Source of the DNA: a virus
Lineage: Duplodnaviria > Caudoviricetes
IMG/VR virus record: IMGVR_UViG_3300027038_000001
Coordinates: 1-57,081 of that record
Reading direction: 5' to 3' (one strand)
DNA: 57,081 nucleotides
Part shown: one piece after another, positions 1 to 57,081 of the stretch
Numbering within the stretch: the first letter of the stretch is position 1
Layout of the letters: every line of letters starts with the position of its first letter
The notes under the pieces: model-generated
Told to the model about the DNA's origin: nothing
Seen by the model: only the letters and a program-made list of their open reading frames with translations
The model's database searches: none
Program-made: the position numbers and the translations under genes

Positions 1-99
1 GGGGGGCCGCCCCCCTAGGCCTCGCTGCTCGGTACTGTGTCGTCCTTTGACTTCCTCAGGAGCACGAGCAGTGCCTGCTGCTCCTTCTCCGACAACTTC
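1..99. repeat. Terminal direct repeat, copy 1 (circular assembly overlap)
   Basis: Bases 1-99 are identical to 56983-57081. Confidence 0.97.
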
Positions 100-386
100 G
101 AAATGTCAATGGCTCCCTGCGGACCATCCTGCAACGAAACCATTCGATGGGTCTCAACTGGCTTGCCCGACTCATAAGACGCCACGAAGGTGAGGTACTT
201 ATGTGCGGTCCGTTTGTTCTTACTCAGCATGCCCTCGCGAATCGTCATGGCTACCTCAGTGGTGTGATGCTGCACGAGGTCCTTGCAGATCCCTCTGATC
301 CCTTGTCGTGCGTGAGCGAGGACCAGGGGAGCTGGAGCCAGTGGGGGCTGCGTACTCACATGGCGTTTCTTACTCTGCTTGCTCAT
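15..386 (-). CDS. terS: Putative terminase small subunit
   Basis: 123 aa. First gene of the minus-strand arm, upstream of TerL across the junction. C-terminal GKPVET...IDISKLSEKEQQALL resembles TerS tails. Confidence 0.55.
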   Translation of the reverse strand: MSKQSKKRHVSTQPPLAPAPLVLAHARQGIRGICKDLVQHHTTEVAMTIREGMLSKNKRTAHKYLTFVASYESGKPVETHRMVSLQDGPQGAIDISKLSEKEQQALLVLLRKSKDDTVPSSEA

Positions 387-564
387 TGGATAGGCACTCG
401 CATAACGATTCCACGGATTGTCCGCTCAGTTAGCACTGACCTCAGGACTTTTCCAGTGGGTGGATACGTGTCCATGCTCCTCATTTCACCCTTCAATATG
501 GCATAGGGGTAGCACCTGCCCATTCTGGAAACTCGGTTTCCCTCGCGCTCCATTCCACATTAAT

Positions 565-840
565 AAGCTGAGGTGCTCACTTCTAACGCCCAATCTAGGA
601 CACATTCATGAGGTCGGTCCAATCGACCCGCTAATTCGGGGGGGGTGTGTGGGTGTTTGGCCCTTTCTCCTTTCCTTCTAAGCTAATTCCTACTTCTTCT
701 CCTTAAAATAAATTAAGAATTATGTAAGATTAAGGAAAGGAAGGACACCCCGCCACACCGCCCCCGCTAGAGCGGGTCAATGCCCACCTGACTCATGTCT
801 TGCACCTAGATGGCCTAATGAATCTGACCTCATGAAGCTT
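565..840. repeat. Long imperfect inverted repeat with AT-rich centre
   Basis: Paired blocks symmetric about ~702: ATCTAGG 593-599/CCTAGAT 805-811; CATGAG 607-612/CTCATG 792-797; GACCCGCT 625-632/AGCGGGTC 771-778; GGGTGT 651-656/ACACCC 745-750; CCTTTCCTT 669-677/AAGGAAAGG 732-740. Confidence 0.8.
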
Positions 841-1028
841 TTTTACCTGATTTTGATTACCCACGATTCTCACTCCTTCATCATCATTCACTCATCTCAC
901 CCCATGTCCACCCCATTTCACCCAATTTCCAAGCTCAACTATTGAACTCACGACGGCTCATTCATTCTCTCATCAAAACCATCTTTTCATGGTAACGGTC
1001 GCTTCCCCGCGCATGACCCACATTTCTA

Positions 1029-1058
1029 TTGCGACCGTCCCCACGTTCGAGCCATACT
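1029..1058 (+). promoter_or_regulatory. Possible sigma70-like promoter
   Basis: TTGCGA-N18-CATACT just before a GTG start at 1064 that lacks an RBS, so possibly leaderless. Confidence 0.35.
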
Positions 1059-1063
1059 AACGT

Positions 1064-1555
1064 GTGCCCAAGCCAATTAAAGACACCTCATCACCTCGTA
1101 ACCTAGCTGCGTTATTCCATGAGCACCACTTTCGACGGGCCCTTCAACGGAGACACCGTCGCTGCCCCACTCATGGCATCCGCCGCTCAGTCTGCCCGAC
1201 ATGTCTTCGGACCTACTGTGTGCTCTGCAATCCCGTACACATTGCCGATCATACGGATGATCCCGACCCCATCATTGACAATGGGCACGGAAAACCGTTG
1301 GTGCAGGCGCCAATTCATGTGAAAGGAAAAAAGGGCACGATCGTTGTCCTCTCAGCGAAATACAATAAGTTGGCCGCGGAATGCACGTCCCAGAAGGTGC
1401 GCATCCTTGATTTCAAACCCCCCAACGAACTCACGGTGGCGTTGGACCAAGGCGAACTCATGGACGACATTGTACACCAGCTGGGCTATCGTGTGGTATC
1501 CATGACTGAATTCTCACGCGAAAAACGAACAGTATTCATCCTAGAAAGGAAGTAG
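1064..1555 (+). CDS. Hypothetical protein with Cys/His-rich N-terminus
   Basis: 163 aa with CPTH, CPTC and CVLC motifs; first ORF of the + arm. Confidence 0.55.
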   Translation: MPKPIKDTSSPRNLAALFHEHHFRRALQRRHRRCPTHGIRRSVCPTCLRTYCVLCNPVHIADHTDDPDPIIDNGHGKPLVQAPIHVKGKKGTIVVLSAKYNKLAAECTSQKVRILDFKPPNELTVALDQGELMDDIVHQLGYRVVSMTEFSREKRTVFILERK

Positions 1556-1557
1556 GT

Positions 1558-1803
1558 ATGACTCCAATTGAATTCCCAGAACAGACCGTCGTGTGGGCGA
1601 AGAATCAACTTCCCTATCTGCCGCTGCCCGCATACACCAATGATCGAGAAACGATTAGTTGCTGGTCGTTAACCTGGCGTGAACGTGTGCAGATACTCCT
1701 CACGGGTCGTCTGTGGTTGTGTCAGATGAATTTCGGCGCTCCGTTGCAGGCGCAAGCGCCGTGCGTTGAATCTCCTTTCCATCGAAAGAGGACGCAGCTA
1801 TGA
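1558..1803 (+). CDS. Phage hypothetical protein
   Basis: 81 aa with typical phage-like sequence (MTPIEFPEQT...YLPLPA...SCWSLTWRER); tightly packed with neighbours. Confidence 0.7.
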   Translation: MTPIEFPEQTVVWAKNQLPYLPLPAYTNDRETISCWSLTWRERVQILLTGRLWLCQMNFGAPLQAQAPCVESPFHRKRTQL

Positions 1804-1952
1804 AACGTTGGCTAAGGCAATGGCTCCGATTGGAACGACGACCGATTCGGCCGTGGCCCGAATACCGGACGGACGATCGTATCCATGACCGAGTTCTCAC
1901 GGGAAAAACGTACGGTATTCGTCTTAGACAAACAATAAGGAGAAACGTATGA
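1800..1952 (+). CDS. Small hypothetical protein
   Basis: 50 aa (MKRWLRQWLRLE...) with ATGA overlaps at both ends; below the ORF-track cut-off. Confidence 0.5.
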   Translation: MKRWLRQWLRLERRPIRPWPEYRTDDRIHDRVLTGKTYGIRLRQTIRRNV

Positions 1953-2509
1953 CTATTCACGATCAGGTACATGAACGGATCGCCCTGGTCGGCCTTGCGG
2001 CCTGTGCCTTTTGCTTCGCCTGGATCCTCGGCGGCGGGGTGAGCTGCGCGGTGCACGCGCAAGCGGTGTCATGTGACTCGCAGACGGGGATCGGCTGCGC
2101 GGGGCAGGTCACCGTCGCCGCAGCACCCGGCCTGCTTGAAGGCGTCGTACCGTGCGACGTGCGGACAGGCGAAGGGTGCCTCACCGAAACGCAAGCCGAG
2201 TATCGCGAACGCATGCAAGGGCGGTTTGTGACCGACGCAGGCATTCTGATCGGCACCCAGTTTGGCGATTTGCTCTCGACGGAACTCGCGTTGTCGCACG
2301 GGCATCGCGAAGCGAATCCGATCATGAGCCACGACCTCGCGTGGAACGTCGCCGCGAAGACGGTGACGACGGTCGGCACGTTGGCGCTGTATCGGCACTT
2401 GCAGCGCACGGGCCGTCCGACGTTGGCGCGGGTCATGGTCTACGTCGTCAGTGGGACAGTGATCGCGGTGAGCGTCCGCAACGCGCAGATGACCAGAGGA
2501 ACGCGATGA
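1949..2509 (+). CDS. Membrane protein, DUF5658-like
   Basis: N-terminal hydrophobic segment, DLLSTELALSHGHREANPIM motif and further TM helices; AGGAG RBS. Confidence 0.6.
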   Translation: MTIHDQVHERIALVGLAACAFCFAWILGGGVSCAVHAQAVSCDSQTGIGCAGQVTVAAAPGLLEGVVPCDVRTGEGCLTETQAEYRERMQGRFVTDAGILIGTQFGDLLSTELALSHGHREANPIMSHDLAWNVAAKTVTTVGTLALYRHLQRTGRPTLARVMVYVVSGTVIAVSVRNAQMTRGTR

Positions 2510-2715
2510 GATCCGTTTTAATATGGTTTTTAGTCTATATCTTAGGTGGATGTTTGTTCATTTGGTTCGTCTCAATTCCGCATCGACGAGGTCGATCGTC
2601 GGCTGTTCCACAGGCGTGGCCGTGGCTAGTAACCTGGCTCTTCTGGCCGTTGGGCTTCGCGCTTTTCATGATGGTTGTTTATAGAATCGTTCAACAAAAG
2701 CTGAGGAGAGAATGA
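2506..2715 (+). CDS. Small two-TM membrane protein
   Basis: MRSVLIWFLVYILGG...WLFWPLGFALF; ATGA overlap with the upstream gene. Confidence 0.65.
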   Translation: MRSVLIWFLVYILGGCLFIWFVSIPHRRGRSSAVPQAWPWLVTWLFWPLGFALFMMVVYRIVQQKLRRE

Positions 2716-2716
2716 T

Positions 2717-3082
2717 ATGTCAGAACAACTTGGTCGTCGTTCGTTCCTGAAAGGTGCATTCGGTGGTGTCGTAACCGGCGGATTGATCGTTCAAGCCACC
2801 AACGCCGATGTCGCAATGTTCGCTCACGCATTGAAACCCGACGAGCCACTGATGCTGGACACGCCACCCACCCCCAACAAAGATGGATTCCCGATCGTGG
2901 GGAAGCATCTCTACAACGAACACGGAGAAATCGTGGCCATGGTGACCGAGGTGGTAGTTTCATCGAATCATATGGATATCAGTTCGTTCCATGACACACA
3001 CCAAGTCTTCCAACCACAAGGACCAATGCATATGGATATCCGAGCCGTGGGTATTAATGCCAAGTATTGGAGAATGAGGTAA
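2717..3082 (+). CDS. Hypothetical protein with Tat-like signal
   Basis: N-terminal GRRSFLK followed by a hydrophobic stretch; GAGGAG RBS. Confidence 0.6.
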   Translation: MSEQLGRRSFLKGAFGGVVTGGLIVQATNADVAMFAHALKPDEPLMLDTPPTPNKDGFPIVGKHLYNEHGEIVAMVTEVVVSSNHMDISSFHDTHQVFQPQGPMHMDIRAVGINAKYWRMR

Positions 3083-3357
3083 TGCCGATCTTCGAATATC
3101 AGTGCCCGATGTGTCTGGAGATTGTTGAACGTATCGAGATCGCCAAAGATATGCCACCGCCCGATTGCCACAAGCACGGCGACGCGGCGGTCGAGATGGT
3201 CAAGCTGGTGTCCACCTCGGGATTCCGAGTGAAAGGGTTCGCCAGCTTCAACGGCTACTCCCGCACCAACGAAGAGATTCCCGAACGTGTGCACAAGCAG
3301 AAGGGAATCAAAGTGCGTGTGCAGGACGGAGGGAAAGGAGAACACGGCCATGGGTAA
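3082..3357 (+). CDS. FmdB-like zinc-ribbon protein
   Basis: MPIFEYQCPMC...C...MVKLVS..GFRVKG pattern; GAGG RBS. Confidence 0.75.
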   Translation: MPIFEYQCPMCLEIVERIEIAKDMPPPDCHKHGDAAVEMVKLVSTSGFRVKGFASFNGYSRTNEEIPERVHKQKGIKVRVQDGGKGEHGHG

Positions 3358-3529
3358 GAAGAAGGACCTCAAACGAGCCGAGTCGGTCATCGTGCGGGTT
3401 GCCAATTTAATCGCACCCTTGAAGATCGACACCCTTCGTCTGACGAAGAAGGAGACGGTGCGGTTGGAGTCTGCCCGTCGAATTCTCCACACCTACCTCA
3501 ATCGGGATATCAATGGAGATCCGCTGTGA
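3350..3529 (+). CDS. Small basic hypothetical protein
   Basis: AGGAG RBS; overlaps both neighbours. Confidence 0.55.
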   Translation: MGKKKDLKRAESVIVRVANLIAPLKIDTLRLTKKETVRLESARRILHTYLNRDINGDPL

Positions 3530-3936
3530 GGAAGAAGAAGATGGTGTTGCCGAGTGTCGATAAGAAGAAGAGGTCGCGCACAACGCACCACACAACCAAA
3601 GGGAAACGCGGCGGTCCCACGCCGATTAAGTTCACCGTGGCTGCCGACGTCACCATGCACAACCCTCCGCCTGCCTTGATCTTGCAGTTCACACGCAAGT
3701 ATCCCAAGGCCAAGTGGCAGGTGCCGCAGATCACCATCCCGCTGTTCTGGTTCGACAGTGTGATGGTACACAAGAAGCTTCTCATCGCCATCCCGCCGGA
3801 TATCTTCATTGTGGGCGGACGACGCTTTCGAGCGATCTGTCAAGAGTATCGCCGTGTCGGCACTCGAGGTCGAGGCTATACACGGTGGCTGGTCTACGAA
3901 GAACGTAACGAACTGCCCGATCGAGGGAGGCCGTAG
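3526..3936 (+). CDS. Basic hypothetical protein
   Basis: 136 aa; GTGA overlap; GGAG RBS. Confidence 0.6.
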   Translation: MRKKKMVLPSVDKKKRSRTTHHTTKGKRGGPTPIKFTVAADVTMHNPPPALILQFTRKYPKAKWQVPQITIPLFWFDSVMVHKKLLIAIPPDIFIVGGRRFRAICQEYRRVGTRGRGYTRWLVYEERNELPDRGRP

Positions 3937-4304
3937 TGGTCGAGATTACAAAGCTGAGGGACGGACGCGTGAATCCGGCAGATGAGGCGCGTGCAATTGT
4001 GCCGACGATGACGATGTTGATGAAGGACTACAAACTGTTCCCACCCAAGGACGATCGGTTTGAAGTTCAAGTCTTCCAGATCACGTACGATCCAACGGTT
4101 AAGGACGCCAGAAAGAATGCCACGACAGAGATGGTGGCGGCGCTCAAGAAATACGGCATCACGTGGTTCGCGGAGTTGGATAAGTCGTTCGATGACTTCG
4201 GACAGACGATGGCGTATGACCCTGACTCCAAGATTCGAATTCGATTGCACCATGCGATGACGATGGTGGTCATCACCGTCATCGCACTGAAATCGGAATC
4301 CTGA
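3936..4304 (+). CDS. Hypothetical protein
   Basis: 122 aa; GGGAGG RBS; last gene before the non-coding block. Confidence 0.65.
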   Translation: MVEITKLRDGRVNPADEARAIVPTMTMLMKDYKLFPPKDDRFEVQVFQITYDPTVKDARKNATTEMVAALKKYGITWFAELDKSFDDFGQTMAYDPDSKIRIRLHHAMTMVVITVIALKSES

Positions 4305-4810
4305 ATTCAGTGAAATCATGCGTAATTTCCGCACTGCAGTTTAGCCGTGCAACAGGAATCCTGAGTCGTTTAGGGTTACACAATATTATTATTTTGAGCA
4401 ATTATGAGCAAATCGCATAATTCGGCCCAAATCCTGAGAAACTCCTGAGTTTGGCTGCCTCAGGAAAGTCGGTAAACCTCAGTAAATTTCCTGAGTTTCG
4501 AATTCTCACCTTTTAGGCACACTTTATGAGTGATTCATGAGTTCTTAGGCGTAAATTCAATTCTCCGTAAACGTTATTTTTCATGATTTTCATCCCTCAG
4601 GGAACCTCACTTCTTGCGCACCCTTTAGGTGCAAGAACTGAGAATTCCCCGTAAACCTCAGTTCTATATGACCGCCCAAAATTCGGTCGCCCGTAAACCC
4701 TAGGAAACACAGGCACTTGCGGTGTATTTTAAAATGACCTTATTACCCTGTGGAAATTCCCCCCGGTTCAGGGGATACTATACCTGTGGGCCACGGCCCC
4801 GGAAGCGGCA
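4305..4810. repeat. Non-coding, AT-richer block with short repeats (CCTGAG/CTCAGG, GTAAACC)
   Basis: CCTGAG at 4360, 4433, 4444, 4490; CCTCAG at 4458, 4477, 4595, 4656; GTAAACC at about 4472, 4651, 4693; inverted repeat AGAACTGAG 4634-4642/CTCAGTTCT 4657-4665. No credible ORF. Confidence 0.75.
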
Positions 4811-4840
4811 ATGTCGCCGCAACATGAGATGGAGATGAAG

Positions 4841-5047
4841 ATGAAAACCAGCAGCAGCAAGTTCAACGTAGTGGAAGGTGATGGTGGGTTCGCTATCGTG
4901 TTCGGTAGCGGCGCCACGTTGGCGAAGTCCTTCGATGATCAGGTGTTCATCGCGTTCTGGAACAACGCCGATGAGCCGATGGCGGAACTGAAAGCTCGCA
5001 AGGTGTGCCGTGTGTTGAATGCGGCATTGCGAATGGCGCAGAACTAG
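4841..5047 (+). CDS. Early hypothetical protein
   Basis: GGAG RBS within the GAGATGGAGATGAAGATG leader. Confidence 0.6.
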   Translation: MKTSSSKFNVVEGDGGFAIVFGSGATLAKSFDDQVFIAFWNNADEPMAELKARKVCRVLNAALRMAQN

Positions 5048-5081
5048 GAAACGTTTTTTCAAAACAGAGATGGAGATGAAG

Positions 5082-5363
5082 ATGAAGACCAACACGAAAT
5101 CCAACCAGCCGATCAAGTTCCTCTCGCGCCCGGAGTCCGCCAACGCGCATCTGATCGCCGCCGCGCCGGAACTGCTGGAGGCGCTGAAGGCGCTGACAGA
5201 GGCCGCTGAGTTCGATTTCTGTGGGCCATCCACCGACGACTGCGCGGACGATGAGTGTGTGGCGATGGAGGATGGCAGCGCGTTCACGTTCGGCATGGTG
5301 CGTAGAGCCCGAGCCGCCATCGCGAAAGCCGAGGGTGTGTACGCCAAGTCGTTGTTGAAGTAG
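5082..5363 (+). CDS. Phage hypothetical protein
   Basis: Common phage motif ANAHLIAAAPELLEAL...ARAAIAKAEG. Confidence 0.75.
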   Translation: MKTNTKSNQPIKFLSRPESANAHLIAAAPELLEALKALTEAAEFDFCGPSTDDCADDECVAMEDGSAFTFGMVRRARAAIAKAEGVYAKSLLK

Positions 5364-5372
5364 GAGACGAAG

Positions 5373-5684
5373 ATGGGGATGCGAAAGTCAACACGACAAG
5401 AACTTCGGAAGCTTCGTGAGATCGTACGCGAGGCTTTCGAAGATCGGCTCTGCCCGTTCTGCAAGGAGCCGATGATCAGCGAGGCCAATGCCTACAACCA
5501 TGGGGATGGCGAGTCGTCCCCATTCGATGTGGACTGGTCCTTGCACCACAAGGACGGCAACCACTACAACAACGAGAAGCGCAATCGGGTGTGGTCACAT
5601 CGCCGCTGCCACAAAGCCCACCACATGACGGAGCGGCACAAGGCAAATCGCAAAGCGAAGAAGACGAAGAAGGAGACGAGATGA
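5373..5684 (+). CDS. HNH endonuclease-like protein
   Basis: CPFC...LHHKDGNHYNNEKRN...HRRCHKAHH. Confidence 0.8.
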   Translation: MGMRKSTRQELRKLREIVREAFEDRLCPFCKEPMISEANAYNHGDGESSPFDVDWSLHHKDGNHYNNEKRNRVWSHRRCHKAHHMTERHKANRKAKKTKKETR

Positions 5685-6478
5685 AAGGCACGATGTGGTC
5701 GTCGCGGCTTCGCAAGAAGAACGCCCAGCGTATGAAGAAGATTCGCAAGCCTTCTGTCAAGCGCGCACCCAACACCAATCCCATCCCTGCAGATCTCAAA
5801 GGTCTGGTGTTCAAGAAGTTCCGCACCAAGGCCAATCGTGACCACCGCATCCTGGTGATCCGCGATGGGCACGGCTACAAGGTATCGTCCTTGGTGGCCG
5901 GCGTGGTGACACCGATCCGGGATTTCTCGGTGCCCGCCACTTCCGAGATTTCCGAACCGGTTTGGTATTCCGCACAACGAGAAATCGCCAGATGGTGGGC
6001 GAGTCGATACGCCCGACGTGGTGCGGTGCCTAGTGCCAAGCAAGAACGGTCGGCACGCAAGCGCGAACTGAAACGCGCCATCGCGGTTCACCAAGCGCAC
6101 ATGGACACCAAACAGATTGTGCGTGCCGTGTCCGGAGAACTGAAACCCATCCCTGAGGCACAGCCCCTGAGCATCCCGATTCCGTATGTGGTGATCTACG
6201 ATCCCAAGTCTCGGATCAGCGACACCACCTTCCGTGTCCACAGCGCGACATGCGAGTGCGTGACCAAGGAACGGAAGCGTACAATGAAGAGCGGCGCGTC
6301 GTGGATTGTGGAAGCAGGGACGCCAGAGGCGGCGGTCGTTGAACAGATCCGCGAGTTCGATATGCAGGACATGGGCTACGACAAGACGGACTTCCAGATT
6401 CACGATTGCCTGTTTAGTAGGAACCGTGTGACGAGCAAAACGGTGTTGGGTCGTGTTTCAAAAAGGAGCAGAGCATGA
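5681..6478 (+). CDS. Basic hypothetical protein
   Basis: About 265 aa from the ATG after AAGGAG; ATGA overlaps. Confidence 0.7.
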   Translation: MKGTMWSSRLRKKNAQRMKKIRKPSVKRAPNTNPIPADLKGLVFKKFRTKANRDHRILVIRDGHGYKVSSLVAGVVTPIRDFSVPATSEISEPVWYSAQREIARWWASRYARRGAVPSAKQERSARKRELKRAIAVHQAHMDTKQIVRAVSGELKPIPEAQPLSIPIPYVVIYDPKSRISDTTFRVHSATCECVTKERKRTMKSGASWIVEAGTPEAAVVEQIREFDMQDMGYDKTDFQIHDCLFSRNRVTSKTVLGRVSKRSRA

Positions 6479-6789
6479 AGATGAAGATGAGATTAAAGAA
6501 GCAGGTTGGTAAAAGAATTTCGAAATGGGGAGAGGAGCAGAATGTGGACACGGGGCGTAAGGTCAAAGAAGTGTTGGCCGCGTTGAATGCGAAGACCTTC
6601 ACAGTGTTGGCCTTGGCTCCGTCGTCCCGCAATGGCAAGACGCATCAGATTCGATGGCTGGCCAACGGCATGGTGATCTGCACATGTGAGAGTTGGCAGT
6701 ACTCGAAGACGGGCGAGCCGTGCAAGCATCTGAAGAGGTTCCGTGCGGAAGTAAAACCGTTGATGTTCGCTGATCCAACCAAGAAGTAG
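6475..6789 (+). CDS. SWIM zinc-finger protein
   Basis: CTCESW...PCKH (CxC-xn-CxH). Confidence 0.75.
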   Translation: MKMKMRLKKQVGKRISKWGEEQNVDTGRKVKEVLAALNAKTFTVLALAPSSRNGKTHQIRWLANGMVICTCESWQYSKTGEPCKHLKRFRAEVKPLMFADPTKK

Positions 6790-6801
6790 AAGGAGATAGA
6801 G

Positions 6802-7074
6802 ATGAATACGAAAATGCGCTCACGACATAACCGAACGATCACGGTCCGTGAATTGATTGATGCGTTGGAGCTTGAGGATGAAAACGCGTTGGTCATCTTC
6901 AGCGCCGACTACGGCGACTACTCGCACACACAGCAGGCGCTGTTCATTGAAGGGACGACCGAAGAGGTTACCATCCATGAGAGCGCCTACAGTCGGACAG
7001 GGTTCGCAATCGATGAGAACGACGAAGCTGAAGACGCTTCCGTTCTTGAGCAGACGTACTTGTTGTTGAAGTAG
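6802..7074 (+). CDS. Hypothetical protein
   Basis: TVRELIDAL...SADYGD phage-like motif; AAGGAG RBS. Confidence 0.7.
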   Translation: MNTKMRSRHNRTITVRELIDALELEDENALVIFSADYGDYSHTQQALFIEGTTEEVTIHESAYSRTGFAIDENDEAEDASVLEQTYLLLK

Positions 7075-7083
7075 GAGACGAAG

Positions 7084-7341
7084 ATGATAATCGAATATGT
7101 GAAAGATCTGCGAGCCCATTTCGACTGCGTCATGTACGACCAGTCGTTCGAAGAACCCGTGTTGCCGTTGTGGTGGCGTCGGTGGGTTGCGGTGCGGGAG
7201 GTGGTCGGCATGCGGTGGGCCGACCTGATATGTCGGTGGCGTGGACACGACTACGACACCAATGGCTGCGATTATGTAGAGAGCGGCGGCGAAGGCTTCA
7301 CCTGTACACGGTGCGGGCATTCGTTCACAGCGTGGCATTAG
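7084..7341 (+). CDS. Hypothetical Zn-binding protein (DUF1660-like)
   Basis: LICRWRGHDY...CTRCG. Confidence 0.6.
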   Translation: MIIEYVKDLRAHFDCVMYDQSFEEPVLPLWWRRWVAVREVVGMRWADLICRWRGHDYDTNGCDYVESGGEGFTCTRCGHSFTAWH

Positions 7342-7352
7342 AGGAGATGAAT

Positions 7353-7580
7353 ATGGATATGAGATATTTGCGGCGGCTGGTCAAAGTGATCGACGCGTCC
7401 TCGGTTGGTTCACTGTTATGGATAGCGTATTACCGGGAGCTCATGGCGATGCTCCGTGAGGAGATCGCGAAGGAGGAGGAACCCTTCTGCGATGCCTGCA
7501 AACAGCACAAGCCCTGTTCATGTGACCGGATGATCGAAGATCGAGACCGTCCGTTCGACGCACCGGACCCGAGAGATTGA
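7353..7580 (+). CDS. Hypothetical protein
   Basis: GAGGAG RBS; CDACKQHKPCSC. Confidence 0.55.
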   Translation: MDMRYLRRLVKVIDASSVGSLLWIAYYRELMAMLREEIAKEEEPFCDACKQHKPCSCDRMIEDRDRPFDAPDPRD

Positions 7581-7593
7581 GAAGGAGACGAAG

Positions 7594-8082
7594 ATGAGAA
7601 GACGAAGCGTATTCAGAAGGCCGCGCGCCAAGAAGATCCGGAGTGCGGTGCGTATCAAAGAGCGCGTCGCTAAGAAAGGCGGTCGCTGCTCTGCATGCCG
7701 TGGTCGATACGAAACGGGCGATGAGATCACCGTGGTCAATATTCGTCGTCGTACCTTTCACCGACACGGCTGTGTCCCTGCCAATGTGGGACAGATGCCA
7801 ACGACCGGCGCGGGGCCGGTGGTTGGCAACACCCCGACCGCGGTAGTGGCGGCACTATCGACCACGTGGTCGGTTGGTGAAGCGAAGTTGGTGGCAATGC
7901 AAGCACTAGAGAACGCTTTGGTGGTCGTTGCGAAGAAGGCACCCAGCATTACTCCAGAAATGGAAGCCGCATTTGATCGGTACAACAAACTCAAGGGAGT
8001 GGCGTTGCGACCGGGCAGTGAAAACGAAGGTGTCATGGCTATGCGCGAGGCCGTGATCAAATTGGTTCGTACGATTTTCTGA
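7594..8082 (+). CDS. Zinc-finger hypothetical protein
   Basis: CSAC...G.EI...FHRHGC resembles a PARP-type CxxC-H-C finger. Confidence 0.6.
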   Translation: MRRRSVFRRPRAKKIRSAVRIKERVAKKGGRCSACRGRYETGDEITVVNIRRRTFHRHGCVPANVGQMPTTGAGPVVGNTPTAVVAALSTTWSVGEAKLVAMQALENALVVVAKKAPSITPEMEAAFDRYNKLKGVALRPGSENEGVMAMREAVIKLVRTIF

Positions 8083-8095
8083 GATGGAGATGAAC

Positions 8096-8797
8096 ATGTC
8101 AAACGAAAACAAGTCATTGGTTCGGTCGGCTGAGAAGACGCTCACTGTCAAGTCCTTGAAGGATCTCGTCCGTGTCCGCACGAGCGAGAATCCGGTACTG
8201 CTGATCGACGTGTCGGGCAGCATGGGCGCTGGGATGCGCAATGGGAAGACGCGTATCCAGGGTCTGCGCGAAGTCGTCGCTGGTCTGCAGGAGAAGCGGC
8301 CCACCACGATGGTGGCGTTCGGTCTGACCGGCGGTGTGCCGGTTCATCCGTTGGAGCCGATTCAATCCAACGAACAGGTGGCGTTCGTTGAGACCGTACC
8401 TGATGCTCAAGGCGGCACTCCGCTCGCCGAAGGAATTGACTTTTGCCGAGCCAATGGGTTCGGCCGATGCGTCGTGATCTCGGATGGTGGCCCCAACGAC
8501 CCACATCGGGCGATGGAGTCGGCCAGAACGTTCGGTGGTCGCATCGATGTCATCTTCGTTGGTGATCCGGGTGATCCGGGTTCCTACTTCCTCGACCAAC
8601 TGGCTCAGGCCACTGGTGGGTCCAGATTCGAAGGCGACCTGAGCGAGGTCAAGGAAATCACCGGCGCGGTGGTGGGCCTGTTGATGGGCGAATCGCTCGA
8701 ACAGTCTGACGACGATGACGATGATGATGAAGACGATGAAGACGATGAGGACGATGAGGACGATGAGGACGAGGACGAAGACGAAGACGACAAGTAG
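8096..8797 (+). CDS. von Willebrand factor A (VWA) domain protein with acidic tail
   Basis: MIDAS motifs LLIDVSGSM, GGTPL and VISDGGPN; poly-D/E C-terminus. Confidence 0.9.
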   Translation: MSNENKSLVRSAEKTLTVKSLKDLVRVRTSENPVLLIDVSGSMGAGMRNGKTRIQGLREVVAGLQEKRPTTMVAFGLTGGVPVHPLEPIQSNEQVAFVETVPDAQGGTPLAEGIDFCRANGFGRCVVISDGGPNDPHRAMESARTFGGRIDVIFVGDPGDPGSYFLDQLAQATGGSRFEGDLSEVKEITGAVVGLLMGESLEQSDDDDDDDEDDEDDEDDEDDEDEDEDEDDK

Positions 8798-8803
8798 AAG
8801 GAG

Positions 8804-9313
8804 ATGGAGATGGAGATCACAAAGCTTCGTACACATGTGTTCCAACTGTCGGCAGCATTCTCGGTCGACCTGATCCTGCTCGAAGAGATACCTCCTGAAG
8901 AGGCGGTCGCGCTTACGAGCAGGTCTGGACGATGCGGGGTGGTGGCGAGAGAGGTGACCGACGAGACCAGCTACGTGGTTGTTCTCCACGAGATGGGTCA
9001 TCACCTATCGCCACTAGGCAAGCTGCGACAAGCGTTGAAGGTTGTTCCACCCGGCCCCGGCTCACCTATCCAAGAACGACATCGGTGGATCAAGCTGATG
9101 TTGGACGAGGAGTTGGCGGCATGGGAATGGGCCAAGCACAACGCCCTATTCTGGTCGGCTGGAATGGAACAGGTGTTCCAGTATGCGCTGAACACGTATA
9201 TCGCAGAGGAGAAGCGCATCGCAGGACTCGTTGCGTACACACCACCATCACCCAACTGGCAACCCAAAGCACGGCGAGCATCGTTGGACGAAATCGCCAA
9301 TGGAAGGAAATGA
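8804..9313 (+). CDS. HExxH metallopeptidase-like protein
   Basis: VVLHEMGHH plus downstream EELAAWEWA (gluzincin-like third ligand). Confidence 0.65.
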   Translation: MEMEITKLRTHVFQLSAAFSVDLILLEEIPPEEAVALTSRSGRCGVVAREVTDETSYVVVLHEMGHHLSPLGKLRQALKVVPPGPGSPIQERHRWIKLMLDEELAAWEWAKHNALFWSAGMEQVFQYALNTYIAEEKRIAGLVAYTPPSPNWQPKARRASLDEIANGRK

Positions 9314-9537
9314 GGATGAACATTCACGGCATCTTGTCAATGACAGTCACCCCAGAGGGTGTGGTGTCTCTCTGGGACGATATGAGCAAAGCTCTTAAAG
9401 GAAAGGAAGAGCACGATGTTGCGTTTCAGTTGTCATTGACTGCTGCGCAGATGCGTGTGGTGGCGCGAGCCGAATCGGTTGCCAAGCAGAAGAAGCTCGG
9501 TGCCCCCAAGAATGTGGACACGGGGCAAAGGACTTAA
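9310..9537 (+). CDS. Hypothetical protein
   Basis: ATGA overlap; 75 aa. Confidence 0.55.
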   Translation: MRMNIHGILSMTVTPEGVVSLWDDMSKALKGKEEHDVAFQLSLTAAQMRVVARAESVAKQKKLGAPKNVDTGQRT

Positions 9538-9561
9538 TTTCAGTCAAAGAAGGAGACGAAC

Positions 9562-9879
9562 ATGAAGAGTACATTGTATGACTGGCGGAAGCAGAACGTC
9601 GCGCACATGAAACGAACGCATGAGGCGATGTGCGTTCAACGCGACGGTCTCAGCGAAGAGATCGAGGCCATCGTGGCGGTCATCGCTGCGTTGGAGTCAG
9701 TCAAGTTGAAGCGACCGCCTAAGGTTGCGCCGCCGCCGGGGGTAAAGTCAAAACCGAAACGCAAGTTGTCCGAAGCGCACAAGCAGGCATTGGCCAATGG
9801 TCGGAAAAAGTGGGCCGAGAAAAACGGACACGGCAACAAGAAGAAGTCGGTGGCGAAGAAGGCGGTGACCAATGCGTAA
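9562..9879 (+). CDS. Basic coiled-coil protein, possibly DNA-binding
   Basis: Coiled coil followed by KRKLSEAHKQALANGRKKWA; AAGGAG RBS. Confidence 0.65.
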   Translation: MKSTLYDWRKQNVAHMKRTHEAMCVQRDGLSEEIEAIVAVIAALESVKLKRPPKVAPPPGVKSKPKRKLSEAHKQALANGRKKWAEKNGHGNKKKSVAKKAVTNA

Positions 9880-10102
9880 GAAACTTCCGCCGATGGAACG
9901 TCGGCCCGTCTTCGTCATGTACACCGCGGTGCGTCGCTGCCGGTTTAATCCCTCATTCAGTAGAATGTTGGATCTGCCGCAGTCGCTTCAGATCGATGTC
10001 GTCAATCGTTGGGAGGGACGACACAAAGGACGTGCGTTCGACTTCGACGTCAGTCAGACCAACGTCAGCCGGCCACCGACATCGAAGAGGAAACTTCGAT
10101 GA
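9872..10102 (+). CDS. Hypothetical protein
   Basis: 76 aa; overlaps both neighbours. Confidence 0.45.
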   Translation: MRKKLPPMERRPVFVMYTAVRRCRFNPSFSRMLDLPQSLQIDVVNRWEGRHKGRAFDFDVSQTNVSRPPTSKRKLR

Positions 10103-11358
10103 TGAAAACCGACATCACTCTCTATCACATCAAGACCAACCACACGGTCAAGGTATGGCGTGCGTGGGTGGTCGGTATCTACGTCCACTCTGAATGGGGC
10201 CAGCAGGGCGGCAAGATGAACACGACGAAGGAACGTGCCATCGAAGATCGTCTGCATACGGCGGAGCAAGCGGCCGAGCTCCTCTGGAGCAAGAAGGTTC
10301 GCAAGCGCAAGGAGAAAGGATACGTCGAACATCTGGACAAGGTGGTCGACGATATTCAGATCACCGAGGGCACGATGAACTTCGACAAGCTCCCTCGGTC
10401 GTTCGCTCCTGCGAAGCCAATCAAGACGTTCGACCCGAACGAGTTGGCCAAGTGGGAATGGTATGGTCTACTCTACGTCCAACGGAAACGCGATGGTGAG
10501 CGGCACTACTTGGTGTCCGATACCGAAGGACACATCCGTGTTTACTCAAGCGGCAAGAAGGACAAGACGCAACACCTTCGTCCGCTGATTGAGAACCTCT
10601 CGATGCCGCCACGGTCAGTCATTGACTGCGAGCTCGTGGTGACTGTGCCGGGACGGCGAGGTGGCAGCGATGGGTTCCTGACAGTGTCGGGCATCGGTCG
10701 CTCACTTCCAGAACGCGCACGTGAGATGATCGCAGCGGCGCGGAAGAGGGGTGAGAAGGTTCAGCTGCACGCGTTCGACCTTCTGTGGTGGGACAACGAG
10801 CCCATCTACAAACAGACCTACCTGAAACGGTATAAGATGCTCCGCAACATCGTGCCTGAGTGCGTGGTGTCCGTGCCAGGAAAGTTGGAACACGCGCCCC
10901 TGATCACGATGCCGTTGGTCAAACACGAAGATGGATTGAATGCGACCTTGTCCGAAGCCATCTCGATGGTGAAGGAGTTCAAGTGGGAGGGTCTCGTCGT
11001 CTGGCGGAAAGACCAACGGACGGTGGTGCAAGTCAACGGAACGCCGAAGCGGGTCAACTGCTGGAAGGTGAAACTCGTTGGCGAGGAAGACGTCGTCGCC
11101 TACGACTTCCTAAAAGGGAAAGGAAAGAACGCCAACGTGGTTGGCAAGTTCTTCATCTCTGACCGGAGGAGCGGCGGTGAGTGGGTTCCGATGGGCCGGT
11201 GTGGGACCGGTCTCGACGACAAGACTAGAAAGGAGGCGCTCAGCTGGAAGTATCCGTGCGTCATTCAGATTGAGTATGACCAGAAGTCGGAGAAAGGATT
11301 CCGATTCCCGGTCTTCATTCGAAAGCGCGATGATAAGAAAGTGACCGAGGTGGGCTGA
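10099..11358 (+). CDS. lig: ATP-dependent DNA ligase with WGR-like N-terminal domain
   Basis: Motif I QRKRDGER, III IDCEL, IIIa AFDLL, IV WEGLVV, V WKVK, and OB fold GRCGTG...FRFPVF.RKRDDK. Confidence 0.92.
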   Translation: MMKTDITLYHIKTNHTVKVWRAWVVGIYVHSEWGQQGGKMNTTKERAIEDRLHTAEQAAELLWSKKVRKRKEKGYVEHLDKVVDDIQITEGTMNFDKLPRSFAPAKPIKTFDPNELAKWEWYGLLYVQRKRDGERHYLVSDTEGHIRVYSSGKKDKTQHLRPLIENLSMPPRSVIDCELVVTVPGRRGGSDGFLTVSGIGRSLPERAREMIAAARKRGEKVQLHAFDLLWWDNEPIYKQTYLKRYKMLRNIVPECVVSVPGKLEHAPLITMPLVKHEDGLNATLSEAISMVKEFKWEGLVVWRKDQRTVVQVNGTPKRVNCWKVKLVGEEDVVAYDFLKGKGKNANVVGKFFISDRRSGGEWVPMGRCGTGLDDKTRKEALSWKYPCVIQIEYDQKSEKGFRFPVFIRKRDDKKVTEVG

Positions 11359-12080
11359 TGCTCAAGGCGGTGGTCCGAGAGCACATCGAGATGGGAGACC
11401 GAGCGAGGGGGCGACGCACACTTATGTTGAAGTGCGGTCATCCGACTCGTCGGAATCACATCCCAGGCCACCAGTGGGTTATGGCACACTGTGCGATGTG
11501 CACATTTCTATCAAAGGAGCGTGAAGACAAAAGCGACCGCCGAGCACGAAAGAATATGAGACGGGAAGAACGTAAACGTAAGCAACAACTCAAAGTGGAG
11601 AGACAGATGGCCAAGAAAGCGAAAGCAAGCACCCGCGTTGTCAAGAAGAGCAAGCTGGCGAAGAAGCCGAAGGGCGGTCAGAAGATGAAGGTCGGCCGCA
11701 AGTGGTTCAAGCCTTCGTTCGTGTTCGCCGAGAAGGACTCGCTCCTCCAGAAGATGCTGGAAGCGTTCGCAGAAGCTGAGGGCCAGACCCTTGGTGAGAA
11801 CGAACTGATCGCACTGATGGAGAAGGCTGGCGTGAAGGCCATCGGTACGAAGACCGTGAAGAAGCTGGTCAAGGCGATGCTGCGGAACATGTCCAGAGCC
11901 GGCGTCATCGTCAAGGATCGGGATCGCAAGAACCATCCCGAACTGTCCAAGAAGAAGGGCAAGGACGCTGACGAGGACGAGGAGGAAACGGAAGACGCTG
12001 AAGAAACGACCGACGACGCCGCCGAGGACGAGGAAGAGAAGCCCAAGGCGAAGAAGAAGGTCATCAAGAAGAAGCGTTAG
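11358..12080 (+). CDS. Lys-rich putative DNA-binding protein with acidic/basic tail
   Basis: N-terminal CGH...CAMC; possible internal start at ~11607 (GGAG RBS); central winged-helix-like segment; E/D block then KKKVIKKKR. Confidence 0.6.
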   Translation: MLKAVVREHIEMGDRARGRRTLMLKCGHPTRRNHIPGHQWVMAHCAMCTFLSKEREDKSDRRARKNMRREERKRKQQLKVERQMAKKAKASTRVVKKSKLAKKPKGGQKMKVGRKWFKPSFVFAEKDSLLQKMLEAFAEAEGQTLGENELIALMEKAGVKAIGTKTVKKLVKAMLRNMSRAGVIVKDRDRKNHPELSKKKGKDADEDEEETEDAEETTDDAAEDEEEKPKAKKKVIKKKR

Positions 12081-12160
12081 GTTGTCGCGCTGAATAATGG
12101 ACACGGCGGGATCGCGTTGATTCCGTCGTGTTCAATCCTGTCAGAGAGATGGAGATGAAA

Positions 12161-12397
12161 ATGACTCAGGGGCCAATAAATATGGAGATTGTGAAGATCA
12201 GCGGAAAGGTCATTCGGACGTTTCCAGATCGCGGATTCGTTTGGGTGACCGGAGAGGACGGCGTTGACTACTTCGCTCACGCGTCGCAAATGCAACGTGT
12301 GAACATTTACGACCTGTGGGTGGGTCGTGAGTTGAAATTTGTTCCGACCGAGGGCGAGAAAGGTCCTGCGGCGGAATTGATCGAAGTCGTGGAATAG
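12161..12397 (+). CDS. Cold-shock domain protein
   Basis: GKVIRTFPDRGFVWV (RNP1-like), DYFAHAS (RNP2-like), GEKGPAA. Start may be 12182. Confidence 0.85.
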   Translation: MTQGPINMEIVKISGKVIRTFPDRGFVWVTGEDGVDYFAHASQMQRVNIYDLWVGRELKFVPTEGEKGPAAELIEVVE

Positions 12398-12398
12398 T

Positions 12399-13757
12399 AT
12401 GCACTCCCTTCGACCGCATCAACAGCGGGCCTTGGCCTACGCCGTGCCGCGGAGCCGGATATTCCTTGCCATGGAAATGCGCACAGGAAAGACGCCCGTG
12501 ACGATACGGTGGGCTAAGGCGCGTAATCTTAAACGGATTCTTGTCATCGCTCCATTGACGACATTGAATCCTGGATGGGTTGAAGAACTGGTCGAAGAAC
12601 AGATCAAGGCGAAATACATTCATGTGCTGTCGGAAACTAAGAAGCCGAAACGGCTACAGACGTTGAAGAAGCCTGGATGGCATTTGATCAACTACGAATA
12701 CATTCGACGTAATCCGGAGGTGCTGGAAGCGTTCGATCGCGAGGACGACGGTATCGTGTTGGACGAGAGCACACGTATCCGATCGCCGAAAGCTGGCATC
12801 ACCAAAGTCGTGCTGCGACATACGAGTGTGGAACACCGCGCATTGCTATCTGGAATGCCGAATCCGGAATCGGTTCTGAATTGGTTCACACAGATGGTGT
12901 GGATGAAAGGAGACCTCTGCGGCGTCGACAACTACTGGGCCTTCCGTCAGAAGCTGTTCCGGCCCTCGTGGCCCGGTTCGTGGGATTGGAAGCCACGTCC
13001 GGGTGCGATGGAAAAGATCAAGGCGGATGTCCATCGCAACGTGTTCGTGCTCACAGCCAAGCAAGCCGGCATGGGATCGAAACACGTGTATGAGAAACGC
13101 ATGGTGCCGATGAATCAGCTTCAACAACGTATGCAGAAGGAGATCGTCCGAGACTTCTCATACGGAAAGGATGAAACTAAATGGGCACCAGTGCAGCAGA
13201 CGTGGCTCGCTCGGCTAGCGGGAGGGTTCAGTCCCGACGGGACAGAGCTCGTCTCAGACGCGAAGCTGAAAGAGTTGTTGTCGATTTTGAAAGAAGATTT
13301 GCCGAAGAAAGCTCAGGTCGTGGTCTGGGCTCGATTCCGTTCGGAGATTCGAGGGATCAAACAGTTTCTGAACTCGAAGAAGATCCCGACGACCGCGATG
13401 ACCGGAGCGACTGACCGTGTTCAGCGTCGCATTCGTATCAAGAAATTCCGTCGTGGCAAGTATCGCGTGATAGTGGTGCAGGAGAAGCTCGGTATGTATG
13501 GGTTGAACCTCTCCACCGCGGACACGGACATCTACTATTCGAACATGTGGGAGAACGAAGTTCGGTCGCAGTGCGAGAAGCGAATCGAACACCTCACGAA
13601 GAAGACGCCGCTGTTGCATATCGATCTCATTACACGAGACTCGGTGGACGAAGAGGTCGTGCCTCGGCTCAGGGAGAAGAAGTTGAACGCGAAGATGTTC
13701 CATCTCGTCTTGAAAGGAATGGTTGAACGATGGCGAAGAGTCCATCCGTTAGACTGA
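12399..13757 (+). CDS. SNF2-family SF2 helicase
   Basis: MRTGKT, INYE, LDEST, LSGMP, GLNL, QCEKRIEH. Confidence 0.9.
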   Translation: MHSLRPHQQRALAYAVPRSRIFLAMEMRTGKTPVTIRWAKARNLKRILVIAPLTTLNPGWVEELVEEQIKAKYIHVLSETKKPKRLQTLKKPGWHLINYEYIRRNPEVLEAFDREDDGIVLDESTRIRSPKAGITKVVLRHTSVEHRALLSGMPNPESVLNWFTQMVWMKGDLCGVDNYWAFRQKLFRPSWPGSWDWKPRPGAMEKIKADVHRNVFVLTAKQAGMGSKHVYEKRMVPMNQLQQRMQKEIVRDFSYGKDETKWAPVQQTWLARLAGGFSPDGTELVSDAKLKELLSILKEDLPKKAQVVVWARFRSEIRGIKQFLNSKKIPTTAMTGATDRVQRRIRIKKFRRGKYRVIVVQEKLGMYGLNLSTADTDIYYSNMWENEVRSQCEKRIEHLTKKTPLLHIDLITRDSVDEEVVPRLREKKLNAKMFHLVLKGMVERWRRVHPLD

Positions 13758-14209
13758 TGGCAATCGATCCCGGATTGAACTCACTGGGGTGGGCGATCTG
13801 GGAAGCCAACAATCGAAGCGATATGCCAGACCGTGTGGGTCTGTTGCATGCGCCACGCAAATTGTCGTTGCCTGATCGTTCGTTGTTTCTGGCGGAGGCT
13901 CTCGATGCACTCCTCCCAGAAGAGGAAGAGTGTGAGGTGGTCAGTGAGTACCCAGCGTATCATGGACGTGTCAAAGGTTGGGATAGCGGAGATCTTCAAA
14001 AACTCGTCTTTCTTGTTGGATTCTTGGCAGGCTACTTTTTTCGATTCCATTTTACGCCGGTCACTCCGGGAGAATGGAAAGGTCAACTTCCAAAGGATGT
14101 GGTCATCCGACGTCTCCAGAAGCGACTCGGCAAGAGTGCCACTAAACATTTCGACAAAGACATTTGGGACGCAGTGGGAATTGGTCTATGGAAGCGAGGA
14201 CGTTTCTGA
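13730..14209 (+). CDS. RuvC-like Holliday junction resolvase
   Basis: MAIDPG...GWAIW, VVSE, P.EWKG, DIWDAVGIG. Confidence 0.8.
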   Translation: MAKSPSVRLMAIDPGLNSLGWAIWEANNRSDMPDRVGLLHAPRKLSLPDRSLFLAEALDALLPEEEECEVVSEYPAYHGRVKGWDSGDLQKLVFLVGFLAGYFFRFHFTPVTPGEWKGQLPKDVVIRRLQKRLGKSATKHFDKDIWDAVGIGLWKRGRF

Positions 14210-14210
14210 T

Positions 14211-14483
14211 ATGGACTTCCAATTTCAGCAAGGATTGGATGGACGTATGAGAGCGTCTATCGAGATCACGATGCGGGAGTTGTTCCGCACTGAGAGATTC
14301 CAACAGGACTTTATGTATCGTGTTGTGGAGGATCTCGCAAAACATATCTCACATCAAGTCGACGCCATCATGTTCAGTGGTGAGCTCGACAAACTGATCA
14401 GGGATGCAATCAGAGAAGAGGTGAAGAAGCAAGTTGCGGCAACCGTAGAAGAGAGACTTGAAGAAGTCTTTGGAGAGGACTGA
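14211..14483 (+). CDS. Hypothetical protein
   Basis: GAGG RBS; helical, 90 aa. Confidence 0.65.
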   Translation: MDFQFQQGLDGRMRASIEITMRELFRTERFQQDFMYRVVEDLAKHISHQVDAIMFSGELDKLIRDAIREEVKKQVAATVEERLEEVFGED

Positions 14484-14485
14484 AG

Positions 14486-14893
14486 ATGGAGATCACACAT
14501 ATGTGGCTACGAAACATTTGGATTGTGTTAGTCGCGATCCTATTCGTTATGGTGATGGGTCTGTGGCATAACGCCACGGCTCAGACGACGGTCTACACGA
14601 ACGTCGGCCCGTCCGTTATCGTGAAGGAGGAACGTCATGTCAGGCCAGCGCCGTCCATCCCAGATTCCATTAGAGTCAGGGCCGACGAATTGCGACTTCT
14701 CGGAGAGTGGCGTTCGTTGCCGGTTCTGCGGAATGCCCCGAGGGTTCCGAACGTCCCTGCACAGCCGACTAGTGAACGACGGACGCCCGTGTCCGAGCCG
14801 CTCATCATCGATGGTCTCTACGTCGGACCTAGTCCGTCCGGGTCGTGGACTTCCGTCGTCACGAAGATCCCGACGGTCCGGGTGATCCGATGA
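14486..14893 (+). CDS. Putative exported protein
   Basis: N-terminal hydrophobic signal ending ATA-Q; GGAGAGG RBS. Confidence 0.6.
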   Translation: MEITHMWLRNIWIVLVAILFVMVMGLWHNATAQTTVYTNVGPSVIVKEERHVRPAPSIPDSIRVRADELRLLGEWRSLPVLRNAPRVPNVPAQPTSERRTPVSEPLIIDGLYVGPSPSGSWTSVVTKIPTVRVIR

Positions 14894-15108
14894 ACGACTA
14901 TCGATGCACCAAGTGTGGTGCGCTCACCGGTCTACCAGAAGGTATGTGCTTGCGCTGCCTTCGAAAACTTCGTGAGATGGACACGTGGCGGGAAAATCAA
15001 CCACCCCCACGGACCCACGTGCTCGACATCGTGGTTTGGGTTTCAACGGCGGTGGTAGTAATCGCCGTCGGTGCAGTAGTGCGGTGGTGTCGGTCGGTTA
15101 GTCGTTAA
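14890..15108 (+). CDS. Small Zn-finger membrane protein
   Basis: CTKC...CLRC plus a C-terminal TM helix; ATGA overlap. Confidence 0.55.
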   Translation: MNDYRCTKCGALTGLPEGMCLRCLRKLREMDTWRENQPPPRTHVLDIVVWVSTAVVVIAVGAVVRWCRSVSR

Positions 15109-15125
15109 ACTAGGAGAGGTGAATC

Positions 15126-15347
15126 ATGGCGAAGACAACAGAGAAGATGACGCAGGTCGGACGCAACGTTGAATACTCAATCAAGGGTACGAAGCTCACC
15201 ATCGAGATCGATCTCGCTGCGGAGACGGAACCGTCCAAGTCGGGCAAGACCTTGATCGTGGCAAGTACTGGCGGCAATAAGTCGATCGGCGATGTCGTCA
15301 TTGGTCTGAACGCATACAAGTATGCCGAAAAGAAAAAGAAGAAGTAG
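15126..15347 (+). CDS. Conserved small hypothetical protein
   Basis: NVEYSIKG.KL.IEIDL...SKSGKT.IVASTGGN...GLNAY; strong RBS. Confidence 0.8.
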   Translation: MAKTTEKMTQVGRNVEYSIKGTKLTIEIDLAAETEPSKSGKTLIVASTGGNKSIGDVVIGLNAYKYAEKKKKK

Positions 15348-15356
15348 GGTGGAGCT

Positions 15357-16394
15357 ATGAAGATCAAAACGAAGAAAGTCATTCCGATGGCGGAAGTGCC
15401 CGCTCGGTTTTATGACCCAGAGCGGGACGGCGTGACCTTTTCTCTTCTTACGACCTTCAAAAACTGTCGAGAGCGCGCACGTCTATTCTTAAACGGATGG
15501 ACGTCGCGCAGCAACAGTCTGGGTATGGTTTTCGGAAGTCTGGCACATGGAGTAAACCAGCAGATCTACGAAGACGTGCGAACTGGAAAGCTGACCGAAC
15601 TTCCAAGCGAGGCCTACATCAAGAAGGCCGCTGCCAAGGTCGAGGCTCTATGGAAGAAAGAGAACCCCAGAGCCGATGCCGACTCGAAGGAATATCTCGA
15701 GTATTCCATGATCCTGTTGGAGGCGGTCATGCCCGCCTACTTTAAGTACTGGAAGAAGGATTTCCAGTTGATCTGGGAACGTGTGGAGACGGTGTTCAAG
15801 ATCCCAATCGAGGTTCCGATGGGAGGAGAACGCAACGTCGTCAAGAAGACGTTCATCCGTGGCAAGATTGACGGGTCGTTCAAACGAAAGGCGAACGGAC
15901 GGCCTCGCCTCTTCGAGACGAAGACCAAGACACGGTTGGGAGAAACCGGAGAAGGGAATCTCGCAGACATCCTTCCGCACGAACTCCAAGTGAACATCTA
16001 CTTGTTGTATCTGTGGTGGGTCGACAAGAAACTACCGGAGGGTGTCCTCTACAACATCATCCGACGACCGAGCCTCCGTCAGAAGAAAAGTGAATCATTG
16101 GTGAAGTTCGCCAGACGAGTGGCGGCGGACATTTCACTACGACCGGAGTTCTACTTCATTCGGTTGGAGATGTTCGTCGAGAAGAAGGATCTCGAGAAGC
16201 AGGAGCTCGAACTTCGAGATCTGGTGTCTGACTTCATCCTGTGGTGGAACGGATTGGCCGGTCACTACAAGAACTCAGACGCGTGTGAGAACAAATACGG
16301 CACCTGTGCGATGTTGCCGATTTGCAGTCGTGGAGATTACACGGGATTCTTCAAGCGAGATACCGTGTTCAGAGAATTGGCCGACGAGCTATAA
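15357..16394 (+). CDS. PD-(D/E)xK (RecB/Cas4-like) exonuclease
   Basis: S.L..FKNC, FGSLAH, VE, RGKIDG, FETKT, QVNIY and C-terminal C..KYGTC...IC. Confidence 0.85.
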   Translation: MKIKTKKVIPMAEVPARFYDPERDGVTFSLLTTFKNCRERARLFLNGWTSRSNSLGMVFGSLAHGVNQQIYEDVRTGKLTELPSEAYIKKAAAKVEALWKKENPRADADSKEYLEYSMILLEAVMPAYFKYWKKDFQLIWERVETVFKIPIEVPMGGERNVVKKTFIRGKIDGSFKRKANGRPRLFETKTKTRLGETGEGNLADILPHELQVNIYLLYLWWVDKKLPEGVLYNIIRRPSLRQKKSESLVKFARRVAADISLRPEFYFIRLEMFVEKKDLEKQELELRDLVSDFILWWNGLAGHYKNSDACENKYGTCAMLPICSRGDYTGFFKRDTVFRELADEL

Positions 16395-16402
16395 AGAGGG
16401 AG

Positions 16403-16654
16403 ATGGACATGGCATTGACAAATCCGAAGGTAGGTGATCGTGTGATACTTCGTCCACCGAAGTGGGATCCGGAGATGGAGATCACCAGGCACGGTACTGT
16501 GGAAGAGGTCTACTACGGAAGACCGTCTTGTGGTGGTCTCGGAGAAAAGAGATATGCGGTTCGATGGGACGAAGGAGATCAGGGACGGGATTTCCTTGCG
16601 ACTCGCTTAGAACACGAACCGATTGAAATTCCAACGTTTCAAGTAGTCGAATGA
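16403..16654 (+). CDS. Small SH3/KOW-like protein
   Basis: KVGDRV...GTVEEV...YAVRWD. Confidence 0.6.
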   Translation: MDMALTNPKVGDRVILRPPKWDPEMEITRHGTVEEVYYGRPSCGGLGEKRYAVRWDEGDQGRDFLATRLEHEPIEIPTFQVVE

Positions 16655-16923
16655 AAGCGCCGAAAAAACTGACACGTGCGCAACGGGCGCTGCTGTTAGA
16701 AATGGCGGACAGCAAACGCGTCATTCTGATTATGAAGCATTCGAAGGAATGGATGGGTTTGAAATACTCGATCAATTCATTCCCGATTCGACAGTTGCGA
16801 GCGGACATGGTCGCGCGGCTAGCTCGATTGGGTTATCTGCAGATCAACAAACGGGGATTCTACGAACTCACTATCTCGGGAATGTTGGAGGCTTCTTTGG
16901 AGAAGCAACGGAGGCGGAAATGA
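16651..16923 (+). CDS. Small winged-helix-like protein
   Basis: KLTRAQRALL...LARLGYL...YELTISG; ATGA overlaps. Confidence 0.6.
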   Translation: MKAPKKLTRAQRALLLEMADSKRVILIMKHSKEWMGLKYSINSFPIRQLRADMVARLARLGYLQINKRGFYELTISGMLEASLEKQRRRK

Positions 16924-17735
16924 ACGTGGTCGTCATTGGTGGTGGGTTCGTTGGACAATTAGTTCAATGGGCGATACCCGAAGCGCGAATCCTCGATTGG
17001 CGAAATAATGCACCTGCCGATCATTTGGAAACGCGAATTGGTCCTCGGTATCTTTGGGAGCCGATTCCCGGAGTGCCGTCGTCGTCGTTCGACGTGGTGA
17101 CGACGATCGACAATCAGCCACCCACTCTTGAAAGCATTCTGACTTACAAGAAGAAGGTAGGCAAGGAAAATGATGGCGGGAACTGGGATGTACAATTCCG
17201 CCATCATACTACCGGATTTCGATCCCAACTTCCCGTCCCCAGAATCGAATTTGGGAAACGAGTGACTATGATCGACCACCGAAGTCGAGTACTCTGGACA
17301 AACAATCTCGACGTTGTTCATTATGATTGGTTGGTCAGTACGATCCCATTGCCGGCGTTGCTTGATATTTTCGGATCAAGCCACGCATCGTCATTCAGAT
17401 CGCAAGTCATCTACATGACGCGGACACCAATTCCACAGGACGTCATTGGCGACGTCTTGCATATGAATTACGTATCTGACCCACAGACACCGATCTACCG
17501 TGTGACCGACTCTCTTGGAGAACGATTTTCAGAATCGCTGGTAAGGATCGACTCGTCAGCGATCAAGATCATGCCGGGAAAGATCTTCACATATCCAGAA
17601 GCTGAACATCTTCTCAATCAGCTGGGGGCGCTTCGGTGCAAATGCTTCGGGAGATTCGGTACTTGGCGTCCAGACGAATTGGCGCATGAGACGTGGTCAC
17701 TTATCATTGCTTGGAGGGACGAGATCTATGGATGA
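16920..17735 (+). CDS. FAD-dependent oxidoreductase (UDP-galactopyranose mutase/amine oxidase-like fold)
   Basis: N-terminal VVIGGGFVG Rossmann motif, GPRYL, YDWLVSTIPLP, C-terminal FGRFGTW. Confidence 0.75.
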   Translation: MNVVVIGGGFVGQLVQWAIPEARILDWRNNAPADHLETRIGPRYLWEPIPGVPSSSFDVVTTIDNQPPTLESILTYKKKVGKENDGGNWDVQFRHHTTGFRSQLPVPRIEFGKRVTMIDHRSRVLWTNNLDVVHYDWLVSTIPLPALLDIFGSSHASSFRSQVIYMTRTPIPQDVIGDVLHMNYVSDPQTPIYRVTDSLGERFSESLVRIDSSAIKIMPGKIFTYPEAEHLLNQLGALRCKCFGRFGTWRPDELAHETWSLIIAWRDEIYG

Positions 17736-18720
17736 CCTCAAACGGTTGATGGAAGATCAACGTATCTTCAATCGCCAGATCTTCAAACGAAATGGTGCAC
17801 CACCAGAAGCGGTATTGGAGCGGCTACGTCACCTGTCTCTGGGGATGATTGAAGAAAGCATTGAATTCCTTCGAACATTCGAATGGAAGCCGCACAGAAA
17901 GAAGGTGGGGTCGTTGAGCAACCTTGCTCATAGCCACGAAGAGCTGATCGACATGTTCAAGTTCTGGCTGTCGTTGGCTGACTTGACGGACTTTCCGTTG
18001 GATCGTTTAGAGGAGTTGTACCACGCCAAGAGTCGTGTGGTGCGATATCGGTATCAGACCGAATGGATGTCGTCGATCGACCGTCCGTGCGTGGTTGTCG
18101 ATATCGATAATGTCCTCGCCGACTACATCCGTGGTTTCTACAACTGGGCTCAAACTCGAGTTCCAGTTGGATTGACTGCAGATGAAACCGCGGTGCTGCG
18201 CGTTCGTTTGAAAGCGGCGGCAGACGACGGTCGATGGCTTGATGCCGCTGCAGTGGGAATGGAACCAGCTAAGTGGCAATCGATCAAACACGAATTTCGA
18301 AGCACCGGCGGCAAGCTTCTGATACCCGTATTTCCAGACGCACGAGGATTTTTGGAGTGGTGTCGCCTTCGGGGTTGGTTGATCTTACTGATCACAAGTC
18401 GACCGATCGATCAGTATCCAAATATCTTCACAGAGACGATCACGTGGTTGACGGAAGCGAATCTACCGTTTGACCGTCTTTGGTGGGCTGATCGGAAAGC
18501 CGAACGACTTGATATGGGCGGCGTGCCGTTGTCTCAAGTCAAATTCGCGGTTGACGACGATTTGAACTACGTCAATCAATTCGCGAATCGCCAAGTCCGA
18601 ACCTATTGGCTTACACGAAGTGTGCTCCGTATGCAAAGTCATTCGCATATCTTCAGTGTTCGTTCGTTAACCGACGTTCAAAACCATTTCGATGCAGGAG
18701 ATCCACCACCATGGAAATAA
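17728..18720 (+). CDS. Fusion of all-alpha dUTPase/dCTPase-like NTP pyrophosphatase and HAD 5'(3')-deoxyribonucleotidase
   Basis: N-terminal EESIE...WKPHRK...EELIDMFKF; C-terminal VVDIDNVLAD, ITSR, K, VDDD HAD motifs. Confidence 0.85.
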   Translation: MDDLKRLMEDQRIFNRQIFKRNGAPPEAVLERLRHLSLGMIEESIEFLRTFEWKPHRKKVGSLSNLAHSHEELIDMFKFWLSLADLTDFPLDRLEELYHAKSRVVRYRYQTEWMSSIDRPCVVVDIDNVLADYIRGFYNWAQTRVPVGLTADETAVLRVRLKAAADDGRWLDAAAVGMEPAKWQSIKHEFRSTGGKLLIPVFPDARGFLEWCRLRGWLILLITSRPIDQYPNIFTETITWLTEANLPFDRLWWADRKAERLDMGGVPLSQVKFAVDDDLNYVNQFANRQVRTYWLTRSVLRMQSHSHIFSVRSLTDVQNHFDAGDPPPWK

Positions 18721-19967
18721 TTGACGCGAAACATCGACCGCATGCAGTGCACACCGGCGAGAAGCCGACCAACCCGATCACGGAGGGTCCGGAGTCGTTG
18801 CATGTCACGTTGGACCGATGGGGTCCGAAAGACAACCTGTTCACGTCAATGTACGATGCGCTGCAAGCGAACTGGGGCGACTCTCCGAGTCGTACCGTCG
18901 ATCGGAGCACATGCGACGGGTCCTGTCAGAACTGGGAACAGCATCGTACTGGATGGTGCTCGTTGACACCGGACGAACGTGTCTACGTCGAGTCCTGTTT
19001 CGCTGGCAAGACGTTGCAGCAGGTGCTCGAAGGAATTACGTTCGACTTCTGCATCGATGGTGTGACACGAGCGTTCACACACCAAAATGTCCGCACCCGT
19101 GTTGGTGCCGGTTTCATGCAACATGGCGGACGCGACAACGACTGGCGCCACCGTCCGTGGACGATGCCTGAGACGATGCGTCGGATGTGCGAAGCCGACG
19201 ATGCCGCGATCTCGGCCGACCCTGTGGGGTCTGAACTACTTGATGCGTTGGGTTTGAAACATTGCATCACCGATTGGAAGCCGATCAACGCCTATGTCGA
19301 ATCGACCTTCCGATTCGATGGGTTCTCGGACGGCATCAGGGGACGGATCGAACACCACGTCATGAATGCTCGCAAGCTTTACGCTGCGTTGGTCGATGCC
19401 GGCATTCCTTGGCAGGACGCCAGACGGGTGTTGCCGATCGGGATGCAGACCTACATCCACGACCAGTACAACTATCTGGCGTTGTCCGGCGTGTTGGCCA
19501 ATCGGCTCGAACATATCATGGACTGGGAATTCAATTGCGTCGCCCAGCTCATGCTGCGTGAGATCAAGATGAAGTGTCCACCGTTGCTGTCGAAATATCT
19601 TGGCAGTCACAGCGACAAAGCCAAGGCTGCACGGTTTGCCGGTTTGGAGTCTTGGCCTCCGGATCGGAAGTATCCAAGCCCGTACGACGACTGCGCCACT
19701 TGTGGACACGGCGGTAACCACCATCGAAAGTACGACGCCGAAGTGGGTGCGGATGTGCCGCCGGGAGAAGAGGTTTGCTCCGCGTGTGAGAACGAAGGGC
19801 CGAACCTCGCGGTCTCGCCACTACATCGATTTGTTCCGAAGGATCGATTGCCACGGCAACATCGACCAGAGCAGATGCCGTTCTTCGTCTTGCATCCGGA
19901 CAGCATGGCTGGGGGTCCGATCAAATGGATCTCCACCAACGGCGAATACCCACACGACCGGGTATGA
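18711..19967 (+). CDS. thyX: Divergent ThyX-like flavin-dependent nucleotide-modifying enzyme
   Basis: F.IDGVTRAFTHQ.VR, YAALVDAGIPWQDARRVLP and WE motifs match ThyX; the signature is altered to RTRVGAGFMQHGGRD; Cys-rich extensions. Confidence 0.8.
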   Translation: MEIIDAKHRPHAVHTGEKPTNPITEGPESLHVTLDRWGPKDNLFTSMYDALQANWGDSPSRTVDRSTCDGSCQNWEQHRTGWCSLTPDERVYVESCFAGKTLQQVLEGITFDFCIDGVTRAFTHQNVRTRVGAGFMQHGGRDNDWRHRPWTMPETMRRMCEADDAAISADPVGSELLDALGLKHCITDWKPINAYVESTFRFDGFSDGIRGRIEHHVMNARKLYAALVDAGIPWQDARRVLPIGMQTYIHDQYNYLALSGVLANRLEHIMDWEFNCVAQLMLREIKMKCPPLLSKYLGSHSDKAKAARFAGLESWPPDRKYPSPYDDCATCGHGGNHHRKYDAEVGADVPPGEEVCSACENEGPNLAVSPLHRFVPKDRLPRQHRPEQMPFFVLHPDSMAGGPIKWISTNGEYPHDRV

Positions 19968-20257
19968 CGACTTTCACATTCCGTGGGAGTCGCTTCTTGG
20001 AACGAGCTTTGCTCGAGGCTCAGTCCAAGTTTCAACAACGAATCGAGCAGGAGCTACGAACCACCATGGCGAAAGCAGCAAAGAAAGCAGCAGCGAAAGT
20101 CGACAAGAAAGCGGCGGCAAAAGCGGCACGAGTCGCAAAGTCGGCCGCACGCGTTCAGAAGCGCATCGACAAGATCCAGAAGCGCATCGACAAGTTGACC
20201 GATAAAAAGGTCAAGTTGGAGAAGAAGCGCGATCTCGTCGGCGGCAAGAAGAAGTAG
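19964..20257 (+). CDS. Lys/Ala-rich histone H1-like small basic protein
   Basis: MAKAAKKAAAKVDKKAAAKAAR...; start is 19964 (ATGA overlap) or 20066. Confidence 0.6.
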   Translation: MTTFTFRGSRFLERALLEAQSKFQQRIEQELRTTMAKAAKKAAAKVDKKAAAKAARVAKSAARVQKRIDKIQKRIDKLTDKKVKLEKKRDLVGGKKK

Positions 20258-20266
20258 AAGGAGGAT

Positions 20267-21040
20267 ATGGCTGTGCGCGTGACGACAAGAAAGTTCGCAG
20301 TGCTGATTCCATCCAAGGGTCGACCTGAGGTGCTTCTGAAAACGCTGCGTGCACAGCCGTTTCTGAATCGTCCTTCGACTTACATTGGCATCGAAAATGC
20401 CGAAGAAAAGAAGTATCGAAAGGTGCAGAAAGAGTTCAAACGTATCACCTGGGTCAGGTATAACAACCCTGTTGCCAGCGGCACCCTGGCCAGGGAAGAA
20501 TTACGGAAAGCCGCAACCGCCGTGGGATACGAACGCTACGTAGTCACCGACGACAATACGCGTTTCAGTCAGAAGAGTCTACTGACTTTGGTGCATGCGT
20601 CGTTCGTGTATCCGATTCAGCCATGCATCGTCGCCGGTGTGCACGGCACGGCGGAACACTTCGATGCGGGTCGAATCAAACGCACATTGGAGACCCATGA
20701 CGGTCTTCGATTCTACAAGAAGCGTTCAGCAATGTTCTGGGCGCTCCCACACAAGTTCTACTCCAAGATGCGTTACACGGTTGACGAAGGTTGCATGGAC
20801 GATGTGCAGGTCACCTTCGCTGCGTTCGACCAAGGCATCACCGCACAGGTGGTGTGCATGGATGCCCCATTCGCGAAGAAGCGATACAATCCGGGAGGCT
20901 ACGGAGGAATCAACGAACGTGTTCGGAAGGTTGGATTGGCGCTGGTTCGATTCTCCAAGACCCATCCGGATTACATGGCAAAGGTTCGCGTGACCTTTCC
21001 TTGGACACAAATCGAGAAGACACTGAAGGAGAAGTCATGA
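20267..21040 (+). CDS. GT-A fold glycosyltransferase (TET-associated/GREB1-like type)
   Basis: VLIPSKGR, AR, VVTDDN, MDDV, NPGG motifs; AGGAGG RBS. Confidence 0.75.
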   Translation: MAVRVTTRKFAVLIPSKGRPEVLLKTLRAQPFLNRPSTYIGIENAEEKKYRKVQKEFKRITWVRYNNPVASGTLAREELRKAATAVGYERYVVTDDNTRFSQKSLLTLVHASFVYPIQPCIVAGVHGTAEHFDAGRIKRTLETHDGLRFYKKRSAMFWALPHKFYSKMRYTVDEGCMDDVQVTFAAFDQGITAQVVCMDAPFAKKRYNPGGYGGINERVRKVGLALVRFSKTHPDYMAKVRVTFPWTQIEKTLKEKS

Positions 21041-22176
21041 AGGTTCGAGTACCAACAAAACCGTTCGTTCAAAATCCGTGGTCCATCCAACTCGAAGTAG
21101 TTGAGGGTTGCAACTACTCGTGCTGGTTCTGCGGCATCCATTCTATCCGTTCAAAGTCAACTCCAGGAGTAGGCTGGAACGATTTCCGCGAGATGCCGGT
21201 CGAACTCGTCAAGGAGATGTTCAAGGAAACGCGGACATGGCTCCCCGGCGGTGTGCGCGTCGAGTTGGACAATCACGGCGAGCCAACGTTGCACAAGCGA
21301 TTCCCAGATGTGGTCGCCGCGATTCGTCGCGATCCGAAGGCCCACATCCAGCTGCAGACCAACGGATCGCAGATCGAGGAGTGGAAGGTCTTTGAGGAAC
21401 TGGTTACGGAGTGGTTTGCTCGTGGCCTCAATCTCCTTGCGATCAACGCCTACAAACGTTGGTGGGGCAAGCCGCACGAGGAACACAAGACCCGCTACGA
21501 TATGTTCATGGCCTACGCAAAGCAGTACGCCAAGAAACATCCGAACATCCATCGTGTTGTGGATCACTACTATGACAACCCCGATCATCTGTCGATCTAT
21601 CGACGCTATCCGACCAAACTTCAACAGATTTTTGTGTTGGACGATCTCGGGGAAGTCAATGCCAAGAAGCGAACGGAGTCTGGCCGCCCCGTCTCCAAGG
21701 ACATCAACAATGAAGCCGGCAACTCTCCGGAGAAACCGTTACAGAATCTCCTTGGCCAGGAACCGATTACCGAGCCATTGCAGAAGAAGTGCACACGGCC
21801 CTTCCGCGAACTGAACATGGGCTACAACGGTGTCGTCCCGGTTTGCTGCTACGATTGGTCAACGCAGATCCCTGTCGGCAAGTTTCCCGATCAGTCATTA
21901 CAGACGATCTGGGAATCGACGCAACTCAATGCGATCCGAGAGTTGTTGTACCGGAAGAATCGCAACATGACTCCGTGTTCCGTCTGCAGCTACAACGGTG
22001 GATGGAGGCAGGGTCTCATCAAGGCTCCCGGTCTAAAGGCATCGGATGAGGAACTGCAACATGTTTTGGCGGATCATCTGAAGACAATGCGTGGGTACGT
22101 GTTCCCGACCGCACCAGTTGAAGTGGCTGGCACAGTGATTCCGATTCAGTCACTTCGAATCAAGAAGAGGGAGTAG
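21037..22176 (+). CDS. Radical SAM protein with SPASM/twitch domain
   Basis: CNYSCWFC (CxxxCxxC), HGEPTLH, QTNG; C-terminal CTRPF...G.V.VCC.D...C..C. Confidence 0.92.
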   Translation: MKVRVPTKPFVQNPWSIQLEVVEGCNYSCWFCGIHSIRSKSTPGVGWNDFREMPVELVKEMFKETRTWLPGGVRVELDNHGEPTLHKRFPDVVAAIRRDPKAHIQLQTNGSQIEEWKVFEELVTEWFARGLNLLAINAYKRWWGKPHEEHKTRYDMFMAYAKQYAKKHPNIHRVVDHYYDNPDHLSIYRRYPTKLQQIFVLDDLGEVNAKKRTESGRPVSKDINNEAGNSPEKPLQNLLGQEPITEPLQKKCTRPFRELNMGYNGVVPVCCYDWSTQIPVGKFPDQSLQTIWESTQLNAIRELLYRKNRNMTPCSVCSYNGGWRQGLIKAPGLKASDEELQHVLADHLKTMRGYVFPTAPVEVAGTVIPIQSLRIKKRE

Positions 22177-22179
22177 AAG

Positions 22180-22383
22180 ATGGAATGGGATAGTTGGCCG
22201 AACGAAGGGTATCCTTGTGCTGAATGTGGACGTCGTGGCAAGTGTACGGAGGAATGCAAGCTTCGGCAAAACGATCCGGCTGATCAGGGACCACGATGTC
22301 TAGACTGTGGGCAAACCGGAGGTGCGCATATCGCTTCTCCGCCAGCGTGTCCTCAACTAACACGACAACGAGCAGAGGAGTAG
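22180..22383 (+). CDS. Small Cys-rich hypothetical protein
   Basis: CAEC..C...C and CLDC..H..C; GGGAG RBS. Confidence 0.5.
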   Translation: MEWDSWPNEGYPCAECGRRGKCTEECKLRQNDPADQGPRCLDCGQTGGAHIASPPACPQLTRQRAEE

Positions 22384-22385
22384 TC

Positions 22386-23267
22386 ATGGCCGTAGTCAAG
22401 AAAGCGAAACCTGGGATCAAGAAGAAGAGTAAGGAAAAGGAGGTGGCGCCGGAAGAGAAGTTTCGTCTGCCGACGGAGCTGAGTGAACCGAACGACAACC
22501 TCGGTGCATACACATGGCTGATTTTCGGCGAGAAGAAGATCGGTAAGACGACGCTCACGTCGTTGTTCGGCAAGACGGTTCACCTATTCACCGAGCCGGG
22601 AGGCAAAGCGCTCCGTCTGTATCCAGTCGTGGTCGACGATTGGAAGACGTTCAAGAAGGCCGTGCGTGCCTTGAAGAAAGACGACACGTTCGACACCGTG
22701 GTCGTCGACATCGTGGACAAACTCTACCCGATGGTGGAGGATTACACGTGTGAGAAGTTGGTCATCAACGACCTCGCTGAAGAGGAGTGGGGCAAGGGAT
22801 GGCGCGAGAATCGCAAGGAGTTTGAACGTGTATTCGGCGATCTGCTCAACATCGGCAAGGGAGTGATCTTTATCTCACATGCCCAGGAGCAGGAAGTCGA
22901 AACACGGGACGGCAAGAACTACGACCGTATGATGCCGACCATGCACAAGAAGATGCGCGACTTGGTCGAAGGCTCCGTGGACATCTGGGCCTACTACACA
23001 TACGATCGGCAGCGCCGTGTCCTTCAAATTCTTGGCGACGACCACGTCTCTGCGGGACATCGATTGCAGGGACGGTTTCAGACACCAGACGGGCAGCCCA
23101 TTCGTCGAATTGATATGGGCCGCTCGGCGGAAGAGGGCTACCGCAACGTGCGGCTGGCCTTCAACAACAAGTATGTTCCGAAGAAGTCATCGGACATTGA
23201 CCAACCCGAGGAGGAGACCACCACAGAGAAGAAGACAAAGTCCAAGTTCAAGGTTCGTCGTAGCTAA
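22386..23267 (+). CDS. Sak4-like (AAA_24) ATPase/annealase
   Basis: LIFGEKKIGKTT, DTVVVD, WGKGW, VIFISH; GAGGAG RBS. Confidence 0.85.
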   Translation: MAVVKKAKPGIKKKSKEKEVAPEEKFRLPTELSEPNDNLGAYTWLIFGEKKIGKTTLTSLFGKTVHLFTEPGGKALRLYPVVVDDWKTFKKAVRALKKDDTFDTVVVDIVDKLYPMVEDYTCEKLVINDLAEEEWGKGWRENRKEFERVFGDLLNIGKGVIFISHAQEQEVETRDGKNYDRMMPTMHKKMRDLVEGSVDIWAYYTYDRQRRVLQILGDDHVSAGHRLQGRFQTPDGQPIRRIDMGRSAEEGYRNVRLAFNNKYVPKKSSDIDQPEEETTTEKKTKSKFKVRRS

Positions 23268-23291
23268 CCACGTTTCGTAAAGGGATAGATC

Positions 23292-24368
23292 ATGAAGAAA
23301 AAGAGCAAGGGTAAGACCAGCAAGTCCTCGGGCGGCGGCAAGACGGTCGACTTCGGCAAGCACCTCCGCGGGATGAACAAGCATCTCGAGAAAGCCAAGG
23401 AGGCGGCGTCCGAAGGCGGGTTCGAAGAATTCAACGACGGCAAGTATCGCATGCAAGCCGTCGAAGCGAAGGTCGGCGTCTCGAAGAACAAGCGCGTGCA
23501 GGTCGTCATCACTTGGAAGTTCCTGGAAGGGGACTACAAGGGCAAGCAGAAGTTGGACTTCGAAGGTCTGACCGAAGAGCACCTGCCGTATCTTCTCCGC
23601 AAGCTCGAGGCGATGGGCTACGACACGTCGGAGCTCACGGATCTGGAAGATGAACTCAAGCAGATCCTCGACGACATCAAGAAGTCGAAGCCGAAGTGCA
23701 AGGTCTCGTTGAAGACCAAGGGCGAGTTCCAGAACCTCTACGTCAACGGCGTGCTCGGCGAGGACGACGAAGCCGAGGAGGACGACGAGGACGAAGAAGA
23801 GGACGACGAGCCCAAGAAGAAGAAGGGCAAGAAGAAGAAAGACGACGACGACGAGGACGAAGACGACGACTCCGACGATGACGAGGAGGAGGACGACGAC
23901 GAGGACGAAGAAGAGGACGATGAAGAGGAAGAGGAGGAGGAACCGAAGAAGAAGTCCAAGAAGAAGTCGAAGTCCAAGAAGGACGACGACGACGACGAGG
24001 ACGAGGAAGACGAGGACGAAGATGAAGACGATGACGACGACGAGGAAGATGACGACGACGAGGAGGAAGAAAAGCCCAAGAAGGGCAAGGGCAAGAAGAA
24101 GAGCAAGGATGACGAGGAGGATGAGGACGAGGAGGACGACGAAGAGGAAGAGGTCGAAGACGAAGTCGACGTCGTCGTCGGCTCGGTCGTCAAGGCCGAT
24201 TCCAAGAACGGCCGCGTGAAGGGCGAGGTCGTCGAACTCTTCGAAGCCGAAGGCAAAGTCCTCATCAAGACCGACAAGGGTAAGACGCTGAAACTCTCCG
24301 CGGACAAGATCGTGTCCGTTGAAGAGTCGCCGGCGGAGTCGGTGCCGAAGAAAAAGAAGAAGCGCTAA
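23292..24368 (+). CDS. SSB-like (DUF669-type) protein with long alternating acidic/basic tract and C-terminal SH3/KOW-like domain
   Basis: GGFEEFNDGKY...SKNK...WK.LEGDYKG N-terminal domain next to the Sak4-like gene; ~140 aa of D/E and K blocks; VGSVV...GEVVE domain; ends PKKKKKR. Confidence 0.7.
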   Translation: MKKKSKGKTSKSSGGGKTVDFGKHLRGMNKHLEKAKEAASEGGFEEFNDGKYRMQAVEAKVGVSKNKRVQVVITWKFLEGDYKGKQKLDFEGLTEEHLPYLLRKLEAMGYDTSELTDLEDELKQILDDIKKSKPKCKVSLKTKGEFQNLYVNGVLGEDDEAEEDDEDEEEDDEPKKKKGKKKKDDDDEDEDDDSDDDEEEDDDEDEEEDDEEEEEEEPKKKSKKKSKSKKDDDDDEDEEDEDEDEDDDDDEEDDDDEEEEKPKKGKGKKKSKDDEEDEDEEDDEEEEVEDEVDVVVGSVVKADSKNGRVKGEVVELFEAEGKVLIKTDKGKTLKLSADKIVSVEESPAESVPKKKKKR

Positions 24369-24378
24369 CCGGTAATAC

Positions 24379-24456
24379 GATCTGGGTGGAGTCTTATAGG
24401 AGACGCCTTAAAGCGTGGGTCAGTGATCCCACCGCCCAGTTCACTTTTTTTCTTCT
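24379..24456 (+). terminator. Branched stem-loop followed by T-tract
   Basis: CTGGGTGG 24382-24389 pairs with CCGCCCAG 24432-24439, encloses two hairpins and is followed by TTTTTTTCTT. Confidence 0.55.
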
Positions 24457-24471
24457 TTGGATGAGGCACAT

Positions 24472-24912
24472 ATGACTGTCGACGAAATGAGCTTGCAGAT
24501 GGAACAATTCCTCCATGACTGCAATCTGTTACAGTGGAAGAAGAACAAGGACTACCACCCAGATGGGGTGGCCATGTTGGAGATTCTCCAGACGGCGTTC
24601 GAAACCGGCATCACGGTCGAACAAGACCTCTGGGCGAGGACACGGAAACAAACGTCGGCGTTGCGCCGGTTCGTAATTGAAGGACATGTGGAGTCCGAGT
24701 CGCCCGAATCGCGAATGACCGACATTGCGGTCTACATGTCCATGATGGCCTTCTGGGTGGCCAATCGAAAACAGATTCTCGAAGATGCATTGTTCTGGTT
24801 GTCAAAGCACCGACATTGCGAAGACCCGCCGACCTGTGGCACTCCGAATCACTTCTGCGATCGCTGTGCATTCGTCACTTGGTTGAGCGACTATGCTAGT
24901 ACGAGTCGCTAG
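24472..24912 (+). CDS. DUF1599/Nmad1-like (MazG-fold) nucleotide-modification-associated protein
   Basis: LLQWKKNKDY...K...R...ES.ESRMTDIAVY pattern; C-terminal Cys cluster. Confidence 0.55.
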   Translation: MTVDEMSLQMEQFLHDCNLLQWKKNKDYHPDGVAMLEILQTAFETGITVEQDLWARTRKQTSALRRFVIEGHVESESPESRMTDIAVYMSMMAFWVANRKQILEDALFWLSKHRHCEDPPTCGTPNHFCDRCAFVTWLSDYASTSR

Positions 24913-27019
24913 CGGACTCAAGGTCCGTGGTAATATAATCTCGACGGACTCTGAAACCACCGGCATGTTGCCGTGGGGTGAGAGCCGTCGGGTGAAGTAT
25001 GACTTCGGAGACAAGAAGAAGCCGCAGATCGAATATCGACGTATCGCTCCGGCGGCGGCGTTCGTGTGGACCTTCTGTGATCAGGAAGGTAACACGGACT
25101 ACCTGCGAGCGAAAGTCGATCCGATCACCCGAGAAGTGAAGTGGGATCCGAAGCAGCTTCGACTTGTTCACGATTTCTGGGCGAACGACAAGATCACGAA
25201 GATCGGACACAACCCCAGATTCGATGTGATGATGGCCGAGGCCTCTGGCGCGAAGATCCGAGGCACAGTCATTGACACCCAGATCGTGGCCCACGTAGCG
25301 ACGAGCGGCCAAGAGTTGACGTATGCGTTGAAACAGTTGTGCAAGAAATGGTTCAACTATTCAGACGGGGACGAACGCGCGTTGTTGAACGAGGTCAATA
25401 AACTTCGACACCGCGCCAAGAAAGATCGTTGGTCGATTGCGACCAAGGAATTTGCCGGAACGAAGCCCCAGAAGGCCGACATGTGGTTGGCGTCTGACAA
25501 ACTTCTGAAAGATTACGGAGTGGGCGACGCCATTCGAGCGATGCTCGTTTACATGGCGTGGTGGGAAGAGATTCAACGAGACAAGCGCACGAAGGAAGTC
25601 TGCGACCGAGAACACCGACTCTTCTGGGTCTTGAAAGATATGGAGACGACTGGCGTCCGTATCTATCGACCACGTGTGCGGAGTCTCATCAAGTTCTACG
25701 ACGACTATCGTGCAAAGCAACGCACCATAGCCGAGCAGCACGGCGGCAAGGGTTTGAATTTCAAGTCCACACCGCAGATGTCGAAGGTGTTCTACGAAGA
25801 TCGACGTCATGTGCCGGTCTACACGCAAACGTTCAATGAGAAGCTCGGACGTTTCAACTATTCATTGAACGGCGAGACACTGTTGAAGATGGGGCAGGGG
25901 TATGTCATCCAACCGAACGATTGGTTTGAGATGGCTCGGAAAGACGACCAGCTTCCGATTGGCGCGAAGTGGGTTCGCAACAAGAAGACGGGTGCGCGCT
26001 ATATTAAGGTCCCGCCCGACCCATTGGCGAAAGCCGTACTGGAACACAATGCGGCACAGCAAACAAACAATTCATTCCTTCACGTCTACCGGAAATACTG
26101 GACGAAGGAGAGTCCCGGAGTCTGGGTGTTGCATCCCAGCTTCAAACAGACCGGTGCGATCACCGGACGACTGTCGTGCTCTGACCCGAACCTGCAACAG
26201 GTAGCGTCAGAGACCACCGGACGTCGCAAGGCAGATATTCAGTCGCGGCCGCGAGAAGCGTTCGGGCCGCGTCCCGGCCACATATGGTATCTACCAGACT
26301 ACTCGCAGATTGAGGTGTGGCTGTTCGCCTACCTCTCTGGCGAGAAGGCGATGCAAGAAGCGTTGATGTCGGGAAGAGACTTCCACGGCAGCATTGCGAA
26401 GCAGGTGTTCGGAGAGCGCGATGACTTCGACGATCTTGCGGACTACTACCGCAAGTGTGCGAAGCTGATCATGTTCTGTAAGCTGTATGGGGGCGGCGTC
26501 CCCAAGGTAGCGAAGTTACTGAAGTCCGATCTCGATACGGCCGCAGAATTCGTTGCGAAATACGAATTGGAACTCCCTGGCGTGAAGCGATTCATGTCGG
26601 AGTTGATCAAGGAAGCCACCGACAAGGGAGTCATCTGGAGTCCTTTCGGTCGTCGGTATACGTTCGACAAGAGCTACGCCTATCGTGCGGTCAACTATCT
26701 TATCCAAGGCACCGCGGCTGATGTGATGAAGAATGGGTTGATCAACGTGTGGCAGATGTTGAAGGATACTCCGGAGTGGAAGGGTGTCAAGCTGTTGGTC
26801 ACCGTGCACGACGAAGTGATCCTCGAGGTTCCGAAACATCTGCACTGTATCGATCTGATGAAAGACGTGATCCGTGCGATGCAGATGGACAGCAAGCGGT
26901 TGGGTCTCCCGGTTCGCTTGCCAGTAGAGATGAAGATTGCAAAGACTCGGTGGTCGCGTCCCACCAAGATTAAACTACCCCCAGAGATTGTTGGCGGTCC
27001 CGTTCGAAAGGCAGCGTGA
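24893..27019 (+). CDS. polA: Family A DNA polymerase with 3'-5' exonuclease
   Basis: DSETTG, HNPRFD, YGVGD exonuclease motifs; TGRLSCSDPNLQQ; DYSQIE; R...K...F...YG; NYLIQGTAAD; VHDE. Confidence 0.95.
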   Translation: MLVRVASGLKVRGNIISTDSETTGMLPWGESRRVKYDFGDKKKPQIEYRRIAPAAAFVWTFCDQEGNTDYLRAKVDPITREVKWDPKQLRLVHDFWANDKITKIGHNPRFDVMMAEASGAKIRGTVIDTQIVAHVATSGQELTYALKQLCKKWFNYSDGDERALLNEVNKLRHRAKKDRWSIATKEFAGTKPQKADMWLASDKLLKDYGVGDAIRAMLVYMAWWEEIQRDKRTKEVCDREHRLFWVLKDMETTGVRIYRPRVRSLIKFYDDYRAKQRTIAEQHGGKGLNFKSTPQMSKVFYEDRRHVPVYTQTFNEKLGRFNYSLNGETLLKMGQGYVIQPNDWFEMARKDDQLPIGAKWVRNKKTGARYIKVPPDPLAKAVLEHNAAQQTNNSFLHVYRKYWTKESPGVWVLHPSFKQTGAITGRLSCSDPNLQQVASETTGRRKADIQSRPREAFGPRPGHIWYLPDYSQIEVWLFAYLSGEKAMQEALMSGRDFHGSIAKQVFGERDDFDDLADYYRKCAKLIMFCKLYGGGVPKVAKLLKSDLDTAAEFVAKYELELPGVKRFMSELIKEATDKGVIWSPFGRRYTFDKSYAYRAVNYLIQGTAADVMKNGLINVWQMLKDTPEWKGVKLLVTVHDEVILEVPKHLHCIDLMKDVIRAMQMDSKRLGLPVRLPVEMKIAKTRWSRPTKIKLPPEIVGGPVRKAA

Positions 27020-27020
27020 G

Positions 27021-29237
27021 ATGGCGGACAAACGGTTCCTCAAGGTTTTCGAAGCTCACGGTGTTGAGTTTACAGGAGAGCGGGGCAATCAGATCTTCGG
27101 ATTTGATCCCTTTTCTGGGAAGGAGAACAAGTTCTATGTGAACACCGACAACGGTCTGTGGGATAGCAAGTCCACCGGTCTGTCGGGCAACGTGTCGAAG
27201 TTTCTTGAGCTCCGCGCGAAGGAGTATCAGAAGGACATCCGAGGTAAGATTCTTCGAAAGCTCGCGGCCAACCGCCAGTTGCCGAACGACGCGTTCAAAG
27301 GATATGAACTCGGATGGGACGGCGAAGCCTTTACCTTCCCGGTGCGGGACTTCGACGGCCACGTACAGGATATCCGCAAGTTCAACCTTCGAACAAAGTT
27401 CATGATGTCGACCTCGGGCTGTCATGTGCAGCTGTTTGGGGCACATCGGCTGAAACAACAACCCAATGATCCAGTCTATCTGTGTGAAGGCGAATGGGAT
27501 ACGATCGCGCTCCGGTGGTTATTGAAGCTGCTCAACGAACCCGGTGTGGTGGTCGGAGTGCCAGGAGCCAATACCTTCAAGTCCGAGTGGGTGCAATGGT
27601 TCGCTGGTCGTAACGTGCATACGTTGTACGACAATGACACGGCGGGTTCGCTTGGCGAGAAGCAGATTCTTGAAAAACTGAAGACATCCGTTCGCCGGCT
27701 CACATTTGTTCACTGGCCCGACGAAGTGCCGCAAGGATTTGATACGCGGGACTGGGTGATCTACGGAGCCATTCAACGAGAGACCGCACCCGAGTGTTGG
27801 GAAAAGTTGAAGCGTCGGTTCCACGAAACACCGAAGTCAATGGAACAGGTGAAGACGGAAGCGAAAGTCAGTCATGGAAAGATCACCATCCGTCGTCGCA
27901 AAGAAACCACCGCGAAGGTGTGGAAGACGGCGCCCACGTTGGATCAGGTGCATGCGGTCTTCAACAAGTGGTTCTTCCTTCGCAACACGGATGCGATCGA
28001 CGTCATGCTTGCTACCGTATTGTCGCAACAGATCGACGGATCTCCGGTATGGATGTTTTTGGTTGGCCCACCGGGTTCGGCAAAGACGGCCATTATCTCT
28101 TCTCTGGAAGAGGTAGATCAGACGCACGCGACCAGTACGCTCACCGCCCCATCGTTGATCAGCGGAGCGAACTTTGCCGGGGTCGGTGATCCGTCGTTGA
28201 TTCCGAAGCTCCAAGGCAAGGTACTCGTGGTGAAAGACTTTACCAGCATCTTGTCATTGCCAGACCGAGAACAGAAAGAGATCTTCGGCATCTTGCGCGA
28301 TGCGTATGACGGACGGTGTTCGAAGTCGTTCGGCAACGGTGTCGTGCGCAAGTACGAATCACGGTTCACCGTATTGGCCGCGTCCACACCACGGATCTAC
28401 GATCTGGCGGAACAGCACCAGTCGTTAGGCGAACGGTTCTTGAAGTTCATGGTGGGCGACAATCTCCACCACATGTCGGAGAACGACATCATCCGTCGTG
28501 CGATCGAGAACTCAGACCGAGAGACCACGATGCGTCACGAACTCCAAGGTGTCGTCAAAGCCTACTTGGAGAAGACGTGTGCCGGACGGACGGTACCTTC
28601 ACTTCCAGATCAGTGGTTATCAAAGATTGTCTCGCTCGCCAAGTTCGGTGCCCGTCTTCGCGGTAGTGTGTCTCGTGATACGTACAACAACGAGATCATG
28701 CGGTCGAGACCGACGGCCGAAGTCGGTACTCGTCTGGGCCAGCAATTGGCGAAGCTGTCGCGTGGCATCGCAATGGTCTACGGACGGAGCGAGGTGACTG
28801 AGGTAGAATACCATCTGATCAAGAAGGTCATGCTGGATACGATCTCTCAGCGCAATGAGGATGTGTTGAGAACGATGATTCATGCGATGGGCGGCGCCAA
28901 GGTGCTCGCGCCAATCTCGATGCGAGAACTCGCCGTGAAAACGCACTACCCCTTCGCCACGATCCAACGATTGATGCAGGATCTGATCGCGTTGCAGATC
29001 GTCAAACGCGTAGGGGCCGGAGTCGCGTCTACCTGGACGCTATCGGAGTACGTTCGTAAAGAAGTTGAGGAAGCCGAACTCTATACGGACGAGGATATGA
29101 CGACGCATCCCGTTGGTCGCATTCGGCTGCTGCGAAAGGTGAAGAAGAAACGTGCCACCAAATCGGATGCGCCCGTTGCAACGGACGGCGCGGCCCCCGG
29201 CAAAACCCCCGGCGCGGCCCCGCCGGTCCGCCCTTAA
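27021..29237 (+). CDS. TOPRIM primase fused to MCM-like AAA+ helicase
   Basis: YLCEGEWD, GVPGA, YDND.AG, DTRDW (TOPRIM); VGPPGSAKT, VKDF, RFTVLAASTP, GERF (AAA+); C-terminal wHTH-like region. Confidence 0.85.
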   Translation: MADKRFLKVFEAHGVEFTGERGNQIFGFDPFSGKENKFYVNTDNGLWDSKSTGLSGNVSKFLELRAKEYQKDIRGKILRKLAANRQLPNDAFKGYELGWDGEAFTFPVRDFDGHVQDIRKFNLRTKFMMSTSGCHVQLFGAHRLKQQPNDPVYLCEGEWDTIALRWLLKLLNEPGVVVGVPGANTFKSEWVQWFAGRNVHTLYDNDTAGSLGEKQILEKLKTSVRRLTFVHWPDEVPQGFDTRDWVIYGAIQRETAPECWEKLKRRFHETPKSMEQVKTEAKVSHGKITIRRRKETTAKVWKTAPTLDQVHAVFNKWFFLRNTDAIDVMLATVLSQQIDGSPVWMFLVGPPGSAKTAIISSLEEVDQTHATSTLTAPSLISGANFAGVGDPSLIPKLQGKVLVVKDFTSILSLPDREQKEIFGILRDAYDGRCSKSFGNGVVRKYESRFTVLAASTPRIYDLAEQHQSLGERFLKFMVGDNLHHMSENDIIRRAIENSDRETTMRHELQGVVKAYLEKTCAGRTVPSLPDQWLSKIVSLAKFGARLRGSVSRDTYNNEIMRSRPTAEVGTRLGQQLAKLSRGIAMVYGRSEVTEVEYHLIKKVMLDTISQRNEDVLRTMIHAMGGAKVLAPISMRELAVKTHYPFATIQRLMQDLIALQIVKRVGAGVASTWTLSEYVRKEVEEAELYTDEDMTTHPVGRIRLLRKVKKKRATKSDAPVATDGAAPGKTPGAAPPVRP

Positions 29238-29303
29238 GGCCTTTAACGGGCAAGAACGCACCGTTTAAAACCCTTCCCCGGTAAGAACCCCCGGCGCGGC
29301 CCC
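29186..29303. repeat. GC-rich direct repeats at the convergence of the two arms
   Basis: AACCCCCGGCGCGGCCCC at 29204-29221 and 29286-29303; partial copy at 29186-29197. Confidence 0.75.
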
Positions 29304-29438
29304 TCCCCGCGGAACCGCGCCGGTCCTCAACTACAGCCCCTCCACACGCTCCACGCACCAACCTGGTTGCGGCCGAGGTTTCCGCCCCGGCCAACAGCCG
29401 CCCCGCGTCGTGCCTCAGGAAAATCCGTAGCTCAGGAT

Positions 29439-29813
29439 TCATTGCACCACTGTCACGAATCGTTGTACGCCAGTTCGTGCAGTCCTGCCGCACTCATCCG
29501 TCGTCCACATGATCATTTCAAATCGTCCAGTCTTCTCCGGGATGAATGCGAAACGTCCCGCATTACGTCCATCCGTGTTCACGCCGAAGTCAACCCAGAA
29601 CCCTGGCACCCCATCGCCGATGAGATCAATCTCAAACGATCGAATACGTTGTCCTGAGGTCAGACGAACCGTCACCTCAAGACCCGGCCACGCAGACCGA
29701 CTGACTGTCGTCGGCCAACCCAATACGACTACGGCCGGATTCGGACCTGCCCCGGCACCGCAGGGTTCACTGGTGTCGAGGCCAAGCTGAAAGAATTGGA
29801 TGGCGCTGACCAT
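29439..29813 (-). CDS. Hypothetical beta-rich protein
   Basis: C-terminal part of the 29439..30017 ORF looks like an Ig-like fold; start uncertain. Confidence 0.45.
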   Translation of the reverse strand: MVSAIQFFQLGLDTSEPCGAGAGPNPAVVVLGWPTTVSRSAWPGLEVTVRLTSGQRIRSFEIDLIGDGVPGFWVDFGVNTDGRNAGRFAFIPEKTGRFEMIMWTTDECGRTARTGVQRFVTVVQ

Positions 29814-30208
29814 GGGGAGATCGGCACCGAGGCATTCGGCTGTCCACGCGATCGTAGGGCCACGACCATGCGCGTCTGGGACGGTATGAGTCCGGGCAGT
29901 CCGCCGGTCAATTCGTAGCATCCGGGAAAGCCAGCGACCGGAGCGAATGCCGTCTTCGGCAAGGTGCTCGGTCCCTGAGCCGGCGGAACGGCATTGACAT
30001 CCTGACCCGCATTCCATGCACCGTACTGGTAGTCGACATTGACCGCGGTGCCATCGGGCAGGGTGGCCGTGAGATCGCTGAGCTCAGCAAACAACCGCGC
30101 CGGTGCCGTGGTGACGATCGCATTCGTCGACGGAGTGGTGCAGGGATTCTGGGCGAACGCGGACACGGCGGATAGAACGAATACGACTGTGAGTAGTATG
30201 CTCTTCAT
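29729..30208 (-). CDS. Secreted protein with signal peptide
   Basis: MKSILLTVVFVLSAVSAFA-Q signal; GAGG RBS; FN3-like end (SPWSAPSN). Confidence 0.7.
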   Translation of the reverse strand: MKSILLTVVFVLSAVSAFAQNPCTTPSTNAIVTTAPARLFAELSDLTATLPDGTAVNVDYQYGAWNAGQDVNAVPPAQGPSTLPKTAFAPVAGFPGCYELTGGLPGLIPSQTRMVVALRSRGQPNASVPISPWSAPSNSFSLASTPVNPAVPGQVRIRP

Positions 30209-30356
30209 CGGTAGCCTCTTTCGGAAATGTTTTACGGGAGAAACGTCATTCCGGCCCCGCACCCTCGTCACCACCACAGAACGAGGATACGGGACCGGTT
30301 TGACCACCATGCAGTAGGGCGGCTAGTTGGGCGAGTCCCTCACATGGAAGCTTGCA

Positions 30357-30569
30357 CTACGATTGCGGATGCTGTGCCAACCACGCCGCGTCCTTGGCCA
30401 GCGACGACTCGCAAGCCGAGTTGAACGATGCGATGACTTCCTCGCTCGTAGGCACAGGCGCATCCGGGTTGTTCTTCGCGAACTGGCCGCGAATCCAACC
30501 GATGAGCGCCGGGAGTTCGGCGATCGCGACGTTGATGAGTCGCGGATCAACGCTGATGTTGCCGCTCAA
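30357..30569 (-). CDS. Small hypothetical protein in lysis region
   Basis: TTG start overlapping the upstream stop, with GGAGG RBS. Confidence 0.6.
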
Positions 30570-30958
30570 CGTGTCACCTCCTGGATGACGGTTCGAATCA
30601 GAACGGTGTAGGGCTCCAGAACGGCCCTCTGGGCGGGTGGCACACTATCGAGGAGTGCCGTCAGTCCGGTCAGTGCGGCGGATTGCCATCCGGCCGTCGA
30701 CGATTGAATCGTCTTCACGGTTGCCTGGTGGTAGAGGACAACCTTGCGTGTGATGTCTTCCGACAGCAGCGGCGGGTTCTGTGCGTTCGCCGAGACGGCG
30801 GTGTCTCGGAGAATGTCAAGCGCTTTGACCGCCTGAGTTCCCTTGAACGCAACCGTGGCCTGTGGTGTCAGGTTGGGCGGTGCTTTCGCACACGACGCCG
30901 CCGACAGAGTCGACAGCAGTACGACGAGGACAACAGCGATGTAGGATTTCGTCCTCAT
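30566..30958 (-). CDS. Lipoprotein, spanin candidate
   Basis: MRTK plus hydrophobic stretch plus AASC lipobox; downstream of the holin candidate. Confidence 0.7.
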
Positions 30959-31164
30959 GAAATCGCTCCAATGCCGGCAGCAGTCAACAGACCACTCACG
31001 GCTCCCTGGAACCAACGCCATCCGGCGGTGGGCCAGTCGTAAGAATAGGCTTCGTTGAAGTTCTTCCAGGATCGGAAGGCTCCAAAGTCCACCACAGCCG
31101 CCGCCAACAATCCCGTTAGGGCTCCGGCGACGAACTTGTTTGCGAGTACCTCACTCAGATTCAT
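30955..31164 (-). CDS. Putative holin
   Basis: 69 aa with two hydrophobic helices, in the lysis cluster; AGGAG RBS. Confidence 0.55.
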   Translation of the reverse strand: MNLSEVLANKFVAGALTGLLAAAVVDFGAFRSWKNFNEAYSYDWPTAGWRWFQGAVSGLLTAAGIGAIS

Positions 31165-31178
31165 TACACTCTCCTTTT

Positions 31179-32819
31179 CTACGTTGTCCGCTTGCCTAAC
31201 AAAAACCGACCACGTCGGAAGTCGAACTGCACCATCTGCCCTTTGTTGAACGAGATGGGCGATCGGTCCATCGTGCCTGGGTCCCAGATCTCGCCTTCGA
31301 ATCCGTTGATGGCTTCGATCGAGAGTGGGCCCGGCGCGTCTTGGTAGATGGCAACGCCGTATTGATTGTTCGGGCCGCGTGCGTGGTCACATCGGAAGTT
31401 CCCGGGCACCGGTGGCGCACGGAGGATCTGATCCTTGGAGAAGTTTCGATCCGGACCTCCGTGGAACAGCTGCCAGGATTGAATGTCCTGCGGGAGTGCC
31501 GCGGCGATCATCGGGCCGATCGACAGTTGCTCGTCGTACTGCTCGAAGGATTCGCCTTCCATGTAGACACCCGGGGACGACATCATCACCGGGATTTGGT
31601 GGCTGAGCAACGCGACGAGCGTATACATGCCCATCACTTCGCGTTCCATCCACTCTGCAGGATTGTTCGTCGCCGAAACCTTGGGGCCGCAACCCGGCAT
31701 CTCGCTGTCGATCGTGTAGGGACGCGTCTTGCCGTCCCAGTAACCGACCGTGTAGGATCGTTCGGTCGCATGACGATACGCCATTCGGCTTCCGTGCTTG
31801 TCGGTGATCGAGACGGGAGCCGCGTCGAACTGATTCAACGTCCCTTCGTCAATCGCCGACGTCATTGAACGAATGGCCACCGGACACTTCTTCAAAAACG
31901 CGTCCAGCATGGCGCCCATCAACACCGGGTCTTCACATTTGGTGAAGTTCCACGCTTCGTTGCCAGCGTCAACACCGAGCACGACGGTCTCCGCGCCGCC
32001 GCGAGCCTGAAGCCGGCGACCCAGATCGGCCATGTAGTCGAACAGCTGCTGCTGGGACCATTTGCCGCTCGAGAAGAACCACAGCAGGTCGCCTTGCGAA
32101 ACCAACCAACGAAGGTTGCGCGCGAGGAGTTCGTCGACGAAACGATCGATGACTTCCCAGTGTCGTGGGTCAAGGATCGAGAACGTTCCCGGTCGCGGGA
32201 AAATTCCCCACCATTCGGGTGCCGGCAGATTCGTCCACGTGCGAACGAATTGGAAGTTACGCGACTGGGCGTAGTCCAATGCCTGCGTCACCCGACCGAG
32301 TCCCTTGTTGTAGCCTTCCGACAAGAGGCTCCCGGCGTGAAGACCGACAACGAGTCGTCGACCGTTGGCGTCCTTGATACCAGACCGACCTTGGTCCAAC
32401 ATCTCGATGCGACCAACAATCGGCGAACCAATCGGCCGAGGAGTGACAACACAATCGCCGATAACGAACTCACCGGTTGAACTCGCCCAAATCGGCTGTC
32501 CGGCCTTCGGTCCTTTCGGATCTTCGTAGACAACGAAGTTGCCGTCGTCTTGAAGTTGAACCATGGCTCCGGGATGGCCGTGCGTTCGAGTCGACGCGAT
32601 CGGACCACCCTTGTCGTAGATGACAAGGTTGCCGTTGCGATCCATCTCGAGTTTCTGAGCGCTGTAACCGTCGGTGTGCGACGCCCAGAATGGTGGTCCA
32701 TCAAGGTAGACAACGAGGTTGCCGTCTCCCTGATAGTGGAGTCGCGCATGTTCCCCAACAGACACGAGCGTCTGCTCTGGGAGTAGCGTTTGTCCACTGA
32801 GCAACTTACCGTCTGACAT
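31179..32819 (-). CDS. Bulb-type (B) lectin domain fused to TIM-barrel glycoside hydrolase
   Basis: Three QxDxNxVxY-like repeats (QGDGNLVVY, DRNGNLVIY, QDDGNFVVY); FVRTW, GNE and DSE motifs typical of clan GH-A. Confidence 0.75.
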   Translation of the reverse strand: MSDGKLLSGQTLLPEQTLVSVGEHARLHYQGDGNLVVYLDGPPFWASHTDGYSAQKLEMDRNGNLVIYDKGGPIASTRTHGHPGAMVQLQDDGNFVVYEDPKGPKAGQPIWASSTGEFVIGDCVVTPRPIGSPIVGRIEMLDQGRSGIKDANGRRLVVGLHAGSLLSEGYNKGLGRVTQALDYAQSRNFQFVRTWTNLPAPEWWGIFPRPGTFSILDPRHWEVIDRFVDELLARNLRWLVSQGDLLWFFSSGKWSQQQLFDYMADLGRRLQARGGAETVVLGVDAGNEAWNFTKCEDPVLMGAMLDAFLKKCPVAIRSMTSAIDEGTLNQFDAAPVSITDKHGSRMAYRHATERSYTVGYWDGKTRPYTIDSEMPGCGPKVSATNNPAEWMEREVMGMYTLVALLSHQIPVMMSSPGVYMEGESFEQYDEQLSIGPMIAAALPQDIQSWQLFHGGPDRNFSKDQILRAPPVPGNFRCDHARGPNNQYGVAIYQDAPGPLSIEAINGFEGEIWDPGTMDRSPISFNKGQMVQFDFRRGRFLLGKRTT

Positions 32820-32830
32820 GGTGGTCCTTT

Positions 32831-33334
32831 CTATTGAACTTCTTTAACGACCAGCGCCGCGAGAATGTCTTCGATTGGGAACCCTGTGCTGGTAATCATA
32901 TTGCTCTGGTTCCCACCGCAGACGATCACACGGTCAGGCATGACAAAGTTCTCGAGTAGCGCGACGTGACCGGGAGCTTTCTTGACTTCCCAACCCAACT
33001 GACCGGCCCCTTCACCTCGTTTGAAAATGAGAACGACGTTGCCGGGTTTGAGTTGTCCGTTGTCAAGCATAGCGTGGATAGTATTCGGATCGGTGATCAA
33101 CGTTCCGAGTGACACGTCGATCCACGACCGAGCCGCCGCTGATTGCGACCGCGACATATTCAAGAGCGCGGCGCAGAGGTTGAGAATCGAGGAACACCAT
33201 GCGACTTCGTCGGGTGTACCTTCGGGCATCTTGCAGAGTTCGTGCGCCCAGAGGATCGCAGGGTGATTGCGACCAGCCGCACGTTCACGAACCTGTAATT
33301 TCGCGAGTCGTTTCATCATCTGAAGAAGGTTCAT
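32831..33334 (-). CDS. Endolysin, CHAP/NlpC-P60 (TIGR02594-like)
   Basis: DEVAWCS, SAAARSW, GHV, GGNQS. Confidence 0.85.
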   Translation of the reverse strand: MNLLQMMKRLAKLQVRERAAGRNHPAILWAHELCKMPEGTPDEVAWCSSILNLCAALLNMSRSQSAAARSWIDVSLGTLITDPNTIHAMLDNGQLKPGNVVLIFKRGEGAGQLGWEVKKAPGHVALLENFVMPDRVIVCGGNQSNMITSTGFPIEDILAALVVKEVQ

Positions 33335-33335
33335 A

Positions 33336-33812
33336 TTAGCTCCCCGTAAGAATCTTAACTACCGCCAATACAAGAGCTAATAGACTCCCACCAGTTGCGA
33401 ATTTGAGAAAGAACAACGCACCGTCGACTTGGTTCTTCCAGTCACGTAGTTCTTTAAGGATTTCTTCAATCATCACGACACGATCCCGAATCTCATTTAC
33501 CTGCACTTGTAACGCTCGAGTGGCAGGAGAATTATCCACGTCACTCGCCATCGTTTGAATCTCCTTCGACATCTGCTCCAACTTATTCAACTGAGCCATG
33601 TGCGCCGCTTCAATGATCTTAAAGCGTGCGTCGAAAAGCTCTTTCAGATGAGACTGTTCAAGTTTCACCACGTTGATCGTTGTCTCAAGAGCCGTAACCT
33701 GCTTCTGGAGAATTTGATTCTCGTATTCCAGACGGTCAAGTTTTTGATTCAACATCCGGTCCCTATCGTCGTTGATACTTGATCCGGTCTGGTGATGCCG
33801 TTGTTCGTCCAT
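33336..33812 (-). CDS. Coiled-coil protein with C-terminal TM helix (lysis-associated)
   Basis: Long heptad pattern and terminal hydrophobic helix; precedes the endolysin. Confidence 0.65.
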   Translation of the reverse strand: MDEQRHHQTGSSINDDRDRMLNQKLDRLEYENQILQKQVTALETTINVVKLEQSHLKELFDARFKIIEAAHMAQLNKLEQMSKEIQTMASDVDNSPATRALQVQVNEIRDRVVMIEEILKELRDWKNQVDGALFFLKFATGGSLLALVLAVVKILTGS

Positions 33813-33830
33813 TTGTTCCTCTTTCAAGGA

Positions 33831-34196
33831 TTAGGGTACTTTGGCAACGTTGCTGACTTGAATTTGGATTTCATGCGACCCCCGTCGTGTAGAATTCCAA
33901 ATCCATTCGATAAGCATTCGATGATTTTCAGCAAGTTTGTTATCAACAATGGCCATATCAGCTGGAGTCAATTCCAAACTTAACACACCATTCCCATCGA
34001 CGTTACCGATACAACTCACGTGATCTCTGGAATTGATAACAAGTAACGTCCTCTCAGAATAGAGGGTGTAGACGATACTCACCAATGACGAACCAGGTAT
34101 TGCAACATCCAGATTATCGCGGATCGTACAGGTCAAGAAAACACTATCACGTTCTCTGTAGGGTCCAACAATGGTATCGGGTTCACGTAGTGCCAT
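33831..34196 (-). CDS. Virion protein, BppU-N/Ig-like
   Basis: E.DS..L..TIRD...G.L...LTPAD pattern. Confidence 0.55.
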   Translation of the reverse strand: MALREPDTIVGPYRERDSVFLTCTIRDNLDVAIPGSSLVSIVYTLYSERTLLVINSRDHVSCIGNVDGNGVLSLELTPADMAIVDNKLAENHRMLIEWIWNSTRRGSHEIQIQVSNVAKVP

Positions 34197-34209
34197 AAAC
34201 GATCAGTCC

Positions 34210-35277
34210 TTAAGATTCAAACGTTTCCGAAGTTTCTGCGAGCACGTCTTCCATCTTTGCAAGCGTGGCAGACATACTATAGAGATCGGATCTCGCGGCC
34301 TCTACATTCAGAGAAGACACCGTGAAAGAAAGACCCGTGAGTGATACAATGTCACCATACACCCATGCCCCCGCTACAACGATACTCAAAGGAGGAGTAA
34401 GGGTCGCGGTGCTGGTGATCGTTACGATCGTAACCCCTACTGCACCTGGAGTGATGAAAGGAGGGGTTAACGATGAACCACTACTGATTGGGTTTAGGAA
34501 GACAGTTACCGCAACCGTAGGTGCGGTCAGGGTGACCGTACTCCCGATTGAAGGAACACTCACAGCATACGATAAAGACGGTGCTGTGAGTGTCGCACCA
34601 CTGGCGATGGATGCCAGAGTAATTGTCACCGCACCTGGTGTTACGGTGGGTGCGGTCAGTGTCGCACCGCTTGCAATGGTCGTAACACTGATTACGCCAT
34701 CCAACGCGACAGAAGGAGAAGTTAGAGCAACTGTGGAACTAATGGACGGAACACTGACGACGTAAGAGAGGGTAGGCGAAGTAAGACTCGCCTCACTTCC
34801 AATCGCTGTAATGACGACGCTATACGCCAAAGTTGGAGACGTCAGAATCGTTGTGCTCGTAATCGAAGGGACATCGATTACGTAAGTCAAAGAGGGGGGT
34901 GTCAGTGACACGGTCGAAGCGATATCCGTGGCCGTGATTGACAGACTGTCTGATGCAACTGTCGGAGGTGTCAACACCTCGCCACTTGCAATCGGGGCGA
35001 TATTTACCTCATACGCAAGACTGGGTGCGGTCAACGTGACCGTACTGTCGATCGACGGAACACTCACAACGTACGAGAGAGACGGTGCCGTAAGGGTTGC
35101 ACCCGAAGCGATGTTCGTCCCTATGACGTCAACTGGTCCTGGTGTAACCGTAGGGGCCGTGAGCGTGGCCCCACTAGCGATGGACGCCATCGTGATCGAC
35201 TGGCTGTCGTCGAAAACTGGTTCCGTCCGGAGCGGATTGATCGACCCCTTAGTCGTCCGGCGTTGAATGAAGCTCAT
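34210..35277 (-). CDS. Ser/Thr-rich tandem-repeat virion protein
   Basis: About 11 repeats of xIxSxxxLTxPx(V/L). Confidence 0.7.
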   Translation of the reverse strand: MSFIQRRTTKGSINPLRTEPVFDDSQSITMASIASGATLTAPTVTPGPVDVIGTNIASGATLTAPSLSYVVSVPSIDSTVTLTAPSLAYEVNIAPIASGEVLTPPTVASDSLSITATDIASTVSLTPPSLTYVIDVPSITSTTILTSPTLAYSVVITAIGSEASLTSPTLSYVVSVPSISSTVALTSPSVALDGVISVTTIASGATLTAPTVTPGAVTITLASIASGATLTAPSLSYAVSVPSIGSTVTLTAPTVAVTVFLNPISSGSSLTPPFITPGAVGVTIVTITSTATLTPPLSIVVAGAWVYGDIVSLTGLSFTVSSLNVEAARSDLYSMSATLAKMEDVLAETSETFES

Positions 35278-35984
35278 CGCCCGTGCCCCGGTGAGAAGAT
35301 TGCGGGACGCATCGGCTTCGGCCTCATGTTGTAGTCCGGATAGATTCGGGCAGCCTGATACGGTGTTACCAGCACACGACCCCAGTCATTCGTTGAGGTC
35401 GTCCATGTATAGCCGCAATTCACCGTGCCGCCGCCGGGCTCACTGGAGGCCGCCGTCACGCATTCAGCACTCACAAGATTGGGCGCGGCGGTCTGAGTCT
35501 GGCCGCCATTTGGGGTCAACGAACCTGTGATGTCGGTGATGCCGAAGACGAAGGAACACATGACAAGATCGTCAGCAATCGTGGCCGATCCGGCATTGGC
35601 GCTGACGGCTCCGTCCGAGGTGCCAAGCGTCGTGCCGATCCCCGTCGTGCCGAAGCTGGAGACGCCGGATAAGGGCTGTGCTTCTCCTCGAATATCAGCA
35701 GATGCAGAGAACGACCAGACCACATCGTGTGAGGCCCCATCGAGTCCGACGATGGAGTATTCCTCGATGTTGACACGTTGGCCGGATGCCCCGGAGGCTC
35801 CGCGCAACTCGACCCCGGAGGCACTGCCGTTCCACGTGACGCTGGACAGCGCCTGATCGGCGTTGTTGCGCCACCCGACCATGGTATGCAGGCAGTCCGC
35901 TCCGGCGCTATCGACGGTCAGGGTAAGAGAGGTCCCACCGACGACTTCCGCTCCGACCGCTGTGCCAACCTTGGTGACGGCCAT
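35274..35984 (-). CDS. Putative virion structural protein
   Basis: Gly/Ser/Thr-rich beta-type sequence in the tail accessory cluster. Confidence 0.65.
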   Translation of the reverse strand: MAVTKVGTAVGAEVVGGTSLTLTVDSAGADCLHTMVGWRNNADQALSSVTWNGSASGVELRGASGASGQRVNIEEYSIVGLDGASHDVVWSFSASADIRGEAQPLSGVSSFGTTGIGTTLGTSDGAVSANAGSATIADDLVMCSFVFGITDITGSLTPNGGQTQTAAPNLVSAECVTAASSEPGGGTVNCGYTWTTSTNDWGRVLVTPYQAARIYPDYNMRPKPMRPAIFSPGHGR

Positions 35985-36317
35985 TTAGAACAGCTCGTAG
36001 CTCAGGCCGATGTCGCAGGCAACGGAGACGGCTACCGTGATCTTCACGTCGCAGGGAGTCCCGCTCCATGCGAATTTCAATGTTGGAAGCCCGCCACCTC
36101 CGCGAGCAGTGAAGGAGCAGACATGTGCCCATGTCGTGCCGCCATCCACAGATCGCTCGATCCAGCAGGCCATGAGCAACTCTGGCTTGGAGGTCCAGTC
36201 GGGAGACTGGATCGAGATCTCCAGCTTCCCGGATGCGGTGGTGCCATAGCTCCGGGTCCGGGAGATGAAGTTCTCCGCAGGCACAGTCTGCGGGGCAAGG
36301 ATCACGGTGCGTGCCAT
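35985..36317 (-). CDS. Hypothetical virion protein
   Basis: 110 aa with ERSVDGGTTW (BNR/Asp-box-like); GGAG RBS. Confidence 0.65.
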   Translation of the reverse strand: MARTVILAPQTVPAENFISRTRSYGTTASGKLEISIQSPDWTSKPELLMACWIERSVDGGTTWAHVCSFTARGGGGLPTLKFAWSGTPCDVKITVAVSVACDIGLSYELF

Positions 36318-36329
36318 TACGATTCTCCC

Positions 36330-36591
36330 ATCATCGAATCCGATCTCCGCTCGTAACAGGCACGCGCGTCCTTGGTCTGAGTGCGTGTGTTGCGCGTCAT
36401 GATTATGAGGAGCGCCATTATTTACTTTCTCCCACCGAGCGAGAATCCCAACGTACTACAGGCTTACAGATGGAGCAGACCGACAATCGAACCGGTCGTG
36501 GGACGTTGCGGTTCCGCGTTTTCATGATGACCTTGCGACACCGCCCACAGACAAGCGTGTAATGGGTGCGAATCATCGAATCCGATCTCCG
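36330..36591. repeat. 20-bp direct repeat flanking a short insertion
   Basis: ATCATCGAATCCGATCTCCG at 36330-36349 and 36572-36591. Confidence 0.85.
36418..36576 (-). CDS. Small Zn-ribbon protein
   Basis: MIRTHYTLVCGRC...CSIC; ATGA overlap with the upstream gene. Confidence 0.45.
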   Translation of the reverse strand: MIRTHYTLVCGRCRKVIMKTRNRNVPRPVRLSVCSICKPVVRWDSRSVGESK

Positions 36592-37280
36592 ACTGACATG
36601 CCCGACGCCGCCTTGATCGACTTGTGATTGTTCGAGGTCAGGGCCTTGAGGTTGACCGACAACTCCATCCACGGGTTGAGATTCGTGGTCAGCGCGGAGG
36701 TCAAGGCGAAGTCACTGGCATTGTCACAGCCGATCCGCTGGATGAACGACCCTGCGGCGGTCGGCGCTTGAGCATGCGCGCCGAACTCCAGACACAACCG
36801 CCACGGCTGGAGGAGCGAGGACGCTGTCAATGCAACCGTTGTCGTCCCGTTGCCGAAGATCCTCGTGGCCGCCGAGGCCGTGACCGCGAACTCCGTGCCC
36901 GCATTCGTCATCGAGGAGGCGAGCGTGGCGAGCACGGTGTTGGACCCATCGACCCCCAGCGCCCGGAGGACGTAGGCGAGAAAGGCGTTGTTGGTGGTGG
37001 CATTCTCCGAGCAGCGGACCACCATCGAGAACAGCACCGACGCATCGAGTCGGACGGGGAGGAAGATTTGATCGCTGATGAATTGATACGCGAGGATCTG
37101 CTGCGTCGTCGTGATCGGGATCGTGATCGCCGAGGAGTTCGTCAACGCCGACACTGTTGACGCCTGCTTCTTGTCCGTCATCGGACGGCGCGTGGCCGAC
37201 CCGGTCTGCTCCCACCCCGCATCAAAATTCGGGGAGATGGACGGTGAACCCGTCGATTGGAACCAGAACCGGGTCGCCAT
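36573..37280 (-). CDS. Putative virion structural protein
   Basis: 235 aa, Thr/Ser/Ala-rich, in the tail accessory cluster. Confidence 0.65.
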   Translation of the reverse strand: MATRFWFQSTGSPSISPNFDAGWEQTGSATRRPMTDKKQASTVSALTNSSAITIPITTTQQILAYQFISDQIFLPVRLDASVLFSMVVRCSENATTNNAFLAYVLRALGVDGSNTVLATLASSMTNAGTEFAVTASAATRIFGNGTTTVALTASSLLQPWRLCLEFGAHAQAPTAAGSFIQRIGCDNASDFALTSALTTNLNPWMELSVNLKALTSNNHKSIKAASGMSVGDRIR

Positions 37281-37282
37281 GG

Positions 37283-38128
37283 CTAGTTGAGCGACTCCAA
37301 CATGAAGTTATGGCCGGTCAACGTGTTCGAGGCCGAGGCCGCTGACCAATCCGCTGTGTGCGACAGCGACGTATCCGCTGTGAGATCGCAGGTCACCGCC
37401 GCCGGGGCCGTGACACCCGCCGATCCCATCGGACTCTTGCACCCGTAGTTGGTCACAGTGCCCATCGTCGGGACCGCATCCTCGTAGAGCGTCACCGAGC
37501 CCATCGAGAACAACGTGCCGGTCGCACCGTTGAGACGAGTCTGGATCTCCAGTATCATCTCCCAGATGGCATTGGTGACCGTCGAGGTCACGATGGCTCC
37601 GGACTGCGCGATCACCGTGCCACCGACGCCGCCCCAGCGTTGGGCGAAGGTCAAAGTCGGAGTCGCCGTCGTGGACCAGCGGCCACGCAGCAGCATGCGG
37701 AGCGCACGGCCATCCTGCATGTAGTTGGCCGGGATGACCACGTTGGGAAAGATGATCGCTTCCGTCGTGGTATTGGCAATCGCAGTGCCGTCCGCCGTCG
37801 CCCATGCAATCAGCTCTTGCCAGAACTGACGGCTGTTCTTGACATCAGGCGGAGCCTGATCACGGACCGCATACTTGGCCTGCTCGCGGAGAAACGCCGC
37901 CTCCAGATCCGCGAGCCGCCGGGTCAGGGCATCGAACTCCCGGGCACGGACCGCCTCCTGATCGACGCCCGTGCCTTTACAGGTGCAGCGAGACGTGGAC
38001 CGCACCACGAAACCGGGGTTGGCACCAAGAACATGGCCAAGACCCGAGCAACGGGCGCACTGTGGACCGAGAGTCGAGAACAGATTGTGAGGCAAGCCGG
38101 TCGGTCGGCCGTGAAGCTGTGCATCCAT
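37283..38128 (-). CDS. Virion-like protein with N-terminal CxxCxGxG Zn finger
   Basis: CARCSGLG...CTCKGTG followed by a Thr/Ala-rich beta domain. Confidence 0.6.
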   Translation of the reverse strand: MDAQLHGRPTGLPHNLFSTLGPQCARCSGLGHVLGANPGFVVRSTSRCTCKGTGVDQEAVRAREFDALTRRLADLEAAFLREQAKYAVRDQAPPDVKNSRQFWQELIAWATADGTAIANTTTEAIIFPNVVIPANYMQDGRALRMLLRGRWSTTATPTLTFAQRWGGVGGTVIAQSGAIVTSTVTNAIWEMILEIQTRLNGATGTLFSMGSVTLYEDAVPTMGTVTNYGCKSPMGSAGVTAPAAVTCDLTADTSLSHTADWSAASASNTLTGHNFMLESLN

Positions 38129-38141
38129 TTTATCGTTCCTT

Positions 38142-38552
38142 CTACAGTGCGAACCAATTGCTGCCAACGGTGACGTTGATGTTCCCACCGTTTGGGGTGA
38201 CCGGCATGCCCGTCATGCCCGTATCGTAGAACGCGATCAGCTGTCGCGCCGAGTCCGCACCCGCGCCATTGCCGTCGTGGTTGTAGAGGATGATCTGTTC
38301 GGACTGATCCCCCGAGACGGTAGACCATGTGAAGTCCGCCGTGTCGAACACCCCGTCGACGATCGTCGGAGAAGTCAACCCGCTCGATACCGCGACACGC
38401 CCTCCAGCAGGAACATCGTCGAGAAAGTCGTGCGCGGAGCTATACGTGTAATCGGCCGCATCCGCCAAGATCGCACGAATCGAATCCGTGTCGAGGTCGT
38501 GCGTCTTGTTCAGGAGCGCCTGTTTGAACTTTGGGTACAATGCGTTAGCCAC
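38142..38552 (-). CDS. Conserved phage minor tail/virion protein
   Basis: MANALYPKFK...DLDTD.I...GVFDTAD...LIAFYD...P.TPNGGNI.V pattern. Confidence 0.75.
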   Translation of the reverse strand: MANALYPKFKQALLNKTHDLDTDSIRAILADAADYTYSSAHDFLDDVPAGGRVAVSSGLTSPTIVDGVFDTADFTWSTVSGDQSEQIILYNHDGNGAGADSARQLIAFYDTGMTGMPVTPNGGNINVTVGSNWFAL

Positions 38553-38814
38553 GAGGTCCTCCGATGTTGTTGCTGCCCGCCTGAAGAACAGCAGTCGCGT
38601 GTTGCGCTCTGGTGAAGAAGTGACCCTTGATAGGACGAACGCGATGTTCTGGGTTCACGTGGCACAACTGACAGCAAGGGGAAGCAACAAACCCCTGCGG
38701 TCCCGGCGTACCGACGATGTCAACTCCTTCAGGTACATCCTGCGGTTGCATCACCGCCACGAACGGATGGGTATCCGACAAGATACCGCATCCCACACAT
38801 GCCTTAATTTCCAT
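38545..38814 (-). CDS. Cys/His-rich hypothetical protein
   Basis: CVGCG...H...CCQLCH...GHFF; GGAGG RBS. Confidence 0.6.
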   Translation of the reverse strand: MEIKACVGCGILSDTHPFVAVMQPQDVPEGVDIVGTPGPQGFVASPCCQLCHVNPEHRVRPIKGHFFTRAQHATAVLQAGSNNIGGPRG

Positions 38815-39190
38815 CGCATCCTCCAATTGAGATAGAAGGCAACAGGATGAGTTGAGCAGATGGTTTTCCGTCCTGTCGACTTCCGGCTTCTAATTTCGTT
38901 AACAATGAAACTTCTGTACCCATCCCAAACCCCGACACGAAAAAACGCGTCCAATTATTCAACATATACGACACATAATGAGGATCGTGGACCGGATGTC
39001 CTTCGGTTTGAATATCAATGATCCATGCTTTCGGATCGTACTGAATCCTCATACGTGTAGCAGAGCCGAAGGCTTTCCGTCCAAAACGGGCGCAATTCAA
39101 CCTGACCTCTGCAAAGCTGTGAATGCGACGACCAGGGATAACAGAAAAGGTCCATCGCGACCACACCTGGTGTTCACTATTCAAATTCAT
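38804..39190 (-). CDS. Hypothetical protein
   Basis: 128 aa; ATGA overlap with the tail protein stop. Confidence 0.6.
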   Translation of the reverse strand: MNLNSEHQVWSRWTFSVIPGRRIHSFAEVRLNCARFGRKAFGSATRMRIQYDPKAWIIDIQTEGHPVHDPHYVSYMLNNWTRFFVSGFGMGTEVSLLTKLEAGSRQDGKPSAQLILLPSISIGGCDGN

Positions 39191-42100
39191 CGCCGTTTCA
39201 ACAAATCCATAAACGTTTCATCCATTGCTGGAACCTGACCACTTACTCCCGCATGGGATGCACGCACCGAGTACTTTGGAAACACATCGGGATTGGTGTT
39301 ACCGACGAACGACGAAATACTCACTGACTGAATAATGAAATCACCGACTGCATTTGTCGGTGCATCCAGGTCAACTTCTTGAGTGGCTCCAGTACGAATT
39401 TCAGGGTCACGTACTTCATAATCAATCGAAGGTTCAACGGTACTGCGCAGATCCAGTATCGACTGACAGCGTTCAATAAGTGTGGCATACGCTAACCGGT
39501 CGTCGTCGAATGGGACTTCAACAATTCCATCCGTTCCAAGCGCGTCGGCCAGCTCTGCCTGTGCAGCTTCATTATCCAGTACTACGTAAATCCGAACCTG
39601 TTCCCCAGCCGGGATAAGATGAGATATCGAACCCTCTCCTGACGGTGGAATACCGATCAGTACTGGAAGAGCCACAATCGAAGCATTCGAAGACACATTG
39701 CTGGTAAGGGCTCCAGGACTGGACGAGGGAACGCCTGTGAGCGATCCTCCGCTAAAGCTCGTGTAGCGAATTGGGATAGACTGAACCATTGCCCATCCAC
39801 CGGAGGTTCTAAACGGCGCGGTACCGGCTACAGGGATAGACGTAGATCCTGCGACGACCACCCCCGCTGGCTGAGCAAGTCCAGACGTGTCGGTGCTGGG
39901 TGCCGCCGCTTGTCCCGCAAGGGTCGCGTCACTCATAGTGATCGTACCCGTTAGGGTCGTATTATCTGCGATGGTCTGAGCCAATCGCATGGTTCCACCG
40001 GGGGTGTTCGCGGGAGTCATGTAGATCTCGCGTGACGTCACAGCCGCCGGACCTATGGGAATTTCAGTCAAACCGATCTGACTCGCGGTCGCGGTGTTCG
40101 ATCCCGGAGCGGCCGTGACGAGTGACCCGTCGGCCGTGGCGATGTTATAAGACACCGCGTTATTGTTCGCTACCGTTGCGACGAGGTATAGCGTACCCTC
40201 GGGATCATCGGCGTGAGTCATCCACACCTTACGTGCGGTGACGTTCGAGGGGCCGATTTCCAACGTGACTGGGATCACATTGTAGTTCGTCACCGTCGCT
40301 GTGGTGTTGGTCGACGGAGCTGCCGCACCCAGTCTCGTCCCATCGCGCGGGTTCGCATCGACATAACTAGCCAACGTGTTATTCGAGATGGTAGCCACGA
40401 GCTTCAATTGCGACAGGTTATACGGATCCCACGCGTACACTCGACGTCCCGTAGTGCCCAATCCGCCGCCCTGAAGAACCACAGTCACTGACTGATACGT
40501 GGCGTTGATCGTAGGAGCCGTGCTCCCCAGGGATCCGTCCGCTACGTTATCCAGGAGAGACGTGCTGGAGGACGAAGCCGTCTGCTTCGAGAACTTCAGT
40601 ACAGCCCCATTACTCTCCGTGCGATACAATCGATAAGCCGCGCACCCAAACGAGCTGGGGGACATGAAGTTAAATCGCACGTTGAACGGAGCTGACGAAC
40701 CACCCGAAATGCCTCCACCCACGGGTGTCTCGGTCCCATCCGCATTCACCGCGGTCATCGCCCAGTTATACGTTCCCGTTCCAAGGAGAGCACCTGATCC
40801 GAGGTCCTCATACGACGGCGACGACGGGGACGGAGGTTCTGTTCCTACTACTTGAATATCCGCAGTAGGACCAAGCTGGGTTTCTCCTACCCCATTAATG
40901 AAGGTAATCCCGTAACGAACCGTGACGAGATTGTTCCCTCCTGAAGAGGGAGAAGCCGTCAGTCCCGGAGCAACCGGTGATGGGTCAATCAACCCGGTCG
41001 TAGCCGGACCGGGTGTTACGATATTACTACGTGGACCGGGTGTCGTCTCACCCGCCGCATTAACGAAAGAAACAGCAACACGATGTTGTCCCGATGTAGC
41101 GCCAGAGCCAACGGTTGGAGCACTTGCCACTGGAGTAACGCTCGGAGGAGCTACAACTCCAACGGCAACGGTTACACGTGGTCCTGGAAGACTTTGTCCT
41201 GCTCCCGTTACGAATACCACCGACACTTCGTGATCACCAGACGTGCAACCAGCTCCGTCAGCAGCCACCGCTTCAAGTGCAGACGGCGAAGCGCCAGTGC
41301 CAATAAGCGACCCCGCTCCACCAACGTCAAGTCCTGTGTGTGAAAGAATCTGATCGGTAATTCGAAGTAAACCACCTGCCTCAAGATACCAAAACGTATC
41401 CTCAACCGGAATGATTGTTTCACCGGAAGCCACGTCCGACATCAATTGAGCCGATCCTCCACTTCCACGTACTCGGGTCACTATCGCCCCACCGGTACGT
41501 GTGATCTTAAAAGACTCAAGAGACAAATGCGCTGAATCCAAAATCCTTGGTAATGCTTCCGTGTCGACAAGGCCAAAAAACAATCCCTCGTCTTCAAAGT
41601 CCCTGCGCCATACAGCCCCGATAAGCTTTGCAACGCGTGACAGACAATCACCAAGAGTATCATCGCCGAAAAAGGCAATTCGATCTATAACCGGGAGTCC
41701 CTGCTCCACGTTTAGGGGTGTGTCGGGAGTGTAACGCGCGCCGAGATCTTCTACAATGTCCGTAGCGGACTCTCCCTCATAAAACCCCACGGGGAACTTA
41801 TGGTTCAGGATCCAGACGTCGTCGACGGCATTGACTCTGGTGAAGTGATTCGTAGGACTTTCTTCATACCCATCTTCTGTAGTCAGGATCGTCCCTGAAA
41901 ACAGTAAACGAGGAGCGCCTTGGTGGAAGATCTGCACACGGTTGAAAACCAAAGGCACCCATCCATTTCCGTTTGGAGGGGTCTGAAAGGAACATGTGCC
42001 GGGAGTTTCACCTACCTGATCTGCAATATCAAGCGAGTCATGGAGGTAGTCATTGCTTCTATGTTGTTCGTCCACGATCATGTGGACTCTTGACGTGTAG

Positions 42101-42840
42101 TAGCGAAACGATGCGTGGATAGCGGCCACGACGGCTGTGATCTCAACCGGATACAGCGCCACCTCATCCAGCACACCATTGAGGTAATTACTTCCGTAGC
42201 GGGCTGCGCGGAAGTCGTCAACGGGAGCCAGTGTGGCAGAACTCGCAGTTCCGGTGGCTACGAGGACTCCATCGATATAGAGCTTTACTCCACCCGTGCC
42301 CGTCGTTCCGTCCCACGTAGTAAGAAAATGATGTGTGACCGTATCCTTCGCAAAGTCATAACTGATGACCGCCGTTGAATGTCCCACGAAAACCTTAACC
42401 CTATTCGTGGATGGGTCCGGTCGATCTAGCGCGAGCTGAATACCGAGATGGCCGTTCCCGGCCATCCCCATATCTGCCCCCGTCGTGGCGGTCTGGACAC
42501 GTGTCCACACCTCAAGCGATAAAGGACCCGCTGTGGGTTTGAGGGAACTGTGCGAATTCGAGATGAAATCGTCTACCCCGTCGAACGCGATAGCTTTATT
42601 AGGGTCTGCCTCGAACGCTGATACCTGGTCAAAAATCGGTGTGCTTGTAACCGTACCCGTTCGCGCATTACCGCTAGAATCAACGACGGTCGTCCCGACT
42701 GGATCTCCAAATCGCCAAAATACCAACGGATGACTGTTCCGTACAAGCGCGGCATACGCGGTGTAACGATTCTGAGTCGTCGTGTCCGTAAGAAACGCGG
42801 CAGGGAGAAATGCCCCACGCCAAAAAGCAGATTTACCCAT
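39187..42840 (-). CDS. Large tail tip/hub protein with N-terminal LamG/concanavalin-like domain and inserted FN3-like repeats
   Basis: WRFGD..G..V.DSSGN, AIAFDGVDD, LYIDG, LNGVLDEVALY (LamG); LFSG.I...D hub-like segment; lies downstream of the tape measure gene. Confidence 0.8.
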   Translation of the reverse strand: MGKSAFWRGAFLPAAFLTDTTTQNRYTAYAALVRNSHPLVFWRFGDPVGTTVVDSSGNARTGTVTSTPIFDQVSAFEADPNKAIAFDGVDDFISNSHSSLKPTAGPLSLEVWTRVQTATTGADMGMAGNGHLGIQLALDRPDPSTNRVKVFVGHSTAVISYDFAKDTVTHHFLTTWDGTTGTGGVKLYIDGVLVATGTASSATLAPVDDFRAARYGSNYLNGVLDEVALYPVEITAVVAAIHASFRYYTSRVHMIVDEQHRSNDYLHDSLDIADQVGETPGTCSFQTPPNGNGWVPLVFNRVQIFHQGAPRLLFSGTILTTEDGYEESPTNHFTRVNAVDDVWILNHKFPVGFYEGESATDIVEDLGARYTPDTPLNVEQGLPVIDRIAFFGDDTLGDCLSRVAKLIGAVWRRDFEDEGLFFGLVDTEALPRILDSAHLSLESFKITRTGGAIVTRVRGSGGSAQLMSDVASGETIIPVEDTFWYLEAGGLLRITDQILSHTGLDVGGAGSLIGTGASPSALEAVAADGAGCTSGDHEVSVVFVTGAGQSLPGPRVTVAVGVVAPPSVTPVASAPTVGSGATSGQHRVAVSFVNAAGETTPGPRSNIVTPGPATTGLIDPSPVAPGLTASPSSGGNNLVTVRYGITFINGVGETQLGPTADIQVVGTEPPSPSSPSYEDLGSGALLGTGTYNWAMTAVNADGTETPVGGGISGGSSAPFNVRFNFMSPSSFGCAAYRLYRTESNGAVLKFSKQTASSSSTSLLDNVADGSLGSTAPTINATYQSVTVVLQGGGLGTTGRRVYAWDPYNLSQLKLVATISNNTLASYVDANPRDGTRLGAAAPSTNTTATVTNYNVIPVTLEIGPSNVTARKVWMTHADDPEGTLYLVATVANNNAVSYNIATADGSLVTAAPGSNTATASQIGLTEIPIGPAAVTSREIYMTPANTPGGTMRLAQTIADNTTLTGTITMSDATLAGQAAAPSTDTSGLAQPAGVVVAGSTSIPVAGTAPFRTSGGWAMVQSIPIRYTSFSGGSLTGVPSSSPGALTSNVSSNASIVALPVLIGIPPSGEGSISHLIPAGEQVRIYVVLDNEAAQAELADALGTDGIVEVPFDDDRLAYATLIERCQSILDLRSTVEPSIDYEVRDPEIRTGATQEVDLDAPTNAVGDFIIQSVSISSFVGNTNPDVFPKYSVRASHAGVSGQVPAMDETFMDLLKRR

Positions 42841-43231
42841 CGATCACAACTCCGGCATCGAGCAGTGGAAGGAGGTTCACCGGAGCGATACGTACGTCCC
42901 CGAGTACGGACAAGGCTACCGCATCGACATGTAAATACGACTCCACCGAACAGAGTTCGTCAAAAGCACTCTGATAACCTCGGTGGTCTCGCACAGAAAT
43001 CACCTCACCGGTCACACCTGCGGCAACTTCTTCCTGCGTCAGCGAACGGGCCACCCCAAACTTAACGATCAAGGCATTTCGCTTCTCGTAGAAGATCGTC
43101 ATCTCGGGGATTACGACCCGAATCAATCTCGCAACACGAATGGAAGCAGCCACTGGAAGATCCATTTTGTTCAGGTCTGCGAGTGCTATATCGGCCGCTG
43201 CCAATTTTCCAAGGGTCGTTGTGATCATCAA
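42833..43231 (-). CDS. Phage hypothetical protein
   Basis: Helical 132 aa (L..MDLP...S.RVAR...KRNALI.KFG). Confidence 0.65.
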   Translation of the reverse strand: MMITTTLGKLAAADIALADLNKMDLPVAASIRVARLIRVVIPEMTIFYEKRNALIVKFGVARSLTQEEVAAGVTGEVISVRDHRGYQSAFDELCSVESYLHVDAVALSVLGDVRIAPVNLLPLLDAGVVIDG

Positions 43232-44077
43232 TCACCAGCAGGGGATGTACCGTGTCGTGCCATTGTCGTTGATGGGGATCCATTTTGTCGGATCTCCCGC
43301 CGCAGGGGCATTCGTAATCGTCCCAGCCCCTGCTCCCGCGCCATTCGTTAGCGCTACGGCACTCGTGAGGAAGGTGCCCGTGTTCACGACGAGGGAGAGT
43401 GCGTTGAGCACGCCGAAAGCCGAGTCGTCTGCAAGACGCACCTGAAGCTCCGCGCTCGATCGCTTGAGTGCAGGGAAACTGGACGTCGTGCCACCGAACA
43501 GCACAAGAGCACCGCCACTCGACGTGGACTTGAGGAGTAGAGACGCAATGGCTGTTCCACTACCCCCGTCGTCACCGATGATTAATCGGTTGGACGAATC
43601 CGTGGCCAACAGGTGGAGATTACCACTGTTCGCCGCATTACGTGCGGTGCAGATGGTCGCGGCGTTCGACACGCGAAGAGCACCGGCAGACCCCGCATTC
43701 GACCCAACGATATAACCAAGCGCTCGAGCCACCGTAAAGGCGGAGTTGTCCGCAAGCACGATCTGAAACTCCGTGCCGTTGAACGTAATCCCAGGAAATG
43801 AAGATGTCGTTCCTCCGAGTTTCACGAAGGTGAGTTGAGGAGACGTGGTCCACGCTGGAGCCGATCCCACAGCGACCGAAGCTAGTACTTGCCCCAGGGC
43901 GACGGAATTGACCGCCTGCACTTCTCCACTCGTGCCCTGGTAAAGCAACGCTCCGAGATTCGCCCCAGTGAAGTAGTGCTTGTCGTCCCAGTTACTGGGT
44001 TGCACGAGCGACGGCTGTGTCACATCATCCGAGAGTCCTGAGACTCGATTATGAGTCAGTCCTGCTGGACCTGGCAT
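43232..44077 (-). CDS. Tail-associated structural protein with internal duplication
   Basis: VQPSNWDD.H N-terminus; GGTTSSFP...LADxSAF occurs twice. Confidence 0.7.
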   Translation of the reverse strand: MPGPAGLTHNRVSGLSDDVTQPSLVQPSNWDDKHYFTGANLGALLYQGTSGEVQAVNSVALGQVLASVAVGSAPAWTTSPQLTFVKLGGTTSSFPGITFNGTEFQIVLADNSAFTVARALGYIVGSNAGSAGALRVSNAATICTARNAANSGNLHLLATDSSNRLIIGDDGGSGTAIASLLLKSTSSGGALVLFGGTTSSFPALKRSSAELQVRLADDSAFGVLNALSLVVNTGTFLTSAVALTNGAGAGAGTITNAPAAGDPTKWIPINDNGTTRYIPCW

Positions 44078-44090
44078 TGATCAATCCCTT

Positions 44091-46295
44091 CTACGTTGCA
44101 AACCGGTACCCACGGTCGCGCATCCAATCGCTAAACGCCTTAATCGACGCGTTCGCAATTTTGCTTGGATCCCCTAACACGCTGCCGTTAATCTGTTGTG
44201 TAATATGAATACGAACCTCTCCAGAACCAGGACGCATACCACCGGGATAGATAGTTGTCCCGAGTGGGATCCGTGCAACTTCTGGACCGGATTCACCCAC
44301 CATCACATCAACTGTACCTCCATCTTTAAACCCTGGAATTCTCGGACCCTGAGGCACCCACGTCTTGGTAGTACCAGTACGGTATGCTAAGATGATTTCC
44401 TCTGCAGAAAAACCACGCTCAGCCATTTCTTCTGCGATATCTTTCGGTATCCGAACAAAGCGACCATTGGTATCGTAGTACGCCAAACCATCAATGTTCG
44501 CTCGAGTGACATTCATTGAACCGCCTTGCGCACGATTCGCCTTAAGAATTTCTTCAGCGGCTTTCTTTTGCTTCTCGGCTTCCGCGGATACCTGAGCAGC
44601 AGCAGCGGCGGCTTTTTCAAATGCGTCTTCGTACGTATCCCCCATACCACGAGCCGCATCCTCAAGTTCACGTACCAAGGTCAATTGTTCATCAAGCACA
44701 TCACGGGTAAACGTCAAACCAGAAGTGACCATCTGGTTATACGTTTCACGAGCCGCTTCCGCTTTCTGTCGAAGCGCTTCTAACGACTTATCACGTACCG
44801 AATCCCATTCCATACCGATCGCCGTCAAGGCGTCGTCAGCTGCCTGTCGAAGTGCCGCGTAGTGTTCGCGGTATCTCGGATTGAGTGTATCCAATACCGA
44901 TACCTGCTTTTGAAAATTCGCTTCAATCGCCGCTTTCTGGGCGTCGTATGACGTGCCTGTCATCTTTATGACATTCGCAAAATGCTCGGCCGTCAAACCC
45001 TTGATAGTGTCGAGACTTTTCTTCTCCATCTCTGCAAGCTTGCCCGCATCGATAGCACGTCTCTCCGTGGATTCCGCAAGATCGCTTTGAAGTTTCGCCA
45101 ACTTCTTTGTATTCTCTGCGGCAATGTCAAGCGACTTATTATGATCGCTGGTTGTTTTCTTGGCGTCAACCATTGCGTCTCGAACTCGAAAAATGGTTCC
45201 ACCCAACGCATCAAGGGTTTTATCAAATTCGGAAGTCCCCATGACTCCCTTAGCGGCCTCTGCGGTCTGTTCTGCTAGGCTTCGGGTCCACTCCTTCATG
45301 GAATGAGCCATGCCAGGAATCAAGGAAACGGTCTCTGAGATTGCCGTCATTACTCCAAGGATGATTGTTTCAAGGCCTGACCAAACAGCATGAACGACAC
45401 GCGCAGACTCGACCAATCCCAATGCAAAGTCAGCCGCCACGATGGCTGTATTCTCAATGAGGTCCACGATAACTTTAATCGACGTTTGTGAGTCTCCACC
45501 GAACGCACTACCGATCGCGTCACCAATCGCCTTCATTCCTGCCGAAAGAACGGGTGACGTAGCGACCGCCTTCGCAATCTCATCCACCCAATTCGCGACA
45601 AAAACACGTGCGGCCTCGATCTGTTCACCGAAATCTCGTTCTTGATTACCCGCTTTCTGAACCGCAGTCTCTAACATTTCGAGAATCGTAATACGCTTCG
45701 CTTCCGCTTTAGCGGAATCGGACAGCATACCAACGGTTGTTCCCAGCTTTTTCGCGTACGCGGCTTCGGCATCGCCAACATCAATGACACCCAATGCCAT
45801 GGCCAACGACTTTGTCCGTCCGGTCACCATTGCGTTGGAAACTAATTCGAGCATTTCCTTCGTACCACCAAGTCCACGATTCTGAAGTACGAATGACGCT
45901 TGTGACAGAATGCCGAAGTCATCAGCGGTAAGACGTACACGGGCTGACAAGAGATGCGCTGCTTTCTGCGCAAGTTCGAAATCGTTAATCGTGCCTTTCG
46001 TTCCCGCACGCAACGCTTCCATTACCTTTGCGGCTTCACCGACCCCACCAGCGAAATCTTGAAGTGTGGCTTCAACGTCAAGAATATCCGCTCCTCGTTC
46101 ACCAAGTTCCTTCGCTGCGATAGCGATACCGGTAAAGGTCGCTGCAACGAGAGCTCCAGCAGCGGCAATGCTGGTGAAAGCTAACGACGAAACACTCTCA
46201 AAATTGAGTAGTTCTTTGGTGACTAAGTCAAGAGTCTTCGTAAAATCGTCCTTGAGGTCGATGACTCCTGAAATGGGTGCGAGTTCAACGGCCAC
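44091..46295 (-). CDS. Tape measure protein
   Basis: 734 aa, helical and Ala-rich, after the tail chaperones; I.LKDDFT N-terminus and F.DGG...VGE.GPE C-terminus. Confidence 0.88.
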   Translation of the reverse strand: MAVELAPISGVIDLKDDFTKTLDLVTKELLNFESVSSLAFTSIAAAGALVAATFTGIAIAAKELGERGADILDVEATLQDFAGGVGEAAKVMEALRAGTKGTINDFELAQKAAHLLSARVRLTADDFGILSQASFVLQNRGLGGTKEMLELVSNAMVTGRTKSLAMALGVIDVGDAEAAYAKKLGTTVGMLSDSAKAEAKRITILEMLETAVQKAGNQERDFGEQIEAARVFVANWVDEIAKAVATSPVLSAGMKAIGDAIGSAFGGDSQTSIKVIVDLIENTAIVAADFALGLVESARVVHAVWSGLETIILGVMTAISETVSLIPGMAHSMKEWTRSLAEQTAEAAKGVMGTSEFDKTLDALGGTIFRVRDAMVDAKKTTSDHNKSLDIAAENTKKLAKLQSDLAESTERRAIDAGKLAEMEKKSLDTIKGLTAEHFANVIKMTGTSYDAQKAAIEANFQKQVSVLDTLNPRYREHYAALRQAADDALTAIGMEWDSVRDKSLEALRQKAEAARETYNQMVTSGLTFTRDVLDEQLTLVRELEDAARGMGDTYEDAFEKAAAAAAQVSAEAEKQKKAAEEILKANRAQGGSMNVTRANIDGLAYYDTNGRFVRIPKDIAEEMAERGFSAEEIILAYRTGTTKTWVPQGPRIPGFKDGGTVDVMVGESGPEVARIPLGTTIYPGGMRPGSGEVRIHITQQINGSVLGDPSKIANASIKAFSDWMRDRGYRFAT

Positions 46296-46647
46296 GCGTA
46301 GTGCCTTTCTCTACCATTAAATTGTTCACATGACACCACCCATCGATCACCATTTCTTGAAATTGCAGACTCTGTTTCGAGGTCTCGATCTTAGCCATTT
46401 GAGTAATCTCATCCCCAAACTTAAGAATGCAATCCTCTAATTCTCCACCACGTAGCGCGAGTACGATCGACGCAAATCGGTAGTCCATACGTCGTTCGGA
46501 TAGAATTTCGAGCTGATCGAATACCCGCCATTCAAGAAGCTGGTCTGGCGACAGTTCGTCTAGCATTCGATCAACGTTTGCATAACCGAGTTGCGCCGCC
46601 AGTCGATACGCAAATCGACGTTGTTCGCCCCGCGCTAAGCTTTTTTT
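46285..46647 (-). CDS. Tail assembly chaperone, frameshift extension (GT-like)
   Basis: -1 frame continuation after the slippery site: KKSLARGEQRRFAYRLAAQLG...L.EW. Confidence 0.75.
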   Translation of the reverse strand, partial: KKSLARGEQRRFAYRLAAQLGYANVDRMLDELSPDQLLEWRVFDQLEILSERRMDYRFASIVLALRGGELEDCILKFGDEITQMAKIETSKQSLQFQEMVIDGWCHVNNLMVEKGTTRGR

Positions 46648-47018
46648 ATTTCTTCCGGTGCCTTCTCCTTGTTCAATGCAACGCACACACGTTGAATACG
46701 ATCCAACACCTTCATGCTCTTCTTCCGAAGCATGATCAGATCGAGCGGAACGTCGAAGGTCGGGCTGTCCTTGTCTTCGTCCTTGCGATCCATCGAATAG
46801 ATGTATTCGTCGTTCTCGTTGACCGCACTATAGATCAAGATGACACACATGCCGTCATCCGGGTACTTTACCAGATCAGCACGTTGCTTCATTGCCTGAC
46901 CGGCGGTCAGACTTTTCAGACGGAGAGTTCCGCCCCATTCCGGAATTTCAACTTCGTCGTATTTCGCATCGACGGCGGACTCGACATCCGCCGCCGACAG
47001 AAATTTCTTCGTTGACAT
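46635..47018 (-). CDS. Tail assembly chaperone (G-like)
   Basis: EVEIPEWGG.LRLKSLTA; lies between tail tube and TMP genes. Confidence 0.8.
   Translation of the reverse strand: MSTKKFLSAADVESAVDAKYDEVEIPEWGGTLRLKSLTAGQAMKQRADLVKYPDDGMCVILIYSAVNENDEYIYSMDRKDEDKDSPTFDVPLDLIMLRKKSMKVLDRIQRVCVALNKEKAPEEIKKA
46640..46647 (-). other. -1 programmed frameshift slippery site (A7G)
   Basis: Minus strand reads ATA AAA AAA GCT TAG; a -1 shift opens the downstream chaperone ORF. Confidence 0.8.
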
Positions 47019-47049
47019 GGTGGTGTCCTTCTTCTAAGGGTTAACGAAT

Positions 47050-47463
47050 TTACGCTTCGGTGACGACGCCAGCCCACGTCAAGGCCAACGAAGCTCCCTG
47101 CTTGCCGTCAACAGGGGCCGCGTCAAACTTGAACATCTGGATGTACGCAAATCCGGTTCTTGTCTTGCCAGACGGGAACAAAATCTGCCACGCATTCTTC
47201 ATGTTGTTGGCAATGTCCGACAAAATGAGAATGTGCGTTGCATCCGACGCCACGTAATTGATCTTCATCGTAGGGTCGGCCTGCCGAAGAATCCCGAGCA
47301 CATGGGACTCAGAACCGTCGTTGTGGGTCGACGTCTCAATCTTATTACGAGACATTCCACCCGGATCAAGTTCAGTGAGCTCTCCAATCGTCACAAACAC
47401 CGTCGGTGTTGCGAATGGTGCCCGTCGGATTGCGATTCCCGTTGTAGTAACTGCATTCGACAT
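47050..47463 (-). CDS. Major tail tube protein
   Basis: 137 aa: F.TIGEL...PGG.SR..IETS.H...LG.......INY; precedes the chaperones. Confidence 0.8.
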   Translation of the reverse strand: MSNAVTTTGIAIRRAPFATPTVFVTIGELTELDPGGMSRNKIETSTHNDGSESHVLGILRQADPTMKINYVASDATHILILSDIANNMKNAWQILFPSGKTRTGFAYIQMFKFDAAPVDGKQGASLALTWAGVVTEA

Positions 47464-47490
47464 GAACGTTCTCCTCTGGAAAAATTGAAA

Positions 47491-47991
47491 CTACACCGAG
47501 CATCCAGCGACGGCAAAATCGAATACCTGCGTGCCTGTGGACGGCGCGAATTGCAAGATATCTCCCGTACCCGCTGTAACGGGCCAACCCGTCGCATCCG
47601 GGGCAAACAACACGAGTGCACCACCCGGTTTCACAGCGATGGTATGAGCCGCAGCACCGAATCCGAACAACAATGCATTGGCGTCACCACCAACAATAAC
47701 GTTACCGGTATTGGATGCGTCAGCCATAACAACCAATACTTTCACACGCGCGAGAATGAACGCGGCACCGAACGCATCGAGCAACGAACCCGATACATCA
47801 AGGTCATATGCTGCCGAAATGGATTTCGCACGTTCGGAGTAGACACGATCGCATTGATTCGCGCCGGTGCCTGACGCCAGCGAGAAAACCGAATTCTGAT
47901 CAATGACTGCTTGACCCGACGCCAAACCAAGGGCATTGGCAAGAATCGAATTGAAAGCAATCGACAAACGAGACGTAACTGTTGCTGGCAT
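47491..47991 (-). CDS. Virion structural protein
   Basis: 166 aa, beta-rich (GTGANQCD...DLD..GSL.DAFG...VK.L), between tail terminator and tube genes. Confidence 0.65.
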   Translation of the reverse strand: MPATVTSRLSIAFNSILANALGLASGQAVIDQNSVFSLASGTGANQCDRVYSERAKSISAAYDLDVSGSLLDAFGAAFILARVKVLVVMADASNTGNVIVGGDANALLFGFGAAAHTIAVKPGGALVLFAPDATGWPVTAGTGDILQFAPSTGTQVFDFAVAGCSV

Positions 47992-48002
47992 GATCTAATC
48001 TC

Positions 48003-48419
48003 CTAACTTGTTGCTGGCGAAAGCCGTTTGACAATCTCCAGATTAAACGCAAATCGCATTCGTTGCTTGTCGTCCACGCCCAACTCAAAAACTTCCTGTC
48101 TTGGAGCGCACGACCTCCACCACGTGCCGTTGACAAATTCATCTCGAAAGTCAAGATCCGAATGAACGGCATAAGCCTTGGCTTCGGCTACGACCGGTAG
48201 TTCCCCTCGAACTACAACTTGAACCGTTGGACGTTCATAGGCTACCGTAAACCGAGAAAGGTTGTGAGTACCTTCATCGCCTTGACCACCCGTAGCGATC
48301 AAAGAAATGAACGGTCCTGACCCTGCCGGAATTACCGCTTTCGACCCCTTGAATAAAGTCGTACCATACGTTCCATGACCTAAAGACGTTAATCTGAAAA
48401 TCAGGTCATCAAGGTACAT
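48003..48419 (-). CDS. Tail terminator-like protein
   Basis: TGG...ERPTVQVVVRG...LG.DD..R.RF.FN; position in the neck cluster. Confidence 0.7.
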   Translation of the reverse strand: MYLDDLIFRLTSLGHGTYGTTLFKGSKAVIPAGSGPFISLIATGGQGDEGTHNLSRFTVAYERPTVQVVVRGELPVVAEAKAYAVHSDLDFRDEFVNGTWWRSCAPRQEVFELGVDDKQRMRFAFNLEIVKRLSPATS

Positions 48420-48794
48420 TTACTTCACCCTATCCAAATTGATGTGGGCGGCAATTCGTTCGGCCATATACGGAGCGCTCTCTGTCAATGGTCGTTCAAT
48501 GAATTTCGCTTCTCCGTCGTCGTGGTAAAGTTCCAAATCTTCATGCTGAATCAACGCGTAGTGCGCGGTCTTCTCCGAAGTCCGAACATACGATTTGATT
48601 CGATTGCCTACACGCTCTGGACCCTCTGCATGAATATCTTCACGAAGATCTCCGCTATCTTTTGGAGCTCGCTTCGCACATTCTTTCGCTTCTACCTTGG
48701 TTTCGATCATCAGTGCACGACCGAACTCGTCTGGAGAATTGTTAATCATTCTCCTAACTTGTTCAGTGACTTGCACCACCCCTTTGATACTCAT
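48420..48794 (-). CDS. Neck protein, HK97 gp10-like
   Basis: APKDSGDLR, YALIQHE, GEAKFIERP. Confidence 0.8.
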   Translation of the reverse strand: MSIKGVVQVTEQVRRMINNSPDEFGRALMIETKVEAKECAKRAPKDSGDLREDIHAEGPERVGNRIKSYVRTSEKTAHYALIQHEDLELYHDDGEAKFIERPLTESAPYMAERIAAHINLDRVK

Positions 48795-48795
48795 T

Positions 48796-49149
48796 CTAAC
48801 CAAGATAGATCTCCGTAAGTACGGGATGACCTGTTTCCACGTTCATAAACCCTTCGGTATTCAGGATCGGGGCCGTGGTACCATCCTGAAGAGTGATCCG
48901 ATCAAGTTCATTAACGATCGTGGGATGAAGAAAGGCGATGTACGCCGTACTCATCACCATTTGCCCGGTTCCCGTCTTTACAAGTTTCTGCTTACGAACT
49001 ACAACGGCATCACGAACGACTGGCGCGCTGTAACTTCGAGTTCCATCTCCAGCAACGGAAGCAATTGACTCGTGAATTACGGTTGACTGAAGTTTGAATG
49101 ACTTCGCCAACGAATTCGCCAATGTAACTCCATTGCTTACGAGACTCAC
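48796..49149 (-). CDS. Head closure/stopper protein
   Basis: G...Y.AP....A.V..K..LV....G...DRITL.DG pattern. Confidence 0.7.
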   Translation of the reverse strand: MSLVSNGVTLANSLAKSFKLQSTVIHESIASVAGDGTRSYSAPVVRDAVVVRKQKLVKTGTGQMVMSTAYIAFLHPTIVNELDRITLQDGTTAPILNTEGFMNVETGHPVLTEIYLG

Positions 49150-49580
49150 GGAATCTCTCCAATCCGGAAGGCAATGTCAGCCGTACCGCCACCCAGAATG
49201 TTCTGAACGACAATCGTTTGACCGGATGGAACGAAGAGACCATTCGCCCAAATCCAGTCTTTCACGAATCCAATGGCACCGCTCGTTGACACCCGATCCA
49301 TATATTTCGACGGGTTGGTTGGAGAGGTGCCCCACGCTAAAGCGGTTGTCGTTGCGGAAAGTTCAGTTGGATCTCCATCCAATGACGGTAATCCAAGCGG
49401 TGTCGTTGGCGTAATTCCTTTGGCTGCGGGACGGCCAAGACCGAAAACGGTTGCAGCCGCAGTAGCCAAGGAAAGATGAACTTCGAACAACCAACAACCT
49501 TTTGCACCAGCAATCAATTCTACTGCTGCATTGCTTGTGGTTACATTCGTTGTTCGTACTGCTCCTTGATATCCTCTCAT
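49146..49580 (-). CDS. Hypothetical virion protein
   Basis: GAGG RBS; beta-rich, 144 aa, in the neck cluster. Confidence 0.6.
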   Translation of the reverse strand: MRGYQGAVRTTNVTTSNAAVELIAGAKGCWLFEVHLSLATAAATVFGLGRPAAKGITPTTPLGLPSLDGDPTELSATTTALAWGTSPTNPSKYMDRVSTSGAIGFVKDWIWANGLFVPSGQTIVVQNILGGGTADIAFRIGEIP

Positions 49581-50107
49581 TACGACCTCACCAACTCTTT
49601 CGTTCCCGAGACACGAGCTCGAGGATAGCCCCATTCCGGAGGAATAAGACCAACAACAATATCTGGAACCGGTTTCGCATAAACCGATTCTTTGAAGGAC
49701 AAAGATACAGGGCCAGCGGTAATCGACTTTAAACCCTGAGATTCAACGTCTGAATCACCAGCCCGATCTGAGACCAACAACTGACGTGCGTACTCTGCAG
49801 TCGCACGTTGGAGTTCAACAGGAATGGTATGAATATCAACGTATTCCCAACCATTCCGTTTGATCATTGCTCCACGCGGCCATTGCAAGGCCTGCACCGC
49901 ATCGGTCGGATACCCTGTCCAAAACCACAGAGCGTCCATCAACATCGTAGCCCAAAGAATGGCAGCGGTTTTTTGATTGTCGTCCGCATCTTCCCACGTT
50001 GTACCAACTGCTGGACGATCCTCGTGATACTGGTTGGCAAAGGCAAGGTCGCAATAAGCGTTTGCCAATGCCGAACCAGCGGTGGTTACGAGCGTTGATA
50101 CAGCCAT
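49580..50107 (-). CDS. Head-tail adaptor (DnaT-like phage family)
   Basis: ANAY.D...A..Y, QALQWPR, IP.EL..AT.E.A, GPVSLSF. Confidence 0.8.
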   Translation of the reverse strand: MAVSTLVTTAGSALANAYCDLAFANQYHEDRPAVGTTWEDADDNQKTAAILWATMLMDALWFWTGYPTDAVQALQWPRGAMIKRNGWEYVDIHTIPVELQRATAEYARQLLVSDRAGDSDVESQGLKSITAGPVSLSFKESVYAKPVPDIVVGLIPPEWGYPRARVSGTKELVRS

Positions 50108-50113
50108 GGTTTC

Positions 50114-50590
50114 TTACTGCGGATCAGCGACGTAATGGATATGGAAATCGATGTGCGTCGCCACAGTCATCGTACTTCCCACCAACTTGAATCCAAGTGC
50201 CGCATTGGCGTCGTTTTGAACCAACGACGCGCCGTCCGCTAGTACCGCCGCATTCGCCGCACCCATACGCAACACCGTACTGCGTGTGAGACCGGCAATG
50301 GCGAAGGCCACGAGTTCAACAGCCGACCCCGAGAGCATGCTCGAGATATTGGCCGAGGTCGAGGTTGTGGCATTACCACCAATGGCAATCGCCAGCGCGT
50401 CGATCAGACGCCACCGCACACCGGGCAGTCCTGGGGTCGGTGTGAATGCGGTCAACGTCGTGATCAAACTAGCGACCGGAACACGCTGACGCCAAAACTT
50501 CGGAACACCGAACTCCACAAGAATGTCTCGAATGTAGCGAGAAACCGGAGCACCACGTCCCTGTGGATAGTCGTTGTTGGAATGTGCCAT
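50114..50590 (-). CDS. Putative capsid decoration/accessory protein
   Basis: 158 aa directly after the capsid gene; AGGAG RBS. Confidence 0.6.
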   Translation of the reverse strand: MAHSNNDYPQGRGAPVSRYIRDILVEFGVPKFWRQRVPVASLITTLTAFTPTPGLPGVRWRLIDALAIAIGGNATTSTSANISSMLSGSAVELVAFAIAGLTRSTVLRMGAANAAVLADGASLVQNDANAALGFKLVGSTMTVATHIDFHIHYVADPQ

Positions 50591-50620
50591 GATTGACTTC
50601 TCCTATCGAAGGTGCTGGGC

Positions 50621-50650
50621 GTAGGCGAATCCGAAATTGGACTCGCCTAC
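50621..50650 (-). other. Strong hairpin downstream of capsid gene
   Basis: GTAGGCGAGTCC-AATTTC-GGATTCGCCTAC; no U-tract follows. Confidence 0.6.
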
Positions 50651-50687
50651 GTGCACTTCTCCCACGTACCCGACGAACGAATGGTTT

Positions 50688-51854
50688 CTAGCCGGCGACG
50701 AAGATGCCTGCGTTCGGACGGGGGATCGCTCCACCGTACAACGCATCGAACGCCCACTGCACCTGACGATGCTGACGCGATACTTCGAGACGGAGCGAGA
50801 GACCCGAGATCTCATCGATCGCCGTTGCGGTCAGCGTTGCGCCGGGCACCTGGATGGTGTCCATCAGCGGGGCCATCGCGTACGAGATGCCGTCGCGGTG
50901 GGTGAGGAGATTCATCACGAACGATCCTTTGTTCGCGATGAACTCGTTGTCGACGACCGCCGCCACGAGACCGGGTTCGAAGGTGATTGAGGTCACCGTC
51001 GCACCACCCACGGTGCTCTGCACCTGATACGTCTGTGCATGACCGGTAACGCCAGCGAGACCGGTGAACTTGATGATGTCACCAACATTCAACGCACCGA
51101 GTGCGCCGCCGTCCACCGTGATCGTCTTGGTGCCGATGGCATAGCCCGCACCGTTGTTGACGAGGTAGTTCGTGCCAGCACCCGCCGTGTGCGTAGGTAC
51201 GCGCTGTGTCATCAACCACAGCGCGCCGAGCTTACGACCGATCTGACCATTGATGATGCCATCGGTGTCACCGCGAAACGACGCATCCTGAAACGCACGG
51301 AGACCGAGCGCATTCGCTTCCGCATCGGTGTTGATGATCATGAACCTCGGATCCATGCCCATCAGCTGGTTGTTCGCGACCTTGCGGCCATCGAGATACG
51401 CCGACAGATCCGTTGCAAACGGGGTCGTACCGGAAGTACCCGCGAAGCCGTAGAAACCGGCCAGTCCGTGCGCCAAGGACCAGAGATAATCCTCGATGCC
51501 GTTGCCCAAACCCTTGATGGCTTCGTTGCCTTGCATCGGCAGGATGCCGCGGTCAACCTGCGACAGACCTTTGTCGTCCATCGCAAACGGCGCTTCCTTC
51601 CACTGTGACAGCGTGATCGGGATGCTGGTGGGAGTGACCGTAGTCACCGCTGGAGGAACGACGTCCGGTGAAACCGTGCGGGTGGCCACCGCTGCCGGGA
51701 CGGCAACGTTGACCGTGGCGAATCGCTTTGCGGCGGTGATCTGGTTTTCATAGTCGCGGTTCGCGACCATCGTCAGGGCCAGACTTTCACGAAGGGTTGC
51801 CAAACCCATCGCGACGACCGTACCCAGAATGTTCGTAGTGACCATTGCTGCCAT
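50688..51854 (-). CDS. Major capsid protein (P22 coat-like)
   Basis: 388 aa after the scaffold gene: L...VANRDY, TVNVAVP, G..GRKLG, FDALYG; AGGAG RBS. Confidence 0.88.
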   Translation of the reverse strand: MAAMVTTNILGTVVAMGLATLRESLALTMVANRDYENQITAAKRFATVNVAVPAAVATRTVSPDVVPPAVTTVTPTSIPITLSQWKEAPFAMDDKGLSQVDRGILPMQGNEAIKGLGNGIEDYLWSLAHGLAGFYGFAGTSGTTPFATDLSAYLDGRKVANNQLMGMDPRFMIINTDAEANALGLRAFQDASFRGDTDGIINGQIGRKLGALWLMTQRVPTHTAGAGTNYLVNNGAGYAIGTKTITVDGGALGALNVGDIIKFTGLAGVTGHAQTYQVQSTVGGATVTSITFEPGLVAAVVDNEFIANKGSFVMNLLTHRDGISYAMAPLMDTIQVPGATLTATAIDEISGLSLRLEVSRQHRQVQWAFDALYGGAIPRPNAGIFVAG

Positions 51855-51892
51855 GTGAAAGACTCCTTGAAAAACGTTTACCGTTTACCAAG

Positions 51893-51964
51893 CAACTCCA
51901 CCGGAGCCGGGCACCACTTCTCCGAAGCGATACCAGGGTCGTTGGCTCCCCGAACCAACGACCC
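51893..51964 (-). promoter_or_regulatory. Three tandem hairpins in capsid leader
   Basis: Stems of 13, 11 and 7 bp (with G-U pairs), each with a C-G closed triloop: GGG, GGA, GGT. Confidence 0.7.
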
Positions 51965-51991
51965 CCCTATCTCTAATCGAATGTACGACTA

Positions 51992-52801
51992 CTACTGCTT
52001 CACGCCATCGTATTCGAAACGCAACGTCCCTTCTTTGATCTGCTTCGCAAAAACCGGGTCCCCCAATTGCTGCGGAGTAGGATTCCGAATGACCGTCTGA
52101 CCAGGACGTCCACCACCACCATTGCCACCGGCAGGAGGCGCACCGCCACCAGTGCTCTGCTTGAACGCGAAGTCATGTTCCTTCGCGGCTCCGGTCAACC
52201 ACTCATCGACACCGATGGGGTTGCCGGGATTTTCCGAACTAAATTTGTTGGCAATCGCAACGACCGCGCCGTCCTTTACCTCAAAGGTAGACTTCGCCTG
52301 ACCGACAATGAAGTCAACCGCCTTTGGATTGCCTCCAGCCTTCAGAAATCGTTCAGAGACAAACGACTTCAATGTCGATTCATCCGCACGTTTCCGTTCA
52401 GCCTCGGTCTGCTTTTCAGCGGCACCGAGCTTCTCTTGCAACGGCTTGATTGCGTCGTCGATCGATTTCTTGACCAATGCTGCGATGTCGTCGGGCTTCG
52501 CTGCGCCCTTCTTTTTGAATTCCGCAACCTGAGTCAGCGCCTCGCGAGCCGCATCCGGATCGATTCCTTCGAACTTCGCTTTGAGCGGTTTAAGTTCTTC
52601 GTTTTCTTTCGTGAGCGCGATATTCGTGTTTCGGAATTCAGCGATCTTGTTCTTCAGCTCAACGCCTTCAACAGGCGTTAGAAAACTCGGATGGGTTCCC
52701 TCGATCGCGAGCACGAATTTCCCGTCCGTTCCTTTCGCATAATGCGAACGCAACGGTTCTGTAACCGATTCAAGGTTATCAATAACTGCAGCCAATGCCA
52801 T
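51992..52801 (-). CDS. Capsid scaffolding protein
   Basis: L....L....E.LR..Y....DGKFVL.IEG, coiled coil, F..S.GGGA tail. Confidence 0.8.
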   Translation of the reverse strand: MALAAVIDNLESVTEPLRSHYAKGTDGKFVLAIEGTHPSFLTPVEGVELKNKIAEFRNTNIALTKENEELKPLKAKFEGIDPDAAREALTQVAEFKKKGAAKPDDIAALVKKSIDDAIKPLQEKLGAAEKQTEAERKRADESTLKSFVSERFLKAGGNPKAVDFIVGQAKSTFEVKDGAVVAIANKFSSENPGNPIGVDEWLTGAAKEHDFAFKQSTGGGAPPAGGNGGGGRPGQTVIRNPTPQQLGDPVFAKQIKEGTLRFEYDGVKQ

Positions 52802-52826
52802 GGTGGTGTCTCTCCTAAATAGTGAA

Positions 52827-53018
52827 TTACGCCTTCGGAATTACCATTCCTGGGGGTGGTGACACGATCTTCTTGTCTTGATTTTTGTGATACTCAGACA
52901 CGGCTTCCCTTGCCGCTTCCAACAAACCATACGCCAGTAGTTTGTTTTGAATCGAACCGTTAACGGCAATCTGACCGTTGTCAGTCATCACGATTTCAAT
53001 CTTCGCTATCGTCTCCAT
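52827..53018 (-). CDS. Small hypothetical protein
   Basis: V.G.I.NK.LAYGLLE.A motif; between portal and scaffold genes. Confidence 0.65.
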   Translation of the reverse strand: METIAKIEIVMTDNGQIAVNGSIQNKLLAYGLLEAAREAVSEYHKNQDKKIVSPPPGMVIPKA

Positions 53019-53019
53019 C

Positions 53020-54447
53020 CTATCTTTCACCTCCTGTAACCAATTCAGGTTCCGGTTTCGGTTTCGCCGCTAGATCCTTCTTGATTTCAAGCTTCTCTGC
53101 CGTGGCGTCGATCCCTTCACGACCCCATCCACCGGTACTGAGCAGATTCCACCACGTTTCGAACGACATCTCTCCCGCTTGCAACGCCGCGAGTGCCGCG
53201 GTCACGTCACCTGCAGAGATCTTCACATTGAAGAATTCTTTGTTCAATTCAACGCTCGCTGGAGCGTCGTTCGGCGATTCGACCGTCGACTGCCACCATA
53301 CCACGATCTGTAACACAAAGGTCAACGCTTGTTCTACCGCGTTAGCTACCGTACGAAGCGACGCATGTTCTCCGCTCCGTCGAATCTGCACCGCGGTTGC
53401 GGTTTCGTCCACCATCGGCACGTCTTCAAGCATACGTGCGCCGATCACCGCCATTTGCTTCTTCTTCTCCTCCATTGCAGTCACGATCGACGCAAGCCCT
53501 GCGCCAGAAAATTCCAACATTCCTGCCGACCCTTGAAGTTCGAGCTCCCACACAACCGAGGGACCGATCTTCATCATGCCGTCAGAAGAAGCATTCTTCG
53601 CACCAGAGACCCACGGCGTTGGCAACGCTACTAAATGCAGTCCGTATTCGTAGTCGACCGAATTCCGCCAATGACCAAGGTTAACGTCCGCTAAGTCGGT
53701 CAAGGGAGGGTCGGTAATCTCCGCAGTTGCGTGTTGCGCTCCCATGAACACAAATGGAATGAAGTTAAGCGCCTCCCCACGTCTGACTGGCGTCAAGGTA
53801 GGACCGTATTGAGTCCATTCCTTGGCCGAGGAATTGCTCTTCGTCTGATACCGGTATAATTTCTGCGTGTATAACTGATTCGCGACTTCACACACACGGT
53901 ATTGATCCACGACGCTGACTTTAAACGCGTCTTTCGGATCAACGACCTCAACCTTCTCTCGGAGTACGACCATTTGCAAAATTTGATCGCCATTAATCCG
54001 TTCAGTTCTCCAATTGATGATGTCTTCGGTCTTATACGCACACAGATACGGTCGATTATACGTCGACCCTTCCGTTGGCATATCGACAAGGACACCGAAG
54101 CGTCCCATCAACATCGCTTCACGTCCGGCTTCCACGGCAAACATCTCAAACGTAACGTTGGTCAACGTCACATCCGTCAGAAAGTCCGCTTCGGACTTCG
54201 GAAATTCAACTTCAGGCGCTTTCTGGTAAAGGAGTCCAGTAAGTCCATGCACAGTACGCTTTACACAATTGTAGAAGTTCCCTCGTGCACGGTAATTGCT
54301 GTTCTGCCCGGATTCCAGTCCCTTTAAATCGGGCACGTACAGGCTGCCTGCCGTCAATACGGCATCACGACCGTTGTAGGTATCGCGAAGTCGACGCCAC
54401 ACCGACTTCATGTCAAGGTAATCCTGACGTGGCGTATCAATCGGCAT
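53020..54447 (-). CDS. Portal protein (DUF4055-like)
   Basis: 475 aa after TerL: Y..RA.FYN..KRT, GR.GVLVD.P, IINW, IPF.F, PPL.DLA.VN..H.RNS.DY. Confidence 0.9.
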   Translation of the reverse strand: MPIDTPRQDYLDMKSVWRRLRDTYNGRDAVLTAGSLYVPDLKGLESGQNSNYRARGNFYNCVKRTVHGLTGLLYQKAPEVEFPKSEADFLTDVTLTNVTFEMFAVEAGREAMLMGRFGVLVDMPTEGSTYNRPYLCAYKTEDIINWRTERINGDQILQMVVLREKVEVVDPKDAFKVSVVDQYRVCEVANQLYTQKLYRYQTKSNSSAKEWTQYGPTLTPVRRGEALNFIPFVFMGAQHATAEITDPPLTDLADVNLGHWRNSVDYEYGLHLVALPTPWVSGAKNASSDGMMKIGPSVVWELELQGSAGMLEFSGAGLASIVTAMEEKKKQMAVIGARMLEDVPMVDETATAVQIRRSGEHASLRTVANAVEQALTFVLQIVVWWQSTVESPNDAPASVELNKEFFNVKISAGDVTAALAALQAGEMSFETWWNLLSTGGWGREGIDATAEKLEIKKDLAAKPKPEPELVTGGER

Positions 54448-54467
54448 TGGTCGTCCTTAGGAACATA

Positions 54468-55988
54468 TCAACCCCATACCGCTTCGTGAACTTTGACTTC
54501 GCCAGTACCGTACTTGTCAAGCGACGCCAACATCAACGCGTCAGCATCGTCCGGACTTGGTTTTCCATCGCGCTTAATCTGATCCTTGCTTTCCATTAGG
54601 ATCTGACCTGAACTGGATCGCTTGTATTTCAATGCGACCAATTGAGCGGCGAGGTCGTCGTCCAATGGATCGATATCAACGGTACCTTGTTGGAAACTTT
54701 CACGGAGGAGCCAGTAGCCTTCGGCACGAAGGTTGGCGAAATGTAACTTATCCTTAGCCATTCGACCGACATTCACTCCATGGACTTCTCGGTATTTGAG
54801 TTCGGTCGCCCGGTTAACCACACCACGACCAATCCCGATCTCATCAACCTTTGCGGCAGTGATCGGATTGGTTGGATTCCTCGTTTTACGATCCATGAGA
54901 ATGCCCAGAAGATTGCCACAGGTCTCCATGGTATCGGGAGTATTATCGCGCCGGATAATACGGTAATATCCACCGTGACGTTCGCAATAGACACTTTTGT
55001 TTCCTCCTCCACCCACGTCGACACCCAACTCATGCGGCAGTCCCAGCGGTAATTCCCGAGCCTGCGCGGCCGCAATCCACTTCATTGGGATGAGGCCGTC
55101 GGTCGCGACATCGGGGAACTGGCCAAGCACTTTCGATTTCCAGAACGGATTCTCTTCGCCCCACTTGCGGCGTTTCTCGTCCACCCATAACGTACCAACA
55201 AGGTTATGTTTCAACGCCTCAGGTATGAGTTCTCCAGTAAAGTTTGGGGTATCGAATGCCGAAATGGGAATGACATTCCATCCACTCCCCGGCTTACAGA
55301 CTTGGTGGAACTCGACATCCGGCAGGTCGGGGTTGCCAATGACAAGCATTCTGGCATCGTCATTGGAGAGGAGGGAGTCGGCCGCATTCCACAGTGCGGT
55401 GGCGATACCGCAGGCTTCATCGAAGATGACGAGGACGTAGCGGGCATGGATCCCCTGGAACGCCGTCGGCGACATATCGTCCGGCTTCATACCGAAGGCG
55501 ACGATCTCTTCGTTGCCCTCCGGCATCGTCATCATCCACTCGGTCTGGTTGGTACGACCGACGAGGCGCGCCTTGGCATGGATGCGTCCAATTTCACGCC
55601 AAAGAATCGTCCGGACCTGGCGTCCTGTGGGCGCGGATGAAACGACAAAGGCTTCTCCTGGTGGGTGACACGATAACCACCACGCCGCAATTCGGGCTGC
55701 TAAGAAGGATTTCCCGCTCCCATGGCAACTGGGGACCGCGGTCTTGCGGTTATCCCGAACCGAATTCATAATGATGCGTTGCTTGGACCACAAGTGTTCC
55801 TTGCAGACGTCTTGCACCCATTGGGTGGGAAAGCGCAAATGCTCTTTCTGTTCGAGTTGACGGAGGAGGGCCGCGAGTTGTTCCGGAGGGAGCCCTGCGA
55901 CCGCACCCGGTGTGGGCGCGAAGGGTGACACAATCGCCGGCATCGGCGGCGCGGTCACAGGGCGTGTGGTCTTAATCCGAACCTTCAT
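54468..55988 (-). CDS. terL: Terminase large subunit
   Basis: SCHGSGKS Walker A, IFDEA Walker B, IGNP, LGVDVG, VDEIGIG, SPDDADAL. Confidence 0.95.
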   Translation of the reverse strand: MKVRIKTTRPVTAPPMPAIVSPFAPTPGAVAGLPPEQLAALLRQLEQKEHLRFPTQWVQDVCKEHLWSKQRIIMNSVRDNRKTAVPSCHGSGKSFLAARIAAWWLSCHPPGEAFVVSSAPTGRQVRTILWREIGRIHAKARLVGRTNQTEWMMTMPEGNEEIVAFGMKPDDMSPTAFQGIHARYVLVIFDEACGIATALWNAADSLLSNDDARMLVIGNPDLPDVEFHQVCKPGSGWNVIPISAFDTPNFTGELIPEALKHNLVGTLWVDEKRRKWGEENPFWKSKVLGQFPDVATDGLIPMKWIAAAQARELPLGLPHELGVDVGGGGNKSVYCERHGGYYRIIRRDNTPDTMETCGNLLGILMDRKTRNPTNPITAAKVDEIGIGRGVVNRATELKYREVHGVNVGRMAKDKLHFANLRAEGYWLLRESFQQGTVDIDPLDDDLAAQLVALKYKRSSSGQILMESKDQIKRDGKPSPDDADALMLASLDKYGTGEVKVHEAVWG

Positions 55989-56000
55989 GAGTCGTGTGTG

Positions 56001-56192
56001 CTACGTCTTTGCGACCAACACCGTCTGACCGGTCTCGTCACGACGATACGACTTAAACGACCCCTTGCTGAATTTCACAATGGGTTTACCATCGCGCAGT
56101 CGTTGTTCGACATGGGCGATGTCGGATCTCGGGACACCGGCATCAAGTGCCTGTTGTTCCGATTCGTAGGTCTTCCCGGTTCGCATGTCCAT
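56001..56192 (-). CDS. Small hypothetical protein
   Basis: 63 aa, in line with the minus-strand operon. Confidence 0.55.
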   Translation of the reverse strand: MDMRTGKTYESEQQALDAGVPRSDIAHVEQRLRDGKPIVKFSKGSFKSYRRDETGQTVLVAKT

Positions 56193-56200
56193 GATTCGAC

Positions 56201-56650
56201 CTACTTGTCGGGCTCGGTGTTCTTGATCAGCTCGCGCTGTGCGTCGATCGCATCCAAGACACCGACGCGGTCCTTGTGCGTCTTCTCGTCCTTTTCTACG
56301 AGCTTCAGCATGTCGAGATCAGTGATGGTGGAAATGACGTCCTTGGCCTCTCCCACATTGAGGTCGGTGACCGAGGGAACGGCCGGGTCGTTGTCCGTGG
56401 CCGGGTCGTCTTCCGGCGTGTCGACCTTTTCTTCTTCGCGCGCGCCCGCGTTATCAGTACGGGTAAGGGTTAGGGGATTGGGCTTGTTGCTGTCGTCGGC
56501 GTTGGTGGACGGGATGTCACCAGGGGGAATGGGACTGGGGAGTTCGCCTTCCGTATACCATCCGTGTTGTTTGAGCTGGTCGAACTCTTCTAATGAGGAG
56601 CACGACCGGGGCATGGTGGGCGCATGAATCGGGTGGTAGATCAAAAACAT
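56201..56650 (-). CDS. Acidic hypothetical protein
   Basis: GAGGAG RBS; C-terminal LNV.EA....E....DRVGVLDAI helical motif common in phages. Confidence 0.65.
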   Translation of the reverse strand: MFLIYHPIHAPTMPRSCSSLEEFDQLKQHGWYTEGELPSPIPPGDIPSTNADDSNKPNPLTLTRTDNAGAREEEKVDTPEDDPATDNDPAVPSVTDLNVGEAKDVISTITDLDMLKLVEKDEKTHKDRVGVLDAIDAQRELIKNTEPDK

Positions 56651-56681
56651 CGATGACTCCTCAGGTTGGTGGTTTCCGTGA

Positions 56682-56900
56682 TCATTTGCTTTGAGCAGGG
56701 TACGTTGCACTGCCGGTGATCTTCTCGGTCTGTTTGGCGTTGAGCACTAGTGTGCCAGTCACGTTGTGCGGTCCGTGCTCGCCAGGAATCACGAGAGTTG
56801 TGTTGCAGTAGTCGTCGGCCATATGAATTTCCTTGACCGTAAAAACGACAGAGACGCGGTCACCTACATTGAGTAGCACGCCGTTCTTATCGTGCGGCAT
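56682..56900 (-). CDS. Small SH3-like hypothetical protein
   Basis: HDKNG..LNVGDRV; GGAG RBS. Confidence 0.6.
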   Translation of the reverse strand: MPHDKNGVLLNVGDRVSVVFTVKEIHMADDYCNTTLVIPGEHGPHNVTGTLVLNAKQTEKITGSATYPAQSK

Positions 56901-56982
56901 ATGAATTCTTCTCCGTGTCAAAGCTCGTCATTTTCGTTATCCAGCGGTTTACGAGGTCACCCTCAGTGATCCGATCCTATTA

Positions 56983-57081
56983 GGGGGGCCGCCCCCCTAG
57001 GCCTCGCTGCTCGGTACTGTGTCGTCCTTTGACTTCCTCAGGAGCACGAGCAGTGCCTGCTGCTCCTTCTCCGACAACTTC
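56983..57081. repeat. Terminal direct repeat, copy 2
   Basis: Identical to bases 1-99. Confidence 0.97.

What the first reader, a model, noticed from the sequence alone, without database searches (positions are those of the whole stretch)
16920..22176. Candidate new DNA-hypermodification pathway: FAD enzyme, dUTPase-HAD, variant ThyX, glycosyltransferase and radical SAM
Seen: a tightly packed, mostly overlapping run of genes inside the replication arm, with the motifs listed in the features; a DUF1599-like gene and an atypical PolA lie 2-3 kb downstream. Known: phage pathways that replace a base combine a pool-clearing pyrophosphatase (T4 gp56 dCTPase; MazZ/DatZ), a thymidylate-synthase homologue (T4 gp42) and post-replicative transferases (T4 glucosyltransferases; TET-associated GTs). 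Radical SAM and flavin enzymes act in thymidine hypermodification of M6-like phages. Those systems use ThyA-fold enzymes or TET/JBP oxygenases. Inference: here a ThyX-fold enzyme may make a non-thymine pyrimidine, which is then glycosylated and tailored by the flavin and radical SAM enzymes. I do not recognise this combination. I see no dNMP kinase, so a host kinase would be needed.
Basis: partly seen in the sequence, partly recalled or inferred. Interest (0 to 1): 0.9.

Follow-up and report, generated by a model that had tools for sequence, protein, structure and literature searches.

The report
ThyX-based phage DNA sugar-modification cluster
An uncultured phage carries a nucleotide-pool module built round an unusual ThyX enzyme, followed by a sugar-transferase and radical-SAM pair that in other phages sits in thymidine-hypermodification clusters, so it probably makes sugar-decorated DNA by a route not yet described.

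Summary
The genes are real. Six packed + strand genes (16920-22176) lie in a complete 57-kb phage genome. They encode a 271-aa UGM-fold flavoprotein (A), a MazG/dUTPase-like domain fused to an NT5C nucleotidase (B), a divergent ThyX (C), a Lys-rich protein (D), a GT-A glycosyltransferase weakly matching TAGT (E) and a radical SAM/SPASM enzyme (F).

They are two units, not one pathway. A-B-C precede each other in 12 of 12 relatives with enough upstream flank. D-E-F occupy a variable slot that holds GT+rSAM, GT+GT, methyltransferase+GT, GT alone or nothing.

A is not a tailoring enzyme. A-like proteins accompany His-less ThyX and a HAD phosphatase in cultured phages (PLot, Yara, JG024).

The decisive result concerns F. 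In 78 other viral loci holding its relatives, neighbours include TAGT (37), a ThyA-fold enzyme (28) and 5-hmdU DNA kinase (26). The window has no ThyA fold, TET/JBP or 5-hmdU kinase, so ThyX-like C is the only candidate source of a hydroxymethyl acceptor.

Verdict: the hypermodification reading is partly supported (about 0.5), as a new variant of a known kind. No chemistry is shown. The DUF1599 claim is not confirmed.

The parts
16920..17735 (+). A: 271-aa FAD-type Rossmann protein with a reduced UDP-galactopyranose-mutase fold. It belongs to a family of small (~270-300 aa) phage flavoproteins that accompany ThyX.
   Evidence: GGGFVG motif. Profile against PDB UGM 4dsg, E 2.2e-7. AF2 pLDDT 83. 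Foldseek top hits are UGMs, E ~1e-10, TMq 0.6, TMt 0.35. The family has 677 representatives at E<=1e-3 and 170 at <=1e-10.
17728..18720 (+). B: fusion of a MazG/dimeric-dUTPase-like NTP pyrophosphatase (about residues 1-110) and an NT5C-type HAD 5'(3')-deoxyribonucleotidase (about residues 120-325).
   Evidence: phrog_173 5.7e-10, phrog_420 8e-8, phrog_415 2.2e-5. Profile against 1w2y dUTPase, E 9e-4. Invariant E43, E72, D75 and HAD D125, D127, T223, K257, D276. Atlas structure TM 0.7-0.8 to NT5C clusters; viral dUTPase_2+NT5C fusion clusters exist.
18711..19967 (+). C: 418-aa divergent ThyX, with N- and C-terminal extensions and a variable Cys4 insertion.
   Evidence: Pfam Thy1 1.3e-17. NCBIfam thyX 53.3 bits, below the 87.9 cut-off. 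The alignment to T. maritima ThyX chains keeps the two Arg of 'DAR' and 'NRL'. The motif is RTR..HGGR, against [QE][ST]xR in 9 of 9 other ThyX outside this lineage compared.
19964..20257 (+). D: 97-aa Lys/Ala-rich coiled-coil protein that opens the variable module.
   Evidence: Aligns with ORFs at the same place in 3 GT-bearing relatives, L009, L016 and L005. In GT-less relatives the ThyX-Sak4 gap is only 79-353 bp.
20267..21040 (+). E: 257-aa GT-A fold glycosyltransferase, a remote relative of TAGT (TET-associated glycosyltransferase).
   Evidence: TAGT 5e-4, below cut-off; relatives 7.5e-5 and 1e-3. phrog_842 1.1e-6. AF2 pLDDT 84. Foldseek PDB hits are GT-A enzymes. BFVD ranks 5, 6, 7, 13 and 28 are TAGT-domain proteins. 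The family HMM hits 7 GT ORFs just upstream of rSAM relatives.
21037..22176 (+). F: 379-aa radical SAM enzyme with a C-terminal SPASM/twitch auxiliary-cluster domain.
   Evidence: CNYSCWFC motif; Radical_SAM 6.9e-12, SPASM 9.2e-10. N_Twi_rSAM 9e-14, below cut-off. Invariant C252, C270, C271, C314, C317 over 20 sequences. Relatives in 78 other viral loci lie next to TAGT, ThyA-fold and HMUDK genes.

Best explanation
The region holds two linked units of a pyrimidine DNA-modification system.

Unit 1 (A, B, C) is conserved in the whole phage lineage and acts on the nucleotide pool.
- The MazG/dUTPase-like domain of B splits a pyrimidine dNTP to the dNMP.
- The NT5C domain of B dephosphorylates an unwanted pyrimidine dNMP. 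This matches the dTTPase plus dTMPase pair of 5-hmdU phages.
- The ThyX-like enzyme C, working with the small flavoprotein A, transfers the methylene of CH2-THF to C5 of dUMP. In this lineage it releases a hydroxymethyl (or other non-methyl) product instead of dTMP.
- Host kinases make the triphosphate, and the phage PolA incorporates it.

Unit 2 (D, E, F) is an exchangeable cassette acting after replication. The TAGT-like GT-A enzyme E puts a sugar on the 5-hydroxymethyl group in DNA. The SPASM/twitch radical SAM enzyme F then alters that sugar or its linkage.

Shown: the folds and families, the co-inheritance of A-B-C, the variability of the cassette, and the association of F's relatives with TAGT, ThyA-fold and 5-hmdU-kinase genes.

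Inferred: every substrate and product, the pairing of A with C, and the order of steps.
For: (1) A-B-C are adjacent in 12 of 12 related loci with enough upstream flank, and again in L031, L036, L037 and L040.

(2) The slot between ThyX and Sak4 is combinatorial. It holds D+GT+rSAM (window, L005, L007/8/9, L026), two GTs (L013), SAM methyltransferase+GT (L016), GT after Sak4 (L018, L031-L040), or nothing (11 loci with ThyX-Sak4-acidic contiguous).

(3) All 21 of 21 loci found with the GT family lie in this lineage beside ThyX/Sak4.

(4) Relatives of F: 113 confirmed, best 80 kept, 78 outside the lineage. Within 3.5 kb on the same strand there is TAGT (Pfam 2e-15) in 37 of 78 (19 ending <=400 bp upstream), a ThyA-fold enzyme in 28, HMUDK_hel (3e-39) in 26, and an HD 5'-deoxynucleotidase in 11. 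30 of 78 have ThyA or HMUDK. The 7 nearest loci all have TAGT within 3.5 kb of the rSAM.

(5) The HMM of the window's GT family hits 7 ORFs in 7 of 78 loci (E 1e-7 to 2e-4), each just upstream of the rSAM.

(6) The complete genome has no TET/JBP, ThyA-fold or HMUDK match at E<=1.

(7) C keeps the Arg residues aligned with the two Arg of the T. maritima chain. It alone lacks the Ser/Thr before the last Arg of the ThyX motif: 9 of 9 other ThyX outside this lineage have it.

(8) Lee et al. 2021 (PMC8989533, passages read) state that 5-hmdU phages encode dTTPase, dTMPase and a thymidylate-synthase-type dUMP hydroxymethylase.

(9) Kropinski et al. 2018 (PMC5977210, passages read) hypothesise that a second Thy1 homologue of phage SP-15 is a hydroxymethyl-dUMP synthase.
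Against: - No nucleoside chemistry exists for this uncultured phage.
- The A-like flavoprotein, a HAD/NT5C phosphatase and a His-less ThyX also occur together in cultured phages that lack this GT: PLot, Yara, Xenia2 and JG024. I found no report of modified DNA for them. Unit 1 may therefore simply make dTMP.
- E is below Pfam's TAGT cut-off (20.5 against 27.5 bits). hhalign to a bona fide TAGT neighbour of an rSAM relative is weak (probability 4.5%). A GT-A fold does not name the acceptor.
- 30 of 78 rSAM loci show none of TAGT, ThyA, HMUDK or HD nearby, and 18 show TAGT only. The pair is therefore not strictly tied to 5-hmdU genes.
- No dNMP kinase was found (and the scans above).
- GT-less relatives keep the same ThyX variant.
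- SPASM enzymes are best known as peptide maturases (NCBIfam list).
Confidence: 0.5

Rival explanations
1. Unit 1 is ordinary thymidylate supply, and the cassette works on something else. B's N-domain is a dUTPase feeding dUMP to ThyX-like C. C makes dTMP, with A as its flavin or redox helper. NT5C balances pools. GT and rSAM use an acceptor not made by C: a different DNA group, a nucleotide sugar, or a cell-envelope glycan.
For: - A-like, HAD/NT5C and ThyX sets occur in cultured phages: PLot gp61/gp62/gp68, Yara gp50/gp49/gp41, JG024 gp66/gp58/gp60 and the Xenia2 table.
- A-like matches are found in 126 cultured actinobacteriophage records.
- B's best PDB matches are dUTPases.
- C keeps the nucleotide-binding Arg residues.
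- 18 of 78 rSAM loci have TAGT but no ThyA or HMUDK nearby.
Against: - It leaves a TAGT-like GT, whose named relatives act on modified DNA bases (PMC13390438, passages read), without any hydroxylated base to act on.
- The GT family was found only in phages carrying this ThyX variant, 21 of 21 loci.
- The window lineage's ThyX motif departs from the ThyX of the cultured phages at an otherwise constant Ser/Thr.
- A nucleotidase fused to a dUTPase would destroy the dUMP that a thymidylate synthase needs, unless it is dTMP-specific.
Confidence: 0.25
2. The same logic applies to cytosine. B is a dCTPase like T4 gp56. C hydroxymethylates dCMP. E glycosylates 5-hmC in DNA as in T-even phages, and F tailors the sugar.
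For: - Characterised or proposed TAGT members act on cytosine derivatives (T6-type second glucose on glucosyl-5hmC; PMC13390438, passages read). phrog_842 is named beta-glucosyl-HMC-alpha-glucosyltransferase.
- B also gives weak matches to dCTP pyrophosphatase 1 (E 0.09-0.16).
- The altered ThyX motif could reflect a change of base.
Against: - F's relatives co-occur with 5-hmdU DNA kinase in 26 of 78 loci, which points to uracil derivatives.
- A fused pyrimidine 5'-nucleotidase would waste the dCMP substrate.
- The Arg aligned with the one that I recall as contacting the uracil ring is kept. That residue role is recalled, not tested.
Confidence: 0.1
3. D, E and F form a protein or peptide modification cassette. 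The SPASM radical SAM enzyme and the GT modify the Lys-rich protein D, or another phage or host protein, and have nothing to do with DNA bases.
For: - Many SPASM enzymes in NCBIfam are peptide maturases.
- D co-varies with the GT in the near clade, in 3 relatives aligned with the window.
- GT-A enzymes closest in the PDB include protein O-glycosyltransferases such as GalNAc-T2 and ColGalT1.
Against: - rSAM relatives sit beside 5-hmdU kinase, ThyA-fold enzymes, deoxynucleotidases and PolA, not beside precursor peptides.
- In the distant clade the GT follows Sak4; that clade was not searched for D-like ORFs.
- No leader-peptide-like gene or protease/transporter lies in the slot.
Confidence: 0.08

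Closest known systems
Thymidine hypermodification pathway of 5-hmdU phages (SPO1, ViI, M6, PhiW-14; Lee et al. 2021, PMC8989533, passages read)
   Same: Pool clearing by a dNTP pyrophosphatase plus a dNMP phosphatase. A folate-dependent C5 one-carbon transferase acting on dUMP. Exchangeable post-replicative tailoring genes in the replication module. Relatives of the window's rSAM lie in clusters with 5-hmdU DNA kinase and a ThyA-fold enzyme.
   Different: There is no ThyA-fold enzyme and no 5-hmdU DNA kinase. A ThyX-fold enzyme plus a small flavoprotein stand in their place. The tailoring is by a glycosyltransferase and a SPASM-type rSAM. The paper's main text does not contain the words glycosyltransferase or SPASM; its supplements could not be seen. 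aGPT-Pplase was not searched for.
T-even and TET-phage cytosine glycosylation (T4/T6 glucosyltransferases; TAGT, Pfam PF20691)
   Same: A phage-encoded glycosyltransferase in the early or replication region. E gives its only Pfam match to TAGT, and TAGT-domain phage proteins are among its nearest predicted structures.
   Different: E scores below the family cut-off. No TET/JBP or dCMP hydroxymethylase is present. The partner is a radical SAM enzyme.
Flavin-dependent thymidylate synthase ThyX (T. maritima TM0449, PDB 1o26 series)
   Same: Thy1 domain. The C-terminal half aligns with conserved 'DAR' and 'R' positions.
   Different: 418 aa against about 220-250. RTR instead of RHR. A one-residue longer loop, with Gly where others have Ser/Thr. 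Conserved N- and C-terminal extensions and a Cys4 insertion. Below the NCBIfam equivalog cut-off.
Bacillus phage SP-15 second Thy1 homologue gp130 (Kropinski et al. 2018, PMC5977210, passages read)
   Same: A phage ThyX-family protein proposed, without test, to be a hydroxymethyl-dUMP synthase in a phage with glycosylated, hypermodified uracil.
   Different: No sequence relation was found. tblastn of C and of A against GenBank phages lists no Bacillus record among the organisms named for C, and gives no match at all for A. The SP-15 side chain is dihydroxypentyl.
UDP-galactopyranose mutase (Glf/UGM)
   Same: FAD Rossmann fold. Nearest solved structures by sequence profile and by fold.
   Different: A is 271 aa against 370-510 and covers only about 35% of the UGM structures (TMt 0.34-0.41). 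The part that I recall as binding UDP-sugar is missing.

Membership tests
ThyX (Pfam PF02511 / NCBIfam TIGR02170) | Thy1 domain above the Pfam gathering score | tested here: met
   64.6 bits against a cut-off of 24.8, E 1.3e-17
ThyX (Pfam PF02511 / NCBIfam TIGR02170) | Equivalog score for a bona fide thymidylate synthase | tested here: not met
   53.3 bits against a cut-off of 87.9
ThyX (Pfam PF02511 / NCBIfam TIGR02170) | ThyX motif RHR-x7-S-x-R (motif recalled from the literature) | tested here: not met
   The window has R-T-R-VGAGFMQHGG-R: His is replaced by Thr, Ser by Gly, and the loop is one residue longer. 4 of 6 comparison phage ThyX have RHR, and 9 of 9 other ThyX outside this lineage have [ST]xR.
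ThyX (Pfam PF02511 / NCBIfam TIGR02170) | Arg residues of the nucleotide site in the C-terminal half (roles recalled) | tested here: met
   R238 and R265 align with the Arg of 'VAR' and 'NLR' in T. maritima chains and are invariant in 14 relatives
TAGT (Pfam PF20691) | Score above the Pfam gathering cut-off | tested here: not met
   20.5 bits against 27.5. Relatives score 23.2 and 19.6 bits. hhalign to a true TAGT gives probability 4.5%.
TAGT (Pfam PF20691) | GT-A fold with an acidic DxD-type motif | tested here: met
   AF2 pLDDT 84. Foldseek PDB top hits are GT-A enzymes. D95 D96 N97 are invariant.
TAGT (Pfam PF20691) | Genomic association with an enzyme that makes a hydroxymethyl pyrimidine (TET/JBP or ThyA-type) | tested here: not met
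   No Tet_JBP and no Thymidylat_synt match at E<=1 in the complete genome. Only the ThyX-like gene is present.
5-hmdU kinase-dependent thymidine hypermodification | 5-hmdU DNA kinase (HMUDK) | tested here: not met
   No HMUDK_hel match at E<=1
5-hmdU kinase-dependent thymidine hypermodification | ThyA-fold dUMP hydroxymethylase | tested here: not met
   No PF00303 match
5-hmdU kinase-dependent thymidine hypermodification | dTTPase and dTMPase activities | tested here: inconclusive
   A MazG/dUTPase-like domain and an NT5C domain are present and fused. Substrate specificity cannot be read from sequence.
UDP-galactopyranose mutase | Full three-domain architecture with a UDP-sugar binding domain | tested here: not met
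   271 aa. The Foldseek TM-score normalised by the target is 0.34-0.41. The profile matches only the region equivalent to residues 222-338 of 4dsg.
NT5C 5'(3')-deoxyribonucleotidase (PF06941) | HAD motifs I-IV and NT5C-like structure | tested here: met
   D125, D127, T223, K257 and D276 are invariant. TM 0.68-0.82 to NT5C clusters. The window protein has no Pfam NT5C hit, but the homologous PLot gp62 scores 32.2 bits against a cut-off of 24.8.
Radical SAM / SPASM | CxxxCxxC cluster motif and a C-terminal auxiliary-cluster domain | tested here: met
   CNYSCWFC; Radical_SAM 46.3 bits and SPASM 39.1 bits, both above cut-off. Five Cys are invariant in the C-terminal domain. Whether it holds one or two auxiliary clusters was not resolved.
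DUF1599 (PF07659) | Pfam match in the 24457-24912 ORF | tested here: not met
   No match at E<=1 in the genome

The most novel reading that the evidence does not exclude
A ThyX-fold enzyme, working as a two-protein system with a reduced UGM-fold flavoprotein, has been turned from a thymidylate synthase into the maker of a non-methyl C5-substituted deoxyuridylate (5-hydroxymethyl, or a larger flavin-iminium-derived group). The phage replaces thymine with it after destroying dTTP and dTMP with a fused pyrophosphatase-nucleotidase. It then builds a base-J-like glycosylated hydroxymethyluracil, which a SPASM radical SAM enzyme rewrites. This would be a flavin-based route to hypermodified DNA that needs neither a ThyA-fold enzyme, a TET/JBP oxygenase nor a 5-hmdU kinase.
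Probability: 0.35. Interest if true: 0.9.

Novelty: new variant of a known kind. Interest (0 to 1): 0.75.

Why it matters
All characterised routes to hydroxymethyl-pyrimidine DNA in phages start from a ThyA-fold enzyme or a TET/JBP oxygenase. A ThyX-fold entry point would be a third, flavin-based origin. It would also give ThyX a second chemistry: hydration instead of reduction of the exocyclic methylene.

The work exposes two recurrent but undescribed gene partnerships that can be tested in cultured phages.
- A TAGT glycosyltransferase paired with a SPASM radical SAM enzyme, found inside many 5-hmdU hypermodification clusters.
- A family of small UGM-fold flavoproteins that accompany ThyX proteins lacking the motif histidine. 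It occurs in Pbunavirus and in several actinobacteriophage clusters.

Glycosylated, radical-SAM-edited DNA bases would be new chemistry. They would be of use for restriction-resistant DNA and for enzymology.

Tried and rejected
- blastn of the region, and tblastn of A, E and F against GenBank phages, found nothing.
- The ThyX variant was not found in 185,579 prokaryote species genomes by two peptide patterns. No host could therefore be named.
Of two subfamily alignments, one gave a single locus (L043) and the other gave none.
- The first rSAM scan, with four close sequences, recovered only the same lineage. A 20-sequence alignment was needed.
- Complex prediction of C with A gave 'no answer' (score 0.00, controls not run). 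It says nothing either way.
- L043's upstream ORF is not related to B. Yara gp48 is not a ThyX.
- I first thought that loss of the motif His was specific to A-associated ThyX. A control set showed two His-less ThyX among six 'controls'. One of them (JG024) turned out to carry an A-like gene, and one (RHph_TM21B) did not. The link holds as 5 of 6 against 0 of 4 and is not a rule.
- Sequencing runs: only assembled contigs from one sediment/groundwater study hold the region. No read-level test for modified bases was possible, and read laying was not used.
- Two ThyX structure papers could not be opened. Residue roles in ThyX are therefore recalled, not cited.
- Searches for a published ThyX-based DNA modification found only the SP-15 hypothesis.

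Full report
WHAT IS THERE

The window is a complete 57,081-bp virus record with direct terminal repeats. It has a + strand replication arm and a - strand structural arm. It has no tRNA and no nucleotide match in GenBank phages.

Positions 16920-22176 hold six + strand genes that overlap by 4-10 nt or lie 9 nt apart. I call them A to F.

GENE BY GENE

A (271 aa) has no Pfam, PHROG or NCBIfam match.
- A profile of A and 10 relatives matches UDP-galactopyranose mutase at E 2.2e-7.
- An AF2 model (pLDDT 83) finds UGMs first. It covers only about a third of them (TMq about 0.6, TMt about 0.35).
- A is therefore a cut-down UGM-fold FAD protein, not a UGM.

B (330 aa) is a fusion.
- The N-terminal ~110 residues match NTP pyrophosphohydrolase phrog_173 (5.7e-10) and dimeric dUTPases in the PDB (E 9e-4). 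The acidic residues are invariant.
- The C-terminal ~200 residues carry all HAD motifs. They superpose on NT5C 5'(3')-deoxyribonucleotidase clusters at TM 0.7-0.8.
- The same dUTPase_2+NT5C fusion forms viral clusters of 60-68 members.

C (418 aa) is a ThyX by Pfam (1.3e-17) but falls below the NCBIfam equivalog cut-off.

D is a 97-aa Lys/Ala-rich protein.

E (257 aa) gives its only Pfam match to TAGT, below cut-off.
- Its AF2 model (pLDDT 84) is a GT-A fold.
- TAGT-domain phage proteins are at ranks 5, 6, 7, 13 and 28 among viral models.

F (379 aa) is a radical SAM enzyme with a SPASM/twitch domain.

TWO UNITS, NOT ONE

The ThyX variant recovered 21 related viral loci.
- In 12 of 12 loci with enough upstream DNA, A and B precede C. 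Four further loci of a more distant clade show the same.
- The stretch between ThyX and the Sak4-like annealing protein is variable.
  - D+GT+rSAM: window, L005, L007/8/9, L026.
  - Two tandem GTs: L013.
  - SAM methyltransferase+GT: L016.
  - GT placed after Sak4: L018, L031-L040.
  - Only 79-353 bp and no gene: 11 loci show ThyX-Sak4-acidic protein contiguous.

- All 21 loci found with the GT family belong to this lineage.
- The D-like protein was aligned in 3 GT-bearing relatives of the near clade.

THE FLAVOPROTEIN BELONGS TO ThyX, NOT TO THE SUGAR

The A family is large. It has 677 representatives at E<=1e-3 and 170 at <=1e-10 in a library clustered at 50% identity. All of the 150 listed full-length ones are about 270-330 aa.

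A-like genes accompany ThyX in unrelated phages.
- Uncultured phage L043, which has a DnaE polymerase. An A-like gene (hhalign 98%) is followed 3 bp later by a 246-aa ThyX, and then by a sulfotransferase.
- Streptomyces phage Yara. gp50 'oxidoreductase' (family HMM E 1.6e-22; hhalign E 6e-5) is followed by HAD phosphatase gp49. This matches B at 1e-7. A 366-aa ThyX-like gp41 lies downstream.
- Mycobacteriophage PLot. gp61 is A-like (E 2.8e-15), gp62 is NT5C (Pfam 32.2 bits) and gp68 is ThyX.
- Pseudomonas phage JG024. gp66 is A-like (E 1.1e-11), gp60 is ThyX and gp58 is annotated polynucleotide kinase/phosphorylase.
- tblastn with Yara gp50 finds 126 cultured actinobacteriophage records.
- The gene table of the Xenia2 announcement (PMC11385102, passage read) lists oxidoreductase, phosphatase, MazG-like and ThyX-like genes with overlapping cluster distributions.

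The ThyX motif was compared in an alignment of 13 ThyX.
- The His of RHR is replaced (T, S or Q) in all five A-associated lineages.
- It is kept in four phages without an A-like gene: phiCP9O, BCE1, STSV1 and HSTV-3.
- RHph_TM21B is the exception: RNR with no A-like gene found.
- The window's lineage alone also lacks the Ser/Thr two residues before the last Arg (HGGR against [QE][ST]xR in 9 of 9 other ThyX outside this lineage). It also has a one-residue longer loop.

WHAT TIES THE CASSETTE TO DNA

Close searches with F found only the same lineage. Forty-four homologues down to 28% identity exist.

A 20-sequence alignment recovered 113 confirmed viral loci. The best 80 were kept, and 78 lie outside the lineage.

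I clustered same-strand ORFs within 3.5 kb and named the ten commonest families by Pfam.
- TAGT (E 2e-15, above cut-off): 37 of 78 loci. In 19 it ends <=400 bp upstream of the rSAM.
- Thymidylat_synt (ThyA fold): 28.
- 5-hmdU DNA kinase helical domain (E 3e-39): 26.
- PolA fused to a UDG-superfamily domain: 26.
- A second rSAM: 12.
- HD YfbR-like 5'-deoxynucleotidase: 11.
- ThyA or HMUDK: 30 loci.
- None of TAGT, ThyA, HMUDK or HD: 30 loci.

The seven nearest relatives of F all have a TAGT gene within 3.5 kb of the rSAM.

An HMM of the window's own GT family hits 7 ORFs in 7 of the 78 loci (E 1e-7 to 2e-4), each just upstream of the rSAM. HMMs of the A and B families hit none, and ThyX hits one.

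The window's genome has no Tet_JBP, ThyA-fold or HMUDK match at E<=1.

HOW IT MOST LIKELY WORKS

Lee et al. 2021 (PMC8989533, passages read) describe the pre-replicative scheme of 5-hmdU phages. It comprises dTTPase and dTMPase to clear thymidine nucleotides, a thymidylate-synthase-type dUMP hydroxymethylase, and a dNMP kinase.

The window offers a fused pyrophosphatase-nucleotidase (B) and a one-carbon transferase of the other fold (C, with A). It then offers the GT-rSAM pair, which elsewhere sits in 5-hmdU clusters.

I therefore read the region as a thymine-replacement and glycosylation system in which ThyX-like C supplies the hydroxymethyl acceptor. Confidence is 0.5.

That ThyX chemistry passes through an exocyclic methylene that could be hydrated is stated in the discussion of the same paper. 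A second Thy1 homologue was proposed as a hydroxymethyl-dUMP synthase in phage SP-15, without test (PMC5977210, passages read).

The role of F is inferred only from its class (a SPASM/twitch rSAM). The role of A is inferred only from its association with ThyX.

AGAINST THIS READING

- The A/HAD/ThyX set is common in cultured phages for which I found no report of modified DNA. Unit 1 may simply make dTMP (rival 1, 0.25).
- E fails the TAGT cut-off, and its profile aligns only weakly to a true TAGT.
- A third of the rSAM loci show none of the marker genes.
- No dNMP kinase was seen.
- A cytosine version (0.1) and a protein-modification version (0.08) remain open.

NOVELTY

Six literature searches found no described ThyX-based DNA modification other than the SP-15 hypothesis.

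The main text of Lee et al. 2021 does not contain 'glycosyltransferase' or 'SPASM'. Its supplements, which may list such genes, could not be read.

I rate the finding a new variant of a known kind. The logic is that of hydroxymethyl-pyrimidine hypermodification. The entry enzyme, its flavoprotein partner and the GT-rSAM tailoring pair are undescribed.

Noticed in passing
L043:6647-9346 (IMG/VR contig, DnaE-type phage): An A-like flavoprotein, a 246-aa ThyX with an RTR motif and a PAPS-type sulfotransferase (Pfam Sulfotransfer_1, 2e-15) lie in a row. A sulfotransferase beside ThyX in a replication module might activate or decorate a hydroxymethyl base.
   Followed up: partly
GenBank phages PLot (NC_008200 46453-54656), Yara (MH019215 31777-40330), JG024 (NC_017674 46023-50368): Cultured phages carry the same functional set: an A-like 'oxidoreductase', an NT5C/HAD phosphatase and a long ThyX lacking the motif His. 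In PLot and Xenia2 there is also a methyltransferase and a FabG-like reductase between them. A-like genes were found in 5 of 6 phage lineages with His-less ThyX and in 0 of 4 with RHR.
   Followed up: partly
L016:7986-9518 (same contig as L030): In this relative the ThyX variant carries an extra ~90-residue C-terminal domain. Its sequence (…DLGFDELDFLEV…) looks like an acyl/peptidyl carrier protein helix-2 region, with Glu where I recall the phosphopantetheine Ser. Seen in the alignment only.
   Followed up: no
L057-L134, e.g. L119:9317-11893: In 26 of 78 loci with rSAM relatives the family A DNA polymerase is fused to an N-terminal uracil-DNA-glycosylase-superfamily domain (Pfam UDG, 4e-14).
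   Followed up: no
L066:2761-11184: One locus shows the full row: 5-hmdU DNA kinase, TAGT, an unknown 342-aa family, rSAM-SPASM, a ThyA-fold enzyme and an HD 5'-deoxynucleotidase. The unknown 342-aa family recurs in 16 of 78 loci and has no Pfam match.
   Followed up: no
window 23292-24368 (+): A 358-aa protein with a long Asp/Glu-rich low-complexity core broken by Lys runs. It is conserved directly after the Sak4-like gene in nearly all relatives (46-76% identity in its ends). It has no Pfam or PHROG match.
   Followed up: no
window 22180-22383 (+): A 67-aa Cys-rich ORF (two CxxC pairs) lies between the rSAM gene and the Sak4-like gene. It was not examined in relatives.
   Followed up: no
L013:1180-1896: A DUF559/MTES_1575-type endonuclease-like ORF (Pfam 2e-6 to 3e-7) sits at the start of the variable slot in the relative with two tandem GTs. 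This suggests that a homing-type element helps to exchange the cassette.
   Followed up: no
window 15357-16394 (+): A 345-aa ORF upstream of the cluster is conserved in all relatives with flank (47-74% identity). It has no Pfam, PHROG or NCBIfam match.
   Followed up: no

What the first reader, a model, noticed from the sequence alone, without database searches (positions are those of the whole stretch)
18711..19967. ThyX homologue with a rewritten catalytic signature and Cys-rich add-ons
Seen: the canonical RHRxxSxxQ/ExSxRY signature reads RTRVGAGFMQHGGRD (His to Thr, active-site Ser to Gly, Tyr to Asp), and the NxR motif after ARxVLP reads NYL. The protein is 418 aa, against roughly 200-250 aa for typical ThyX, with CDGSC..H..C and CATCGH..HH...CSAC segments. 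Inference: flavin binding is kept but substrate or chemistry differs, for example stopping at hydroxymethyl, hydroxylating, or acting on dCMP.
Basis: partly seen in the sequence, partly recalled or inferred. Interest (0 to 1): 0.75.

Follow-up and report, generated by a model that had tools for sequence, protein, structure and literature searches.

The report
Non-canonical phage ThyX paired with flavoprotein
A phage gene related to the flavin-dependent thymidylate synthase ThyX has lost the residues that enzyme needs and always sits beside a second flavoprotein, a pairing also found in phages recently reported to carry sugar-decorated thymine, so it may make an unusual DNA base rather than ordinary thymidylate.

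Summary
Window 18711-19967 (+) encodes a 418-aa ThyX-fold protein reading RTR..QHGGRD and NYL where canonical ThyX has RHR..S.RY and N.R.

The changes are not a one-off. They are invariant in a family of at least 299 protein clusters from uncultured phages. The residues aligned with T. maritima H53, H59, H79, S88, Y91 and R165 are all replaced. Q75, R78, R80, R90, R147 and R174 are kept.

The window is a complete 57-kb phage genome with no ThyA and no second Thy1 gene.

The main new result is a conserved gene partner: a UDP-galactopyranose-mutase/renalase-like FAD protein (16920-17735). It lies upstream of non-canonical ThyX-likes in distant viral lineages (16 of 27 loci) and in cultured Pbunavirus, Wifcevirus, Vibrio and Rhizobium phages. 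It is near none of 80 canonical viral ThyX loci.

A 2025 preprint reports sugar-type thymidine hypermodification in Pbunavirus DNA and names no biosynthetic genes.

- Best reading (0.5): the pair installs the C5 carbon of a thymidine replacement, most likely 5-hydroxymethyl-dUMP.
- Main rival (0.33): a divergent dTMP synthase with a dedicated reductase.

The parts
18711..19967 (+). Non-canonical ThyX-like protein, 418 aa (P0001)
   Evidence: Thy1 domain and ThyX fold. TIGR02170 equivalog cut-off not reached (53.3 vs 87.9 bits).
19092..19136 (+). Rewritten ThyX motif, residues 128-142 (RTRVGAGFMQHGGRD)
   Evidence: Invariant or near-invariant in the family. Aligned to RHR..S.RY of solved ThyX.
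19470..19478 (+). N-Y-L (residues 254-256) in place of the canonical N-x-R
18909..18959 (+). C-x3-C..H..C cluster (residues 67-83) in a variable loop
   Evidence: Not conserved across the family.
19692..19793 (+). CxxC..CxxC zinc-ribbon-like insert (residues 328-361) in the C-terminal extension
   Evidence: C328 and C331 in >=90% of rows; segment absent in at least 3 of 34. Modelled as short strands.
16920..17735 (+). FAD protein (271 aa from Met58 of ORF 16749-17735), UDP-galactopyranose-mutase/PPO/renalase-like fold; conserved partner of the ThyX-like gene
   Evidence: fold. (co-occurrence).
17728..18720 (+). Fusion of a dimeric-dUTPase/MazG-like domain with an NT5C-like HAD phosphatase (ORF opens at 17686; homologues start near Met15)
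   Evidence: dUTPase_2 in 12 of 26 homologues, NT5C in 4 of 26; the window's own copy is below E 0.01. The HAD motifs DxD, T, K and DD are invariant.
19925..20257 (+). Lys/Ala-rich 110-aa ORF overlapping the 3' end of the ThyX-like gene; not seen in related loci
   Evidence: 0 of 51 loci. Reality uncertain.
20267..21040 (+). GT-A-type glycosyltransferase resembling TET-associated glycosyltransferase; accessory
   Evidence: TAGT below cut-off, 6 of 22 homologues. (present in 9 of 16 related genomes).
21037..22176 (+). Radical SAM / SPASM-twitch protein; accessory, subclade only
   Evidence: 4 of 51 loci.

Best explanation
The gene encodes a member of a large, phage-specific, non-canonical branch of the ThyX family. 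It still binds a uracil 5'-mononucleotide but no longer works as a self-sufficient, folate- and NADPH-dependent dTMP synthase.

It operates as a two-gene unit with the upstream UGM/renalase-like FAD protein. It is fed and shielded by the dUTPase-like/NT5C-like fusion, which would make dUMP and destroy the competing canonical pyrimidine nucleotide.

The unit installs the C5 carbon substituent of a thymidine replacement at the nucleotide level. The most likely product is 5-hydroxymethyl-dUMP: methylene transfer through a flavin N5 adduct, followed by capture of the exocyclic methylene by water instead of reduction.

After incorporation into DNA, the base is decorated in some lineages by the accessory glycosyltransferase and radical SAM enzyme. 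In this window these sit between the ThyX-like gene and Sak4.

Shown here: the fold, the residue losses and retentions, the gene pairing and its distribution, and the absence of ThyA and TET/JBP.

Inferred: the substrate, the product, the role of the FAD protein, and any DNA modification in this uncultured phage.
For: 1. Residue pattern. The substrate-side residues Q125, R128, R130, R141, R238 and R265 are kept. The residues aligned with H53, H59, H79, S88, Y91 and R165 are replaced, and the replacements are invariant within the family.

2. Role of the lost residues. PMC11940539 (passages read) says:
- S88 and Y91 are strictly conserved and critical.
- A Y91 mutation slows flavin oxidation about 1000-fold.
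- H53 stacks on folate/flavin and hydrogen-bonds Y91.

3. Partner gene in the window's lineage. The FAD protein lies upstream in 35 of 51 family loci by tblastn (many loci are cut short) and in 13 of 16 related genome records, 7 of the 8 that are >=90% complete.

4. Partner gene in other lineages.
- A profile of the FAD protein finds an ORF upstream of the ThyX-like gene, on the same strand, in 16 of 27 loci whose ThyX-likes are only 25-45% identical to the query alignment A6, the sister clade. Most lie within about 2 kb; two are 4-5.5 kb away.
- A homologue occurs in 362 cultured phage records.
- It is next to or within about 2 kb of an R(T/N)R-type ThyX-like lacking the H59, H79 and Y91 equivalents (by eye, the H53 equivalent too) in Pseudomonas phage 14-1, Vibrio phage VA-RY-3, Rhizobium phage RHph_TM2_3B and Escherichia phage Bas100.
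- hhalign gives family vs 14-1 gp60 probability 97.6%, E 4.5e-12, and FAD protein vs gp66 probability 96.4%, E 1.2e-9.

5. Control. None of 80 viral loci chosen for the canonical VRHR pattern has an FAD-protein homologue within 5 kb.

6. Phenotype anchor. The bioRxiv preprint PMC12191111 (section 8 read) reports novel thymidine-derived nucleosides of 362 and 390 U in Pbunavirus F8 and 14-1. They replace about a quarter of T in a TG context and are described as sugar-alcohol and cyclic-pentose derivatives. The preprint names no biosynthetic genes. The 14-1 genome has no ThyA and one Thy1 gene.

7. Absence of alternatives. No ThyA in 17 of 17 genomes of the window's lineage, exactly one Thy1 each, and no Tet_JBP.

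8. Neighbours. The dUTPase_2 + NT5C-type HAD fusion has all four HAD motifs invariant. A TAGT-like glycosyltransferase is present in 9 of 16 related genomes, and a radical SAM gene in the window's subclade.

9. Precedent. ThyA homologues have turned into flavin-bound 5-hydroxy-dCMP synthases (PMC13326640, abstract and passages). A Thy1 paralogue of phage SP-15 was hypothesised in print to be a hydroxymethyluridylate synthase (PMC5977210, passages).
Against: - It is the only thymidylate-synthase homologue in these phages. That is also what one expects of an ordinary phage dTMP synthase paired with a dUTPase.
- In Pbunavirus about three quarters of T stays canonical, and the modification is motif-specific. 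At least one DNA-level enzyme of unknown identity is therefore required, and the ThyX-like protein need not be part of that pathway.
- No dNMP kinase, 5-hmdU DNA kinase or aGPT-Pplase3 was found in the window. Pfam covered only 21 of the roughly 75 ORFs.
- The relation to the Pbunavirus proteins is remote (28% and 21% identity in the hhalign alignments). The HAD proteins are not demonstrably orthologous.
- The Pbunavirus-type proteins keep S/T at the S88 position and keep R165, so the window's family is more derived and may differ in function.
- The glycosyltransferase stays below Pfam's TAGT cut-off and is absent from 3 of the 8 genomes that are >=90% complete.
- SP-15 has no FAD-protein homologue by the A3 profile.
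- Nothing is known about the DNA of this uncultured phage. Only assembled contigs of sediment and groundwater runs exist.
Confidence: 0.5

Rival explanations
1. It is a divergent but genuine dTMP synthase. The lineage moved flavin reduction (and perhaps folate handling) to a separate NAD(P)H-dependent flavoprotein, the upstream FAD protein. The residues that canonical ThyX uses for its own NADPH oxidase and gating steps (H53, H79, Y91, S88) then became dispensable. The dUTPase-like domain simply supplies dUMP.
For: - It is the sole TS homologue in 17 of 17 genomes of the lineage and in phage 14-1.
- All arginines and the glutamine on the substrate side are kept.
- The FAD protein resembles renalase, which binds NAD(P)H (ranks 36-46).
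- Pbunavirus DNA is still about 75% canonical T.
- dUTPase plus ThyX is a common phage pairing, for example a MazG-like gene near the ThyX-like gene in Gordonia phage NovaSharks.
Against: - An NT5C-type deoxyribonucleotidase fused to the dUTPase-like domain would waste dUMP or dTMP.
- The top structural matches of the FAD protein are UDP-galactopyranose mutases, not reductases.
- S88 and Y91 act in the methylene-transfer step, not only in reduction.
- The pair co-occurs with glycosyltransferase and radical SAM genes and with phages shown to carry modified T.
- No RTR-type enzyme has a solved structure or an activity that my searches found.
Confidence: 0.33
2. It acts on another substrate or does another reaction: C5 hydroxylation (as in the ThyA-derived 5-hydroxy-dCMP synthases), modification of dCMP or UMP (as PolB does for UMP), or modification of uracil or thymine already in DNA. 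In the DNA case the zinc ribbon and the conserved C-terminal extension would serve as a nucleic-acid-binding module.
For: - There are precedents for TS-family neofunctionalisation.
- The 120-aa conserved C-terminal extension with a zinc ribbon and several new invariant Arg/His/Trp residues (R146, H147, R148, W145) has no counterpart in solved ThyX.
- The TG-motif specificity in Pbunavirus demands a DNA-level enzyme.
Against: - The residue aligned with R174 is invariant in 150 of 150 relatives, and the phosphate-side arginines are kept. This argues for a uracil mononucleotide (the roles are recalled).
- The zinc ribbon is absent from some members and from the Pbunavirus-type proteins.
- The ThyX active site is buried at subunit interfaces (recalled).
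Confidence: 0.12
3. It is a catalytically dead ThyX relic kept for a structural or regulatory role.
For: Several residues reported as critical are lost.
Against: - Sequence conservation is extreme exactly in the remodelled active-site loop, with a run of invariant residues Q137-R148 across 34 members at 54-76% overall identity.
- The substrate-side arginines are conserved.
- The gene is translationally coupled to its neighbours in the replication module.
Confidence: 0.03

Closest known systems
Canonical flavin-dependent thymidylate synthase ThyX (e.g. Thermotoga maritima TM0449, M. tuberculosis ThyX; PF02511, TIGR02170)
   Same: Same fold (Foldseek E about 1e-9, TM by target 0.72-0.76) and a Thy1 domain. 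The residues aligned with Q75, R78, R80, R90, R147, N163 and R174 are conserved.
   Different: It is 418 aa against about 220-260. The residues aligned with H53, H59, H79, S83, S88, Y91, R165 and N169 are replaced. It carries a new invariant block, QHGGRDNDWRHR, and a conserved 120-aa C-terminal extension with a zinc ribbon. It fails the TIGR02170 equivalog cut-off. It is always accompanied by a separate FAD protein, which was found near none of 80 canonical viral ThyX loci.
Pbunavirus / Wifcevirus 'FAD-dependent thymidylate synthase' with its upstream hypothetical FAD protein (Pseudomonas phage 14-1 gp60 + gp66; Escherichia phage Bas100 genes 0049 + 0051)
   Same: Same gene pair in the replication module with a HAD phosphatase gene beside it. 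The motif is R-T-R, and His is lost at the H59 and H79 positions and Tyr at the Y91 position. By eye the H53 position (five residues before the conserved Glu) is not His either. Homology is significant for both proteins.
   Different: Identity is only 28% and 21%. These proteins are about 270-305 aa without the zinc-ribbon extension. They keep S/T at the S88 position and keep the N-x-R arginine. The HAD protein is of the PNKP type and is not fused to a dUTPase-like domain. They have no detectable homologue of the window's glycosyltransferase. Function is untested. A preprint reports hypermodified T in these phages.
ThyA-family dUMP 5-hydroxymethyltransferase and the thymidine hypermodification pathways of phages M6, ViI, PaMx11, PhiW-14 (PMC8989533)
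   Same: The proposed logic is the same: a nucleotide-level C5 carbon, then decoration on DNA. Accessory enzyme classes overlap (flavin-dependent enzyme, radical SAM).
   Different: The fold is unrelated (ThyA, PF00303, absent here). No aGPT-Pplase3 was found. The FAD protein here is UGM/renalase-like, not MnmC1-like as PaMx11 gp47 is described.
PolB, the ThyX paralogue of polyoxin biosynthesis (UMP/dUMP C5-methylase; PDB 4p5a/4p5b)
   Same: It is a neofunctionalised ThyX-fold enzyme. It is a structural match at E 5.9e-9, TM by target 0.70, and is described in PMC5954106 (passages).
   Different: PolB is bacterial, about 240 aa, and still a methylase. It has no partner flavoprotein that I know of. 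Its motif state was not examined here.
Bacillus phage SP-15 Thy1 paralogue gp130, hypothesised hydroxymethyluridylate synthase (PMC5977210)
   Same: It is a Thy1-family protein of 413 aa in a phage whose T is partly replaced by a C5-alkylated uracil. The idea that a ThyX-type protein makes something other than dTMP is in print for it, untested.
   Different: It is extremely divergent (Thy1 26.4 bits, no R-x-R motif recognisable). No FAD-protein homologue was found in SP-15. SP-15 also has a second, more canonical Thy1 gene.

Membership tests
ThyX, flavin-dependent thymidylate synthase (EC 2.1.1.148) | Thy1 domain / ThyX fold | tested here: met
   Pfam PF02511 scores 64.9 bits against a cut-off of 24.8. 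Foldseek top hits are all ThyX.
ThyX, flavin-dependent thymidylate synthase (EC 2.1.1.148) | Scores above the NCBIfam equivalog model TIGR02170 | tested here: not met
   53.3 bits against a cut-off of 87.9. Only the C-terminal 80 positions are matched.
ThyX, flavin-dependent thymidylate synthase (EC 2.1.1.148) | ThyX signature R-H-R..S..(Q/E).S.R-Y | tested here: not met
   It reads R-T-R..G..Q.G.R-D. The change is invariant in the family.
ThyX, flavin-dependent thymidylate synthase (EC 2.1.1.148) | Folate/flavin-stacking His (T. maritima H53) and the Y91-H53 pair | tested here: not met
   H53 aligns with T101 and Y91 with D142. The roles are taken from PMC11940539.
ThyX, flavin-dependent thymidylate synthase (EC 2.1.1.148) | Nucleotide-binding Arg/Gln set (Q75, R78, R90, R147, R174) | tested here: met
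   Q125, R128, R141, R238 and R265 are conserved. R265 is invariant in 150 of 150 relatives. The roles of these residues are recalled, not from a call.
ThyX, flavin-dependent thymidylate synthase (EC 2.1.1.148) | Makes dTMP from dUMP, CH2-THF and NAD(P)H; binds FAD; homotetramer | not testable with these tools
The oligomer was not modelled.
Phage module: UGM/renalase-like FAD protein + non-canonical ThyX-like (Pbunavirus type; defined in this report) | FAD-protein gene upstream of the ThyX-like gene on the same strand | tested here: met
   Window 16920-17735 lies upstream of 18711-19967. The same arrangement is seen.
Phage module: UGM/renalase-like FAD protein + non-canonical ThyX-like (Pbunavirus type; defined in this report) | ThyX-like lacks His at the H53, H59 and H79 positions and Tyr at the Y91 position | tested here: met
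Phage module: UGM/renalase-like FAD protein + non-canonical ThyX-like (Pbunavirus type; defined in this report) | Virion DNA carries a modified thymidine | not testable with these tools
   It is reported only for Pbunavirus F8 and 14-1 (preprint). For the window, only assembled contigs exist.
Known thymidine hypermodification pathway (ThyA-type hydroxymethylase, 5-hmdU DNA kinase, aGPT-Pplase) | ThyA-family dUMP hydroxymethyltransferase | tested here: not met
   PF00303 is absent from the window and from 16 related genomes, and the control genomes rang.
Known thymidine hypermodification pathway (ThyA-type hydroxymethylase, 5-hmdU DNA kinase, aGPT-Pplase) | aGPT-Pplase / 5-hmdU DNA kinase | tested here: inconclusive
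   aGPT-Pplase3 (PF18746) was not found, but the control rang nowhere. The other Pplase clades and the kinase were not searched by model.
TET-associated glycosyltransferase (PF20691), for the neighbour at 20267-21040 | Scores above Pfam's gathering threshold | tested here: not met
   20.5 bits against 27.5. 6 of 22 homologues match at E<=0.01, best E 7.5e-5. The DDN motif is invariant.

The most novel reading that the evidence does not exclude
The non-canonical ThyX-like enzymes have given up folate and use flavin N5 chemistry to join an aldehyde or aldose carbon directly to C5 of dUMP. The partner, which resembles UDP-galactopyranose mutase (an enzyme I recall as working through a covalent flavin-N5-sugar iminium), would deliver or open the sugar, or keep the flavin reduced. 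The products would be C-C linked polyhydroxyalkyl or C-glycosyl deoxyuridylates.

By my own arithmetic, the 362 U and 390 U nucleosides reported for Pbunavirus are isomeric with 5-(1-deoxypentitol-1-yl)-dU and a 5-hexosyl-dU C-glycoside. Mass alone therefore cannot separate this from O-linked derivatives of 5-hmdU.

Two reference titles seen in PMC5977210 say that the five-carbon chain of SP-15's dihydroxypentyl-uracil takes label from ribose and is made at the triphosphate level. SP-15 carries a divergent Thy1 paralogue.
Probability: 0.12. Interest if true: 0.95.

Novelty: new variant of a known kind. Interest (0 to 1): 0.8.

Why it matters
ThyX is textbook as a one-protein, one-reaction enzyme and an antibiotic target. 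This report finds a very large, almost entirely viral branch: 1838 clusters at 50% identity match the family profile at E<=1e-3, and only 20 of the nearest 150 sequences keep RHR. That branch has dropped the residues considered essential and has acquired an obligate-looking flavoprotein partner.

If the pair makes a thymidine replacement, two things follow:
- It would be the first flavin-dependent (ThyX-type) entry into DNA hypermodification.
- It would name candidate genes for the modification just reported in Pbunaviruses. These are among the phages most used for Pseudomonas therapy, and the preprint's authors note that such phages lack known modification genes.

If instead the pair is only a split dTMP synthase, it would still revise how the ThyX reaction can be organised, and would show that S88, Y91 and H53 are dispensable. 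Either way, hundreds of 'thymidylate synthase' annotations in phage genomes rest on an untested assumption.

Tried and rejected
Nothing came from earlier notes.
- **Complex prediction** of the ThyX-like protein with the FAD protein gave no verdict: score 0.00, controls not run. It says nothing either way.
- **Sequencing runs.** Only Logan contigs of four sediment and groundwater runs of one study were found (a possible source of the record), plus one 5% share. There are no raw reads, so no signal of base modification could be sought, and read laying was not used.
- **Close cultured relatives.**
  - tblastn of P0001 found only 23-28% identical actinophage ThyX-likes of R-Q-R type.
  - P0124 and P0197 gave nothing above about 31% identity.
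  - The window's own FAD protein found nothing in cultured phages. A homologue from a distant locus was needed.
- **FAD-protein scan of viral contigs** with the family profile returned essentially the same contigs as the ThyX-like scan, so it gave no independent test.
- **Sequence searches of neighbours against PDB** were uninformative. The bL17 hits of the fusion protein look like chance.
- **Pfam guesses.** PF18745 and PF18744 were meant as aGPT-Pplase clades but turned out to be SNAD2 and SNAD1, so they are irrelevant.
- **The glycosyltransferase profile** has no similarity to 14-1 gp67 or Bas100_0052.
- **The fusion-protein profile** against 14-1 gp58 is not significant.
- **ESM Atlas** on the C-terminal extension gave scores below 0.8, and the Atlas holds no model of the protein.
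- **ORF 15357-16394** was considered as a nucleotide kinase and rejected. By eye it carries a D..E-x-K motif, a QxxxY motif and a C-terminal Cys cluster like Cas4/RecB nucleases. This is a motif reading only; Pfam and PHROGs found nothing.
- **My own error.** I first assigned H53 to G108. Recounting the tagged PDB chain showed H53 aligns with T101 and H59 with G108.
- **Literature.** None returned a paper on the function of RTR-type ThyX proteins or on the FAD-protein partner. Supplementary files were not opened.


Full report
**1. What is there**

The window is a complete virus record of 57,081 bp with direct terminal repeats. On the + strand it carries a replication module:
- an ATP-dependent DNA ligase (10009-11358);
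- an SNF2-type helicase (12399-13757);
- a Sak4-like annealing protein (22296-23267);
- a family A DNA polymerase (24893-27019).

Large ORFs (up to 1217 aa) fill the - strand; none was annotated here.

The finding's ORF runs from 18711 to 19967 and encodes 418 aa (P0001).

**2. It is a ThyX-fold protein**

- Pfam Thy1 matches residues 91-290 at E 1.1e-17.
- An AlphaFold2 model built on 150 relatives is very confident, with pLDDT 95.2 and pTM 0.93.
- Its best PDB matches are all ThyX, plus the ThyX paralogue PolB, with TM by target about 0.7 and TM by query about 0.4. About half of the protein is therefore extra.
- No viral predicted structure covers the whole architecture either: best TM by query is 0.48.
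- It fails NCBI's thyX equivalog model, 53.3 against 87.9 bits.

**3. The rewritten active site is a family trait**

- There are 299 clusters (90% identity level) at E<=1e-3. The best 120 are 54-75% identical, most 370-460 aa long (340-510 in all, apart from one 308-aa partial), and many sit on contigs of 50-78 kb.
- In 34 aligned members the block THQ.VR(T/A/S)R.GAGFMQHGGRDNDWRHR, the DAGIPWQDARR block, R265, DWE and a C-terminal P..H....Q.PF..L.P......G...W..TNG..P block are invariant or nearly so.

A profile alignment to solved ThyX chains places the residues as follows. The PDB chain has 12 tag residues, which I counted off, and one search was used to re-check.

| T. maritima residue | Family residue | State |
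|---|---|---|
| Q75 | Q125 | kept |
| R78 | R128 | kept |
| R80 | R130 | kept |
| R90 | R141 | kept |
| R147 | R238 | kept |
| N163 | N254 | kept |
| R174 | R265 | kept |
| H53 | T101 | replaced |
| H59 | G108 | replaced |
| H79 | T129 | replaced |
| S83 | G134 | replaced |
| S88 | G139 | replaced |
| Y91 | D142 | replaced |
| R165 | L256 | replaced |
| N169 | G260 | replaced |

A 2025 structural paper (PMC11940539, passages read) says:
- S88 and Y91 are strictly conserved and critical, and are candidates for acid catalysis at the flavin carbinolamine.
- A Y91 mutation slows flavin oxidation about 1000-fold.
- H53 stacks on folate or on reduced flavin and hydrogen-bonds Y91.

All three are gone here, together. 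The nucleotide side of the pocket is intact.

**4. The Cys/His clusters**

- The first cluster (residues 67-83) lies in a variable loop and is not conserved.
- The second is a near-conserved CxxC..CxxC ribbon inside the C-terminal extension, but it is absent from at least 3 of 34 members.
- I read both as structural add-ons, not catalytic sites.

**5. The family sits in a large non-canonical radiation**

- A profile search of 1.84 billion representatives gave 1838 clusters at E<=1e-3, 301 at E<=1e-10 and 41 at E<=1e-30.
- I aligned 150 sequences: 30 of the window's family and 120 of those representatives, so the set is biased towards the query. The residue at the H79 position is T in 75, A in 21, H in 20, Q in 11 and S in 9.
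- 112 of the 150 lack RHR, an aromatic residue at the Y91 position, and both upstream histidines.
- On a FastTree tree of the core (149 rows, 158 columns; quick method, so deep branches are not to be trusted), the window's family falls in a clade of 53 rows with local support 98, none of which has RHR. Most rows with the full canonical signature cluster together elsewhere.

**6. Genome context in the window's lineage**

Across 51 related viral loci, tblastn with the window's proteins gave these counts:

| Window gene | Loci with a match (of 51) |
|---|---|
| Sak4-like gene | 50 |
| dUTPase-like/HAD fusion | 40 |
| FAD protein | 35 |
| ORF 15357-16394 | 33 |
| Glycosyltransferase | 26 |
| Radical SAM gene | 4 |

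- Many of these loci are truncated.
- The ThyX-like gene is followed within 400 bp by Sak4 in 41 of 50 loci. The 2.3-kb insert with the glycosyltransferase and radical SAM genes is peculiar to the window's subclade.
- In 16 related genome records plus the window there is no ThyA, exactly one Thy1 gene each and no Tet_JBP (the control rang nowhere).
- The glycosyltransferase is in 9 of 16 records, 5 of the 8 that are >=90% complete.
- The FAD protein is in 13 of 16 records, 7 of those 8.
- The three genes at 16920-17735, 17728-18720 and 18711-19967 overlap at their ends, so they are probably co-translated.

**7. The neighbours**

*Fusion protein.*
- Its N-terminal half matches dUTPase_2 in 12 of 26 homologues.
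- Its C-terminal half matches NT5C (5'(3')-deoxyribonucleotidase) in 4 of 26 and generic HAD models in others.
- The window's own copy stays below E 0.01.
- All four HAD motifs are invariant.

*FAD protein.*
- It starts at Met58 of its ORF.
- It has a GxGxxG Rossmann start.
- It is modelled with pLDDT 92.7.
- Its best PDB matches are eukaryotic UDP-galactopyranose mutases (TM by query 0.64-0.69), followed by protoporphyrinogen oxidase and renalase.
- The ESM Atlas gives the same family picture.

*Glycosyltransferase.*
- It resembles TET-associated glycosyltransferase and a PHROG of hydroxymethylcytosine glucosyltransferases, but below Pfam's threshold.

**8. The decisive turn: the FAD protein travels with non-canonical ThyX-likes far beyond this lineage**

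- A scan with the sister-clade alignment brought 27 loci outside the window's family, whose ThyX-likes are 25-45% identical to that alignment.
- A profile built only from the window lineage's FAD proteins found an ORF upstream of the ThyX-like gene, on the same strand, in 16 of these 27 loci. Many abut the ThyX-like gene, for example L119 4850-5842 against 5842-6588.
- Two of the 11 negatives have less than 1.6 kb of upstream sequence.
- These ThyX-likes read ..WEF.. and R-T-R..QQ.QR(V/S/T).D.
- The FAD protein of L119 then found 362 cultured phage records: 292 Pseudomonas (Pbunavirus), 27 Escherichia (Wifcevirus among them), plus Serratia, Rhizobium, Xanthomonas, Pantoea, Vibrio and Ralstonia.

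I inspected four of these:

| Phage | Arrangement |
|---|---|
| Pseudomonas phage 14-1 | gp66 (FAD protein), gp60 ('FAD-dependent thymidylate synthase'), gp58 (HAD_PNKP) |
| Vibrio phage VA-RY-3 | the two genes adjacent |
| Rhizobium phage RHph_TM2_3B | 2.2 kb apart with a homing endonuclease between |
| Escherichia phage Bas100 | FAD-protein gene, one ORF, ThyX-like gene, HAD gene |

- All four ThyX-likes have R-T-R or R-N-R, Phe after the conserved Glu, and Ala, Ile or Val at the Y91 position.
- Homology to the window's proteins is significant by hhalign: 97.6% and 96.4% probability.
- Negative control: none of 80 viral loci selected for the canonical VRHR pattern has an FAD-protein homologue within 5 kb, using a broader profile. 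A simple regex confirms R-H-R..S.R-Y/F in 44 of the 80 and fails to parse 29.
- These counts are not corrected for relatedness.

**9. Link to a phenotype**

The bioRxiv preprint PMC12191111 (abstract, introduction passages and section 8 read) reports the following for Pbunavirus F8 and 14-1:
- Their DNA, thought unmodified, resists enzymes whose sites contain TG.
- It yields novel nucleosides of 362 U (F8) and 390 U (14-1).
- These are interpreted as thymidine derivatives replacing about a quarter of T, a tetrose sugar-alcohol derivative and a cyclic aldopentose derivative.

The preprint stresses that such phages lack known modification genes. It does not mention thymidylate synthase, flavin, mutase, gp60 or gp66. 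Phage 14-1 has no ThyA and a single Thy1 gene.

The BASEL paper PMC11990801 (passages) notes 'considerable resistance to restriction' of Wifcevirus phages without explaining it.

My last literature search found only the preprint linking Pbunavirus with hypermodified thymidine.

**10. How it most likely works**

Established knowledge of ThyX, as summarised in PMC8989533 (discussion passage) and PMC11940539:
- Reduced flavin takes the methylene from CH2-THF at N5.
- The polarised uracil C5 attacks it.
- The exocyclic methylene that results is reduced by the flavin.

In known thymidine hypermodification the carbon is installed by a ThyA-type hydroxymethylase. The base is then sculpted on DNA by enzyme classes that include flavin-dependent lyases and radical SAM isomerases.

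My best reading (0.5) has four parts:
- The non-canonical ThyX-like plus its FAD partner is the flavin-type counterpart of that first step. It most simply yields 5-hm-dUMP.
- The dUTPase-like domain supplies dUMP.
- The NT5C-like domain removes the competing canonical nucleotide.
- The glycosyltransferase and radical SAM enzyme are lineage-specific decorators.

The steps after 'binds a uracil mononucleotide and a flavin' are inference.

**11. Rivals**

- *Split dTMP synthase (0.33).* A dTMP synthase that has outsourced flavin reduction to the FAD protein explains the sole-TS status and the 75% canonical T in Pbunavirus. It is the main rival.
- *Another substrate or reaction, or action on DNA (0.12).* The invariant R265 and the kept phosphate-side arginines make this less likely.
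- *A dead enzyme (0.03).* This is contradicted by the extreme conservation of the remodelled loop.

**12. Most novel reading not excluded (0.12)**

- The family has lost the folate-stacking histidine.
- Its partner resembles an enzyme I recall as working through a covalent flavin-N5-sugar iminium.
- The pair could therefore join a sugar-derived carbon directly to C5.
- By my arithmetic the reported 362 and 390 U are isomeric with a 5-(1-deoxypentitol-1-yl)-dU and a 5-hexosyl-dU, so mass alone does not exclude this.
- SP-15, whose T is partly replaced by 5-(4',5'-dihydroxypentyl)uracil, carries a very divergent Thy1 paralogue that its authors hypothesised to be a hydroxymethyluridylate synthase (PMC5977210, passages).
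- Two titles in that paper's reference list state that the side chain takes label from ribose and is made at the triphosphate level. I saw the titles only.
- SP-15 gp130 does not share the window family's motifs, and SP-15 has no FAD-protein homologue by my profile.

**13. Novelty and limits**

- Nothing I could search describes the function of RTR-type ThyX proteins or their flavoprotein partner.
- The idea that a Thy1 paralogue might be a hydroxymethylase is in print for SP-15 only, untested.
- I file the protein as a new variant of a known kind. It is a ThyX-fold protein that fails the family's signature and equivalog tests, and it belongs to a conserved two-flavoprotein phage module not described before.
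- All functional statements await assays.
- Supplementary files of the cited papers were not seen. They may hold gene lists that bear on the Pbunavirus pathway.

Noticed in passing
window 15357-16394 (+): A 345-aa ORF conserved upstream of the module in 33 of 51 related loci. It has no Pfam or PHROG hit. By eye it shows D..E-x-K and QxxxY motifs and a C-terminal Cys cluster, like Cas4/RecB-family exonucleases. It probably partners the Sak4-like annealing protein.
   Followed up: partly
window 19925-20257 (+): A 110-aa ORF rich in Lys/Ala repeats overlaps the last 43 nt of the ThyX-like gene. It was found in none of the 51 related loci. It may be a small DNA-binding protein or not a gene at all.
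   Followed up: no
L012 1945-3556 and L050 854-3034: Two related loci carry two paralogous copies of the TAGT-like glycosyltransferase in tandem, which suggests stepwise glycosylation in some relatives.
   Followed up: no
L135 6187-6942 (Vibrio phage VA-RY-3): A sulfotransferase-family protein (Sulfotransfer_3, 30.4 bits against a cut-off of 27) lies two genes downstream of the FAD-protein/ThyX-like pair, in front of an RNase T-like exonuclease and the DNA polymerase. Its fold class is related to P-loop kinases (recalled), so it might act on a hydroxymethyl base.
   Followed up: no
L137 7195-7878 (Escherichia phage Bas100): A FabG-like short-chain reductase is annotated right after the ThyX-like and HAD genes. 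Phage SP-15's list of candidate modification genes also includes an 'acyl carrier protein reductase' next to gene 130.
   Followed up: no
L053 2833-3933 and L054 2833-3960 (Mycobacterium phage PLot gp68, Gordonia phage NovaSharks gp84): The actinophage 'ThyX-like thymidylate synthases' are also non-canonical: R-Q-R, Phe in place of Tyr91, about 370 aa with a Cys-rich C-terminal extension. No FAD-protein gene is annotated nearby. They form a third type whose function is equally untested.
   Followed up: partly
P0011: One family member of 510 aa carries an extra PF00550 (phosphopantetheine attachment / acyl carrier) domain according to the precomputed Pfam column.
   Followed up: no
window 8084-8797 (+) and 26937-29237 (+): There is a weak VWA-domain protein (21.8 bits, below the cut-off) and a 766-aa protein with no Pfam hit directly after the DNA polymerase. 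The latter is conserved in 8 of 51 loci and may be the primase/helicase.
   Followed up: no
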